The notes under the pieces were generated by a model, which was not told the DNA's origin, did not search any database, and saw only the letters and a list, made by a program, of their open reading frames with translations. The translations under genes were made by a program, and so were the position numbers. A stretch of DNA of 64,000 nt, from assembly GCA_030390025.1 (NCBI GenBank), contig JASTWF010000324.1, forward strand, positions 434,001-498,000, given 5' to 3'. The number at the start of each line of letters is the position of its first letter. Within the stretch, counting starts at the first letter, position 1. Positions 1 to 64,000 of the stretch are shown piece by piece. The DNA comes from Squalus acanthias (lineage: Eukaryota).

Positions 1-478
1 TCACACTCACACACAAACTCACACTTACACACACAATCACTCTCACACACACACAATCACACACTCACACACACACACACAATCACACTCACACACACAC
101 ACTCACACATACACTAACACACACTCACACACTCACACACACACATTAACACACACTCACACACACATTAACACACACTCACACACTCAAACACACACTC
201 ACACACACTCACACACTCGCACACTCAAATGCACTCTCACACACTCATGCATTCACACACTCACACAGACTCGCACACTCACACACACTCACACACTCAC
301 ACTCGCACACTTCAAACGCACTCTCACACACTCACACACACTCACACACACTCGCATACTCACACAAACACACACCAACGCAGACATATACAAACACAGA
401 TACACATAGACACACAAACACATGTGCATACTCAGACACAGACACACTCACACATACACCAACACACAAACATACACC
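1..478. repeat. (CA)n/(CACT)n degenerate microsatellite
   Basis: Direct reading of sequence. Confidence 0.95.
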
Positions 479-815
479 TCTGAGTCAGAAGGTTGTGGGT
501 TCAAGTTCCAGTCCAGAGACTTGAGCACATAAATCGAGGCTGACACTCCAGTGCAGTGTTGAGGGAGCGCTGCACTGTCGGAGGTGCCGTCCTTTGGATG
601 AGGTGTCTGGGCAAGTATTTATCCCTCAATCAACAACACTAAAACAGATTATTTGGGCATTATTGCAATGCTGTTTGTGGGAGCTCGCTGTGTACAATTG
701 GCTGCCATGTTTCTAATATTACAACAGTGACTACACTTCTAACGTACTTCATTGGCTGTAAAGCACATTGGGAAGTCATGAGGTCATGAATGACGCTATA
801 TAAATGCAAGTTTTA
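477..815 (+). mobile_element. tRNA-derived Deu-domain SINE (SacSINE1-like), internally deleted copy
   Basis: B-box-like GGTTCAAGTTCC; body and tail match copies at 33396-35400 and 58303-58685; family name from recall. Confidence 0.7.
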
Positions 816-835
816 CATTCTTTCTTTCTTGTCTC

Positions 836-3800
836 CCCTGCGAGTGTTTGATGGGACAGTGTAGAGGGATCTTTACTCTGTATCTAACCCGTGCTGTACC
901 TGCCCTGGGAGTGTTTGATGGGACAGTGTAGAGGGAGCTTTCCTCTGTATCTAACCCGTGATGTACCTGCCCTGGGAGTGTTTGATGGGACAGTGTAGAG
1001 GGAGCTTTCCTCTGTATCTAACCCGTGCTGTACCTGGCCTGGGAGTGTTTGATGGGACAGTGTAGAGGGGGCTATACTCTGCATCATACCCGTGCTGTAC
1101 CTGCCCTGGGAGAGTTTGATGGGACAGTGTAGAGGGAGTTTTACTCTGTATCTAACCCGTGCTGTACCTGCCCTGGGAGTGTTTGATGGGACAGTGTAGA
1201 GGGAGCTTTACTATGTATCTAACGCGTGTTGTACCTGCCTTGGGAGTGTTTGATGGGGACAGTGTAGAGGGAGCTTTACGCTGTATCTAACCCGTGCTGT
1301 ACCTGCCCTGGGAGTGTTTGATGGGACAGTGTAGAGGGAGCTTTACTATGTATCTAACGCGTGTTGTACCCTCGTGTTTGTTGGGACAGGGTAGAGGGAG
1401 CTTTACACTGTATCTAACCCGTGCTGTACCTGCCCTGGGAGTGTTTGATGGGGACAGTGTAGAGGGAGCTTTACTATGTATCTATCCCGTGCTGTATCTG
1501 CCCTGGGAGTGTTTGTTGGGACAGTGTAGAGGGAGCTTTACTCTGTATCTAACCTGTGCTGTACCTGGCCTGGGAGTGTTTGATGGGACAGTGTAGAGGG
1601 AGTTTTACTCTGTATCTAACCCGTGCTGTACCTGCCCTGGGAGTTTTTGATGGGACAGTGTAGAGGGACCTTTACTCTGTATCTAACCCGTGCTGTACCT
1701 GCCCTGGGAGTGTTTGTTGGGACAGTGTAGAGGGAGCTTTACTCTGTATCTAACCCGTGCTGTACCTGGCCTGGGAGTGTTTGATGGGACAGAGTAGAGG
1801 AAGTTTTACTCTGTATCTACCCCGTGCTGTACCTGGCCTGGGTTTGTTTGATGGGACAGTGTAGAGGGACCTTTACTCTGTATCTAACCCGTGCTGTACC
1901 TGCCCTGGGAGTGTTTGTTGGGACAGTGTAGAGGGAGCTTTACTCTGTATCTAACCCGTGCTGTACCTGGCCTGGGAGTGTTTGATGGGACAGAGTAGAG
2001 GAAGTTTTACTCTGTATCTACCCCGTGCTGTACCTGGCCTGGGTTTGTTTGATGGGACAGTGTAGAGGGAGCTTTAATCTGTATCTAACCCGTGCTGTAC
2101 CTGCCCTGGGAGTGTTTGATGGGACAGTGTAGAGGGAGCTTTACTCTGTATCTAACCCCGTGCTGTACCTGCCCTGGGAGCGTTTGATGGGAAAGTGTAG
2201 AGGGAGCTTTACTCTGTATCTAACCCGTGCTGTACCTGCCCTGGGAGTGTTTGATGGGACAGTGTAGAGGGAGCTTTACTCTGTATCTAACCCGTGCTGT
2301 ACCTGCCCTGGGAGTATTTGATGGGGACAGTGTAGAGGGAGCTTTGCTCTGTATCTAACCCGTGCTGTATCTGCCCTGGGGGTGTTTGTTGGGACAGTGT
2401 AGAGGGAGCTTTACTCTGTATCTTACCCGTGCTGTACCTGCCCTGGGAATGTTTGATGGGACAGTGTAGAGGGAGCTTTACTCTGTATCTAACCTGTGCT
2501 GTACCTGCCCTGGGAGTGTTTGATGGGACAGTGTAGAGGGAGTTTTACTCTGTATCTAACCCGTGCTGTACCTGCCCTGGGAGTGTTTGATAGGACAGTG
2601 TAGAGGGACCTTTACTCTGTATCTAACCCGTGCTGTACCTGCCCTGGGAGTGTTTGTTGGGACAATGTAGAGGGAGCTTTACTCTGTATCTAACCCGTGC
2701 TGTACCTGCCCTGGGAGTGTTTGATGGGACAGTGTAGAGGGAGCTTTACTCTGTATCTAACCCGTGCTGTACCTGCCCTGGGAATGTTTGATGGGACAGT
2801 GTAGAGGGAGCTTTACTCTGTATCTAACCCGTGCTGTACCTGGCCTGGGAGTGTTTGATGGGACAGTGTAGAGTGAGCTTTCCTCTGTATCTACCCCGTG
2901 CTGTACCTGACCTGGGAGTGTTTGATGGGACAGTGTAGAGGGAGCTTTACTCTGTATCTAACCTGTGCTGTACCTGCCCTGGGAGTGCTTGATGAGACAG
3001 TGTTGAGGGATCTTTACTCTGTATCTACCCCGTGCTGTACCTGCCCTGGGAGTGTTTGATGGGACAGTGTAGTGGGAGCTTTACTCTGAATCTAACCTGT
3101 GCTGTACCTGCCCTGGGAGTGTTTGATGGGACAGTGTAGAGGGAGCTTTACTCTGTATCGATCCCTTGCTGTACCTGCCCTGGGAGTGTCTGATGTGACA
3201 GTGTAGAGGGAGCTTTACTCTGTATCTAACCCGTGCTGTACCTGCCTGGGAGTGTTTGACGGGACAGTGTAGAGGGAGCTTTACTCTGTATCTAACCCCG
3301 TGCTGTACCTGCCCTGGGTTTGTTTGATGGGACAGTGTAGAGGGAGCTTTAATCTGTATCTAACCCGTGCTGTACCTGTCCTGGGAATGTTTGATGTGAC
3401 GGTGTAGAGGTAGCATTACTCTGTACCTAACCCTGTACTGTACCTGCCCTGGGAGTGTTTTATGGGACAGTGTAGAGGGAGCTTTACTCTGTATCTAACC
3501 CCGTGCTGTACCTGCCCTGGGAGTGTTTGATGGGACAGTGTCGAGGGAGCTTTCTTCTGTATGCAACCCCGTGCTGTACCTGCCCTGGGAGTGTTTGATA
3601 GGACAGTGTAGAGGGAGCTTTACTCTGTATCTTCCCCGTGCTGTACCTGTCCTGGGAGTGTTTGATGGGACAGTGTAGAGGGAGCTTTACTCTGTATCTA
3701 ACCCCATGCTGCACCTGCCCTGGGAGTGTTTGATGGGACAGTGTAGAGGCAGTTTTCCTCTGTATCTAATCCGTGCTATACTTGCCCTGGGAGTGTTTGA

Positions 3801-4083
3801 TGGGACAGTGTAGAGGGAGCTTTACTCTGTATCTAACCTGTGCTGTACCTGCCCTGGGAGTGTTTGATGGGACAGTGTAGAGGGAGCTTTACTCTGTATC
3901 TAACCCGTGCTGTTCCTGCCCTGGGAGTGTTTGATGGGACAGTGTAGAGGGAGCTTTACTCTGTATCTAACCCGTGCTGTACCTGTCCTGGGAGTGTTTG
4001 ATGGGACAGTGTGGAGGGAGCTTTACTTTGTATCTAATCCGTGCTGTACCTGCCCTGGGAGTGTTTGATGGGACAGTGTAGAG
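836..4083 (+). repeat. 67-bp tandem satellite, about 48 units
   Basis: Unit GGGAGTGTTTGATGGGACAGTGTAGAGGGAGCTTTACTCTGTATCTAACCCGTGCTGTACCTGCCCT; period 67 (842 to 909). Confidence 0.97.
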
Positions 4084-5742
4084 TGTAGAATTCGCAATTA
4101 TCACGATTTGATTAATAAGGAGAAAACACAAAGTTTCGTTCAAACAGCTTTTATTTCAGCGGAATGCTGTCAGGTTTAAATTGGACACAAGCAGCCTGTA
4201 AAATGGCCGCCGCACCTCGTGACAGAACATTCTAGACTTTTCAACAGGCAGACAAGATGGCGTTCCAATAAACATTTTTGCAGGATCGATAACGATTCAG
4301 CACAGTGAAGACAATACACAGGACATTATGGGTTTACAGTATAAACATCGATACTGGAATCGGTCTCCCAGGTACAAAGGAAAGCCATTAAGGGCCCATC
4401 CAAAGGACATTAATATGTAAACTCCCAACGGCTCTACGATGAGAGAGCCGTTAGCAGGTAGTTATACAGGACACTTGGAAGCCCCAAACCCCTCCAGGGG
4501 GAACACCGACCGATTTAACAATGGGAGAAATATTAGCAGGTACTCAAACATTCATGAGTAGCCCCGAAACCCATTAAGGACGGAGATCACCCATACAGGA
4601 CATTTTGGGCGCCAAACCTTAAACAAAAGAATGGACATTGTAGTTGGGCGGGAAACGGAAGAACTGTGCACTATAATTGCAGGCCCAAACCGTCCATTCG
4701 CTCTCTTGCTCTTGACTCTTGCCTCGTGTTCTTGACTCTTGCCGCTTGCTGCTGTTATCATCGTGGCTGCTCCTGTGTTTTATCCGGTCGATTCGTAACC
4801 TCGTGGCTGCTCCTGTGTAAAAGACTGTTGAACTTTCTGATCCGTTCGGATCTACCTCGTGTCGCGTAAAGAAGACCTATGTTGGTAGCTGGCAGCGGAA
4901 CCAAAGGCCCGAGATGAGATGAGATGAGATGAGAGGAGAAGAGAAGAAGACCTTATCCATCGCCACGGTCAGTAAATCCCGACCGCGCCTGTAGGTCGAT
5001 CAGCCAAGTCTTCTTGACAGGAAGTTTTCTTCTTTAACAAGACATATTGCATCGATGATAACTGGACTGTGCAAACACATCGTATCAGTGATATTGACAA
5101 CGGTGCTCCACCATACCTTGTACCAACCAACAGAGGTCTTCACTACAGCGGACGGTCCAGCCGACTGACCGAGCAGCAGAAGCAGTAAACAAGTGGGACC
5201 AGGAGATCTCCTGACCAACACGTGGGTGCTGCGGTGAAAAACATCCGATCAGCTATTCGGGATTTCTCCGAGTTATTACGAGTGGTGAGCATGAGTCTCG
5301 AGATCCTACGAAGCTAGTTTAGGATAGATATTGATAGGGGAGGGTTTAAAGATTAAGGATATTTGTAATGTGTGCCCTATTTACGTTGTGCCGTTCGTTC
5401 CTCGTTTCCCTAAGAGTGATTATAACCGTTTGTAAGATTGTACTGTCATTAATCTGTGCATATGACATGTATTTCATAATTTTAAGTATCATGCAATAAA
5501 GATTTTCCATTTCGTACCGTTCAAACCAAGTCTACATGAGTTTTATCTCCATTACTGCTCTCGCATCTAAGTCCAGTGTCTAGAACCGTAAGGGAGAGTG
5601 ATTCGAACCACTCACAGGGGTGTCTAGTGTTCCCAGACTGGCTGGAGACCAGGCCTAGACCCGCACTGACATACAGGCTGCACAGAGCCGCGTGAATCTC
5701 ACAGGCTACGAGACACGCAGGGTCAGGAGAGAATCCCTTACA
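4084..5742 (+). repeat. 5' LTR of provirus 1 (1659 bp)
   Basis: Begins TGTAGAATTCGC, ends CCCTTACA; near-identical to 15149-16806. Confidence 0.97.
4600..4680 (+). promoter_or_regulatory. Putative LTR core promoter: two E2F-like sites and TATA-like TATAAT (4672-4677)
   Basis: GCGCCAAA 4609-4616, GCGGGAAA 4648-4655 and GCACTATAA are all retained in the diverged LTR of provirus 2. Confidence 0.5.
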
Positions 5743-5746
5743 GAAA

Positions 5747-7558
5747 ATGGCGACCGCGGCAGGACGCTGGCAGCGAGAGGGTAATGTGTTAGACTTTGGA
5801 ATGACTGTACGAAATGTTATGCAGGAAAAGATAGCGGATTATGTGTTTGGAAAGGTTAATCTAACTAAGAAATGGATAAGTGAATTGTTAGCGGATAAGA
5901 GCCCACTAGAGGCAGCTGAAAGGTGGACTGATAGTAAGGAGCATAAAAAGGCAGTTGAGAAAGCAGTCTGGCTTATGTGCTACAAAAGGCAGGTTCAGAT
6001 TTCAAACCAGACCATTACAGCGCTAACAGCTCGTATCAGCCATTTAGAGGGAGAAATGGAGGAGAAGGTTTCTGGAGGGGAGGTGCTCATTAAGAATTTA
6101 AATGAGTTACGCCAGGAAAGCCAGGAAGTCTCCAGTTACCTTAAAACAAGGGTAGAGTATCTCGAGTGCCAGGTCACTGAAGCAAAATTGAACGAGAGTA
6201 GGATGAAAGAAAGATGTAACCGCCAAGCTGCCCAGATAAGAACTCAAGAAGAGAGCTTAATGGGGGTTAGGTCGGCGTATAAGTTGGCCCTTGAGGATAA
6301 GTTTCAGGGAGCCGACCATAGCGCCTGCCAAAAAGAGATAGAGAGCCTCAAAAAGGCCGTGAATAATGCGAACGGCATGGTGTGCCTTATTAATCCGTCG
6401 GCACGCCAGCCGCTAGTAAATGAGAGATTTAGAAATTCCCCACCATGTAAAGCGGAAGAAGTAGTAGCCACTGCGCCCTCCGCGCCACCCAGCTATTCAG
6501 AAACCTGGGTTAGGGAGGAAGCAACGGAAGAAGCAAAAGAGCCCGTTGAAAAGGAGGTAGAAAAGGGATCGTTGTATCCAGTAACGGGTATTAAAAGGGG
6601 CCCAAGCAGAAACGGTGGGGAAGAACCGGGGGATCTCCTCGGACAGCTGGTGTTGCCTCACAGTTCACATCAGCTGAGGGCCATGATAAACCACGTAAGG
6701 AAGCTGACCGAGATAGACGACCCTTCCGTACATTTCAGGGAAGTTGAGCAAGCCGCAGCCATTAACGGCTGCGATGATGGGGAGACAGCAAAAATGCTGC
6801 TGTTCTCGTTAGATAGCTCGGTCCTTCAGTGTCTCTCAGGCGATAGCAAGAGGGGTAACAAAAGTTATGAGGAATTGAAAAATGAGGTCCTAGAAGTAGT
6901 GGGAGCGAACGACGGAGGTCCGTTTGCTAGAGTGGGACAGACAGTGCAGATGGAGGGAGAACCCCCGAAGGTTTTTGCCGACAGGCTGTGGCCAGTATAT
7001 GAGCGCAGCTGTCTAGGTGCGCCCGAGCGCGAAGATGTGGAAGGCGCCGCTTTAATTCATTGGCTTAGGTGCATAATAGCCAACAGTTTACCAGCCGTTA
7101 GAGAGCAGGCAAAAGCCTGGTTCGATCCCAATGACCTCAACCTTACGGAAGAGTCGGTCTTGAATCGACTTACGTTAGGTTACCGTAACATAAGGGGTAT
7201 GACGACACGTCCCTTTAAGGGAAGAGTACATGAGGTACGACCCGCAGCCCCGACTCAAAGAGAGTGGCATCAGGAGGGTAATCGCGCCCCACAGGCAAGT
7301 AATGCCTGTTACGGGTGTGGGAAGACAGGGCACTGGCGCAAGCACTGCAGGAACCCTTGGAAGGATTCCAAGGATAAAAATCCCGCGGTCCGAGCCCAGA
7401 CGCCTGTCCCGCCTAAGGAAGCAAAGGCACCCACCTCTCCCGAAGACCTCGAAGCAGTGTTAGGAGTCATGCGCAAGATGGTTTTGAACGCGCGTGGACA
7501 GGTGGCGGTCGCAACCGGCCCCGTAGGTGCCGCAGGACCGTCTAATAGTGCCCCATGA
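5747..7558 (+). CDS. gag: Gag polyprotein, 603 aa
   Basis: Position after PBS; N-terminal coiled-coil region; CCHC knuckle CYGCGKTGHWRKHC (~7307-7348); PSAP and PPSY late-domain-like motifs. Confidence 0.93.
   Translation: MATAAGRWQREGNVLDFGMTVRNVMQEKIADYVFGKVNLTKKWISELLADKSPLEAAERWTDSKEHKKAVEKAVWLMCYKRQVQISNQTITALTARISHLEGEMEEKVSGGEVLIKNLNELRQESQEVSSYLKTRVEYLECQVTEAKLNESRMKERCNRQAAQIRTQEESLMGVRSAYKLALEDKFQGADHSACQKEIESLKKAVNNANGMVCLINPSARQPLVNERFRNSPPCKAEEVVATAPSAPPSYSETWVREEATEEAKEPVEKEVEKGSLYPVTGIKRGPSRNGGEEPGDLLGQLVLPHSSHQLRAMINHVRKLTEIDDPSVHFREVEQAAAINGCDDGETAKMLLFSLDSSVLQCLSGDSKRGNKSYEELKNEVLEVVGANDGGPFARVGQTVQMEGEPPKVFADRLWPVYERSCLGAPEREDVEGAALIHWLRCIIANSLPAVREQAKAWFDPNDLNLTEESVLNRLTLGYRNIRGMTTRPFKGRVHEVRPAAPTQREWHQEGNRAPQASNACYGCGKTGHWRKHCRNPWKDSKDKNPAVRAQTPVPPKEAKAPTSPEDLEAVLGVMRKMVLNARGQVAVATGPVGAAGPSNSAP
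5748..5765 (+). promoter_or_regulatory. Primer binding site, tRNA-Arg(UCG)
   Basis: TGGCGACCGCGGCAGGAC is the reverse complement of GTCCTGCCGCGGTCG+CCA, recalled as a vertebrate tRNA-Arg(UCG) 3' end; 5 nt after the LTR. Confidence 0.85.
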
Positions 7559-10500
7559 CTAGAACCAGCACAGCCCGTCTACCTGTGTCCGCTCAGCTAT
7601 GATGCGTGGAGGCGACCTGTGGTGGAGATGGAGGTAGAGAAACAAAAGGGCAGTTATTTGTTGGACACGGGAGCTTCTTGCACCATAATCCATACAGATG
7701 ACCCTTTTGACTCGCCGCTATCTACCAAGGTCCCATTCACGCTAGCAGGGTTCACAGGGAAAGAACAGGCTGGCACGTTTTCCCTCCCGCTATCCATTCG
7801 TTTAGGAACACTTCGCCTTAAGTGGAAGTGTATACTGATGGCATGGCAAAAGGGGGGTGGAAGAGGTATTCTCGGGTCCGATCTGCTAGCGGGACACGGG
7901 ATCCTCGTGGACCTCAGAAATCACTGTCTCTGGGGGGCTAAAGGTGAAAAAGGCGAGGTAATGGTGATTCAAGGGGAGGAAGAAACAGGGGTCCTGTGTA
8001 CCGTACAGCCATCCGGAGGCTACGACCTCAGGCTTATGGTCGCAGATGTCCCAACGGACATGCAAACGTACGTGACAGATAATATGCACGCGTTTGCAAC
8101 CCACAAGCACGATTGTGGGAGGGTGGTCGGGTTTGAGGTCAGCGTAGATGGGGACCCCATGACCCGACCCCAAAAGCAGTATAACTTCCCCAAAGAAGCA
8201 GAACCCGATATGGAGGCAGCAATGTCTTCCTTGGTGCAGCAGGGCGTGTTGAGGCCGATAGCCACACACGTGAACTCCCCATTATGGCCGGTTAGGAAGC
8301 CGGATAATTCGTGGAGAGCCACGGTGGACTACAGAGTCCTTAACAGTAACATTCCCGCCTGCGCGCCCACAGTAGCAGCAGTTGCTGACCTAATAGGGAG
8401 CATCCCAGCGTCCGCGACCACGTTCACGGTGCTGGATATCTCGAACGGTTTTTGGTCCATCCCGCTGCGGCGAGAGGACCAGTACAAGTTTGCCTTTACG
8501 TTTAAAGGGCAACAGTACACGTGGAACTGTTTGCCACAGGGTTTCCACAATAGCCCCAGTATTTTTCACCAGTGTATGGCAGGAAGTTTAAAGGAGTTTA
8601 GTCAGCCCAATCAGATAGTACAGTATGTGGATGATTTGCTCCTATTTACGGACTCAAGGGAGGAGCACGGACCACTACTGGACGAGTTATTGGAGCTGTT
8701 AGCGAGAAAGGGTTTTAAAGTAAACCCAAAGAAAGCACGTATCGGTCAGCAGGAAGTAAAATTCCTGGGACTGACCCTACGCGCTGGGGAAAGAGCCATA
8801 GACAAAGCAAGGAGGGAGTCGGTGCAAGAATTACCGATTCCCAACAACGTAAGGGGTGTGAGGTCCTTCTTGGGACTGACCGGTTACTGCAGGGATTTTA
8901 TCGAGGATTATGCGGCCACAGCGGCGCCGCTCCTCCGACTCCTCCATAAGGGGGTAGAGTGGCTTTGGGACGAGGGCTGCCAAGCAGCCTTCGAGAAGTT
9001 AAAAAGGGATCTGCAGACCGCGCCAGCCTTAGGGGCCATAGATGGGGGGAAGGAGTTTTTCCTGGAGGTAGCTGCCAGCGGAGACAGCTTAAGCGCCGTG
9101 CTGCTCCAAGAGCGTCACGGCAAGCTGAGGCCGGTTGTCTATTCATCCAGGGTATTAACGGATGTGGAGAGAAGTTTCTCCAATTGCGAAAGGCACCTTT
9201 TAGCCACGCATTGGGCTGTGAAAAGATCAGCGATCTTCACAGGGCTCTCTCCCATCACTCTCCTCACACATCACACACCAACTAAGATGCTTCTGGATGG
9301 GAGGATTAAAGACGGGACCGTAAGCAGCGCACGCATTGCGCGTTGGACCCTTCTTCTCTCCCAGTTGGATCTTAGAGTAAAAGGTCTTTGCGAGCCCAGG
9401 CTTGCGGCCAATTTGGTATACCCCGGTACAGCCCACCGGTGTTCGGTGGAAGGGGTGTGGGACGTCAACATAGGTTTACGGGCCGGGATACATCCCACTG
9501 GGCGCGAGATTTATGTTGATGGGTCTAGCACAGTGTCTGCTGGCGAGCGACTCACAGGGTGTGGAGTTTATGACCCTGCGGCAGACCTTGCCCTGGCGAT
9601 CAAGCTCCCTAGCACCATGAGCGCGCAGCAAGCTGAGCTGTCTGCCGTGGTGTACGTGGTAACCCACCCAGACATTTTCCCAACCCCATACACGATTTGC
9701 TCGGACAGTATGTTCACCTGCAATTCGTGTACGGAATACCTGGCCATTTGGTCCCGCCGTGGATACACCTCCGCGGACGGGCGACCTTTAACGGTGAAGC
9801 CCTTGCTGGAAAAGATCTTAGCAGCAGCAGTAGGGGAGGAAGGGGAGATTTTCATCCATAAGGTGAAAGCTCACTCCTCCACAGAGCCCCGTGGGGAGGG
9901 CAACCGGCAGGCGGATGCGCTAGCCAGGGAGGGTGCCCGCGACGGTACTTTCTGGAACCCCTATAGAACCGGACCCATAGCAGCGGTCCGAGGTGGGGAC
10001 GGGAATACCGGGAACACCAGGGTAGCATTGCCCCTAGACCTTAAGACCGTCCAAGCCCAGGATCCCGCCCTAAAAGCAGTCCTAAAAACGATTGCTGAGG
10101 GGAGGCAGGTAGAAGGTCCGTACAGTACGGCAACCCTCTCAGTTAAGGAAGGCATGCTGTTCCGCGAGGAGCAGTGGGTTGTGCCGCAGCAGCACAGGAG
10201 GGAATTCCTCCAGTTGGCTCACGAGGGACCAGGGGCAGGGCACCCCGGGCCCGAGGTTACCTGGCAACGGGTAGAGCAAGCGGGATGGTGGCCAGGGCTC
10301 AGGGAACAAGTCCGCGAGTTCTGTGCAAACTGTCTTGTGTGCGCTGCAAACAACCCAGACCCCCAGAAAAGGAAGGTGCCCATGGGACACGTAAGAAGGG
10401 TAGAGGGACCATGGCAGTCGATACAGATCGACTATATAGGACCCCTGCCCACCACCCAGGGAGGTTATAAGTACTGCCTCGTCCTGGTGGATGTGTTTTC

Positions 10501-12106
10501 CAAGTGGGTGGAAGCCTTCCCTTGTCGAACAGCTACGGCACTGGGTACAGCAAAAATCTTGGTCCGGGAAGTGTTCTCGCGGTGGGGACTCCCCCGTTTC
10601 GTGGAGTCAGACCAAGGGAGTCATTTCACCGGCCAGGTGATGCAGAACACCCTCATGCTTTTGGGCATTGAAGGGAAGTGGCACGTAGCACACAATCCCC
10701 AGTCATCCGGGATTGTTGAGCGTATGAACCGGACCCTGAAGGAGAAATTGAGGAAAGAGACTAGGAACTCGCCCCAAAAATGGGCGGAAGTTCTGCCTTT
10801 AGTCCTCATGGGGGTCCGGGCCAGTCAGTCAAAAAGTACGGGGTACTCCCCGCACGAGGTAATGACCGGCAGGCTCATGCGAACCCCCACCCATGTGCTA
10901 GCCCCGGTGCTCACTGAGGGTCAGCTTCAAGAGATCAGCAGGGACAAGTTCGCCCAAACTCTCTTGGAGCGCCTGAAGCAAGTTTATGAGCAGGCGGCTG
11001 GGAACATGGGAAGGCAGCATCAGGGCAATCGCTTGTTGCTGGAACCCCGCAAAACGCGGGAGTGGGAAGTAGGAGACCAGGTCATGGTCAGAAACTACGC
11101 CAGAGTAGGGAGTCTGGAACCACTGTATATGGGACCCTACAACATTGTAGACAAGGCAAGTCCCATGGTTTACGCCGTAAAAGTACCTCGGCGCACTAAG
11201 TGGTTCCACATAAACCAATGTAAACTGTACCAGCCGGGTGCGCAAGGGAAAACTACAGGGGTAAATCCCGCCAATGGGAAAACACAGCCCCAGGTAGGAC
11301 CACAAGGCACACAGGCAGGCGTAGCAGCTTGCATCAGGGGAAGGGACATCCCGGACGATCATGCAGCGTTTTTCTGGAGTTGGGGGTTAGATGACGAGGA
11401 CCCCAGGGTACCCTGGTCAGATGAGGATAGTGCAGATGAGCATAGTGATGATGACGGGTGGTTCCTGAGGAACGGTCTGGGAGGATTGGGGCCGATAGGT
11501 AGAGATCCATACGGGGTGGACACACAAGCTGCAGGTCCCGACAACAGGAGGGAGGAGCTAGAGGAGGCCGGGCCAGCCGCTATGTGGTTCCCAGAGGTGT
11601 GGCCGCCCGCTTTGAACGTCCAGTCCTCAGGGGAGGCAGAGTTCACGAGTGAAGGGCCGCCTGCTGGGCCGAGCAGGGCGGGGCCACGAACTGCCAGCCC
11701 CGAGGTTAGGGAGGCGGAGTCAGCGGAGGCGGAGCTGGCGACTGTGATGGAACCCCAGGTCATCCCGTTGGAGGTCTCGGAACCCGGTCCGTCCGTCACG
11801 GAGCCCCCGCCCATAGCAACTCCCCGTAGGTCAAGCAGAGTACCCCAGCCCAGGAGGATGTGGTCAGGTCCACAGACTGCCCCAAGGCGTAAGTTTCAGG
11901 TTAAGATAACCCGGGTAGAGACAGGCCACATCGCAGCAGTAACAGGCTGCGGCAGATCAGAGGAAAGGGTCAGCGCAGCAACAGGCTGCGGCAGATCAGA
12001 GGGAAGGGTCAGTGCCCTCCCACCGTCGGGAAGAGCTCGCAGCAGCCTTCTCAGATTTAAAGGGGCCGCCCTGAGAACGGGCGGCACTGTAAAGTTATTA
12101 GTTTAA
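7559..12106 (+). CDS. pol: Pol (protease, RT, degenerate tether RNase H, RNase H, integrase, long C-terminal tail), in frame with gag
   Basis: LLDTGAS (~7664); LPQGFHNSP and YVDD (8624-8635); IYVDGS..AELSA..SDS..GNRQAD RNase H; HHCC, D-D-E and GPY integrase motifs; no stop from 7559 to the end. Confidence 0.96.
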   Translation, partial: LEPAQPVYLCPLSYDAWRRPVVEMEVEKQKGSYLLDTGASCTIIHTDDPFDSPLSTKVPFTLAGFTGKEQAGTFSLPLSIRLGTLRLKWKCILMAWQKGGGRGILGSDLLAGHGILVDLRNHCLWGAKGEKGEVMVIQGEEETGVLCTVQPSGGYDLRLMVADVPTDMQTYVTDNMHAFATHKHDCGRVVGFEVSVDGDPMTRPQKQYNFPKEAEPDMEAAMSSLVQQGVLRPIATHVNSPLWPVRKPDNSWRATVDYRVLNSNIPACAPTVAAVADLIGSIPASATTFTVLDISNGFWSIPLRREDQYKFAFTFKGQQYTWNCLPQGFHNSPSIFHQCMAGSLKEFSQPNQIVQYVDDLLLFTDSREEHGPLLDELLELLARKGFKVNPKKARIGQQEVKFLGLTLRAGERAIDKARRESVQELPIPNNVRGVRSFLGLTGYCRDFIEDYAATAAPLLRLLHKGVEWLWDEGCQAAFEKLKRDLQTAPALGAIDGGKEFFLEVAASGDSLSAVLLQERHGKLRPVVYSSRVLTDVERSFSNCERHLLATHWAVKRSAIFTGLSPITLLTHHTPTKMLLDGRIKDGTVSSARIARWTLLLSQLDLRVKGLCEPRLAANLVYPGTAHRCSVEGVWDVNIGLRAGIHPTGREIYVDGSSTVSAGERLTGCGVYDPAADLALAIKLPSTMSAQQAELSAVVYVVTHPDIFPTPYTICSDSMFTCNSCTEYLAIWSRRGYTSADGRPLTVKPLLEKILAAAVGEEGEIFIHKVKAHSSTEPRGEGNRQADALAREGARDGTFWNPYRTGPIAAVRGGDGNTGNTRVALPLDLKTVQAQDPALKAVLKTIAEGRQVEGPYSTATLSVKEGMLFREEQWVVPQQHRREFLQLAHEGPGAGHPGPEVTWQRVEQAGWWPGLREQVREFCANCLVCAANNPDPQKRKVPMGHVRRVEGPWQSIQIDYIGPLPTTQGGYKYCLVLVDVFSKWVEAFPCRTATALGTAKILVREVFSRWGLPRFVESDQGSHFTGQVMQNTLMLLGIEGKWHVAHNPQSSGIVERMNRTLKEKLRKETRNSPQKWAEVLPLVLMGVRASQSKSTGYSPHEVMTGRLMRTPTHVLAPVLTEGQLQEISRDKFAQTLLERLKQVYEQAAGNMGRQHQGNRLLLEPRKTREWEVGDQVMVRNYARVGSLEPLYMGPYNIVDKASPMVYAVKVPRRTKWFHINQCKLYQPGAQGKTTGVNPANGKTQPQVGPQGTQAGVAACIRGRDIPDDHAAFFWSWGLDDEDPRVPWSDEDSADEHSDDDGWFLRNGLGGLGPIGRDPYGVDTQAAGPDNRREELEEAGPAAMWFPEVWPPALNVQSSGEAEFTSEGPPAGPSRAGPRTASPEVREAESAEAELATVMEPQVIPLEVSEPGPSVTEPPPIATPRRSSRVPQPRRMWSGPQTAPRRKFQVKITRVETGHIAAVTGCGRSEERVSAATGCGRSEGRVSALPPSGRARSSLLRFKGAALRTGGTVKLLV

Positions 12107-12350
12107 GGTTTTAAGTTTATAGTTCAAGGTTAAGTTTTAAGTTTATAGTTCAAGGTTAAGTTTTAAGTTTTAATAAGGTTAAGTTTGTAGTGTTTTTAAC
12201 AGATAACGATAAAATGATGGGAGTTTTAAGGCTAGGTTTAGAGGAAGTCTATTCAGCAAACGTTGAAGTTTACGTGAGGCGAGGTCAGGGGACCCGCTCA
12301 CCCTTCACAAAAGCCAGAGACTTTTTGCGAGGCTGGCTACCTCATTCTAT

Positions 12351-12361
12351 CTGATCACAGG
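12351..12361 (+). promoter_or_regulatory. Putative env splice acceptor (...TTCTATCTGATCACAG/G)
   Basis: CAG/G 13 nt upstream of the env ATG; identical in provirus 2. Confidence 0.5.
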
Positions 12362-12373
12362 AACCAAGGAAGG

Positions 12374-14725
12374 ATGGAACGACTTATAGTATTGCTCGTG
12401 GCAATCGGATGTGGATTGGCCTATCGAGGCCACACCAAGGATGTCGTGGTGTTTGGATGTTCCGGGGACACGGCCCCCATCGCGGTGGATGGGACCGGAA
12501 GACGGAAGGCAGAGGGGACCAGCACCTATTTCCACAAGGGAAGGTGGCCAGGATGGCTGGGAACGAACTCAACGGAGTATTCCAGCACATCGGGGTTCGC
12601 CTACAAAGAGACTTCTTTAATGTGCCCCAAAGTACGGATCATCGCACCCAGGATCAGCGTCACCGTCGGCAAACGGATTTGTTTGACCTGCAGTGGGGAT
12701 GTCCCATTGAGCCGATGGTGGTGGCTGCGAAAGCTGAGCAAAACTATGAGGAACTCTTCGGTTGAGTGGGAGCGACTGGGTAATAATACCCATCGGACAA
12801 TTACGGGGACAGATGGACAAGTGAAAGTCTGTTGGGACAAATGGTGGGAACCGGATGAGGGGATTTATGTTTGTATGTGGGGGTCAAAGTACGTTTGCCC
12901 CAAAGGCATCTCCATATTCTTTATTAACCAGTGGCAGGATAACGGACAGGGGATGAGGTGGGATGCGAGCACCAGGGGGTGCGGAGCCCCATACTCTCCG
13001 ATCCCAGTAAATGCCACTGAGCTCATTACGCGCCCACGCAAAGCCCCGCCCACGATTCCGGTAGTTCTAACTGAGGAAGAAGGGTGCCCTAAAACTAGTA
13101 AGGGACCCGGGAACGGTTTGGTACTGGTCCCCACAGACCAGATACTATTTCAGGGGGTACATTACGCGGTGGCCTCGGTGATTTTAAATCTCACTGAGGT
13201 ACGGTTACCAGAGTGGTGCCCCAAAAAGACGGAACAGTTGTACCAGGTCCTGTTGACCAAGATGTTCAGGCAATTTTACGAGTTTGATTTTGCAGAAATT
13301 GATAAGACAAGTTTGTACACCGCACCGCAGGAAGTTTTGGATCAAGTAGGGAGGCAAAGAAGGGGTTTGGTGAACGATGCGTTCACTGCTTTTAACACAG
13401 GGACATCTGTGGTCAACGCTCTAGACAGTGTGGAGCTGCAGACCCAGATTAATGGTTTAAAAACACAGTTAAAAGACATTCTAACAGATGAGAATAAAGT
13501 GGTAGGGTCGGGTCTGCACGAGGACCAAGCCATGACTCTCCATTTAAAGGAAATCATAGCAGAGCTGGAGAAACATGCGCGTACGGTAAATGCCCTGATT
13601 AGGGAAGATCGGAATGCATCCGATCAGGCTGCGCAGAACGAGGTGTGCGTGCTTTACGGGGCGTGGTTACTGGGCGAGGGCCGCAGTAATTTGGAGGATT
13701 TAAAACAAGGTTTGGTTCCGTCCTGGATAAGTAACAAACACCTGCGGGCGCTCCACCCTTTTCAGAACGCATTAAGTCCGTGCCAGCTCAGGCTAGCTTC
13801 AGAAGCTTACCCAGTCCCCGTGGACTGCGGACGTTCAAACCATACTATTATGGGAATAGTATTACGCATGCCGGTTTTGGGCAACACAGCAAAGCCCGCC
13901 CCGGTGTATCGGGTAGAGAACATTGGTGTCATTCAGGGGGGAGCCCACATTCGTTATGCAGCGGTTCCACCTTACGTCATCCGCTGGGAGCAAACGATGA
14001 CAGGTACAGATCTCTCTGGTTGTCGTGGCAGGGGAGCACACATAATACTGTGCCCCCAGCACTTGAATGCCTTTTTAACACCACAGTGCGGGTTCAGAAC
14101 GGCTGGCGCCAAGTCCATGAATTGCACCATGGAGGCAATGGCCCAAGATCATGTGCCTCCGCAGGTAGCATACATCGGGGGTGGAACATATTGTGTTACC
14201 ACTGCAGCGCAACACTACCAGCATGGAAACCGTAGCCGGTGTCCGGTGAGTGACAGCAGTTTCTGTTTTAAACCCAGGGCTGAAGTTCAAGTAGCACAAC
14301 AGCGAATTATCCCAATCCCTGAACCATCCACTGTTCATCTCACAGTAAAAGAGAATTTCACCGACTTGCAGCGATTTGTCGCGCATTTTGGATACCTCAT
14401 TCCCCCTCTCCCTGAGCATTTAACCAAACTTCTGAAAGCCGTCGCGGTGTCACAAAAGCATTTTTATACCTTAGAGCAGAAAACTGTCGAGATAGGTACA
14501 GACATTTTGGACATAGTGGTTCCACCGTGGTGGAATCTGTTCACGAATATTGAAGTGCCCTCATGGGTCAGAATAGCCTCCCACATTTTAGTCGTCTGTC
14601 AAGTGTTTATTGTAGTATACCTATTGTTCATACATTGTAAAAGAGACAAGCGCCTCACCAAGCATGAGAACACGGGAGAGTGGCGAGAACGTTACGTGCG
14701 CGTGCACGACGAGAGCGCAGTGTAA
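12374..14725 (+). CDS. env: Envelope glycoprotein, 783 aa, class I fusion-type
   Basis: Signal peptide MERLIVLLVAIGCGLA; furin site RQRR (~13352-13363) followed by fusion-peptide/heptad region; Cys-rich ectodomain; N-glycosylation sequons; TM helix near C-terminus. Confidence 0.93.
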   Translation: MERLIVLLVAIGCGLAYRGHTKDVVVFGCSGDTAPIAVDGTGRRKAEGTSTYFHKGRWPGWLGTNSTEYSSTSGFAYKETSLMCPKVRIIAPRISVTVGKRICLTCSGDVPLSRWWWLRKLSKTMRNSSVEWERLGNNTHRTITGTDGQVKVCWDKWWEPDEGIYVCMWGSKYVCPKGISIFFINQWQDNGQGMRWDASTRGCGAPYSPIPVNATELITRPRKAPPTIPVVLTEEEGCPKTSKGPGNGLVLVPTDQILFQGVHYAVASVILNLTEVRLPEWCPKKTEQLYQVLLTKMFRQFYEFDFAEIDKTSLYTAPQEVLDQVGRQRRGLVNDAFTAFNTGTSVVNALDSVELQTQINGLKTQLKDILTDENKVVGSGLHEDQAMTLHLKEIIAELEKHARTVNALIREDRNASDQAAQNEVCVLYGAWLLGEGRSNLEDLKQGLVPSWISNKHLRALHPFQNALSPCQLRLASEAYPVPVDCGRSNHTIMGIVLRMPVLGNTAKPAPVYRVENIGVIQGGAHIRYAAVPPYVIRWEQTMTGTDLSGCRGRGAHIILCPQHLNAFLTPQCGFRTAGAKSMNCTMEAMAQDHVPPQVAYIGGGTYCVTTAAQHYQHGNRSRCPVSDSSFCFKPRAEVQVAQQRIIPIPEPSTVHLTVKENFTDLQRFVAHFGYLIPPLPEHLTKLLKAVAVSQKHFYTLEQKTVEIGTDILDIVVPPWWNLFTNIEVPSWVRIASHILVVCQVFIVVYLLFIHCKRDKRLTKHENTGEWRERYVRVHDESAV

Positions 14726-15136
14726 TGGGAAAATGGCGTCACTCCCGCTCGCCACGTGCGCCGCGGAAGTTTGTACTCATTGTAAATACGTTGGAAACTC
14801 GACATGTTTAAGAGTTGGGATTTGTTTATTTTGGTGATGGTGTTGATTGTTTGGTTTTTGGGTTTTGTTTTTCCTTTCCCTGAATAAAAGACAAATATAC
14901 AGGTGATGCGTGAGGTATCGGCCTGGTTACGCCGGGAAGGAAAACAAGTGGTGTAAGTTTAAGGGCAAATGATGCCTATGGTGATATAAAATGTGATTTT
15001 CTTGGGAAATAAGGACGACACAGAGACCCTAGTTAAGTTAAAATTTATGGGATTAATTTACTGGATTCGGAGTGAAATCGAGATAAGATTGCTCACCACT
15101 GAGATTTTTGATACGATAAGCGGAGTTATTCGCATC

Positions 15137-15148
15137 AACAGGAGGGAC
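15137..15148 (+). promoter_or_regulatory. Polypurine tract (short)
   Basis: AACAGGAGGGAC immediately before the 3' LTR TG. Confidence 0.7.
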
Positions 15149-16806
15149 TGTAGAATTCGCAATTATCGCGATTTGATTAATAAGGAGAAAACACAAAGTT
15201 TCGTTCAAACAGCTTTTATTTCAGCGGAATGCTGTCAGGTTTAAATTGGACACAAGCAGCCTGTAAAATGGCCGCCGCACCTCGTGACAGAACATTCTAG
15301 ACTTTTCAACAGGCAGACAAGATGGCGTTCCAATAAACATTTTTGCAGGATCGATAACGATTCAGCACAGTGAAGACAATACACAGGACATTATGGGTTT
15401 ACAGTATAAACATCGATACTGGAATCGGTCTCCCAGGTACAAAGGAAAGCCATTAAGGGCCCATCCAAAGGACATTAATATGTAAACTCCCAACGGCTCT
15501 ACGATGAGAGAGCCGTTAGCAGGTAGTTATACAGGACACTTGGAAGCCCCAAACCCCTCCAGGGGGAACACCGACCGATTTAACAATGGGAGAAATATTA
15601 GCAGGTACTCAAACATTCATGAGTAGCCCCGAAACCCATTAAGGACGGAGATCACCCATACAGGACATTTTGGGCGCCAAACCTTAAACAAAAGAATGGA
15701 CATTGTAGTTGGGCGGGAAACGGAAGAACTGTGCACTATAATTGCAGGCCCAAACCGTCCATTCGCTCTCTTGCTCTTGACTCTTGCCTCGTGTTCTTGA
15801 CTCTTGCCGCTTGCTGCTGTTATCATCGTGGCTGCTCCTGTGTTTTATCCGGTCGATTCGTAACCTCGTGGCTGCTCCTGTGTAAAAGACTGTTGAACTT
15901 TCTGATCCGTTCGGATCTACCTCGTGTCGCGTAAAGAAGACCTATGTTGGTAGCTGGCAGCGGAACCAAAGGCCCGAGATGAGATGAGATGAGATGAGAG
16001 GAGAAGAGAAGAAGACCTTATCCATCGCCACGGTCAGTAAATCCCGACCGCGCCTGTAGGTCGATCAGCCAAGTCTTCTTGACAGGAAGTTTTCTTCTTT
16101 AACAAGATATTGCATCGATGATAACTGGACTGTGCAAACACATCGTATCAGTGATATTGACAACGGTGCTCCACCATACCTTGTAGCCAACCAACAGAGG
16201 TCTTCACTACAGCGGACGGTCCAGCCGACTGACCGAGCAGCAGAAGCAGTAAACAAGTGGGACCAGGAGATCTCCTGACCAACACGTGGGTGCTGCGGTG
16301 AAAAACATCCGATCAGCTATTCGGGATTTCTCCGAGTTATTACGAGTGGTGAGCATGAGTCTCGAGATCCTACGAAGCTAGTTTAGGATAGATATTGATA
16401 GGGGAGGGTTTAAAGATTAAGGATATTTGTAATGTGTGCCCTATTTACGTTGTGCCGTTCGTTCCTCGTTTCCCTAAGAGTGATTATAACCGTTTGTAAG
16501 ATTGTACTGTCATTAATCTGTGCATATGACATGTGTTTCATAATTTTAAGTATCATGCAATAAAGATTTTCCATTTCGTACCGTTCAAACCAAGTCTACA
16601 TGAGTTTTATCTCCATTACTGCTCTCGCATCTAAGTCCAGTGTCTAGAACCGTAAGGGAGAGTGATTCGAACCACTCACAGGGGTGTCTAGTGTTCCCAG
16701 ACTGGCTGGAGACCAGGCCTAGACCCGCACTGACATACAGGCTGCACAGAGCCGCGTGAATCTCACAGGCTACGAGACACGCAGGGTCAGGAGAGAATCC
16801 CTTACA
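15149..16806 (+). repeat. 3' LTR of provirus 1 (1658 bp)
   Basis: Direct repeat of 4084-5742. Confidence 0.97.
16559..16564 (+). terminator. Putative poly(A) signal AATAAA in the 3' LTR (5' copy at 5495-5500)
   Basis: Conserved in the provirus 2 LTR (TTTATT at 21981-21986). Confidence 0.65.
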
Positions 16807-16850
16807 AGAGGGAGCTTTACTCTGTATCTAACCCGTGCTGTATCTAACCC
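16807..16850 (+). repeat. 44-bp remnant of the 67-bp satellite between the two proviruses
   Basis: AGAGGGAGCTTTACTCTGTATCTAACCCGTGCTG plus a duplicated TATCTAACCC. Confidence 0.9.
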
Positions 16851-18579
16851 GATCTTGTGCCATTGCCTCCATGTTGCAATTCATGGGCTTGGCGCCAGCC
16901 GTTCTGAACCCGCACTGTGGTGATAAAAAGGCATTCAAGTGCTGGGGACACAGGATTATGTGTGCTCCCCTGCCACGACAACCAGAGAGATCTGTACCTG
17001 TCATCGTTTGCTCCCAGCGGATGACGTAAGGTGGAACCGTTGCATAGCGAATGTGGGCTCCCCCCTGAATGACACCAATGTTCTCTACCCGATACACCGG
17101 GGCGGGCTTTGCTGTGTCGCCCAAAACCGGCATACGTAAAACTACACCCATAATGGTATGATTTGACTGTCCGCAGTCCACGGGGATTGGGTATGCTTCT
17201 GAAGCTAGCTTGAGCTGGCACGGGCTTAATGCGTTCTGAAAAGGGTGGAGCGCCTGCAGATGTTTGTTACTTATCCAGGACGGGACCAAACCTTGTTTTA
17301 AATCCTCCAAATTACTGCGGCCCTCGCACAGTAACCACGCCCCGTAAAGCACGCACACCTCATTCTGCGCAGCTTGATCGGATGCATTCCGATCTTCCCT
17401 AATCAGGGCATTTACCGTTCTCGCATGCTTCTCCAGCTCTGCTATAATTTCCTTTAAGTGTAGCGTCATGGCCTGGTCCTCATGTAACCCAGACCCAACC
17501 ACCTTATTTTCATCTGTGAGAATGTTCTTCAATTGTGTTTTTAAGCCATTAATCTGGGTCTGCAGCTCCACGCTGTCTAGAGCGTTGACCACAGATGTAC
17601 CTGTGTTGAAAGCTGTGAACATGTCGTTCACAACATCCCTTCTTTGTCTCCCCACCTGACCCAAAACTTCATGTGGTGCGGTGTGCAAACTTGTTTTATC
17701 AATTTCCGCGAAATCGAACTCATAAAATTGCCTAAACATCTTGGTCAACAGGACCTGATATAACTGTTCCGTCTCTTTGGGGCACCACTCCGGCAACCGC
17801 ACCTCGGTGAGGTTTAAAATCACCGAGGCCACCGCATAATGTACCCCCTGAAATAGTATCTGGTCTGTAGGGACCAGTACCAAACCATTCCCGGGTCCCT
17901 TCCTGGTTTTTGGGCACCCTTCTTCCTTAGCTAGAACCACCGGAATTGTGGGCGGGGCCTTGCGTGGGCGCGTAATGAGTTCAGTGGCGTTTACTGGGAT
18001 TGGAGAGTATGGGGCCCCGCACCCCCTGGTGCTTGCATCCCACCTCATCCCTTTCCCATTATCCTGCCACTGATTGATGAAAAATATGGAGATGCCTTTG
18101 GGGCAAATGTGCTTTGACCCCCACATACATACATAGATTTCCTCATCCGGTTCCCACCATTTGTCCCAACAGACTCTCAATTGTCCGTTAGTCCCCGTAA
18201 TTGTCCGATGCGTATTATTACCCAGTCGCTCCCACTCGACCGAAGAGTTCCTCATGTTTTTGCTCAGCTTTCGTAGCCACCACCATCGGCTCAATGGCAC
18301 TCTGGGTGCGATGATCCTCACTTTGGGGCACATTAAAGAAGTCTCTTTGTAGGCAAATCCCGATGTACAGGAATATTCAGTTGAATTCGTTCCCAGCCAT
18401 CCTGGCCACCTTCCTTTGTGGAAATAAGTGGCGGTCTCCTCAGCCTCTCGCCTTCCGGTCCCATCCACCGCGATGGGGGCCGTGTCCCCGGAGCATCCAA
18501 ACACCACGACATCCTTTGTGCGGCCTCGATAGGCCAGTCCACATCCGATTGCCGCGAGCACTACCAGAATCCGTTCCAT
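16828..18579 (-). pseudogene. env: Truncated env (583 aa from the homologous Met); lacks TM and has a 16-aa in-frame deletion
   Basis: Near-identical protein to 12374-14725 up to MAQD, then runs into satellite and stops. Confidence 0.9.
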
Positions 18580-18855
18580 CCTTCCTTGGTTCCTGTGATC
18601 AGATAGAATGAGGTAGCCAGCCTCCCAAGAGTCTCTGGCTTTTGTGAAGGGTGAGCGGGTCCCCTGACCTCGCCTCACGTAAGAAGACATGTGCACTGGA
18701 TAGACTTTAACTATTCCTATCTCTAACTCCCATCATTTTACCATTTTCCTTATTAAAATTTTAACTATCAAACTTCAAACTTAAAACTTATAAACTATAA
18801 AACTTATCACTTATCTTATAACTGTACAGCGCCGCCCGTTCCCAGGGCGGCCTAC

Positions 18856-19959
18856 TCAAATTCTGTGAAGGCGGCCACAAGCTTTTCCCAACGGTGGGGG
18901 GGCACTGACCCCTTCCTTTGATCTGCCGCAGCTTGTCGCTGCTGCGCTGGGACTGGGATCTCCCTGGGCTGCCTTAGCCTTGAACCTACGCCTTGGGACA
19001 CTCTGGGGGCTTACCCACATCTTCCTGGGCTGGGGTGTCCGACTTGACCTACGGGGAACTACCGGGGGCAGGAACTCCAGGACCGACGGACCGGGTTTCG
19101 AGACTTCCACCGTGGCGACCTGTGGTCCCACCACAGTCGCTGGCTCCGCCTCCCCTGACTCCGCCTCCCTGAACTCGGGATCTGCAGCCTTTGGCACCGC
19201 CCTACTTGGCCCAGTAGGCGGCCCTTCACTCGCAATCCCTACCTCCCTCGAGGGCAAGACTTCCAAGGCGGACGGACTGGGTTCTGAGGCTTCCATTGCC
19301 ACGTCCTGTGGTCCCACCACAGCCGCTGGCCCCGCCTCCCCTAGCTCCGCCCCCCTGATCTCGGGACCTGCAGCTTCTGTCTCCACCCTGTGTGGATCTC
19401 CATCTGCAGTCCCTATCTACCCTATACCTGAATCGGGGGCGACCCTTTCGTCCTCCGATTCCAGCTCCTCTTCGCTTGTGTCACTATCTTGGTCGAGCTC
19501 CTCGAACTCTTCCTCATCTGACTCCCAACCCCAATAAAGGATCCTGCATTTCGCCAGGATGTCCTCTCCCCTGATGCAAGCTGCTTTGCCTGCCTGTGTG
19601 TCCTGTGGCCCTACCCGGGGCTGCGAGTCCCCACTCGCAGGTTTGGCCCCTGTGGTTGGCCCTTGCGCACCCGGCTTATACAGTTTGCACTGATTTAAAT
19701 CCCTGCTTCTGGCTACCCTGTAGGCTGCTTTTATCTCTCTAAGCTGCCCTTCTAGCCCGTCTACTTTCCCCATTAAGTGGGCGTTCTCCTCCCGCAGGGC
19801 CTGCTCTCTAAGCTGCCCTTCCAGCTCGTCTACTTTCCCTATTAAGCGGGCGTTCTCCTCCTGCAAGGCCTGCTCTTTCAACCTGGCCTCCTTACAGGAG
19901 ACCCCCTCCTGTGCGCGTCTTTCTAGGGGACACAGGTAGGCGGGCTGTGCCGGTTCCAG
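18856..19959 (-). pseudogene. pol: pol remnant: 12 N-terminal codons, foreign coiled-coil insert, post-integrase tail; one in-frame TAG at 19417-19419
   Basis: LEPAQPAYLCPL and NQCKLYKPGAQG...PRRSSR match provirus 1; PR/RT/RH/IN absent. Confidence 0.85.
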
Positions 19960-21759
19960 TCAGAAGTCCGGGTTGCATGGGGCTGTTGCTACCTTCCCGT
20001 GCAAAATCATGAGAGACCGCATGGCTCCTAACATTGATTCGATCGCATCGGGATGGATAGGTGCACCAGCTCCCCTATCAGAGACAGGCGCCTGGGCTCG
20101 GACTGCGGGATTTTTATCCCTGGACTCCTTCCAAGGGTTCCTGCAGTTCTTGCGCCAGTGCCCTGTTTTTCCGCATCCGAAACAAGCATTACTGGCCTGT
20201 GGGACGCGATTTCCCTCCTGATGCCACTCCTTTTGAGCCGGGGCTGTGGGCCGCGCCTCATGCACCTTACCCTTAAGGGGACGTGCTCCCGCACTCCTGG
20301 TATTACGGTACCCTACCGTGAGTCGATTTAGGACCGACTCCTCTGTTGTGGCGGGGTTAATGGGATCAAACCACGTTTTGGCCTGCTCCCTCACGGCTGG
20401 TAAGCTGTTGGCTACTATACATCTGAGCCAGTGAGCTAAACCAACGGCGTCTAAATCAACGCGCTCGGGCGCGCCTGGGCAACTACGCTGATAGACAGGC
20501 CACAGCCTGTCGGCGGAAACCTTCGGGGGTTCTCCCTCCATCTGCATAGTCTGTCCCAATCTAACGAACGGACCTTCGTCGTCCGCCCCCAACACTTCCA
20601 GGACCTCATCTCTTAACTCCTCATAGGTCCTATTACCCCTTTTGCTCACGTCTGAGAGACACTGGAGGATCGAGCTGTCTAAAGAGAACAGCAGCATTTT
20701 TGCCCTTTCCCCATCGTCGCAGCCGTTAATGGCTGCGGTCTGCTCTACCTCCCTGAAATGTACGGAAGGGTCGTCTGACTCGGACAGCTTCCGTACGTGG
20801 CTAATCATAGCCCTCAGCTGGTGTGCGCTGTGAGGCAACACAAGCTGGTTGAGGAGATTCCCCTCTTCCCCATTGTCTCCCTCCGGGCCCCTCTTGATAC
20901 CCGTAAGTGGGCACAACGCTCCCGGCTTCACCACTACTTTAGGGGGCTGTCCTACCTCGGGGACCTCTTCCTCTACTTCTACCACTTCCTTCCTTACCCA
21001 GGTTGCCGAATAGCTGGGTGGCGCGGAGGGCACAGTGGCAAATACCTCCTCTGCTTTGTTCGGTGGGGATTTCTGAAATTCCCCACCCACCGGCGGCTGG
21101 TGTGCTGACGGGCTGATAAGGCACACCATGCCGTGCGCTTTGTTCAGGGCCTCTTTAAGGTTCCCTATCTCTCTTTGGCAGACGCTGTGATCGGCCCCCT
21201 CATGTTTATCCTCGAGGGCCATCTTATATGCCGCCCTAACCCCCTTTAAGCTCTCTTCCTGGGCTTTTATTTGAGCAGCTAGGCGGGCACATCGCTCCCT
21301 TATTCTGCCCTCATTTAATTTTGCCTCAGTGACCTGGCACTCGAGGTAATCTATTTTCGCCTTATGGTGGTTGGCGACTAACTGGCGTTCTTGATGCAAC
21401 GCATTTAAAGACGCGATGAGCTGCTGCCCCCCTGCGACCTTCTCGTCCATTTCCACCTCTAAACCCTTGATCTGAGCTGCCTGCGCTATGATGACCTGGT
21501 CCGAAAGCTGGACTTGCCTTTTATAACACATCAGCCAGACCGCTTTCTCTACAGATTTTTTATGTTCCTTGCTGCCTGTCCACCTCACGGCTGCCTCTAG
21601 TGGACGCTTATCCACCAGCAGGTCACTTATCCATCTCTTAGTCAAATTCACTTTTCCAAAAACATAATCGGCTATTCTCTCTTCCATAACATTTCGCCCA
21701 TTCATACCAGGGTCTAACACATTATTTTCTCGCTGCCAGTGTCCCTTCGTGGTCGCCAT
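19960..21759 (-). CDS. gag: Gag polyprotein, 599 aa, open
   Basis: Collinear homolog of 5747-7558; CFGCGKTGHWRKNC knuckle. Confidence 0.92.
   Translation of the reverse strand: MATTKGHWQRENNVLDPGMNGRNVMEERIADYVFGKVNLTKRWISDLLVDKRPLEAAVRWTGSKEHKKSVEKAVWLMCYKRQVQLSDQVIIAQAAQIKGLEVEMDEKVAGGQQLIASLNALHQERQLVANHHKAKIDYLECQVTEAKLNEGRIRERCARLAAQIKAQEESLKGVRAAYKMALEDKHEGADHSVCQREIGNLKEALNKAHGMVCLISPSAHQPPVGGEFQKSPPNKAEEVFATVPSAPPSYSATWVRKEVVEVEEEVPEVGQPPKVVVKPGALCPLTGIKRGPEGDNGEEGNLLNQLVLPHSAHQLRAMISHVRKLSESDDPSVHFREVEQTAAINGCDDGERAKMLLFSLDSSILQCLSDVSKRGNRTYEELRDEVLEVLGADDEGPFVRLGQTMQMEGEPPKVSADRLWPVYQRSCPGAPERVDLDAVGLAHWLRCIVANSLPAVREQAKTWFDPINPATTEESVLNRLTVGYRNTRSAGARPLKGKVHEARPTAPAQKEWHQEGNRVPQASNACFGCGKTGHWRKNCRNPWKESRDKNPAVRAQAPVSDRGAGAPIHPDAIESMLGAMRSLMILHGKVATAPCNPDF
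21741..21758 (-). promoter_or_regulatory. Primer binding site, second tRNA-Arg(UCG) isodecoder
   Basis: + strand GTCCCTTCGTGGTCGCCA, recalled as another vertebrate tRNA-Arg(UCG) 3' end plus CCA. Confidence 0.85.
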
Positions 21760-21763
21760 TATC

Positions 21764-23394
21764 TGTAAGGGGTTTCGGGTGGCTCTGTGCTTAGCCTGGG
21801 TGCTAGTGCGGGGTTAGGCCTTGTTGCCTGTTCTGGTCTCCAGCCAGCCTGGTAACACTAGACACCTGTGAGTGGTTCGACCCACTTGCCCTTACGGTTC
21901 TGACACTGGACTTAGGTGCGAGAGCAATAATGCAGAGAAAACTCAGGTAGACCCGGTTGAATAGTGCGAAATGGAAAATCTTTATTGCATATTATTCAAG
22001 ACTACGAAATACATGTCATAAGCACAGATTAATGACAGTACAAACTTATATACATTTATGCAACTAGGTTTAGGGAAACGAGGAGCGCACGACACATCGT
22101 AAAAGGGGACACACATTATAATTATCCTTAAAACTTAAACCCTCCCCTATCAATACCTGTCCTAATCTAGATTTGTAGGATCGAGACTCATGCTCACCAC
22201 TCGTGATAACTCGGAGAATTCCGAAACTCTGCTCGGATGTTTTTACCGCAGCACCTGACTATCCACGTGTTGATCAGGGGTCTCTGTACCCCACTTGTTT
22301 GCTCGCTTCTGCTCCGGCTAGCAGGCTGGACTGTCTGCTGTCATGAAGATCTGTGTTGTCCTCGGAACTCTGACAAAACTCAAAGAAGAGTCTTCCTATG
22401 CCCGGCACCCGTTAGCCGGTAAAATTCAAAGAAGAGTCTTTTCGGACCAACACCAGTTGTGGAGTAGCCGATAGAATTCGAAGAAATGGTCCTTATATTT
22501 AGAGGCGCAGTCGGGGTTTACTGACCGTGGCGATACGTATTGTCGTCTTCTTCTCTTCTCATCTCATCTCATCTCATCTCCTCTCGGGCCTTCGGTTCCA
22601 ACACCGTTTACCGACTTCTCGGGATGGTGCGCCCACTTCCAGGTCTTCGCAGCCCAGTTCTCCACAGATCTTCGCGGCAAGCCACGAGGTTGATCCTGGC
22701 GGATCAGAGTCCAGAGTCGTCAGGCAGTTCAGCAGCCTTCCAGCGAGTCAAAGCAGCAAGAGAGAGATGGGCGGTTGTACTTTACAGTTATAGTGCTGTA
22801 ATTCCTATTTTCCCGCCCAATCTTAATGTCTATCTTTTGTCATGTTTTGGCGCTCAAAACTTCTTGTATGGGGTGATCTCAGTCTTTAATGGGTTACGGT
22901 GATACTTGTAACTGTCTGAGTACCCGTTAATATTTCTCCCATTGTGGAACCGGTTAGTAGTCTCCCTGGAGGGGTTTTGGGGCTTCCAAATGCTTGCTGT
23001 GAGTACCCGCGAACGGCTCTCTCATCGTAGAGCCGTGGGGAATTTGCATATCAATGTCTTTGGATGGGTCCTTGATCGCTCAGTACAATAGCCCTCGTTT
23101 GTACCTGGAAAACCGATTCCAGTATTTATGTTTGAAATGCAAACCCATCGCGTCTTGTCATTATCTCAAATGTGCTGAGTCCTGTCCGATCTTGCTGAAA
23201 TGTTTATTGAAACGCCATCTTGTCTGCCTACTGAAAGTCTAGAACATTCTGCCACGAGGCGTGGCGGCCATTTTACAGGCTGTTTGTGTCCGTTTTGAAA
23301 CCTGACAGCATTCTGCTGAAATAAAGCTGTTTGTACGAAACTTTTTGTCTCCTTCTCATTATTATAAAATCGCGATAATTTTGCGAATTCTACA
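21764..23394 (-). repeat. 5' LTR of provirus 2 (1631 bp)
   Basis: Minus strand begins TGTAGAATTCGC and ends CCTTACA; diverged homolog of the provirus 1 LTR. Confidence 0.93.
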
Positions 23395-24101
23395 GCTGTA
23401 CCTGCCCTGGGAGTGTTTGATGGGACAGTGTAGAGGGAGCTTTATTCTGTATCTAATCCGTGCTGTACCGCCCTGCGAGTGTTTGATGGGACAGTGTAGA
23501 GGGAGCTTTACTCTGTAACTAATCCGTGCTGTACCTGCCCTGGGAGTGTTTGATGGGACAGTGTAGAGGGAGTTTTACTCTGTAACTAATCCGTGCTGTA
23601 CCTGCCCTGGGAGTGTTTGATGGGACAGTGTAGAGGGAGCTTTACTCTGTATCTAACCCGTGCTGTACCTGCCCTGGGAGTGTTTGATGGGACAGTGTAG
23701 AGGGAGCTTTTCTCTGTATCTAATCCGTGCTGTACCTGCCCTGGGAGTGTTTGATGGGACAGTGTAGAGGGAGCTTTACTCTGTATCTAACCCATGCTGT
23801 ACCTGCCCTGTGAGTGTTTGATGGGACAGTGTAGAGGGAGATTTACTCTGTATCTAACCCGTGCTGTACCTGCCTTGGGAGTATTTGATGGGACAGTGTA
23901 GAGGGAGCTTTACTCTGTATCTAATCCGTGCTGTACCTGCCCTGGGAGTGTTTGATGGGACAATGTTGAGGGAGCTTTACTCTGTATCTAACCCGTGCTG
24001 TACCTGCCCTGGGAGTGTTTGATGGGACAGTGTAGATTGAGCTTTACTCTGTATCTAATCCGTGCTGTACCTGCCCTGGGAGTGTTTGATGGGACAGTGT
24101 A
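23395..24101 (+). repeat. 67-bp satellite, continuation of the array
   Basis: Same unit as 836-4083. Confidence 0.96.
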
Positions 24102-24358
24102 TAGAGAGAGCAACTATCAGAGAGAGAGAGACAATGTGTGAGAGAGAGAGGGAGTGTGAAAACAGAGAGAAACCGAAAAGGTGACCAATAGAGAAGGGGT
24201 ATAAAGGAGCAGAATTGATACAGAGGCAGAGAGAAGGAGGGATATAGTAAATAGGAGATTGGGAGTGAGAGAGGGAGTGACAGCAAGAGGGTTCATCAAA
24301 GGACGAGCGAGGGACAGATGAGAGGAGCAGAGAAAAAGAGAGAAGTGCGAGACAGGTT

Positions 24359-26912
24359 ACATAAGAACATAAGAACATAAGAAATAGGAGCAGGAGTAGG
24401 CCATTTGGCCCCTCGAGCCTGCTCCACCATTCAATAAGATCATGGCTGATCTGATCTTGGTCTCAACTCCACTTTCCTGCCCGCTCCCCATAACCCTCAA
24501 CTCCCCTGTAGTTCAAAAATCTATCTATCTCAGCCTTGAATATATTCAATGACTCAGCCTCCACAGCTCTCTGGGGTAGAGAATTCCAAAGATTCACGAC
24601 CCTCTGAGAGAAGAAATTCCTCCTCATCTCTGTCTTAAATGGGTGACCCCTTATTCTGAAATTGTGCCCTCTCGTTCTCGACTCCCCCACGAGGGGAAAC
24701 ACCCTCTCTGCATCTACCTTGTCAAGCCCTCTCAGAATCTTATATGTTTCAATAAGATCACCTCTCATTCTTCTAAATTCCAATGAGTGTAGACCCAACC
24801 TGCTCAACCTTTCCTCGTAAGACAAGCCCTTCATCCCAGGAATCAACCTAGTGAACCTTCTCTGAACTGCCTCCAATGCAAGTATATCCCTCCTTAAATG
24901 AGGAGACCAAAACTGTACGCAGTACTCTAGGTGTGGTCTCACCAACACCCTGTACAGTTGTAGCAAGACTTCCCTACTTTTATACTCCATCCCCCTTGAA
25001 ATAAAGGCCAACATTCCATTTGCCTTCCTAATTACTTGCTGTTCCTGTGTGCTAACTTTTTGTGTTTCATGTACGAGGACCCCCAGATCCCTCTGCACCG
25101 CAGCATTCTGTAGTCCCTCTCCATTTAAATAATATTTTGCTTTTCTATTCTTTCTGCCAAAGTGGATAACCTCACATTTTCCCACATTATACTCCATCTG
25201 CCACCTTATTGCCCACTCACTTAGCCTATCTATATCCCTTTGCAGACTCTTTGGGGGGAAAATTCGGTTGCTATGCGCCTCCCAAAGCAACTAGCGCCCG
25301 TGCGCGGCGATGTTTGCGCCACTCGCGAAATTGACCAGATATTTTGCGGCGGCACTAAACACTACCGCCACGATCTCCTGCGCCCGCAGATCGTCACGTC
25401 AGTCGAGTGCGCAACGCCCCGGTAGCGCCCCGGACCGGATATTGAGTGGCGCCCCCTGCCTTACCGCCTGCCGCTAGCAACGACAGGTTAAGGGGAGCGT
25501 TTTGCAGTCAGGAAGGGACTAGGGGAGTGCTATTTAAAGCCGCTTCCTGCCTTTTTTTTGTCGGCGACATTTTTGCACCACGCATTCTGAGAGAGAGAGA
25601 GACTTCTGGAGAGATTCAACGCTGTGTGAAGGAGTTTTGGGTACTGAGCAGCACTTTGCAGGTTCATTTTGATTTGCCCTTCCTTGTATTGATTTAGAAG
25701 AGACTGTGGGGGCTGCACTCTGAGCTCTTTCCCTGGGCCTCTCCATTGTTCTTTCCAGCAGAATTGATGTACAGGTCTCTCCAGGCCGAGATTCAAGGCT
25801 GCAATGAGCAGGGTGTGGATGGAGAGCAAGATTGACCCTCCCCTTTAAGAACTGGCCGGTGCCATTGTGTCTGTGTTCCATTGCTGACTGACATCACATG
25901 AGCTTCGCCAGCGCTCTGAGGTAGCGCCTCGCTCCTCGGCGTTAGCGCCTTAACAGAGGTGTGTAGCGCCTGATTTAGCTCTCCAATCACCTCCAGGGGC
26001 GATAGAAGCCAAGTTTGCAGTCGGAGGTGATAATTGGCACTGGGCGCTAAACTTTGCGCCCGGCCTATAATTGCGCCCCAAACGGGGCGATACCGAATTT
26101 TTCCCCCTTAATGTCCTCCTCACAACTTGCCTTCCCACCTATCTTGATATCATCAGCAAATTTGGCTACAGTACACTCGCTTCCTTCATCCAAGTCATTA
26201 ATATAGATTGTAAATAGTTGAGGCCCCAGCACTGATCCCTGTGGCACCCCACTAGTTACAGGTTGCCATCCTGAAAAATACCCATTTATCCCGACTCTCT
26301 GTTTTCTGTTAGTCGAATGCCTTTTGGAAATCCAAATACACTACATCAACTGGTTCCCCTTGATCCACCCTGCTCGTTACCTCCTCAAAGAACCCTAATA
26401 AATTTGTCAAACACGATTTCCCTTTCATAAAACTATGTTGACTCTGCTTGATTGTATTATGATTCTCTAAATGTCCTGCTACTACTTCCTTAATAATGGA
26501 TTCGAGCATTTTCCCAGTGACAGATATTAGGCTAACTGACCTATAGTTTCCTGCTTTTTGTCTCCCTCCTTTTTTGAATAAGGGCGTTACATTTGTGGTT
26601 TTCCAATCCGCTGAGACTTTTCCAGAGTCAAGGGAATTTTGGAAGATTACAACCAATGCATCCACTATCTCTGTAGCCACTTCTTTTAAGATCCTAGGAT
26701 GCAGGCCATCAGGTCCAGGGGACTTGTCAGCCTTTAGACCCATAAGTTTGCCAAGCACTTTTTCTCTCGTGATAGTGATTGTTTTAAGTTCCTCCCTCCC
26801 TTTTGCCCCTTGATTTTCTATTATTACTGAGATGTTTTTAGTGGCTTCTACTGTGAAGGCAGATTCAAAATATTTGTTCAATGCCTCTGCCATTTCCTTG
26901 TTTCCCATTATT
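24359..26912 (-). mobile_element. CR1-type LINE, 5'-truncated ORF2 (RT) and 3' end, split by a MITE
   Basis: [43 protein letters not shown]; (TTCTTATG)n tail. Confidence 0.92.
25253..26107. mobile_element. Non-autonomous TIR element (PIF/Harbinger-like MITE) inserted in CR1
   Basis: TIRs GGGGGAAAATTCGGT / ACCGAATTTTTCCCCC; CR1 reading resumes across it; TTA on right flank. Confidence 0.75.
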
Positions 26913-27481
26913 AGGAGGGAAACTGGTGGAAATGCTTTAAAATCTCCTCTTATGGAGTCAGGCTGGAAATCATTCAATCCTGGCGAGGACACGGAATCGG
27001 GCTTCACTGACACCCGGAAGATTTACTCCGGCTGCAGACGTTAGAGAATGAACTTGTTTCATTGTAGGCGGCCGCTGCCACATTGCTGGGGAGGGGAGAG
27101 AGAGGGAAGTGCTGAGAGCAGCTCGCTCTATTATGTGCTAATGTAATCAGTAGCCTGGGAAATAGCTGTGAGTAAAATGGTGAGCTTGACGTTTATATTA
27201 GTTGATATTGATGGTCCGTGTAGCCGTCACATTCATCCTTCCTCCCATTCCCAGAGTGACAGAGAAATCCTTGTTGGCTGCGTTGTCAGTTAGACTTGTG
27301 GAGAGCTCGTGCCACGGCAGATAGGTAATTGAATAATTCTTCTCACCTTCGCTGAAACAGGAGAGGGGTGAGGCAATTACTGGAGGGGTTACCCGAGCCG
27401 ATCTCCTGACACATCACCACTCTGATCCGGGGGAAATTGGATTTTACACTGTGTTTCAATTCTTGTGAACCTTCTTATAAT

Positions 27482-27502
27482 AGAGAGACAGCGAGAGAAA
27501 GG

Positions 27503-27533
<31 letters not shown>

Positions 27534-27915
27534 GGAGAGAGAGAGAGAGAGGGGGGGAGAGAGAGGGAGAGAGAGAGGGAGAGAGAGAGAGAGGGAGGGA
27601 GAGAGAGGGTGAGAGAGGAGAGAGAGAGAGAGGGAGAGAGAGAGAGAGAGGGAGGGAGAGGGAGAGAGGGAGAGAGAGAGGAGAAAGAGAGAGGGTGAGA
27701 GAGAGAGAGAGAGGGAGAGAGAGAGAGAGAGAGGGAGAGAGAGAGGGGGAGAGAGAGAGGGAGAGAGAGAGAGGGAGAGAGGGAGAGAGAGAGAGGGAGA
27801 GAGAGAGAGAGGGAGGGTGAGAGAGAGGGAGAGAGAGAGGGAGGGAGAGAGAGAGAGAGAGGGAGAGAGGGAGGGAGAGAGAGAGGGAGGGTGAGAGAGA
27901 GGGAGGAAGAGAGGG
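27482..27915. repeat. (GA)n-rich microsatellite
   Basis: Direct reading. Confidence 0.95.
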
Positions 27916-28034
27916 CACCGAGAGACCTGGGGTAGGTAGAGTAAGTGAACCAGTGCCACTGAGATTCAGAGAGAGGCAGGGTGAGCGGAGGGAGAATGAG
28001 AGATGGGAGGGCAGAGAGTGAGAGAGATAGAGGT

Positions 28035-29300
28035 TCCGCCCCCTTGTGCTGGACTCTCCCACCAGAGGAAATCGTTTCTCTCTATCTACCTTATCAAACC
28101 CTTTATCATTGTAAACACCTCGATTAGATCACCCCTCAACCTTCTAAACTCAAGGGAATACAGGCCCAGTCTGTGCAACCTCATAATTTAACCCTTTGAG
28201 CCCCAGGTATCATTCTGGTGAATCTGCGCTGCTCCCCCTCCAAGGCCAATATATCCTTCCTGAGGTGCGGGGCCCAGAACTGAGCGCAGTGTCCAGGTGG
28301 GATCTGACCAGAGCTCTGTACAACTGCAGCATAACGTTCTCCCCACTGTATTCCAGCCTCCTGAGATAAAGGCCAACATTCCATTAGCCTTTCTGATTGC
28401 TTTTTGTACCCGTGCACTGGCTTTTAAAAAGATTCCCATCTGATTCCCTAACGCAACCAAGCAAAGCTCCAGGGCTCGCATTAGGTCCAACACATCGAGC
28501 CACAACTCACCAGCAACTTGCCCGTTGTAACTGGAAGGGTCCTCTGCTCTGAGGAACTTGTCACACTCCCTTTTGACTCCGTACTCACCTATAGGTCCTG
28601 GTAGTTTGTCCCCGATTATGATGATACGAACAATGACAAACAGGTAAAGACCCTCTGGTCCATCCAGCCTGTCCCCCACAACTGCGATCCCTTGTGTATC
28701 ACAATGTCTAGACTCCCCACCCCACCCCAAACCACGTGATCTATGGGAGAGGCAAAAAAACAAATTAAAAACCGGAGAAAAAAATCTGGGAATTTCCTCT
28801 CTGACCCATCTAGGCGATCGAAATGAGTCCCGGAGATCACTCTGGCCCTGAATTCCCTGCAGTCCCTCCCTCCTGTGCGAGCTGATCTCCGCCCCGGCCA
28901 GAGACAGGTCCAGCTCTCGCTTGAAGGAATTCAGCGAATCAGTGTTCACCGCACGAGCCGGCAGCCTGTTCCAGAGGTCCACTATTCTCTGGGATATGAA
29001 CCACCTCCTGACCTCTAACCTCGATCTGGCCTTACACAACTTAAAATTGTGACCCCTGGTCCTCCCTAACATTCCCTTCATCATCCTAGAAACCTCGATC
29101 AGATCACCCCTAAGTCTTTGCTTCACTAAAGTGTACAGTCCCAGTTCATTGAGCCTATCTTGATAACCAAGATGCTTTAAAATGAGAATCAGTCTAGTTA
29201 CCCTCCTCTGCACCCTTTCCAAAGCCTCAATATCACCCACCATGTGAGGAGACTAAAATTGGACACAGTACTGTAACGGAGGTCTAACCAAGGTCTTGTA
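28035..29300 (-). mobile_element. Two degraded CR1 LINE 3' fragments
   Basis: QFWAPHLRKDILALE; ALERVQRR..RLRGDLIE..RTRGH..VDLWNRLP. Confidence 0.8.
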
Positions 29301-30042
29301 CAAGTGATGATGTCTGGACTCTGTCTAGTCCGACCGTCCATCATCATCTGAAATAACAGCAGTGAACCCGTTGGGTTTTTCCGACAATCTGACAGCTTCA
29401 GGGTCACTTTTACTGATCCCAGCTTTTTATTTCCAGATTTATTCAATCTTCAAAGTCTCAAGCTGCCAGGGTGGGATTTGGAGCTCAGGTTCTCTGGATT
29501 ACTAGTCCAGTAACGGACCCATTACACTATCGTACCCCTTGACTTGTTCCTAATGAATAGGGAGAGGCCGCACCATATGTCAGAGGGTGTCCCACTATAA
29601 ATACTGCTTTCAGTAATGAACGACTCATAAGTCTTTGCAGGAGAAGGTGACTTTTAACAGAAGATCAGCCCCTGGCATCGGAGGAGAGTCTCGTGCTCTC
29701 CAGGAAGTCTCCCAGTTTGAGCAAAGGGCGATCGAGCAGCAATGACAGAACGTGAGAGAGGTGGCGAGAGACGATGGAGGCAATAGACAAGGTCCTTATT
29801 GAAAGGCCATCATTCTCTTATCTTCCCTTCCCTCCCAGTCTTAGGAATTGTCCGAGACAATGTAAACCCGGATGACATTCCGTAGAAGGTGAGAGTGAGG
29901 ATTGATGTGGATGAATTTACCGTACCTTCATTCTGCACTTGCTCTTATGATTGTCGCCCTTTATATCTTCACAGGAAGGGCAGAGTAAGCAGATACCCGA
30001 CCCCACACGGACCATCCAGAGAGCAGCTCACCCACAGCATCA

Positions 30043-31635
30043 TGAGAGAGTGAGAGTGAGAGTGTGTGAGAGAGAGAGAGAGAGAGAGTGTGAGAGAGAG
30101 TGAGAGAGAGAGAGAGAGAGAGTGTGTGAGAGAGAGTGAAAGAGAGAGTGAGAGAGCGAGGGTGTGTGAGAGAGAGTGAGAGAGAGAGAGTGAGAGAGTG
30201 TGAGAGTGAGAGTGTGAGAGTGAGAGTGAGAGTGTGTGAGAGAGTGAGAGAGAGAGAGTGAGAGAGTGAGAGTGAGAGAGTGAGAGAGTGTGAGAGTGAG
30301 AGTGTGAGAGTGAGAGTGAGAGTGTGAGAGAGAGTGTGTGAGAGAGAGTGAGAGAGAGAGTGTGAGAGTGAGAGAGAGTGAGAGAGAGAGAGTGTGAGAG
30401 TGAGAGTGAGAGTGTGTGAGAGTGTGTGAGAGTGAGAGAGCGAGAGTGTGTGAGAGAGAGTGAGAGAGAGTGAGAGAGAGAGTGTGTGAGAGAGAGTGAG
30501 AGAGAGAGAGTGAGAGAGTGTGAGAGTGAGAGTGTGAGAGTGAGAGTGAGAGTGTGAGAGAGAGTGTGTGAGAGAGAGTGAGAGAGAGTGTGAGAGTGAG
30601 AGAGAGTGAGAGAGAGAGAGTGTGAGAGTGAGAGTGAGAGTGTGTGAGAGTGTGTGAGAGTGAGAGAGCGAGAGTGTGTGAGAGAGAGTGAGAGAGAGTG
30701 AGAGAGAGTGAGAGAGAGAGTGTGTGAGAGAGAGTGAGAGAGAGAGAGTGAGAGAGTGTGAGAGTGAGAGTGTGAGTGAGAGTGTGTGAGAGTGTGAGAG
30801 AGAGTGTGAGAGTGTGAGTGAGAGTGTGTGAGTGTGTGAGAGTGAGAGAGCGAGAGTGTGAGAGAGAGTGAGAGTGAAAGTGAGAGAGAGAGAGTGTGAG
30901 AGTGAGAGTGAGAGTGTGTGAGAGTGTGTGAGAGTGAGAGAGCGAGAGTGTGTGAGAGAGAGTGAGATAGAGTGAGAGAGAGAGTGAGAGTGAGAGTGTG
31001 TGAGAGAGAGTGAGAGAGCGAGAGTGCGTGAGAGAGAGTGTGTGAGAGAGAGAGTGTGAGAGTGTGTGTGTGTGAGAGAGAGTGTGTGAGAGAGAGTGTG
31101 TGTGAGAGTGAGAGTGTGAGAGTGAGTGTGTGAGAGAGAGTGAGAGAGTGAGAGAGTGTGTGTGAGAGAGAGAGTGTGAGAGTGAGAGTGGGAGAGTGAG
31201 AGAGTGAGAGTGTGTGAGAGAGAGTGAGAGAGAGAGAGTACGAGAGTGTGCGAGTGTGTGAGAGAGAATGAGAGAGTGAGAGATTGTGAGAGAGAGTGAG
31301 AGATTGTGAGAGCGAGAGTGTGTGTGAGAGAGAGAGTATGAGAGTGTGAGTGTGTGAGAGAGAGAAAGTGTGAGAGTGTGAGAGAGAGTGAGAGAGTAAG
31401 AGTGAGTGAGAGTGTGTGAGAGTGAGTGAGTGAGTGTGTTAGAGAGAGTGAGAGAGTGAGTGACTGTGTTAGAGAGAGTGAGAGAGTAAGAGTGAGTGAG
31501 AGTGTGTGAGAGTGAGTGAGTGAGTGTGTTAGAGAGAGTGAGAGAGTGAGTGACTGTGTTAGAGAGAGTGAGAGAGTAAGAGTGAGTGAGAGTGTGTGAG
31601 AGAGAGTGTGTGAGTGTGTTAGAGAGAGTGAGAGT
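30043..31635. repeat. (GA)/(GT) compound microsatellite
   Basis: Direct reading. Confidence 0.95.
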
Positions 31636-31831
31636 AACCTGTATCTGAAGGCCCAGCATCTCCACTCACCAATCCAATTTCTAGGCAAAGGATCACCTTC
31701 AAGAGTCTTAAGGTTAATGACAGCAGCTGGCAGAGCAAGGTACAGGATCTCAGGGAGTTCCATTTTCCTGCATTTAGGGACAGTTCAAAAATATCAGAAG
31801 AACATTGAAATAGAACAGACTGAGCTAATGT

Positions 31832-32617
31832 TAATCCTGCAGTCCCAGGCCTCACTGTGGCCTGACTCTAATCCTGCAGTCCCAGACCTCACTGCGGCCT
31901 GACTCTAATCCTGCAGTCCCAGGCCTCACTGCGGCCTGACTCTAATGCTGCAGTCCCAGGCCTCACTGCAGCCTGACTCTAATCCTGCAGTCCCAGGCCT
32001 CATTGTGGCCTGACTCTAATGCTGCAGTCCCAGCCCTCACTGCGGCCTGACTCTAATCCTGCAGTCCCAGCCCTCACTGCGGCCTGACTCTAATCCTGCA
32101 GTCCCAGCCCTCACTGCGGCCTGACTCTAATCCTGCAGTCCCAGCCCTCACTGCGGCCTGACTCTAATCCTGCAGTCCCAGCCCTCACTGTGGCCTGACT
32201 CTAATCCTGCAGTCCCAGGCCTCGCTGTGGCCTGACTCTAATCCTGCAGTCCCAGGCCTCACTGTGGCCTGACTCTAATCCTGCAGTCCCAGGCCTCACT
32301 GTGGCCTGACTCTAATCCTGCAGTCCCAGGCCTCACTGCGGCCTGACTCTAATCCTGCAGTCCCAGGCCTCACTGTGGCCTGACTCTAATCCTGCAGTCC
32401 CAGGCCTCACTGTGGCCTGACTCTAATCCTGCAGTCCCAGGCCTCACTGCGGCCTGACTCTAATCCTGCAGTCCCAGGCCTCACTGTGGCCTGACTCTAA
32501 TCCTGCAGTCCCAGGCATCACTGTGGCCTGACTCTAATCCTGCAGTCCCAGGCCTCACTGCAGCCTGACTCTAATCCTACAGTCCCAGGCCTCGCTGCGG
32601 TCTGACTCTAATCCTGC
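31832..32617 (+). repeat. 37-bp minisatellite, about 21 units
   Basis: TAATCCTGCAGTCCCAGGCCTCACTGTGGCCTGACTC. Confidence 0.95.
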
Positions 32618-33395
32618 CGACTATGCTTTTGCCCTGCTAATCCAGTTTATTTTCAATTCTGTACTAAAATGGAGACTTTGGCATTTATTTGAAGTTGCAA
32701 AATGGAAAAATTAGTTTGAACAGCTGGGACTGGTTGGGGGTCTGGGAGAAACTTTCTCTTCATCTGTCTCCATCAGGCTGCCCTTCGACCTGCTCCTAAA
32801 CCCGAGGCTTAAATCTAAGCTACTCTGTGTCTTTAGTGCTGAATAGACGTGTTTAGTCAGTCTCAGTCAGGAGAGTGTTAATGAAATCGGGGATATCTGT
32901 GAGTCTGCCAGGCACTGGGTGGATATCTGATCCAGTCCCTGCACAGATTTTTATTTTATTAAGGAATTACCAGATGCTGTTTGCGTCGGCTAGTTCCAGT
33001 CACCCAGCATGGAAGCAAGTGCCTGATTGGCTCGCACTGATGGGACGGGGAATGGCGAGGCCAAGTGTGCGTATCATGTGATCTTCGGGCATGAGCAAAC
33101 AGCCCCGCAATTAGCGAAGGAATTCCCTCCCAACAGATGAATGTCCCAGCAGTTGGGGCGCACAAAGGATGTGCTGTCAATAAGGCAAACACGAGGTTAT
33201 CGATTACATTCCTTCTCTTTTTTTTGTTCCTTTCCTTTTCCCGTTCTCCGTTATCGAACTTTCAGTATCGTTGGGCTTCTCTTTTCTTCCCATTCTCCTT
33301 CTCCTTCCTCTTGCTCGAAGATTACATGCTGGGGGCTCCTTCCCTCAGGCACCAGCTGTCCTCGCACATTTGGCCACTCTTGGTGTGGGTGTTGA

Positions 33396-35400
33396 AGCCA
33401 TGGCTCAGTGGGCAGCACTCTCGCCTCTGAGTCAGAAGGTTGTGGGTTCAAGTCCCACTCCAGAGACTTGAGCACAAAATCCAGGCCAACACTCCAGTGC
33501 AGTACTGAGGGAACGCCGCACTGTCGAAGGGGCAGTACTGAGGGAGTGCCGCACTGTCGGAGGGGCAGTACTGAGGGAGTGCTGCACTGTCGAAGGGTCA
33601 GTACTGAGGGAGTGCCGCACTGTCGGAGGGGCAGTACTGAGGGAGCGCCGCACTGTCGGAGGGGCAGTACTGAGGGAGTGCTGCACTGTCGAAGGGTCAG
33701 TACTGAGGGAGTGCCGCACTGTCGGAGGGGCAGTACTGAGGGAGTGCCGCACTGTCGGAGGGGCAGTACTGAGGGAGTGCTGCACAGTCGGAGGGGCAGT
33801 ACTGAGGGAGCGCCGCACTGTCGAAGGGGCAGTACTGAGGGAGCGCTGCACTGTCGGAGGGGCAGTACTGAGGGAGTGCTGCATTGTCGAAGGGGCAGTA
33901 CTGAGGGAGCGCTGCACTGTCGAAGGGGCAGTACTGAGGGAGCGCTGCACTGTCGGAGGGGCAGTACTGAGAGAGCGCTGCACTGTCGGAGGGTCAGTAC
34001 TGAGGGAGTGCTGCATTGTCGAAGGGGCAGTACTGAGGGAGCGCTGCACTGTCGAAGGGGCAGTACTGAGGGAGCGCTGCACTGTCGGAGGGGCAGTACT
34101 GAGGGAGTGCTGCATTGTCGGAGGGACAGTGCTGAGGGAGTGCTGCACTGTCGGAGGGTCAGTACTGAGGGAGTGCCGCACTGTCGAAGGGTCAGTACTG
34201 AGGGAGCGCTGCACTGTCGGAGGGGCAGTACTGAGGGAGTGCTGCACTGTCGGAGGGGCAGTACTGAGGGAGTGCTGCACTGTCGGAGGGGCAGTACTGA
34301 GGGAGTGCTGCACTGTCGGAGGGGCAGTACTGAGGGAGCGCTGCACTGTCGGAGGGGCAGTACTGAGGGAGTGCTGCACTGTCGGAGGGGCAGTACTGAG
34401 GGAGCGCTGCACTGTCGGAGGGGCAGTACTGAGGGAGTGCTGCACTGTCGGAGGGGCAGTACTGAGGGAGCGCTGCACTGTCGGAGGGGCAGTACTGAGG
34501 GAGCGCCGCACTGTCGGAGGGGCAGTACTGAGGAAGCGCTGCACTGTCGGAGGGGCAGTACTGAGGGAGCGCCGCACTGTCGGAGGGGCAGTACTGAGGG
34601 AGTGCTGCACTGTCGGAGGGGCAGTACTGAGGGAGCGCTGCACTGTCGGAGGGGCAGTACTGAGGGAGCGCCGCACTGTCGGCGGGGCAGTACTGAGGGA
34701 GCGCTGCACTGTCGGAGAGGCAGTACTGAGGGAGTGCTGCACTGTCGGAGGGGCAGTACTGAGGGAGCGCCGCACTGTCGGAGGGGCAGTACTGAGGGAG
34801 CGCCGCACTGTCGGAGGGGCAGTACTGAGGGAGGGCTGCACTGTCGGAGGGGCAGTACTGAGGGAGCGCTGCACTGTCGGAGGGGCAGAACTGAGGGAGC
34901 GCCGCACTGTCGGAGGGGCAGTACTGAGGGAGCACTGCACTGTCGGAGGGGCAGTACTCAGGGAGCGCTGCACTGTCGGAGAGGCAGTACTGAGGGAGCG
35001 CTGCACTGTCGGAAGGGCAGTACTGAGGGAGCGCTGCACTGTCGGAGGAGCAGTACTGAGGGAGCGCTGCACTGTCGGAGGAGCAGTCTTTCGGATGAGA
35101 CGTTAAACCGAGGCCCCGTCTGCTCTCTCAGTTGGATATAAAAGATCCGACGGCCACTATTTCGAAGAAGAGCACGGGAATTCTCCCCGGTGTCCTGGGG
35201 CCCTCAAGCAACATCACTAAAACAGATTTTCTGGTCATTATCACATTGCTGTTTGTGGGACCTTGCTGTGCGCAAATTGGCTGCCGCGTTTCCTACTCTA
35301 CAACAGTGACTACACTTCAGAAGTACTTCATTGGCTGTAAAGTGCTTTGGGGCATCCTGTGGTTGTTATTAGATGCTATAGAAAGGCCAGTTATTTCTTT
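33396..35400 (+). mobile_element. Deu-domain SINE with an internal tandem expansion
   Basis: A box TGGCTCAGTGG, B box GGTTCAAGTCC, GGATGAGACGTTAAACCGAGG..CCCCGGTGTCCTGG core, same tail as other copies. Confidence 0.8.
33498..35087 (+). repeat. 33-bp minisatellite derived from the SINE body, about 48 units
   Basis: GTACTGAGGGAGCGCTGCACTGTCGGAGGGGCA. Confidence 0.95.
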
Positions 35401-35634
35401 TGAATCCAGTTATATCTGGGGACATCACAGTTGAGCCTGAATCCAATCATCATCTGACACACACATGCACCTTTCAGCAAGGGTGATTAGATGGTGACCA
35501 GCAGCAGGAACCCTGGCTGATGTTGTTCCCTTCCCTCGCCCAGCATTGTTGGGGCCAATTGTAGCTCCCTAACCGCCACCCTCGATGAAATCAGTTGACT
35601 ACAGGACCAAATCTGGAACCTTCCTAGTCTCCTA

Positions 35635-36075
35635 TCTCGCACCAAGTTCCGTTCACCCATCACCTGCTGTGCTCGCTGACCTACACTGGCTCCCGGTCCG
35701 GCAACACCTCGATTTTTCAAATTCTCATCACAGTTTTCATGTCCCTCCATTGCCTCGCCCCACCCTATCTCTGTAATCTCCTCCAGCCCTGGAACCCTTC
35801 GAGATATCTGTGCTCCTATTTTCCTTTTTCCCCAGAGCCTTGCAAATTTTTCCTTTTCAAGTATTTATCCAATTCTCTTTTGAAAGTTACTATTGAATCT
35901 GCTTCCAACGCCCTTTCAGGCAGCACATTCCAGATCACAACAACTCGCTGCGTAAAAACAATTTCTCCTCATCTCCTTCTCTGGTTCTTGGGCCAAGTAT
36001 CTTCAATCTGTGTCCTCTGGTTACCGACCCTCCTGCCACTGGAAACAGCTTCTCCTGATTTATTCTATCAAAACT
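35635..36075. mobile_element. L2-like fragment (+) abutting a CR1 3' fragment (-)
   Basis: 35635-35815 matches 42768-42960; the remainder matches the reverse complement of CR1 3' sequence at 57040-57260. Confidence 0.7.
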
Positions 36076-37214
36076 CCTTAAGATATGAAAAGATGCTAAG
36101 CAAATGCAGGTTTGTGTCTTTGTTTCTGAAACTCTGCTTTAAATAAATAAAACTTTGCAGAGAATAATATGTTGATAATTTCAATACAACCATAAGGGAA
36201 AAATTACCTCCATTTTAGTTGAATAAACTTTTTAAAATATTTTAAAGGACAGAAAATTCTTGGGGGTGAGGAAGTTGCCGGAATCCTGGGGACAATCCTG
36301 CGGCCGAGGAGAGAGGCTCCCAGAGTAGGAGTTAGTGGCCTTACCCCGTTGGACACACTTGCACCAGAAGAGCTGCTCCCAGTCCCAGCTCATCCTCAAC
36401 TGCTCGCTCCTCACAATCCCTCGTGTGACGGACAAATGAGCCCAGTGAGACACAGGGGCTTCCATCAAATTCCTGCCCCATCAGAGAGGGTCTTATCGTT
36501 TACAGGGGTCTCACCATCAGGAGCCCATCAAAGAGCGAGAGAATTTCATCATAACCCTCGTTAGAGAGTGAGAGAAATTCCTCATCATGAACCGCTCTTA
36601 AAAGGAGAAGGCAGTTACATCATCTGAACATAGCGATGATATGAGAGATCAATCTATCTGGTCCGTGTTAAGCATTAGAAAGGGACTGTTCCCCATTTTG
36701 GAGTTTATTTTTGATGCTCGTCCAATGAAGAGGAGTTAGATGAAGGGAGAGGTATAGGAATTGGAAAAAAATTGGACAAACAAGAGTGCCACAATAATCA
36801 TTGAGTTTAATTATACAAATATAGACTGAGGTAAGAGTAATGTCCAGATGGAGAAGGCAGGTGTCCTCCAGAGGTCAATGTTGGGACCATTGCTGTTCTT
36901 CACGAGGCTTGCGGGACTGTGAAGAGGGCTGGAAGTGACTCCAGGTGCACAGAGACTGGTGAGTGGATTGGGCAGTAAGATGTCAGACTGCAGTACAACT
37001 GAACGACAGAGCCGCAGCCAATCATACAAAGAGGATGTCGGGAAAGATTTATTTCGGGAGCACACGATGACACGAAGAATCACGAAGAATAAGTGACGGT
37101 GTCAGTCACAACAGAAATCATCACTGTTCAATATCAGCACTCGAGGGGTTAAAATTTTGTAATATCATTGATCCCTCGCGAGGACTCATCCAATCTCATA
37201 GCACAGTTAAAACC

Positions 37215-38608
37215 TGTCTACCCCGTGCTGTACCTGCCCTAGGACTGTCAGATGGGACAGTGTAGAGGGAGCTTTACTCTGTATCTAACCCGTGCTGTAC
37301 CTGCCCTGGGAGTGTTTGATGGGGCAGTGTAGAGGGAGCTTTACTCCGTATCTAACCCGTGCTGTACCTGCCCTGGGAGTGTTTGATGGGACAGTGTCGA
37401 GGGAGATTTACTCTGTATCTAACCCGTGCTGTACCTGCCCTGGGAGTGTTTGATGGGACAGTGTAGAGGGAGCTTTACTCTGTATCTAACCCGTGCTGTA
37501 TCTGCCCTGGGACTGTTTGATGGGACAGTGTAGAGGGAGCTTTACTCTGTATCTAACCCGTGCTGTACATGCCCTGGGAGTGTTTGATGGAACAGTGCAG
37601 AGGAATGTTTACTCTGTATCTAACCCGTGCTGTACCTGCCCTGGGAGTGTTTGATGGGACAGTGTAGAGGGAGCTTTACTTTGTATCTAACCCCGTGCTG
37701 TACCTGCCCTGGGAGTGTTTGATGGGACAGTGTAGAGGGAGCTTTACTCTGTATCTAACCCGTGCTGTATCTGCCCTGGGACTGTTTGATGGGACAGTGT
37801 AGAGGGAGCTTTACTCTGTATCTAACCCGTGCTGTACATGCCCTGGGAGTGTTTGATGGAACAGTGCAGAGGAAGGTTTACTCTGTATCTAACCCATGCT
37901 GTACCTGCCCTGGGAGTGTTTGATGGGACAGTGTAGAGGGAGCTTTACTTTGTATCTAACCCCGTGCTGTACCTGCCCTGGGAGTGTTTGATGGGACAGT
38001 GTAGAGGGAGCTTTACTCTGTATCTAACCTGTGCTGTACCTGCCCTGGGAGTGTTTGATGGGGACAGTGTAGAGGGAGCTGTACTCTGCATCTAACCCGT
38101 CCTGTACCTGCCCTGGGAGTGTTTGATGGGACAGTGTAGAGGGAGCTTTATTCTGTATCTAACCCGTGCTGTACCTGCCCTGGGAGTGTTTGATGGGACA
38201 GTGCAGAGGGAGCTTTACCCTGTATCTAACCCATGCTGTACCTGCCCTGGGAGTGTTTGACGGGACAGTGTAGAGGGAGCATTACTCTGTATCTAACGCC
38301 CGCTGTACCTGCCCTGGGAGTGTTTGATGGGACAGTATAGAGGGAGCTTTACTCTGTATCTAACCGGTGCTGTACCTGCCCTGGGAATGTTTGATGGGAC
38401 AGTGTAGAGGGAGCTTTACTCTGTATCTAACCCGTGCTGTACCTGTCCTGGGAGTGTTTGATGGGACAGTGTAGGGGGAGCTTTACTCTGTATCTAATCC
38501 GTGCTGTACCTGCCCTGGGAGTGTTTGATGGGACAGTGTAGAGGGAGCTTTACTCTGTATCTAACCCGTGCTGTACCTGCCCTGGGACTGTTTGATAGGA
38601 CAGTGTAA
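37215..38608 (+). repeat. 67-bp satellite, second array
   Basis: Same unit as 836-4083. Confidence 0.96.
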
Positions 38609-39089
38609 ATGCCTTTAAGTTGTTTTGTTGTATTTTACCTCAGTTACGAGACGCTGACACTGCTGTGAGACTTCGTGACCCCCTGGCAGACCGGTCAATG
38701 ACACTCTGCCTCACACTGTTCAGCTACCTTTTGTGAAATGATAATTGAAGTATTGAGAAACCTTGCAACAGAATCTCTGTGCGTGAGCTTCCCCTCAGCT
38801 TCGATGCACAGCACTAATCCACCACAACACAGGATGCACTCGGCAACTTGCTGTGTTGAAAGGGATTCTCGTGTTCCGAGCCTGCTGCCCAGGTGTGTCT
38901 GGGTAGCTCGATGGTAAATATATTGCCAGGTTCAGGAGTGGCCCTGGTCTGTTGTGAGTTAGCTGATGTTAGCTGGAGAGGATTTAAAGGACCAGAAAGA
39001 ACATTTTACCATCAGACTGCTGCTCATTGTGACTTGTTTTAACATCAGTCTAATCCTAAAGTATTCACTGTAATCTGTATCAGTGAGTC

Positions 39090-40064
39090 AGTCACACTCA
39101 CACACACACAGACAGACACACACACAGAACACACAGAGACACACACAGATCACACAGACACACAGACACACACACAGAACACACACACAGACACACAGAT
39201 ACACACACAGAACACACAGACACACTCACACACACACAGACACACAGATACACACACAGAACACACAGACACACACACTCACACACACACAGACAGACAC
39301 ACACACAGAACACACAGAGACACACACAGATCACACAGACACACAGACACACACACAGAACACACACACACACACAGACACACAGATACACACACAGAAC
39401 ACACAGACACACTCACACACACACAGACACACAGATACACACACAGAACACACAGACACACACACACACGCACAGACACACAGACACACACACAGAACAC
39501 ACAGACACACTCACACACACACAGACACACAGACACACACACAGAACACACAGACACACACACACACACACACAGACACACAGATACACACACAGACACA
39601 CTCACACACACAGACACTCACACACACACTCATACACAAACACAGACACTCACACACATACACACAGACACACACACAGACACACACACACAGACACACA
39701 CACAGAACACACAGACACACTCACACACACACACATACACACAGACACACAGACACACAGACACACACACACACAGACACACACACAGACACACACACAC
39801 TCACACATACACACACAGACACTCACACACATACACACAGACACACTCACACACAGACAGACACACAGACACACACACACTCACACTAACACACAGACAC
39901 ACACACACAGACACACACACATACACAGAGACACACACACACACAGACACACAGACACACTCACACACACAGACACACAGACACACTCACACACACAGAC
40001 ACACAGACACACTCACACACACAGACACACACACACGCACAGACACACAGATACACACACACAG
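39090..40064. repeat. (CA)n/(CAGA) microsatellite
   Basis: Direct reading. Confidence 0.95.
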
Positions 40065-40589
40065 AAGCTCGACCTCAGTCTTGCAGTAAAGTAATTCAAT
40101 CCCCTGTCCTGCTTTGACACAGTAAGGAGCAGAGCTAAAAGCTCAGGCATGCCTCTGATACACAAATACACCTTAACAGGCATGACAGTCTTTTCCTCAT
40201 AACCCATCACTGATTTTAATAGAGATATATGCAGATTTATTGCAGTAATTTGTAAGATGTATTCCCTCTCCCTCCGGTTTCTGTAGGTTTCGGCCTCGCC
40301 TTCAGATCAGTGAGTGGCGTTTGCTGATTGCGATGTGGTGAAGAGATGAATCTCTGGGCTCCAGCAGCCTGAGTTGAGTTGTTTTGTTCCCTTGTCTTTC
40401 CCACTCTCTTCCCCTCAGCTGGTGAAGGTGCCATCAGTTCCGTGGGCACTGGATTCCCCCACCCAACCTGAGAGTCCAGATAGTCAGTTCAGCAGGCTGT
40501 GTATTCATAGGAGGCTAAACCCAATCCTCTCCTCACCCAACACCCACACACACGCAGGGCTCCCCAGATAAGTAGAAAGAAACAAGCAA

Positions 40590-41745
40590 ACCGATGCCCA
40601 GCTTGGGTTCCGCAAGGACCACTCGGCTCCAGACCACATTACAGCCTTGGTCCAAACATGGACAAAAGAGCTCAATTCTAGAGGTGAGGTGAGAGTGACT
40701 GCCCTTGACATCAAGTAAAATTGAAGTCAATGGGAATCAGGGGAAAAACTCTCCACTGGCTGGAGTCATACTTGGCACAAAGGAAGATGGAGGCCAATCA
40801 TCTCAGCCTCAAGACATCGCTGCAGGAGTTCCTCAGGGCAGTAACCTAGCCGAACCATCTTCAGCTGCTTCATCCAAGACCTTCCCTCCATCATAAGGTC
40901 AGAAGTGGGGCTATTCGTTGATGATTGCACAGTGTTCAGTTCCATTCGCAATTCCTCAGATAATGAAGCAGTCTGTGCCCGCATGCAGCAAGACCTGGAC
41001 AACATTTAGGCTTGGGCTGATAAGTAGCAGGTAAAATTCATGCCACACAATTGCCAGGCAATGATTATCTCCAACAAGCGAGAGTCTAACCACTGCCCCT
41101 TGACATTCAATGGCATTACCATTGCCGAATCCCCCACCATCAACATCCTGGGGGTCACCATTGACCAGAAACTCAACTAGACCAGCCACATAAATGCCAT
41201 GGCTACTAGAGCAGGTCAGAGGCTGGGTATTCTGCGGCAAGTGTTTCACTTCCTGACCCCCCAAAGCATCTCCACCACCTAAAAGGCAGTGATGAAATGC
41301 TCTCCACTTGCCTGGAGGGGTGCAGCTCCAATAACACTCAAGGACCTCGACACCATTCATGACAAAGCAATCCACCACCTTAAACATCCACTTCCTCTGC
41401 CACCAGCGTACCGTGGCTGCAGTGTGTACATCTACAAGGCTTCTTCGGCAGCACCTCCCAAACCTGTGACCTCTACCACCTAGAAGGACAAGGGCAGCAG
41501 GCACATGGGAACACCACCACCTCCAAGTTCCCCTCCAAGTCACACACCATCCTGACTCAGAAGTATATCGCCGATCCTTCATCGTCGCTGGGTCAAAATC
41601 CTGGAACTCCCTCCCTAACAGCACTGTGGGAGCACCTTCACCACACGGACTGCAGCGGTTCAAGAAGGCGGTTCACCACCACCTTCTCAAGGGCAATTAG
41701 GGATGGGCAATAAATGCTGGCCTTGCCAGCGATGCCCAGATCCCC
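40590..41745 (+). mobile_element. Degraded non-LTR retrotransposon RT/3' fragment (CR1/L2 group)
   Basis: AGVPQGS remnant; 3' end matches 51750-52120. Confidence 0.7.
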
Positions 41746-41779
41746 AGAAAGCTACAATAATTTATACAGGACCTCATTG

Positions 41780-41990
41780 TATCTCAAAGCACTTTTCAAG
41801 GGAAAAATTACTTTTAAAGAGCAAAACAAAGTCCCCAACAGCAAATCAGGTGACTGAGCAGTGAGTCTGTTTTTAGTTGAGGGAGGAATGTTGGCCAGGA
41901 CACTGGGAGAGCTCCTTGCTCATCTTCCAATAGTGGCCGTGGGATCTTTAACATCCACCTGAGAGGGCAGGTGGGGCGTCGATTCAGAGT
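41780..41990 (-). mobile_element. Deu-domain SINE fragment
   Basis: Reverse complement of the SINE core (TGGCCAGGACAC..GGGATCTTTAACATCCACCTGAGAG). Confidence 0.65.
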
Positions 41991-42009
41991 TGGCACCACT
42001 AACAATAGA

Positions 42010-43200
42010 GTCCTCTCTGTCTGCAGCCTTTGACACGGTTGACCACTCCATCCTCCTCCAACACCTCTCTACCGTCGTCCAGCTGGGTGGGACTGCACTC
42101 GCCTGGTTCCATTCCTATCGATCCAGCCATAGCCAGAGAATCACCTGCAATGGCTTCTCTTCCCGCTCCCACATCGTTACCTCTGGTGTCCCCCAAGGAT
42201 CTATCCTTGACCCCCTCCTATTTCTCATCTGCCCTTTGCCCCTCGCGACATCATCTGAATACACGACATCAGTTTCCACATGTACGCTGATGACACCCAG
42301 CTCTACCTCACCACCACTTCTCTCGACCCCTCCACGATCTCTAAATTGTCAGACTATTTAGCCGACATCCAGTACTGGATGAGCAGAAATTTTCTCCAAT
42401 TAAATATTGGGGAGACCGAAGCCATTGATTTCGGTCCCCACCACAAACTCTGTTCCCTAGTCACTGACTCCATCCCTCTCCCTAACATCTGTCTGAGGCT
42501 GAACCACACTGTTCACAACCTTGGCATCATATTTGACCCTGAAATGAGCTTCCGACCACATATCCGCAGCATAACAAAGACCGCCTACTTCCACCTCCGT
42601 AACATCGCCCGTCTCCACCCTTGCCTCAGCTCATCCGCTGCTGAAACCCTCATCCATGCCTTTATTTCCTCTAGACTTGACTATTCCAACGCAGTCCTGG
42701 CCGGCCTCCCACATTCTACCCTACGTAAGCTTGAGCTCATCCAAAACTCGGCTGACCGTGTCCTAACTCGCACCAAGTCCCGTTCACCCATCACCCCTGT
42801 GCTCGCTGACCTACACTGGCTCCCGTTTAAGAAACGCCTCAAGTTTAAAATTCTCATCCTTGTTTTCAAATCCCTCCATGACCTCACCCCTCCCCTTTCT
42901 CTGTCACCTCCTCCAGCCCCACAACCCCCCGAGACATCTGCGCTCCTCCAATTCTGGCCTCTTGTGGATTCCCGATTTCCATCGCTCCACCATTGGTGGC
43001 CGAGCCTGGGCCCTAAGCTCTGGAATTCCCTCCCTAAACCTCTCCGCCTCTCTCTCCTCCTTTAAGACACTCCTTAAACCCTGCCTCTTTGACCAAGCTT
43101 TTGGTCACCTGTCCTAATATCTCCTTGACGCTCCATAGTTCTGTGTCAGATTGTGATTGATAATGGTCCTGTGAAGCGCCTTCGGATATTTTACAACGTT
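42010..43200 (+). mobile_element. L2-like LINE RT/3' fragment
   Basis: SAAFDTVDH, GVPQGSIL, YADDTQLY, SRLDYSN, ITPVLADLHWLP with frameshifts. Confidence 0.88.
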
Positions 43201-43480
43201 AAAGTTCCAGAATTTTGACCCAGCAACTAGGATACTGCACTAGAGTGTCTACCTATGAGCTCAGTTCCTGGACTGGGACTTGAAACCAAATCGTTAGGGC
43301 TCAGAGAGAGGAACACTATCAGTTCAACCACATGGTAGAGGACAGGAGTGGGAGCCCTGGTTGATTTTTCCCATCCTTAGCTTGGAGAAACCCTAACTAG
43401 TGCCAAGGCTGAGATCAGCTGACACCGCTAAGACAACCTTCAACCCCATGCGTCAGTAAATAACTCGAGAGCGCACACCA

Positions 43481-45033
43481 CTATAATATACACAGGGGCA
43501 GCTATTCTCTATAATATACACAGGGGCTGCTATTCCCTATAATATACACAGGGGCTGCTAATCTCTATAATATACACAGGGGCTGCTATTCTCTGTAATA
43601 TACACAGGGGCTGCTATTCTCTATAATATACACAGGGGCTGCTATTCTCTATAATATACACAGGGGCTGCTATTCTCTATAATATACACAGAGGCTGCTA
43701 TTCTCTATAATATACACAGGGGCTGCTATTCTCTATAATATACACAGGGGCTGCTATTCTCTATAATATACACAGGGGCTGCTATTCTCTATAATATACA
43801 CAGGGGCTGCTATTCCCTATAATATACACAGGGGCTGCTATTCTCTATAATATACACAGGGGCTGCTATTCTCTATAATATACACAGGGGCTGCTATTCC
43901 CTATAATATACACAGGAGCTGCTTTTCTCTATAATATACACAGGGGCTGCTATTCTCTATAATATACACAGGGGCTGCTATTCTCTATAATATACACAGG
44001 GGCTGCTATTCTCTATAATATACACAGGGTCTGCTATTCTCTATAATATACACAGGGGCTGCTATTCCCTATAATATACACAGGGGCTTCTATTCTCTAT
44101 AATATACACAGGGTCTGCTATTCTCTATAATATACACAGGGGCTGCTATTCTCTATAATATACACAGGGGCTGCTATTCTCTATAATATACACAGGGGCT
44201 GCTATTCCCTATAATATACACAGGGGCTTCTATTCTCTATAATATACACAGGGTCTGCTATTCTCTATAATATACACAGGGCTGCTATTCTCTATAATAT
44301 ACACAGGGGCTGCTATTCTCTTTAATATACACAGGGACTGCTATTCCCTATAATATACACAGGGGCTGCTATTCCCTATAATATACACAGGGGCTGCTAT
44401 TCTCTATAATATACACAGGGGCTGCTATTCCCTATAATATACACAGGAGCTGCTATTCTCTATAATATACACAGGGGCTGCTATTCTCTATAATATACAC
44501 AGGGACTGCTATTCCCTATAATATACACAGGAGCTGCTATTCTCTATAATATACACAGGGGCTGCTATTCTCTATAATATACACAGGGACTGCTATTCCC
44601 TATAATATACACAGGAGCTGCTATTCTCTATAATATACACAGGGGCTGCTATTCTCTATAATATACACAGGGGCTGCTATTTCCTATAATATACACAGGG
44701 GCTGCTATTCTCTATAATATACACAGGGGCTGCTATTTCCTATAATATACACAAGGGCTGCTATTCTCTATAATATACACAGGGGCTGCTATTCTCTATA
44801 ATATACACAGGGGCTGCTATTCTCTATAATATACACAGGGGCTGCTATTCCCTATAATATACACAGGAGCTGCTATTTCCTATAATATACACAAGGGCTG
44901 CTATTCTCTATAATATACACAGGGGCTGCTGTTCTCTATAATATACACAGAGCTGCTATTCTCTATAATATACAAGGGGCTGCTATTCTCTATAATATAC
45001 ACAGGGGCTGCTATTCTCTATAATATACACAGG
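43481..45033 (+). repeat. 28-bp minisatellite, about 55 units
   Basis: CTATAATATACACAGGGGCTGCTATTCT. Confidence 0.96.
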
Positions 45034-45371
45034 TGCGTTAGGGCATCCCAAAGCTCTTTACATCCAATGACGTTGTTTTGAGGTGTTGTTTCTGTTTTAT
45101 TGTATAAAACAGCAGCAAATTTGCGCATAGCAAGGTCCCACAATCAGATAACCGTGATATGACGCGAATTGGTTTGCTAATAACTCGCTGCTTTTACTGT
45201 CAGGACTGCCTGGAAAATTCCGTCAAGGACAAACAAATTAATGTCAGGGTAGACATTGCTGCAAAATGCTTGCTCCCATCAGCGTTCTTGTGAAGTTCCA
45301 TTAACAATATGCAAGTGTCGTACATAACACACATCAGGCCAGTCAGCATCTGGAAAGTATAGAGGTTGGTT

Positions 45372-45760
45372 ATGAGGGGGGATATAATTGAGGTGTATAA
45401 AATTATGAGGGGCTTAGATAGAGTGGATAGGAAGGACCTATTTCCCTCAGCAGAGAGATCAATAACCAGGGGGCAGAGATTTAAAGTAATTGGTCGGAGG
45501 TTTAGAGGGGAGTTGAGGAGAAATCTTTTCACCCAGAGGGTGGTGGGGGTCTGGAACTCACTGCCTGAAAGGGTGGTAGCGGCAGAAACCCTCATCACAT
45601 TTAAACAGTACTTGGATATGCACTTGAAGTGCTGTGACCTACAGGGCTACGGACCAAGAGCTGGAAAGTGGGATGAGGCTGGAGAGCTCTTTGTCGGTCG
45701 GCACAGACACGATGGGCCAAATGGCCTCTTTCCGTGCTGTAAATTTATCTGATTCTATGA
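45372..45760 (+). mobile_element. CR1 3' fragment
   Basis: MRGDIIEVYKIMRG..FTQRVVGVWNSLP; ATTCTATGA tail. Confidence 0.85.
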
Positions 45761-47854
45761 GGTCTCAGAGGTTTAATCCTTCATCAGAACTTAGCTTTGC
45801 CTGTCAGAGATTCCTGAGCCAATGTGATACACCTGTATGGAGATTCTAAAAATGCGACAGGGAGGGGAAGGGGCCGCTTATTTCATTCACGAGGGGCAGA
45901 AATTCAACACACAGTTGTCCATTGGGCGCCTGAAAACCGGGCGGCCGGGAGTTGAAAATCGGAGGTGGAACCTCGGCTGCCCCATTGATGCCTGCGGACT
46001 ACCTGACGCCAGATTGAGGGGGGCCTGTAAATGGGCAAGCCACCCCCACCCTCACCCCCACCCGCCTGAAACTGGTGCAAATCGAGGTCCCATTGCCGGT
46101 TGTAGGGCCCCCGATGGAAAATACAGGTCCAAATGGGCAGAGCATGTGCGCCGATAGCTCCGCCTAGTCCCACTGGGTCTTGAGCGGCCTAACCAGAGGT
46201 CCTCATAGGGACCGTCAGAGGCCCCTCAACAAACCAGCCACAAAACGTTTTCATAGTTATATTTCTTGAACAGCCACAAGATGCAGGCGTGCTCCTCCTG
46301 GTCCCAAAGTACTCCTGCTGGCTGCTGCCAGCCCGGGCTCACCACCCCCCCCCCCAACCCCTGCCCCACCTCCACCACCCCCTGGGATTAGTCAAGACCC
46401 ACTTGGCGACCGCACCAGGCTCAAACACTCAAACGAGGGGGAGTACCGAATCAGGCCCAGGGCTCAGTCCAGTAATCGCGCTGGTGATTCCACACCCGAT
46501 ATGGACGCATGGCAAATTTCTCTCCCAAAGTTCCCCCCAATGATTTAGATGGAATGTACAGCACAGAAACAGGCCCTTCGACCCAACTGCTCCGTGCCGG
46601 TGTTTATGTTCCACACGAGCTTCTCCGACCGCTCTTCATCTCACCCTGTCAGCATATCCTTCTATTCCTTTCACCCTCATGTGTTTATCCAGTTTCCCCT
46701 GAAATGCATCTCTGCGATTCGCTTCAACCACTCCCTGTGGTAGCGAGTTCCACATTCTCACCATTTGATCATATGTTGTGATGCTGAGGCCTACAAATCA
46801 GGCTCCATCCTGTGCTGCCTGGAGTGGCCAAAAGTCGGAAAGATCTGAATTCTCTTCCTGATTATCTGGTCCGGCTGGGGAGAAGCACGGGATATTTATT
46901 CTTCCGTTTTACAGTTTTGAACTTTGAAACCTGTGCGAAGAGTATCACCATCAGAGAGCTGACACAACAGAGGCCTCCCCCCCGAATAAAGCACCTGTGC
47001 CTCGACGCAGATCTCCCTCGCAAAAAGAATTCAGCTAACCCGCTGGGTGACCACCGCACCCCCACACTGTGAGCGACGCTGACTGAGATCTAAGATCGAT
47101 CTGTGCCCTGGGATGGGGGCGGGGGAGAGTGTGTGTGGGGCAAGGGGAGGCGGAAAGCCGGGCCTACGAGCGAGGCGCTCCCAATCCACGGCCTGCAGCC
47201 TCTCCCTGGGCTGTGCCCGATCCGCAAAGGCCCACGAGCAGGCGGCCGACCTGTGGCTCACAGCTTTCAGAGGCCCCGTCACAGTGAAAACCACGACCGA
47301 GCAATTAGAGCCTGCAACCAGACACTAGGTTTGATGGACCGCCTCGCGGAGGCTCCTGTTTCCCCGCTGGTGAAGGGCTTTTAATTAGATTTTTGCTTCT
47401 CTCTGATATTCCGACTCGCCATGAATGTCACGACTTTCTGTAATTATTCCTTAATGGGTTGCGGCAGTCTAGACCGATGGAAGTAATCCGTCAATTCTCT
47501 CCCGGGGTGGGGGGCGGGGGGGGAAAGGAAGGGAAGGATGTTCACAGCTTTACCCCTCACCCACACAGATTCACTCACCCATTCCACCACAACTAAGCTG
47601 TTTCCAAGAACTCGGATACGAGCAGAGTCAAGTCTTCCCGAAGTGTCCCCGGGGAACTTTCCCACCTGAGTGAAGGGTCCCTCCAGGTGCTGTGCTCCTG
47701 CCCTGCTCCCCCAAAGGCAGGGAGAGAGCCTCAGGACCCAGAGTTCGATACCCCCGCTCCATCTCAGGTCAGCTGATCTCAGCGCAGGTGGCTGCGGTGG
47801 GAGTGGGAGGGGGACATACAACATCTGGCCTCACTACCTCTGGGTTCAGGAGGA

Positions 47855-48480
47855 GACACTCAGCCCCTCGAGCCTGTTCCGCCATTCAATGAGATCCTGG
47901 CTGAGCTGTACCTCAACTTCATTTACCCGCCTTGGTTCTGTATCCCTTAATATCCTTACCCAACAAAAAGACACCTCAATTAGATCATCTCTCTAATCTT
48001 CTAAACTCAAGGGAATAGAAAGCAAGTTTAAGAAACATAAGAAATAGGAGCAGGAGTCGGCCATTCGGCCCCTCGAGCCTGCTCCGCCATTCAATAAGAT
48101 CATGGCTGATCATCGACCTCAACTCCACTTTCCCGCCCGATCCCCATATCCCTTGATTCCCCTCGAGTCCAAAAATCTATCGATCTCAGCCTTGAATATA
48201 CTCAATGACTCAGCATCCACAACCCTCTGGGGCAGAGAATTCCAAAGACTCATTCTTCTAAATTCCAGAGTGTATAGGCTTATTCTACACAATCTCTCAT
48301 CATAGGACAGCCCTCTCATCCCAGGAATCAATCTGGTGCACAGTCTCCAAGGCAAGTATATCCTTCCTTCGATAAGGAGACCAAAACTGTGCACAATATT
48401 CCAGGTGTGGTCTCACCAAGGCCCTGTACAATTGTAGCAAGACTTCCTTACTCTTATACTCCAACCCCTTGCAATAAAGG
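47855..48480 (-). mobile_element. CR1 3' fragments
   Basis: 48032-48480 matches the CR1 at 24362-25010 with deletions. Confidence 0.8.
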
Positions 48481-48489
48481 ATTGAGAGG

Positions 48490-49645
48490 TCTCTCTCTCA
48501 ATCTCCAATCCCTCCATGTCTCTCCCTCCATCTCCAATCCCTCAGTGTCTCTCTCTCAATCCCCAATCCCTCTGTGTCTCTCCTCCATCTCCAATCCCTC
48601 AGTGTCTCTCCCTCCATCTCCAATCCCTCAGTGTCTCTCCTCCATCTCCAATCCCTCAGTGTATCTCCCTCTCTCCAATCCCTCAGTGTCTCTCCCTCCA
48701 TCTCCAGTCCCTCAGTGTCTCTCCTCCATCTCCAATCTCTCAGTGTCTCTCTCCCTCCATCTCCAATCCCTCAGTGTCTCTCTCCCTCCATCTCCAATCT
48801 CTCAGTGTCTCTCTCCCTCCATCTCCAATCCCTCAGTGTCTCTCCCTTCATCTCCAATCCCTCAGTGTCTCTCCCTCCATCTCCAATCCCTCAGTGTCTC
48901 TCCCTTCATCTCCAATCCCTCAGTGTCTCTCCTCCATCTCCAATCCCTCAGTGTCTCTCCTCCACCTCCAATCCCTCAGTGTCTCTCCCTCCATCTCCAA
49001 TCCCTCAGTGTCTCTCCTCCATCTCCAATCCCTCAGTGTCTCTCCCTCCATCTCCAGTCCTTCAGTGTCTCTCCCTCCATCTCCAGTCCCTCAGTGTCTC
49101 TCCCTCCATCTCCAGTCCCTCAGTGTCTCTCCTCCATCTCCAATCCCTCAGTGTCTCTCCCTCCATCTCCAGTCCCTCAGTGTCGCTCCCTCCATCTCCA
49201 GTCCCTCAGTGTCTCTCCCTCCATCTCCAATCCCTCAGTGTCTCTCCCTCCATCTCCAGTCCCTCAGTGTCTCTCCTCCATCTCCAATCCCTCAGTGTCT
49301 CTCCCTCCATCTCCAGTCCCTCAGTGTCTCTCCTCCATCTCCAATCCCTCAGTGTCTCTCCCTCCATCTCCAGTCCCTCAGTTTCGCTCCCTCCATCTCC
49401 AGTCCCTCAGTGTCTCTCCCTCCATCTCCAGTCCCTCAGTGTCTCTCCTCCATCTCCAATCCCTCAGTGTCTCTCCTCCATCTCCAATCCCTCAGTGTCT
49501 CTCCCTCCATCTCCAGTCCCTCAGTGTCTCTCCCTCCATCTCCAATCCCTCAGTGTCTCTCCTCCATCTCCAATCCCTCAGTGTCTCTCCCTCCATCTCC
49601 AGTCCCTCAGTGTCTCTCCCTCCATCTCCAGTCCCTCAGTGTGTC
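48490..49645 (+). repeat. 28-31-bp pyrimidine-rich minisatellite
   Basis: CTCCATCTCCAATCCCTCAGTGTCTCTCC. Confidence 0.95.
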
Positions 49646-50249
49646 GCTATCTCCATCCCCACTCCCTCTTGGTGTTGCTTCCTCCTAGCAGACCACAATC
49701 CTTCTCTTGGATGATGTGTAGGGGCAGCGGGAAGGTGTTGTGAGAATCTCCTCGGGTATGAGACCAAACCAGTCGAAAGTAACTGAAGGAAAAGGATGTT
49801 TGCGACTGTAACCTTGTTTGATGTAATTGACCTTTCACCCCAGTAGGAAGCTCAGCCAATATCACTGGTTAAAAGCACCGATTGTAAAAGACACAGTTAA
49901 TGACCAGCTCTGTTAGTAAATCATCCCAACGACTGTGTCAAAAGTTTAAAATCATAGCCGTGAAGTTGTAAATAAACTTTTCTCTTGTTCGATACAGAAC
50001 GGTTAAAGACAAAATCCAACTCAGATTTCTGAGGCGTTGGTCTGTGGGGATTCATAAACGTGCAGTAGGAGTGACAGCCAAGATAAACGGTCATCATCCA
50101 GCGCGATTCAGAGGCCCTTCATCATTGGGAATTACAGGCTTGGCAACAAAAAATGTCTATTTCCAACCTGCACCTGTGACCTGTGAATGTCACCCCTGAG
50201 AAAGGAGCATTTAGGAAGTGAGCAGAGATTGAAACGCAAGAGTCAAATG

Positions 50250-51671
50250 GTGAAGAGGGGACAGAGTGAGAGCGAGATCGTGAAGAGAGGACAGAGAGTG
50301 AGAGCGAGATCGTGAAGAGGAGACAGAGTGAGAGCGAGATCGTGAAGAGGAGACAGAGAGTGAGAGCGAGATTGTGAAGAGAGGACAGAGAGTGAGAGCG
50401 AGATCGTGAAGAGGAGACAGAGAGTGAGAGCGAGATCGTGAAGAGAGGACAGAGAGTGAGAGCGAGATCGTGAAGAGGAGACAGAGAGTGAGAGCGAGAT
50501 CGTGAAGAGAGGACAGAGTGAGAGCGAGATTGTGAAGAGAGGACAGAGAGTGAGAGCGAGATCGTGAAGAGAGGACAGAGAGTGAGAGCGAGATTGTGAA
50601 GAGAGGACAGAGAGTGAGAGCGAGATCGTGAAGAGAGGACAGAGAGTGAGAGCGAGATCGTGAAGAGGGGACAGAGTGAGAGCGAGATTGTGAAGAGAGG
50701 ACAGAGAGTGAGAGCGAGATCGTGAAGAGAGGACAGAGAGTGAGAGCAAGATCGTGAAGAGAGGACAGAGAGTGAGAGCGAGATCGTGAAGAGGAGACAG
50801 AGAGTGAGAGCGAGATCGTGAAGAGAGGACAGAGTGAGAGCGAGATCATGAAGAGAGGACAGAGAGTGAGAGCGAGATCGTGAAGAGAGGACAGAGTGAG
50901 AGCGAGATCGTGAAGAGAGGACAGAGAGTGAGAGCGAGATCGTGAAGAGGGGACAGAGAGTGAGAGCGAGATCGTGAAGAGGAGACAGAGAGTGAGAGCG
51001 AGATCGTGAAGAGAGGACAGAGTGAGAGCGAGATTGTGAAGAGAGGACAGAGAGTGAGAGCGAGATCGTGAAGAGAGGACAGAGAGTGAGAGCGAGTTCG
51101 TGAAGAGAGGACAGAGTGAGAGCGAGATCGTGAAGAGAGGACAGAGAGTGAGAGCGAGATCGTGAAGAGGGGACAGAGAGTGAGAGCGAGATCGTGAAGA
51201 GAGGACAGAGAGTGAGAGCGAGATCGTGAAGAGGAGACAGAGTGAGAGCGAGATCGTGAAGAGAGGACAGAGAGTGAGAGCGAGATCGTGAAGAGGAGAC
51301 AGAGTGAGAACGAGATCGTGAAGAGGGGACAGAGAGTGGGAGCGAGATCGTGAAGAGAGGACAGAGAGTGAGAGCGAGATCGTGAAGAGGAGACAGAGTG
51401 AGAGCGAGATCGTGAAGAGGAGACAGAGTGAGAGCGAGATCATGAAGAGAGGACAGAGAGTGAGAGCGAGATCGTGAAGAGAGGATAGAGAGTGAGAGCG
51501 AGATCGTGAAGAGAGGACAGAGAGTGAGAGCGAGATCGTGAAGAGAGGACAGAGAGTGAGAGCGAGATCGTGAAGAGAGGACAGAGAGTGAGAGCAAGAT
51601 CGTGAAGAGAGGACAGAGAGTGAGAGTGAGAGCGAGATCGTGAAGAGGGGACAGAGAGCGAGAGCGAGATC
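50250..51671 (+). repeat. 30/32-bp purine-rich minisatellite
   Basis: GAGAGCGAGATCGTGAAGAGAGGACAGAGAGT. Confidence 0.95.
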
Positions 51672-51749
51672 TAGAGTGGGACTGTACCGATGGAGCTCTC
51701 AAGGACCAAGCCAAGACCAGAAACTCCCTCCTGCACCAGCTTTGATGGG

Positions 51750-52120
51750 GCTGCAGTGTGTACCATCTACAAGATGCACTGCAGCAACTCGCCAAGGCTT
51801 CTTCGGCAGCACCTCCCAAACCCGCGACCTCTTCCACCTAGAAGGACAAGGGCAGCCGACGCATTGGAACACCACCACCTCCAAGTTCCCCTCCAAGTCA
51901 CACACCATCCTGACTTGGAAAGATATCGCCGTTCCTTCATCGTCGCTGGGTCAAAATCCTGGAACTCCCTCCCTAACAGCACTGTGGGAGTACCTTCAGC
52001 ACACGGACTGCAGCGGTTCAAGAAGGCAGCTCACCACCACCTTCTCAAGGGCAACTAGGGATCGGCAATAAATGCTGGACTTGCCAGCGACGCCCACCTC
52101 CCATAAACGAATTAAAAAAA
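51750..52120 (+). mobile_element. LINE 3' end, same family as 40590-41745
   Basis: Shared CACCACCTTCTCAAGGGCAA..GCAATAAATGCTGG terminus. Confidence 0.75.
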
Positions 52121-52237
52121 ACTTAACTAGATAAACGAATTAATATGACTAAAAGTAATCTTGTGAATAAAGACTTTAACTAAGAGAGCGAGAGAAGCCA
52201 CCGGAGATAAAGATAGGCCCGAATTTTAAGACTCTTA

Positions 52238-52978
52238 GGGCTAGAAATTGCGTAGCGGCCCCTTTGGGGCAATAATTTTTGCGGGAGCTACACAATTCAT
52301 TCCGGCGGGAACTTGCGGTTTAGCGCTCCAAGAGGGAAGTGGATCGCTAAATCAAGCGCTACCACTTCCCTGAGGGCGCTAAAGGGAGCGAGAGGGGCGG
52401 GAGTGGCAGAGCGCTGCACAATGTTCCGGGCAGCGTTGCCGGTTTTACAGGCTCCCTCCCTCCCTTAAAGGGAAGGCCCAATGCTGCGGTCATTGAAGGC
52501 TGAGGCTGGGAATGGTCGTCGACGGCACCTGCGATACGGGCACAGCAGCCCCGAGCACTCTGAGAGAGAGCGCAGGGCCGATCAATCGCAGGCTGGAAAA
52601 ACATCAAAATACAGCACACTGGGGACATTATTAAATGTTGGCCCACCTGACCACCACTCCCTCTAATTACCGCTCCCCATGCGACCGGCCGCGGTGACCA
52701 CGCCTCCTGTAGCTGCCGTTGTTGACGCCCGGCGATGCTGCAGGGGGCGGGAGCGAATTCTACATTCGGGGCGATAACGGGGCGCTGCGCACCGGATGAC
52801 GTCATGAACTCCAGGCCGCAGGAGATCGAGGCGGTTTGTTTTAGTGCCAGCGCTAACCCACCATGAAAGTTCGCGGGCATCGGTAATTTCACCGCGCCGG
52901 GTCGGTAAGCCCTTCGCGCCCTGTTATCAGCCCCCAGAGGTGCTAACGGGAGGCGCAAAGAAGGCCAATTTCTCCCCC
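52238..52978. mobile_element. PIF/Harbinger-like MITE
   Basis: TIRs GGGCTAGAAATTG / CAATTTCTCCCCC; TTA TSD at 52235-52237 and 52979-52981; GC-rich non-coding interior. Confidence 0.8.
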
Positions 52979-52981
52979 TTA

Positions 52982-55900
52982 GTCTTAAGCTTATTTCTGT
53001 AAGTTAGTTAATAGTCGAATAAATAGAGGCATGGCAGGGCACCTCAGTCCTGTGGAATGCACATCCTGTGCCATGTGGGAAATCCAGGACGCTTCCCATG
53101 TCCTGGACAACCACATGTGCAGGAAGTGTCGTCAGCTGGAGGAGCTCGAGCTCCAGGTTTCGGAGCTTGAGCAGCAGCTGGCTTCACTGCGGGGCATCCG
53201 TGAGGCTGAGAGCTTCGTGGATAGCACGTTTCAGGAGCTGGTCACCCCGCAGCTAAGGAGAGTGCAGGCCGAGAGGGAATGGGTGACAGCCAGACAGAAG
53301 AGGAGGACCAGGCAGGTAGTGCAGGAGTCCCCGGAGTGCATCTCGCTCGCTAACCGGTCTGGTGAGGGTGATGGTTCCTCTGCGGAGTACAGCCAGAGGC
53401 AAGTCCACGACACCACGGGTGGCTCAGCTGTACAGGGGGGAAGAGGAAGATCGGGAAAGCAATAGTGATAGGGGATTCAATAGTTAGGGGAACAGACAAG
53501 TGTTTCTGCGGCCGCAGACATGACTCCAGGATGGTATGTTGTCTCCCTGGTGCCAGGGTCAAAGATGTCACTGAGCAGCTGCAGAACATTCTGAGGGGGA
53601 GGGTGAACAGCCAGAGGTCGTGCTCCATATCGGTACCAATGACATAGATAGAAAGAGGGATGAGGTCCTGCAGGTAGATTTTAGGGAGCTAGGAAAGAGA
53701 TTAAAAAGCAGGACCTCAAAGGTAGTAATCTCCGGATTACTCCCGGTGCCACGAGCTAGTGAGTATAGAAATAGGAGGATAGAGCAGATCAATGCGTGGC
53801 GGGAGAGTGGGATCTGTACAAGGTGGACGGATTGAACCTCAAAAGAGCTGGAACCAATGTCCTCGCGGGGGGGTTTGCCAGTGTTGTTGGGGAGGGTTTA
53901 AACTAATTTGGCAGGGGGATGGGCACCAGGATGTAGCATTGGTAAGGAGAAACAAGGTGCACAAAGAATGGGGAGAGACAGACAGCACGAGAGTAAGAAA
54001 TAGTAAAGTATTAGGTGCGGTCAGATTAAGAGAGAATAAAAGAAGGTCTAAGATAGGTTTATAGTGCATGTGTGTAGACGCACGAAGCGTGGTAAACAAG
54101 GTTGGTGAGCTGCAGGCACAAAGAGCCACATGGGAATATGATGTCATGGCGATAACGGAGACCTAGCTCAAAAAAGGGCAGGATTGGTATTAAATATTCC
54201 TGGTTATAAGGTGTTCAGGAAAGATAGGAGGTGGTGTGGCAGTATTGGTTCAGGAGAATGTTACAGTGCTGGAGAGGGAGGATGTCCTGGAGGGGTCAAG
54301 GACAGAATCTATTTGGTTAAAGTTAAGAAACAATAGAGGTGCCATTACACTACTAGGTGTATTCTATAGACCGCCTACTACTGGGAAGGATATAGAGGAG
54401 CAAATTTTCAGGGAAATTACAGAGAGGTGCAAGAACTATAGAGTAGTAATAATGGGGGACTTCAATTATCCTAATATAGACTGGGATTGTAATAGTGTTA
54501 AGGGCAGAGAGGGGGAAGAATTTCTGAAGTGTGTTCAGGGGAACTTTCTTGATCAGTACATTTCCGGCCCGACGAGGGAGGAGGCATTGCTGGATCTGGT
54601 TCTGGGGAATGAGGTGGGTCAAGTGGAGCAAGTGTCAGTAGGTGAACATTTAGGGAACAGTGATCATAGCATCATAAGGTTTAGATTAGCTATGGAAAAG
54701 GACAGGGAGCAATCTAGAGTAAAAATACTTAATTGGAGGAAGGCCAATTTCAGTGGGTTGAGAACGGATCTGGCCCGGGTGAGGAGAGATTGGGTCGATT
54801 GGGCTTATACTCGCTGGAGTTTAGAAGAATGAGAGGGGATCTCATTGAAACTTAAAAAATTCTGAAAGGACTGGATAGACTAGATGCAGGAAGGATGTTC
54901 CCGATGGCGGGGGAGTCCAGAACCAGGGGTCACAGTCTAAGGATAAGGGGTAAGCCATTTAGGACAGAAATGAGGAGGAATTTCTTCACCCAGAGAGTGG
55001 TGAACCTGTGGAATTCTCTACCACAGAAGGCAGTAGAGGCCAATTCATTAAATATATTCAAGAAGGAGTTGGATATATTTCTTAAGGCTAAAGGGATCAA
55101 GGGATATGGGGAGAAAGCAGGGACAGGGTTCTGAATTTGGATGATCAGCCATGATCGCATTGAATGGCGGAGCAGGCTCGAGGGGCCGAATGGCCTACTC
55201 CTGCTCCTATCTTCTATGTTTCTATGTCTATGTTAAAACTGTAATTGAACAATGGGCTGCCTTTAAAGAGGAGATGGTGTGCGTACAGTCGAGGTACAGT
55301 CCCACGAGGGGGAAACGTAGAGCAACTAAAGTCAGAGCTCCCTGGATGACGAAAGAGATAGAGAGTAAGATGAAGCAGAAAAAGGGGGCGTGTGACAGAT
55401 GTCAGGTTGAGAATATACAAGTGAAAACCAGGCTGAATATAGAAAGTTCAGAGGGGAAGTGGAGAAGAAAATAAGAGGGGTGAAGAGAGAGTATGAGAAT
55501 AGATTGACAGCCAACACAAAAGGGAATCCAAAAGTCTTCTATAGGCATATAAATAATAAACGGGTAGTAAGAGGAGGGGTGGGGCCGATTAGGGACCAAA
55601 AAGGAGACCTACGCATGGAGGGAGAGGGCATGGCTGAGGTACTAAACGAGTACTTTGCATCTGTCTTTACCAAGGAAGAAGATGCTGCCAAAGTCATAGT
55701 GAAAGAGGAGGTAGAGGAGATACTGGATGAGATGAAAATTGATAAAGAGGAGGTACTAGAAAGGCTGTCTGAACTTAAAGTTGATAAGTCACCAGGAGTG
55801 GATGGGATGCATCCTAGGACGCTGAGGGAAGTTAAGGAGGGAATCGCGGAGTTACTGGCCGTAATCTTCCAATTATCCTTAGATACGGGGGTGGTGCCAG

Positions 55901-57360
55901 AGGACTGGGGAATTGCAAATGTTACATCCTTGTTTAAAAAAGGGTGTAAGGATAAACCCAGCAACTACAGGCCAGTCAGTTTAACCTCGGTAGTGGGGAA
56001 GCTTTTGGAAATGATAATCAGGGACAAAGTTAACAGTCACTTGGACAAGTGTGGATTAATTAAGGAAAGCCAGCACGGATTTGTTAAAGGCAACTCGTGT
56101 TTAACTAACTTGATCGAGTATTTGATGAGGTAACAGAGAGGGTTGATGAGGGCAGTGCGGTTGACGTTGTGTACATGGATTTCCAAAAGGCGTTCAACAA
56201 AGTGCCACATAATAGGCTTGCCAGCAAAGTTGAAGCCCATGAAATAAAAGGGACAGTGGCAGCATGGATACGAAACTGGCTAAGTGACAGGAAACAGAGA
56301 GTAGTGGTGAATGGTTGTTTTTTGGACTGGAGGAAGGTATACAGTGGTGTTCCCCAGGGGTCGGTACTCGGACCACTGCTTTTCTTGATATATATTCATG
56401 ACTTCGATGTGGGAGTACAGGGCACAATTTCAAAATTTGCAGATGACACAAAACTTGGAAGTATAGTGAACAGTGAGGAGGAGAGTGATAGACTTCAAGA
56501 GGACATAGACAGGCTGGTGAAATGGGCGGATACATGGCAGATGAAATTCAATGCAGAAAAGTGCAAACAGATATATTTTGGTAGGAAGAATAAGGAAAGG
56601 CAATATAAACTAAATGGTACAATCCTAAAGGGGGTGCACGAACAACGAGAACTGGGGTCCCTGGGGGTATATGTGCACAAATCGCTGAAGGTGGCAGGGC
56701 AGGTTGAGAAAGTGGTTAAAAAAGCATACAGGATACTGGGCTTCATAAATAGAGGCATAGAGTACAAAAGCAAGGAAGTTATGATGAACCTGTATAAAAC
56801 ACTAGTTCGGCCTCAACTGGAGTATTGTGTCCAATTCTGGGCACCGCACTTTAGGAAGGATGTGAGGGCCTTAGATAAAGATTTACTAGAATGGTTCCAG
56901 AGATGAGGGACTTCAGTTACGTGGATAGACTGGAGAAGCTGGGGTTGTTCTCCTTGGAGCAGAGAAGGTTGAGAGGAGATTTGATCGAGGTGTTCAAAAT
57001 CATGAGGGGTCTAGACAGAGTGGATAGAGAGAAACTGTTCCCATTGGCGGAAGGGTCGAGAACCAGAGGACACAGATTTAAGGTGATTGGCAGAAGAACC
57101 AAAGGCGACATGAGGAAAAACCTTTTTTACGCAGCGAGTGGTTAGGATCTGGAATGCACTGCCTGAAAGGACGGTGGAGGCAGACTCAATCATGGCTTTC
57201 AAACGGGAATTGGATAAGTACCTGAAGGAAAAACATTAGCAGGGCTGTGGGGAAAGGGCGGATGAGTGGGACTAGCTGAAGTGCTCTTGCAGAGAGCCGG
57301 CACGGGCTCGACGGGCCAAATGGCCTCCTTCTGTGCTGTAACCATTCTATGATTCTATGA
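52982..57360 (+). mobile_element. Near full-length degraded CR1 LINE (ORF1 zinc finger and SGNH esterase; ORF2 APE endonuclease-RT)
   Basis: [59 protein letters not shown]; (ATTCTATG)n tail; multiple frameshifts. Confidence 0.92.
54780..55232 (+). mobile_element. CR1 3' fragment nested within the CR1 ORF2
   Basis: RTRGHSLRIRG..VVNLWNSLP and a CTATGT-repeat tail interrupt the region after the endonuclease. Confidence 0.85.
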
Positions 57361-58302
57361 GTGAGGAGGGAATTAAGAAAGCAGGAGGATGGATCTCTGG
57401 GATGAGATGAGCTTGGAGACAGCAGGGAGGAGATGGGTGTAAAAAGATGGAATTCCTGGGCTAGAGTGGGTGGGAATCTAAGGGTAAGTCTGAACACTGG
57501 TAGAAAAGTAGAAAAGAGATAGGAAGATGAGAAGTGGGAGAGACAGACAGAGAGGCCAAGAAAGAGCAGATATATTAAACATTAAAGGAATTCTATAAGC
57601 GACAAAATGACAAGAGAAGATAAAAGAGTTGGCAGGGTAATAAGTGATGAAATCTGCTTGTTATTTCATGAACCTTACTTGAAGCTGATGTTAAAAGCAT
57701 ATTATAACTCACTCTCATGAGATGCGTAATTATTAATAGAGGCAGCGGCACCAGTGACAAAATGTTTCTATATTTTATTTCAATAAAACCTTTCCACATC
57801 GCGCAGGAGCCTGAAGATATTTTTTAATAGGTTCCTGCCTGCAAGGGTCTCCACGGTTAATCAGGAACAAACTCCCCGCACTGGCCTGGCGTGCAGTGGG
57901 TGACAGTTGGTTCTGAGAGTGACTGCGGGCTGTGGCGTGCCAGCTCACAATGTGTCATCCCAAAGAGGCAGCGTTGGCTGTCAGCCTCAGCCATTCTGCT
58001 AGAATGAAGCCAGTTCCGAGTGATGCTCAGAATAGCCGAGGCTGGAGCTCACAGTCGGCCTGCTCCCAGAGCTGGTGGAGGCTCTTCGAATGCCCCTCGC
58101 ATACTCCCAGATCAGATACAAGAAAAAGCTTGTTGGTAGGGCGATGTCACATCTAGCCAGCCTTTATCTTAGCTGTCGCATTTCCTACACCCACTGCATT
58201 TCTGAAGTACTTCATTGGCTGGACAGCGCTTTGGGACGTCCTGAGGTTGTGAAAGGCGCTATAGAAATACAAGTCTTTCTTTCTCTACTTTGACAGCTAG
58301 TG

Positions 58303-58685
58303 TCAGCCGTGGCTCAGTGAGTAGCTTTCTCGTCTCTGAGTCAGAAGGTCGTGGGTTCAAATCCCACTCCAGAGACTTGAGCATAAATCTAGGCTGACAC
58401 TTCCAGTGCAGTGCTGAGGGAGCGCTGCACTGTTTGGAGGTGCCAGCTTTTGGGTGAGACGTTAAACCGAGGTCCCGTCTGCTCTCTCAGGTGGATGTAA
58501 AACATCCCATAGCACGATTTCGAAGAAGAGCAGGGGAGTTCTCCCCGGTGTCCTGGCCAATATTTATCACTAAAACAGGCGATTTGATCATTATCACAGT
58601 GCTGTCAAAAAGTGCTTCATTGGCTGATCAAGTGCTTTTGGACGTCCTGAGTTCATGAAAGACGCTACAGAAATGCAAGTCTGCC
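58303..58685 (+). mobile_element. Deu-domain SINE, unexpanded copy
   Basis: A/B boxes (TGGCTCAGTGAG, GGTTCAAATCC) and the same core as 33396-35400. Confidence 0.8.
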
Positions 58686-58715
58686 TCTCCAGGGCATGTG
58701 CCAACGATCCCTCCC

Positions 58716-59492
58716 GCACAACGATGGGATGTGGGTCTGGATCACCGACTCCCCCACACAGTGATGGGATGTGGGTCTGGATCACCGACTCCCCCACACA
58801 GTGATGGGATGTGGGTCTGGATCACCGACTCCCCCACACAGTGATGGGATGTGGGTCTGGATCACCGACTCCCCCACACAGTGATGGGATGTGGGTCTGG
58901 ATCACCGACTCCCCCACACAGTGATGGGATGTGGGTCTGGATCACCGACTCCCCCACACAGTGATGGGATGTGGGTCTGGATCACCGACTCCCCCACACA
59001 GTGATGGGATGTGGGTCTGGATCACCGACTCCCCCACACAGTGATGGGATGTGGGTCTGGATCACCGACTCCCCCACACAGTGATGGGATGTGGGTCTGG
59101 ATCACCGACTCCCCCACACAGTGATGGGATGCGGGTCTGGATCACCGACTCCCCCACACAGTGATGGGATGCGGGTCTGGATCACCGACTCCCCCACACA
59201 GTGATGGGATGTGGGTCTGGATCACCGACTCCCCCACACAGTGATGGGATGCGGGTCTGGATCACTGACTCCCCCACACAGTGATGAGATGTGGGTCTGG
59301 ATCACCGACTCCCCCACACAGTGATGGGATGTGGGTCTGGATCACTGACTCCCCCACACAATGATGGGATGTGGGTCTGGATCACTGACTCCCCCACACA
59401 GTGATGGGATGTGGGTCTGGATCACCGACTCCCCCACACAGTGATGGGATGTGGGTCTGGATCACCGACTCCCCCACACAGTGATGGGATGC
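58716..59492 (+). repeat. 40-bp minisatellite, about 19 near-perfect units
   Basis: GTGATGGGATGTGGGTCTGGATCACCGACTCCCCCACACA. Confidence 0.97.
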
Positions 59493-59677
59493 AGGAATTC
59501 AGCTGTTGTTTGTATAGAGCTGGTGATGTGGGACTAATTGGATCGTTCTACCAAAGAGCGAGCATGGGCGAAAGGGCCTCCTTCTGTGCTGTATGATTCC
59601 CTGATTCTAAAGTGTAACTGAAGGACACACCCCAGGAGGAATCCCAGGTTAGCTGATTGCAGTTTGGGCATTGCAGC

Positions 59678-60052
59678 TGAAACATAGGAACAGGAGGAGG
59701 CCACTCAGCCCCTCGAGCCTGTTCTGCCATTCAATGAGATCAGGGCTGATCTGTGTCTCAACTCCATCTACCCACCTTGGTTCTGTAACCCTTAATACCC
59801 TTACCCAACAAAAATCCATCAATCTCAGTTTTGACATTTTCGATTGACCCCCAGCCTCAACAGCTTTTTGGGGGGGAGAGTTCCAGATTTCCACCACCCT
59901 TTGTGTGAAGAAGTGCTTCCTGACATCACCCCTGAACGGCCTGGCTCTAATTTGAAGGTTCTGCCCCCTTGCTCTGGACTCCCCCCACCAGAGGAAATAG
60001 TTTCTCTCTGTATCTACATTATCAAATACTTTCATCATCTTAAACACCTCGA
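59678..60052 (-). mobile_element. CR1 3' fragment
   Basis: IEVFKMMK..FFTQRVVEIWNS. Confidence 0.8.
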
Positions 60053-60154
60053 TTGGAGCGCCCCTGAATCTCCCACACTCAGGAGATTCCAAGCCGAGTC
60101 TGTGCAGCCATCGTGTCGCTGGGTTAGAGAGGGGGAAATCAGACAGGGTTGCCA

Positions 60155-60230
60155 CAAGTCTCTGGGGTGGGACTTGAACCCAAGACCTTCTGACTCCGAG
60201 GTGAGAAAGTGCTGCCCACTGAGCCAGGGC
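60155..60230 (-). mobile_element. SINE tRNA-like head fragment
   Basis: Reverse complement of TGGCTCAGTGGGCAGCAC..GGTTCAAGTCCCAC. Confidence 0.65.
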
Positions 60231-60850
60231 TGAGAAAGAAACATGTTGTGAGGAAACTAAAAGCAGGCAAAAAAAAGTGACACAACAGAAAGATGCAAAC
60301 AAAATGCTTGGATAATGAGCTAACAAGCGAGCTGCTCTTTAATTGTCTAAGCAGCATGGCTGCTTTATGATCTGATCTGATTCGGCATTATACGTACAGT
60401 GTCTCATAATCTCTCTTGCGTTACATGATGGAGTTGTTAGTCCTGTTAGTTTAAAGAGTGTTTGAATTCTATTAGAATATTAAATTAGCCAGCACAGTCC
60501 TCCAGCGAAGCGTCTGTTCTCTGTGCAGTTTGTCTGTGTGATAGATCAGCTGTCAGTCTCCCACTAATTTATCCATGTTTAAGAGATTAAAAAAATTCTG
60601 TTATATTGTCCTTGAAAATTGACTCAGCTCCCAACGGATTATTTTCACTTCCCTCTGTCTGTCTGTTGCTGTGTTTTCTCTGTCTGCTAAAGATTGTGTC
60701 CGTCTCTCGTTCTCAGGCTGTGTGAGCACTTCCTCAATTCAACACTCTCACCAATCATTCTCACACTTTCTTCCGCCTCCTGTTCTCTGCTGAATCCACT
60801 CATTTTTAGTTTTATCCTTTCGGTCGCTCGCTGATTTCCATCAATTTCTC

Positions 60851-63800
60851 CTTTCTCTCAGTCTCTGATTCTCTCTCAGTCTCTGATTCTCTCTCAGTCT
60901 CTGATTCTCTCTCAGTCTCTCTGATTCTCTCTCAGTCTCTGATTCTCTCTCAGTCTCTGATTCTCTCTCAGTCTCTCTGATTCTCTCTCAGTCTCTGATT
61001 CTCTCTCAGTCTCTGATTCTCTCTCAGTCTCTCTGATTCTCTCAGTCTCTCTGATTCTCTCTCAGTCTCTCTGATTCTCTCTCAGTCTCTGATTCTCTCT
61101 CAGTCTCTGATTCTCTCTCAGTCTCTCTGATTCTCTCTCAGTCTCTCTGATTCTCTCTCAGTCTCTGATTCTCTCTCAGTCTCTCTGATTCTCTCTCAGT
61201 CTCTGATTCTCTCTCCGTCTCTCTGATTCTCTCTCAGTCTCTCTGATTCTCTCTCAGTCTCTGATTCTCTCTCAGTCTCTCTGATTCTCTCAGTCTCTCT
61301 GATTCTCTCTCAGTCTCTGATTCTCTCTCAGTCTCTCTGATTCTCTCTCAGTCTCTCTGATTCTCTCTCAGTCTCGGATTCTCTCTCAGTCTCTGATTCT
61401 CTCTCAGTCTCTGATTCTCTCTCAGTCTCTGATTCTCTCTCAGTCTCTCTGATTCTCTCAGTCTCTCTGATTCTCTCTCAGTCTCTGATTCTCTCTCAGT
61501 CTCTCTGATTCTCTCTCAGTCTCTCTGATTCTCTCTCAGTCTCTCTGATTCTCTCACAGTCTCTCTGATTCTCTCTCAGTCTCTCTGATTCTCTCTCAGT
61601 CTCTCTGATTCTCTCTCAGTCTCTGATTCTCTCTCAGTCTCTCTGATTCTCTCTCAGTCTCTCTGATTCTCTCTCAGTCTCTGATTCTCTCTCAGTCTCT
61701 GATTCTCTCTCAGTCTCTCTGATTCTCTCTCAGTCTCTGATTCTCTCTCAGTCTCTGATTCTCTCTCAGTCTCTCTGATTCTCTCTCAGTCTCTCTGATT
61801 CTCTCTCAGTCTCTCTGATTCTCTCTCAGTCTCTCTGATTCTCTCTCAGTCTCTCTGATTCTCTCTGATTCTCTCTCAGTCTCTCCGTCTCTCTGATTCT
61901 CTCTCAGTCTCTGATTCTCTCTCAGTCTCTGATTCTCTCTCAGTCTCTCATTCTCTCTCAGTCTCTCTGATTCTCTCTCAGTCTCTGATTCTCTCTCAGT
62001 CTCTGATTCTCTCTCAGTCTCTCTGATTCTCTCTCAGTCTCTGATTCTCTCTCCGTCTCTCTGATTCTCTCTCAGTCTCTCTGATTCTCTCTCAGTCTCT
62101 GATTCTCTCTCAGTCTCTGATTCTCTCTCAGTCTCTGATTCTCTCTCAGTCTCTCTGATTCTCTCTCAGTCTCTGATTCTCTCTCAGTCTCTGATTCTCT
62201 CTCAGTCTCTCTGATTCTCTCTCAGTCTCTCTGATTCTCTCTCAGTCTCTCTGATTCTCTCTCAGTCTCTCTGATTCTCTCTCAGTCTCTCTGATTCTCT
62301 CTCAGTCTCTCTGATTCTCTCTCAGTCTCTCTGATTCTCTCTGATTCTCTCTCAGTCTCTCCGTCTCTCTGATTCTCTCTCAGTCTCTGATTCTCTCTCA
62401 GTCTCCGATTCTCTCTCGGTCTCTCATTCTCTCTCAGTCTCTCTGATTCTCTCTCAGTCTCTGATTCTCTCTCAGTCTCTGATTCTCTCTCAGTCTCTCT
62501 GATTCTCTCTCAGTCTCTGATTCTCTCTCCGTCTCTCTGATTCTCTCTGATTCTCTCTCAGTCTCTCCGTCTCTCTGATTCTCTCTGATTCTCTCATCAG
62601 TCTCTGATTCTCTCTCAGTCTCTGATTCTCTCTCAGTCTCTCTGATTCTCTCTCCGTCTCTCTGATTCTCTCTCAGTCTCTGATTCTCTCTCAGTCTCTC
62701 TGATTCTCTCTCAGTCTCTCTGATTCTCTCTCCGTCTCTCTGATTCTCTCTCAGTCTCTCTGATTCTCTCTCAGTCTCTCTGATTCTCTCTCAGTCTCTG
62801 ATTCTCTCTCAGTCTCTCTGATTCTCTCTCAGTCTCTCTGATTCTCTCTCAGTCTCTGATTCTCTCTCAGTCTCTGATTCTCTCTCAGTCTCTCTGATTC
62901 TCTCTCAGTCTCTGATTCTCTCTCAGTCTCTCTGATTCTCTCTCAGTCTCTCTGATTCTCTCTCAGTTTCAATTCTCTCTCAGTCTCTCTGATTCTCTCT
63001 CAGTCTCTGATTCTCTCTCAGTCTCTCTGATTCTCTCTCAGTCTCTCTGATTCTCTCTCAGTCTCTGATTCTCTCTCAGTCTCTCTGATTCTCTCTCAGT
63101 CTCTGATTCTCTCTCAGTCTCTCTGATTCTCTCTCAGTCTCTCTGATTCTCTCTCAGTCTCTCTGATTCTCTCTCAGTCTCTGATTCTCTCTCAGTCTCT
63201 GATTCTCTCTCAGTCTCTCTGATTCTCTCTCAGTCTCTCTGATTCTCTCTCAGTCTCTGATTCTCTCTCAGTCTCTCTGATTCTCTCTCAGTCTCTCTGA
63301 TTCTCTCTCAGTCTCTCAGATTCTCTCTCAGTCTCTCTGATTCTCTCTCAGTCTCTGAATCTCTCTCAGTCTCTCTGATTCTCTCTCAGTCTCTGATTCT
63401 CTCTCAGTCTCTCTGATTCTCTCTCAGTCTCTCTGATTCTCTCTCAGTCTCTCTCTGATTCTCTCTCAGTCTCTCTGATTCTCTCTCAGTCTCTCTGACT
63501 CTCTCTCAGTCTCTCTGATTCTCTCTCAGTCTCTGATTCTCTCTAAGTCTCTCTGATTCTCTCTCAGTCTCTCTGATTCTCTCTCAGTCTCTCTGATTCT
63601 CTCTCAGTCTCTGATTCTCTCTCAGTCTCTCTGATTCTCTCTCAGTCTCTCTCTGATTCTCTCTCAGTCTCTCTGATTCTCTCTCAGTCTCTCTGACTCT
63701 CTCTCAGTCTCTCTGATTCTCTCTCAGTCTCTGATTCTCTCTAAGTCTCTCTGATTCTCTCTCAGTCTCTCTGATTCTCTCTCAGTCTCTCTGATTCTCT

Positions 63801-64000
63801 CTCAGTCTCTGATTCTCTCTCAGTCTCTCTGATTCTCTCTCAGTCTCTCTGATTCTCTCTCAGTCTCTCTGATTCTCTCTCAGTCTCTCTGATTCTCTCT
63901 CAGTCTCTCTGATTCTCTCTCAGTCTCTCTGATTCTCTCTCAGTCTCTCTGATTCTCTCTCAGTCTCTCTGATTCTCTCTCAGTCTCTGATTTTCTCTCA
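60851..64000 (+). repeat. 18/20-bp CT-rich minisatellite running off the window
   Basis: TTCTCTCTCAGTCTCT(CT)GA. Confidence 0.96.

Follow-up and report, generated by a model that had tools for sequence, protein, structure and literature searches.

In Ty1, the primer binding site (PBS) lies inside the GAG frame and its primer-complementary bases double as codons; as described in PMC4974528, the site is internal to GAG, pairing with the acceptor stem of the initiator tRNA-Met is limited to 10 bases, and the PBS does not form the start codon. Alternative tRNA priming is written into the PBS of HIV-1 and SIV and was found at 0.52% in HIV plasma (PMC6450007). In mouse ETn/MusD elements, PBS alleles with two mismatches persist beside perfect ones, within a PBS located in the 5' UTR (PMC7472051). 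In foamy viruses, the LTR itself houses the major splice donor, which precedes the poly(A) signal (PMC3694450). Snakehead retrovirus (SnRV) joins gag and pol by readthrough of a UAG stop codon, and its PBS is separated from gag by a non-coding region (PMC12193657). SnRV-like endogenous retroviruses are also on record from coelacanth, from amphibians and from elephant shark (PMC4977317).

The window, i.e., the whole stretch of 64,000 nucleotides of Squalus acanthias DNA analyzed here (host genome, 3.7 Gb), holds two proviruses, the second inverted relative to the first. The LTR pair of provirus 1 differs by 2 substitutions and 3 gap columns, gag, pol and env are all open, and the provirus is young. 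Provirus 2 retains an open gag, lacks most of pol and the 3' LTR, and has an env that is cut short. The Gag proteins of the two proviruses are about 70% identical. Both are embedded in a 67-base satellite (833-4083, 16807-16842, 23395-24108), and the satellite between the 3' LTR of provirus 1 and the point where the env of provirus 2 breaks off measures only 36 bases. In provirus 2, the remnant that lies between gag and env contains short internal duplications at 19063-19374 and 19735-19889.

Features of the two proviruses, with positions counted from the first base of the window
Feature	Position	Strand	Remarks
5' LTR, provirus 1	4084..5742	+	TG...CA ends; target-site duplication AGAG (4 bases)
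Splice donor GTGAGC	5285..5290	+	Inside LTR, upstream of poly(A) signal and PBS; motif in 55 of 57 parsed loci
Probable poly(A) signal AATAAA	5495..5500	+	Putative function, from sequence
Spacer LTR-PBS, provirus 1	5743..5747	+	5 bases, GAAAA
Probable gag start codon, provirus 1	5747..5749	+	Spacer A + TG of PBS
PBS1	5748..5765	+	18 bases; read as gag codons 1-7
Met25	5819..5821	+	Invariant in close homologues; rival or second start codon
gag frame, provirus 1	5747..7558	+	603 codons, one Cys-His box; stop UGA then CUA
pol frame, provirus 1	7559..12106	+	Continues the frame of gag; Pfam domains protease, RT, tether, RNase H and integrase
env splice acceptor	12359..12361	+	13 bases before env ATG
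env frame, provirus 1	12374..14725	+	783 codons, own ATG; RQRR site at residue 327
3' LTR, provirus 1	15149..16806	+	Purine tract before it, ~15137-15147
gag frame, provirus 2	19960..21759	-	599 codons; stop UGA then CUG
gag ATG + PBS2, provirus 2	21741..21759	-	ATG 21759-21757, PBS2 21758-21741
Spacer, provirus 2	21763-21759	-	GATAA
5' LTR, provirus 2	21764..23394	-	

Provirus 1 has the hallmarks of a retrovirus: TG...CA LTRs with a short duplication, an 18-base tRNA PBS, a purine tract, and gag, pol and env with the Pol domains listed above. The nearest named Gag homologues are from skate and catshark. Pol contains a tether and RNase H; beyond a copy at 90% identity, its nearest database relatives are coelacanth and frog proteins at about 50%, and a tree of database homologues only (without SnRV) placed the element near these proteins, at an open fork. 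The best PDB matches were RTs of gammaretroviral and foamy type, ahead of Ty3. Among the 50 BFVD matches listed, the best identity was with Q88285 (45% over 231 columns), which we take to be SnRV Gag-Pol. The shark element has an arginine tRNA primer; SnRV, in work attributed to Hart et al. in 1996, reportedly has an arginine primer too, as well as a coiled coil in Gag. When compared by eye, the RT motifs were closer to the SnRV row than to the single Loki row seen in the PMC7947760 supplement, and the shark element shares both these motifs and a gag-pol junction crossed by stop-codon readthrough with SnRV, although its stop is UGA rather than UAG. Judged from its sequence, the element is probably an SnRV-like retrovirus. 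Unlike SnRV, it has a frame that is open from the PBS ATG onwards, a contrast with the non-coding region noted in PMC12193657 that holds only if initiation occurs at 5747.

A placement among the lokiretroviruses is less favored, as the RT motifs differ, by eye, from the one Loki row seen in PMC7947760. That study found 0 of 3 chondrichthyan genomes positive; it also describes the features that lokiretroviruses share with the shark element, namely the gag-pol-env order, the tether with RNase H, an RXKR-type site in Env and, possibly, a likeness of Env to F proteins. Regarding the latter, searches for paramyxovirus or pneumovirus F (PF00523) gave no match of the shark Env in Pfam or in the PDB, the first match in the ESM Atlas was Fusion glycoprotein F0 (score 0.93, 207/256 features), and the single-sequence model of Env had a pLDDT of 32. 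Gag carries a Cys-His box (CX2CX4HX4C), which the definition of spumaretroviruses does not allow for. Likewise, foamy-type Gag is described in PMC5210030 as lacking such a box, whereas the shark Gag has one and pol follows gag in frame. No related loci were found in metagenome or viral contigs, and none of the 8 metagenome pattern matches encodes a Gag relative.

The original prediction proposed that the gag ATG at 5747 is composed of the last A of the spacer and the TG of the PBS, in a strong Kozak context, and that provirus 2 is built the same way. Both statements hold. The ATG at 5747 (aaaATGg) opens the 603-codon frame with the Cys-His box, the ATG at 21759 (ataATGg) opens 599 codons, and the N-termini are MATAAGR and MATTKGH, as predicted, both followed by WQRE. 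The layout was found in all 30 loci closest to provirus 1 and in the 27 loci that could be parsed of the 30 closest to provirus 2. However, an A before TGG is common at other arginine PBS sites, and thus the ATG alone means little: among 100 listed of 371 such sites with spacers of 1-4 bases, 74 have this A (counted by hand, one site being listed twice), and 14 have a shared spacer ending in T. These 371 sites represent further LTR-like elements of the host genome that use the same arginine primers. Across lineages of the family studied here, the first G and the last A of the spacer are fixed and positions 2-3 vary. The A of the ATG is kept in 759 of 764 copies, and its loss (5/764) did not differ significantly from the loss of the spacer G (9/773, p 0.42).

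The claim that each PBS matches the 3' end of a different tRNA-Arg(UCG) isodecoder is borne out by the host genome: PBS1 and PBS2 match the genes L061 and L071, respectively, with 0 mismatches, and each has 4 mismatches to the tRNA gene of the other. The predicted duplexes with the cognate tRNAs reach -41.5 and -37.8 kcal/mol, compared to -27 to -28 kcal/mol for the crossed pairs. PBS1 followed by the T-loop continuation gave 429 matches in the host genome. Of those inspected, L061 is a tRNA-Arg(UCG) gene without an intron, and three loci in arrays read as Arg(UCG) genes that contain one; PBS2 with its continuation occurs in one place only, the Arg(UCG) gene L071. A host tRNA-Arg(CCG) gene, L092, provides a third exact PBS match. 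The six tRNA-like sites that were fetched comprised one Arg(CCG), two that were Thr and Ser, and three that were not tRNAs. No tRNA gene was found within the window. The U5 region contains a heptamer (5603..5609, + strand) complementary to bases 52-58 (T loop) of the primer tRNA, which is also found in provirus 2. It is held in a short U5 hairpin (5596-5613) located 144 bases upstream of the ATG, or 121 bases in provirus 2. Folding of U5 with the leader returned no helix around the AUG common to both proviruses.

The host arrays deserve a separate description. Hundreds of tRNA-Arg(UCG) 3' ends lie in 1.6-kb tandem arrays (L062-L070; G000:C26, ~39-42 Mb). In the three loci examined, the Arg(UCG) genes carry an insertion of 10-17 bases after the anticodon and stand beside tRNA-Ser(GCU) genes. 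To our knowledge, introns in Arg(UCG) genes are unusual.

A survey using a pattern that left the PBS free recovered 764 copies of the family, 100 of which, as listed, were tallied by hand. Among these 100, 47 were of the PBS1 type, 44 of the PBS2 type and 6 carried a variant of PBS1 with two mismatches, while 1 was half-way between this variant and PBS1, and 2 were of a fourth type. The spacer GAAAA accompanied PBS1 in 47 of 47 of the listed copies and a spacer other than GAAAA accompanied PBS2 in 36 of 44 (Fisher p 6e-18, taking copies as independent although they are related). The two main PBS types thus appear to be mostly inherited lineage traits that are not freely swapped, lineages being told apart here by a few flanking bases. 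The interpretation given in the original prediction is partly supported: distinct PBS alleles match host tRNAs, but PBS1 and PBS2 are largely linked to the spacer lineage.

The fourth type is the exact complement of Arg(CCG) L092. It occurs in 4 of the 764 copies, which represent three spacer and downstream backgrounds, each of them PBS2-like. Three specific positions set it apart from PBS2, a combination expected from chance mutation with a probability of about 1e-4, and it would encode MATQMG. These four copies provide what we regard as direct evidence, at the sequence level, that priming by another tRNA rewrites these codons, in about 0.5% of copies, and their simplest reading would be repeated priming by the wrong tRNA that was copied into the provirus. 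The idea that Gag residues 2-6 switch with primer choice is thereby narrowed: the Arg(CCG) complement speaks for it, but the main types mostly follow lineage and, as residues 2-3 are identical under all three arginine primers, only residues 4-5 vary. The two-mismatch allele had no host tRNA match with the T-loop continuation (in an assembly that may be incomplete), changes codons 6-7, and persists in 6 of the 100 listed copies and in 4 of the 30 loci closest to provirus 1. This persistence indicates that correction of the PBS by the primer is incomplete.

In these respects the family resembles HIV-1 and SIV, in which near-cognate tRNAs prime now and then, with 0.52% in HIV plasma and 0.52% (4/764) in the shark family. 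It departs from HIV in that the HIV PBS is non-coding, whereas the change in the shark element would recode Gag residues 4-5 and is fixed as germline copies. The persisting two-mismatch alleles recall those of mouse ETn/MusD, although the shark mismatches, unlike those in the 5' UTR described in PMC7472051, also alter codons.

Mixtures of PBS type and downstream background could alternatively reflect recombination between co-packaged lineages instead of primer switching, which we consider a real if tentative possibility. Among the 100 listed copies, PBS1 keeps GAAAA in 47 of 47 while the downstream bases vary, and copies with a family-2-like downstream region and the GAAAA spacer comprise 7 PBS1 and 6 PBS2 (tallied by hand). 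Recombination may well be the source of the PBS1/PBS2 mosaics. It cannot explain the Arg(CCG) allele, which has no abundant donor lineage and is found in four copies on three backgrounds.

Taken together, we lean towards an explanation in which the absence of a PBS-gag gap, a start codon built by the PBS and rare near-cognate priming combine to recode Gag, and as a whole we consider it reasonably probable. According to this explanation, a lineage of shark and skate retroviruses would pass from PBS to gag without any untranslated gap. The gag start codon would consist of the last base of the spacer and the TG that complements the CCA end of the tRNA, and the +4 base of the Kozak context would be the G derived from the primer. 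The PBS would encode residues 2-6 of a tolerant N-terminal leader of 24 residues, with the conserved body of Gag starting from Met25. Normally the PBS would select its matching tRNA, and the two Arg(UCG) types would therefore be inherited stably within lineages. On rare occasions an arginine tRNA of near-cognate type would prime, its 3' end would be copied into one DNA strand, and a new provirus recoded at residues 4-5 would result. Finally, a start codon within the PBS would imply that env mRNA is spliced from an upstream LTR donor, as in foamy viruses. We infer the copying step from what is established for retroviruses, and likewise deduce that the position of the donor is linked to the overlap.

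This explanation depends on where Gag starts. Initiation at 5747, alone or together with Met25, is likely in view of the homologues. The skate proteins P0001, P0152 and P0154 begin with MATTKGH, and the catshark-type proteins P0002, P0005, P0007 and P0157 begin with MATAAG or MATAVG; in both groups the conserved Met stands exactly at position 25. Identity of Gag is 50% for skate P0001 and 35% for catshark-type P0002, and residues 9-24 have diverged, with a compensated shift of one codon that keeps the 24-codon spacing in P0002. The chance of the segment being both open and in frame in both outside lineages is about 0.02 (a rough estimate), while for the two window proviruses by themselves an absence of gaps would be no surprise (P 0.35). 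Of 57 parsed loci, 56 have codons 1-24 open. The more remote Gag-like proteins (P0014, P0021, P0024, P0025 and P0026), examined as protein records, have no arginine-PBS peptide at their start. In the ENA record P0155, residues 1-26 show an open frame that extends upstream of the PBS peptide, its last residues being Leu-His-Met. To judge from the protein, this would fit an LTR end followed by a 2-base spacer; the ATG may thus survive a change of spacer length.

Two downstream methionines had been named as rival starts by the original prediction. Met19 is absent from the skate and catshark homologues, but Met25 (NVM) is a strong rival. If Gag starts at Met25, then the PBS ATG would be a by-product of an A-rich spacer before TGG, the 72 bases up to Met25 would be a conserved RNA element for packaging or dimerisation, and PBS switching would be real but neutral to the protein. 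Several observations fit this reading. Met25 is invariant and strong conservation begins there, its context is fair to strong with a purine at -3 in both proviruses, and ATGG is common at other arginine PBS sites. Furthermore, a coding-type pattern is absent from codons 8-24: between proviruses 1 and 2 they show 3 synonymous and 6 replacement changes (pS 0.27, pN 0.15), against 28 and 9 in codons 25-84 (pS 0.80, pN 0.06; p 0.04 for the contrast). The pattern looks like constraint at the RNA level and not at the protein level, i.e., an RNA element under weak protein constraint. The peptide with which the homologue P0003 begins is unrelated and lies 14 residues ahead of its counterpart of Met25, and the skate record P0153 starts at Met25, so neither starts at the PBS, database N-termini being predictions that favor the first ATG. 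In snakehead retrovirus, moreover, non-coding sequence sets the PBS apart from gag (PMC12193657). Against a start at Met25 alone stands the exact, stop-free spacing of 24 codons in three divergent lineages, compared to 9 gaps in the ~459 bases of R-U5 of the two window proviruses. In addition, the ATG with the better context would be the first one reached by a scanning ribosome, followed, ahead of Met25, by two out-of-frame ATGs (+37 and +67) that are present in both proviruses. We therefore regard the Met25 reading as unlikely, though deserving of attention, and keep initiation at 5747 as the preferred one. If Gag did start at Met25, only ordinary alternative priming would remain.

The splicing pattern touches on the same question. 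A GT..AG joint from 5284 to 12361 was found in one contig of one of four runs (X2), the RNA status of which is a guess. The four runs consist of contigs giving no start site, strand or level, and none of the 14 runs listed is labelled RNA. The donor of this env joint lies 462 bases upstream of the gag ATG, and because it is upstream of the PBS, env mRNA would skip the PBS ATG, as an active start codon at that place would require. The unspliced RNA contains 6-9 ATGs between the donor and the gag ATG (55 loci counted), which makes plain scanning doubtful.

Gag could accordingly start at 5747 from a spliced mRNA, a refinement of the main explanation that we find improbable. The LTR donor would be joined to an acceptor TTACAG, formed by the end of the LTR and the fixed spacer G, three bases before the ATG; this would remove U5 with the upstream ATGs and separate message from genome. 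The part removed would contain every one of the 6-9 upstream ATGs counted, and the same donor appears to serve env. The G after the LTR CA is kept in 764 of 773 copies, its changes are scattered, and the next two bases vary by lineage; however, integration could be the reason why this G is fixed. The four runs, whose contigs are short, list no joint of this kind, the pyrimidine tract is short with purine-rich upstream bases in provirus 1, and the residues LH before the Met of P0155 suggest, from the protein only, that no AG is present there.

Least probable is the proposal that the overlap serves as a regulatory switch, in which the primer tRNA or its 3' fragments cover the UG and positions +4 to +18 and move the RNA from translation to packaging, or allow the host to repress Gag. 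The geometry allows it, as the cognate duplex is predicted at -38 to -42 kcal/mol and the bases before the AUG are predicted to be unpaired. Primer annealing needs Gag/nucleocapsid and occurs during assembly. Annealing at that stage would lock the choice rather than trigger it, making it a consequence more than a trigger. In mice, 3' tRNA fragments lower ERV RNA and protein via the PBS (PMC7472051), but this repression acts on PBSs in ordinary 5' UTRs and needs no overlap. The two-mismatch allele that persists without a host tRNA match (6 among the 100 listed) is also in keeping with masking, being comparable to the mouse mismatch alleles in that source. We are similarly doubtful that the start context and the first Gag codons can be reset from host tRNA at each reverse transcription, with annealing over the AUG and the upstream donor deciding between translation and packaging.

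The preferred reading, with a start codon formed by the PBS, differs from Ty1 (as described in PMC4974528) in that the full 18-base PBS supplies two of the three bases of the start codon and its alleles match three host tRNAs. A PBS inside gag is known from Ty1 and alternative priming is known from HIV; a vertebrate retroviral start codon formed by the PBS and combining both appears to be new. No description of a gag start codon overlapping the PBS was found in the literature searched, most subscription journals and repeat databases being outside its scope. The layout itself is real and, to judge from protein records, conserved across sharks and skates. If the explanation is true, it represents a natural case of host non-coding RNA copied into viral coding sequence, and a lineage without a PBS-gag gap would need other solutions for packaging, for splicing and for initiation. 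As the family comprises several hundred young copies with four distinct PBS alleles, alternative priming and PBS correction can be counted in a germline, and a direct test can be made of whether tRNAs or tRNA fragments bound over the start codon block initiation.

Other observations concern the LTRs and the remaining genes. In the 1.66-kb LTR (4084-5742), a single box of TATATA/TATAAA type was found, at 4340; with the poly(A) signal at 5495, R would have to be very long. The distance from the LTR CA to the PBS is 5 bases (5743-5747), compared to only 1 or 2 from the purine tract to the TG of the 3' LTR (15146-15148); the two ends of the unintegrated DNA would differ, and integrase would have to trim a U5 overhang of unusual length. 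The gag stop codon (7556-7562, + strand; 19962-19956, - strand), which shares its frame with pol, reads UGA CUA in provirus 1 and UGA CUG in provirus 2; UGA CUA is a type II readthrough context known from Sindbis virus (PMC13517186). Env is more conserved than Gag between the two proviruses (91% vs 70%; 12374-14725 against 16846-18579), as it is in comparison to skate, with 79% for Env (part of the protein, P0158) vs 50% for Gag.

Follow-up and report, generated by a model that had tools for sequence, protein, structure and literature searches.

Pol-less retroviral elements are common and are usually viewed as deletion products. Mouse IAP 1-delta-1 is non-autonomous and very successful and keeps its ORF across a large pol deletion; in the portion of the source available, gag and pol are fused directly in this element and the fusion protein is reported to act in cis (PMC6466679). 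The zebrafish Bhikhari elements, Bik-1 and Bik-2, are non-autonomous relatives of the lokiretroviruses that lack pol, have been recently active, encode a Gag with an N-terminal coiled coil and need the enzymes of a partner; they carry a single gag ORF and no env, and the available part of their account describes no cassette behind the stop codon (bioRxiv 10.1101/2024.03.25.586437). Lokiretroviruses have gag, pol and env between LTRs and a tether plus RNase H, their Env has class I fusion protein features, and their nearest Pol proteins are named NYNRIN-like; the main text reports none from cartilaginous fishes, and the extra coiled-coil gene, 'smc', is a separate ORF in the sections available (PMC7947760). 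MLV-type readthrough retroviruses hold gag and pol in one frame with a stop between them, a UAG followed by a pseudoknot (PMC4917968, available portion), and UGA followed by CUAG is a readthrough-prone consensus (bioRxiv 10.1101/2021.04.18.440353, available portion).

The locus described here lies in a stretch of 64,000 nucleotides (the window) and adds loki-like elements in a probable cartilaginous fish. The window contains two related proviruses arranged tail to tail (Table 1), of which provirus 1 bears pol and provirus 2 belongs to a pol-less family, termed here the cassette family, whose pol slot holds a captured, selected and exchangeable module behind an intact readthrough stop. Like IAP 1-delta-1, this family is non-autonomous, successful and open across the pol deletion; unlike it, the family retains a whole gag with its leaky stop (some stop codon is kept in 39 of 40 copies picked by position), uses foreign gag as a filler that is common to two families, and keeps env. 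By these comparisons the cassette family appears to work most like IAP 1-delta-1, from which it departs in having no stop-free fusion. It resembles Bhikhari in the lack of pol, recent activity, Gag coiled coil and need for partner enzymes, but is not of the Bhikhari type because env is kept. Its single gag and pol frame with a stop between recalls the MLV type, but the signal is UGA + CUAG and no enzymes follow the stop. The literature covered, with subscription papers, repeat databases and the lokiretrovirus supplement mostly outside its scope, yielded no account of this family or of a gag cassette replacing pol.

Table 1. Features of the two proviruses in the window.
Feature	Position	Strand	Remarks
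Provirus 1	4084..16806	+	pol-bearing helper-family member; gag, TGA-CTAG, pol, env
Provirus 1 pol	7559-12106	+	
Provirus 2 5' LTR (TG...CA)	21764..23394	-	adjoins 67-bp satellite; 78-86% like provirus 1 LTR, three blocks
Primer-binding site	21740..21758	-	shares bases with first in-frame gag ATG (21759); placed alike in full-length copies
gag, open	19960..21759	-	78% identical in DNA to gag of provirus 1
gag stop TGA with context CTGG	19956..19962	-	TGA at 19962-19960
First 12 pol codons, LEPAQPAYLCPL	19924..19959	-	homologous to provirus 1 pol start; YLC-P motif
Cassette piece 1	19891..19923	-	from upstream part of donor gag helix
Cassette piece 2	19696..19890	-	distal end of donor Gag coiled coil; 23-codon unit doubled
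Doubled 23-codon units	19876-19808 and 19807-19739	-	inside cassette piece 2
Integrase end and acidic, proline-rich pol tail	18856..19695	-	73-83% like provirus 1 tail; NQCKLY from 19695
env	16851..18579	-	48-base in-frame deletion vs provirus 1; cut at about 16850

The LTRs of provirus 1 are 99.6% alike and the target duplication is AGAG; its gag, pol and env frames are open, with gag and pol sharing one frame across TGA-CTAG. Pol carries protease, RT, tether, RNase H and integrase domains. Four of the six best matches of the RT-RNase H region are named NYNRIN-like, and the best solved relatives of the RT are those of MLV and then of foamy virus. Env had no match among Pfam and PDB sequences, and its language-model neighbours are the Baculo_F, Gypsy env and Fusion_gly clusters at 0.93-0.95. 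Judged from this domain layout, the parent pol-bearing family appears to be loki-like. The Gag of provirus 2 is composed of an N-terminal head, a long predicted helix, a second helix, capsid and a zinc knuckle, and the long helix is predicted as a single one at residues 48-163 of the modelled part. A Pfam search of Gag and Env gave nothing at E 0.001, and a fold search with the Gag N-terminal model gave no match at E 0.001. A short N-terminal peptide of Gag is conserved among distant relatives, and in both proviruses the primer-binding site shares bases with the first in-frame gag ATG (5748-5770; 21740-21759). At least three more loki-like gag families occur in the genome (L081-L110), 37-50% identical to the window Gag and all with TGA-CTAG.

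Provirus 2 extends on the minus strand from 23394 to about 16850 and has one LTR. It is without a 3' LTR, its env ending where the 67-bp satellite resumes, and its primer-binding site is one that we take to be of the tRNA-Arg type. Behind its gag stop the frame runs for 180 codons before a premature stop (19417-19419) closes it, unlike most other cassette copies, in which the frame of the pol tail is open. Provirus 2 is one broken copy of its family. A twin 61 kb away (99.5%) has the stop and the env cut in common with it and lies beside the satellite without an adjoining provirus 1; the neighbourhood of provirus 1 is therefore incidental, and provirus 1 is ruled out as the specific helper. 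The earlier note had suggested a helper-dependent satellite of provirus 1: the dependence stands with the whole pol-bearing family as the partner, and the tie to provirus 1, whose gag is only 78% alike, does not. The 67-bp satellite surrounds both proviruses (836-4083, 16807-16850, 23395-24108) and, among 30 other fetched elements, was found near the twin only, so it is not generally targeted. The pol tail of provirus 2 also contains a 186-base internal repeat, about 79% alike (19064-19388), and a conserved basic motif, RRSS-R, near the end of the tail is a putative nuclear or chromatin tether.

The replacement of pol in frame, as first proposed from the window, was borne out: 3,618 bases of provirus 1 (7595-11212) are without a counterpart in provirus 2, which has 228 bases of foreign sequence (19923-19696) between the 12 pol codons and NQCKLY, its two pieces divided by a 30-base in-frame deletion. 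The tandem duplication of 69 bp is likewise real (19739-19807 / 19808-19876, 63 of 69 bases alike), but it is not a fixed trait of the family, since 7 of 40 position-picked copies have one unit and 33 have two. That the insert derives from Gag also held, through the finding of a donor, while the 37-residue alignment to provirus 1 Gag put forward for it is weak by itself. When the second unit plus its tail served as the query, an equally good score against provirus 1 Gag was reached in 74 of 2000 shuffles and, among shuffles that preserve the heptads, in 227 of 2000; against the own Gag of provirus 2, the counts were 1 and 0 of 2000. A longer form of the cassette found elsewhere in the genome, which takes in the next helix of Gag and reaches the beginning of capsid, is plainly Gag, its score being equalled by 0 of 2000 shuffles.

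Capture from the gag of a third family had been suspected, and a donor family of gag-pol-env elements was found in the genome. A pattern of the long cassette form continuing as ordinary Gag had 81 matches (control 0), the first 30 of which comprised 18 donor-type gags, nine members of a second pol-less family and three unclassified. Donor gag is 86-93% identical in DNA to the long form over about 210 bases and 77-89% identical to the second unit plus tail of provirus 2, which supplies the gag homolog whose lack would have spoken against the capture. The five donor elements fetched have the gag-pol-env order and are all broken or frameshifted. Closer gag families were excluded as donors, being only about 50% identical to the cassette. 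A donor-family element (L157) has a 3' LTR of the provirus 2 type and a largely deleted pol, and may be a nested insertion or a cross-family recombinant.

In the second pol-less family, Gag shares 45-50% identity with that of the cassette family, there is a single coil unit, the tail differs, and one of 10 copies has env. The cassette of this second family is built of donor pieces of 32 and 226 bases across the 30-base deletion, the 32-base piece being 81-88% alike between donor and second family, and adds a capsid-start piece that is only 72-76% like the donor and perhaps comes from another family. The synonymous distance of the long form in the cassette family is 0.07 to the second family and 0.19 to the donor, and the last gag codons of provirus 2 resemble those of the second family, not those of provirus 1. 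These comparisons suggest that the cassette probably reached the cassette family through the second pol-less family and not directly from the donor. On this history, whose order comes from an unrooted comparison, the segment would have moved from donor gag to the second family and then, together with the last gag codons, to the cassette family, where it would have been duplicated, shortened and repeatedly joined anew to the tails of helpers. In a database protein from another source (P0024), a piece of the Gag coil is attached to an Env-like N-terminus, a hint that this segment of Gag has been relocated independently.

The junction was examined for uniqueness to the locus and is no one-off repair product: the exact left-junction pattern has 1,166 matches in the genome, and the provirus 1-type protease start has 1,418 (reversed-pattern control 0 for each). 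A DNA search spanning both junctions returned 40 of 40 scored matches (3,207 candidates), 39 of which cover at least 447 of 451 bases. Twenty whole copies were fetched, chosen from a protein search; in all 20 the pol slot is without an RT or integrase core and env sequence stands behind the cassette, with a full-length env frame in six. Two LTRs, 97.5-99.9% alike, bound 12 of the 20, and an exact 4-base target duplication is present in seven of the 10 copies checked. The cassette family is thus a non-autonomous ERV family, LTR-bounded, with target duplications, dispersed and without an RT or integrase core, as the reading of provirus 2 as a non-autonomous gag and env element had anticipated from a single copy.

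A set of 40 copies was picked by position along one chromosome, as the first 43 left-junction matches minus two tandem twins and one locus already sampled. It consists of 23 short forms (the provirus 2 type), four long, 12 middle and one joined further up in integrase. The length of the short cassette is divisible by 3 in 22 of the 23, and the post-stop frame runs for at least 300 codons in 32 of the 40; in a set of 150 copies, 107 reach at least 340 codons. Of 30 copies picked by DNA, one is frameshifted; the other 29, which were measurable, fall into six length classes and are in frame without exception. Exact junction patterns number 290 for the short and 155 for the long form, the latter count including other families, and several distinct right junctions recur, all in frame. 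The start of pol is kept as well, YLCP being present in 63 of 69 cassette copies. The gag stop is TGA in 38 of the 40 position-picked copies, with the context CTAG in 30 and CTGG in seven; pol-bearing copies have CTAG, and CTGG, the context of provirus 2, is seen solely in cassette copies and may promote readthrough less strongly.

A gag tree of 51 cassette and 12 pol-bearing copies, built without three misaligned long rows, two outgroup rows and duplicated loci, places at least six changes of the pol/cassette label on well-supported branches (shuffled mean 11). Several pol copies have their nearest gag neighbour among the cassette copies, at up to 98.4% identity, and gag ends and tails typical of the provirus 1 subfamily occur on cassette copies. 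The label changes and the shared gag ends and tails therefore indicate that pol and cassette act as alternative fillings of one slot, presumably through co-packaging. The pol-bearing family would be the helper, with matching cis signals, and its genomes would be packaged together with those of the cassette family.

Tentatively, and at close to an even chance, we favour the reading that the coil cassette is a non-enzymatic stand-in for Gag-Pol, made by readthrough and acting in cis, which favours the copying of its own RNA by helper enzymes. Ribosomes would read through TGA-CT(A/G)G, as they must in pol-bearing copies; since the first half of the cassette has no upstream ATG in provirus 2, readthrough is probably needed to reach it, a spliced route being the alternative. 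Retroviral protease and capsid begin at Pro (the Pro-at-P1' rule), and because of this rule YLC-P is probably the N-terminal cleavage site of protease, which, being kept, would let the helper protease free a coil-plus-tail protein. The coil would oligomerise the extension, replacing contacts made by Pol, and a few Gag-extension molecules would then seed assembly on the RNA that encodes them. The open tail would count mainly as translated length and, in addition, would protect the RNA against nonsense-mediated decay. What was captured corresponds to the distal end of the one long helix predicted in Gag; the number of units (one or two) and the downstream helix are dispensable among the position-picked copies. 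When the window cassette and the Gag coil (residues 95-200 of the modelled part) were predicted as a complex, the score was 0.01, which is uninformative either way. A hairpin just after the stop was rejected as a readthrough signal: it can form in most cassette copies, but its pairing is disrupted in the donor and in the other pol-bearing families, and it has no two-sided change. A Pfam match of the cassette to Rab11-FIP3 fell below the curated cut-off and was taken as a generic coiled coil.

Selection bears on these readings. In copies not picked by protein likeness, dN/dS of the coil is 0.44 (n=24, p 3e-5) and 0.54 (n=30, p 0.011), and jointly 0.52 (p 2e-5), with 1.16 and 2.19 in the shifted frames; the first replicate, of 27 position-picked copies, gave 0.59 for the coil (p 0.07), 0.33 for gag and 1.04 for the tail. 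In the early copies the values were 0.475 for the short cassette, 0.37 for the long, 0.37-0.51 for gag, 0.88 for the tails (not below 1) and 0.33 for the coil codons alone; the sets behind 0.33, 0.475 and 0.37 include copies picked by protein likeness and are biased low, and the copies not so picked are preferred. The tail amino acids behave neutrally (0.88, 0.88, 1.04). Owing to recombination among copies, tree-based estimates of dN/dS are rough. Shared and single alleles had synonymous to non-synonymous counts of 22:15 vs 11:21 (Fisher p 0.054) in a set with some protein-picked copies, a contrast that is gone without them (19:31 vs 20:26). Within the second pol-less family dN/dS is 1.17 and 1.27, with no purifying signal, and between it and the cassette family 0.56-0.74, with intervals that span 1. 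Among indels of the post-stop frame, those common to at least five copies are in frame (3 of 3) and three 1-base insertions occur in two copies each. Of the 29 shared indels in the non-coding spacer between pol and env, 24 are frameshifting. The frame is kept throughout, and amino acids are moderately kept in the coil only.

A kept frame with drifting tail amino acids could also mean that the frame is all that counts, readthrough into about 370 stop-free codons sparing the unspliced RNA nonsense-mediated decay, with the cassette as in-frame filler whose mild conservation reflects the avoidance of misfolding. Forms of very different content do have similar frame lengths, of about 350-400 codons, and readthrough stabilises long-3'UTR RNA in MLV reporters, according to the available text of that study (PMC4917968). 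We nonetheless consider this explanation unlikely, though it is the foremost rival, as dN/dS is about 0.5 in the coil and about 0.9-1.0 in the tail, every one of the 40 position-picked copies keeps at least one coil unit, 33 keeping two, and kilobases of untranslated RNA (env, LTR) remain 3' of the post-stop frame. A neutral passenger is improbable: the cassette would owe its presence to one template-switch origin, the shorter genome would have spread for other reasons, and the frames would be intact through youth and the refreshing of tails and gag ends by helpers. The young LTR pairs, the tails and gag ends common to pol-bearing copies and several non-significant selection tests agree with it, but the coil, at about 35-38% amino-acid identity to the helpers of the cassette family, is not refreshable from them and still has a dN/dS near 0.5 with shifted frames above 1, and the share of junctions and spread indels that keep the frame far exceeds one in three. 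Interference, in which the coil, once freed, attaches to the Gag coil of a helper or competitor family and disturbs assembly there, either as a defective-interfering genome or as a host-kept restriction factor, agrees with the origin of the cassette in the distal end of the long Gag helix, with cassette copies almost as numerous as pol-type copies and with the five frameshifted donor copies of five examined, but is the least probable reading and a decidedly poor candidate, given a helper family that is still abundant and young and copies that are dispersed and decaying with no single fixed locus.

The stand-in for Gag-Pol acting in cis thus ranks ahead of a frame kept for its own sake, of the neutral passenger and of interference, in that order. 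If cis action is true, the cassette would be a short and concrete element through which a retrovirus's parasite gains the use of helper enzymes, an open question for IAP 1-delta-1. More speculatively, and with rather more doubt than belief, the cassette may be a portable cheater allele of the pol slot, captured once from Gag, spread by recombination among co-packaged genomes and across families whose Gags are under 50% identical, which repeatedly makes freeloaders of pol lineages through an assembly advantage of the coil. With roughly 1,200 natural copies that vary by degrees, in unit number (one or two) and in length (three classes), the family lends itself to a population-genetic test. Contigs from the four sequencing runs compared, out of eight presumed to be RNA, cover the cassette, one bridging gag and cassette, and, having no silent-stretch control, are not read as expression. 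Contigs under two organism labels cover the cassette, and the family may span more than one species.
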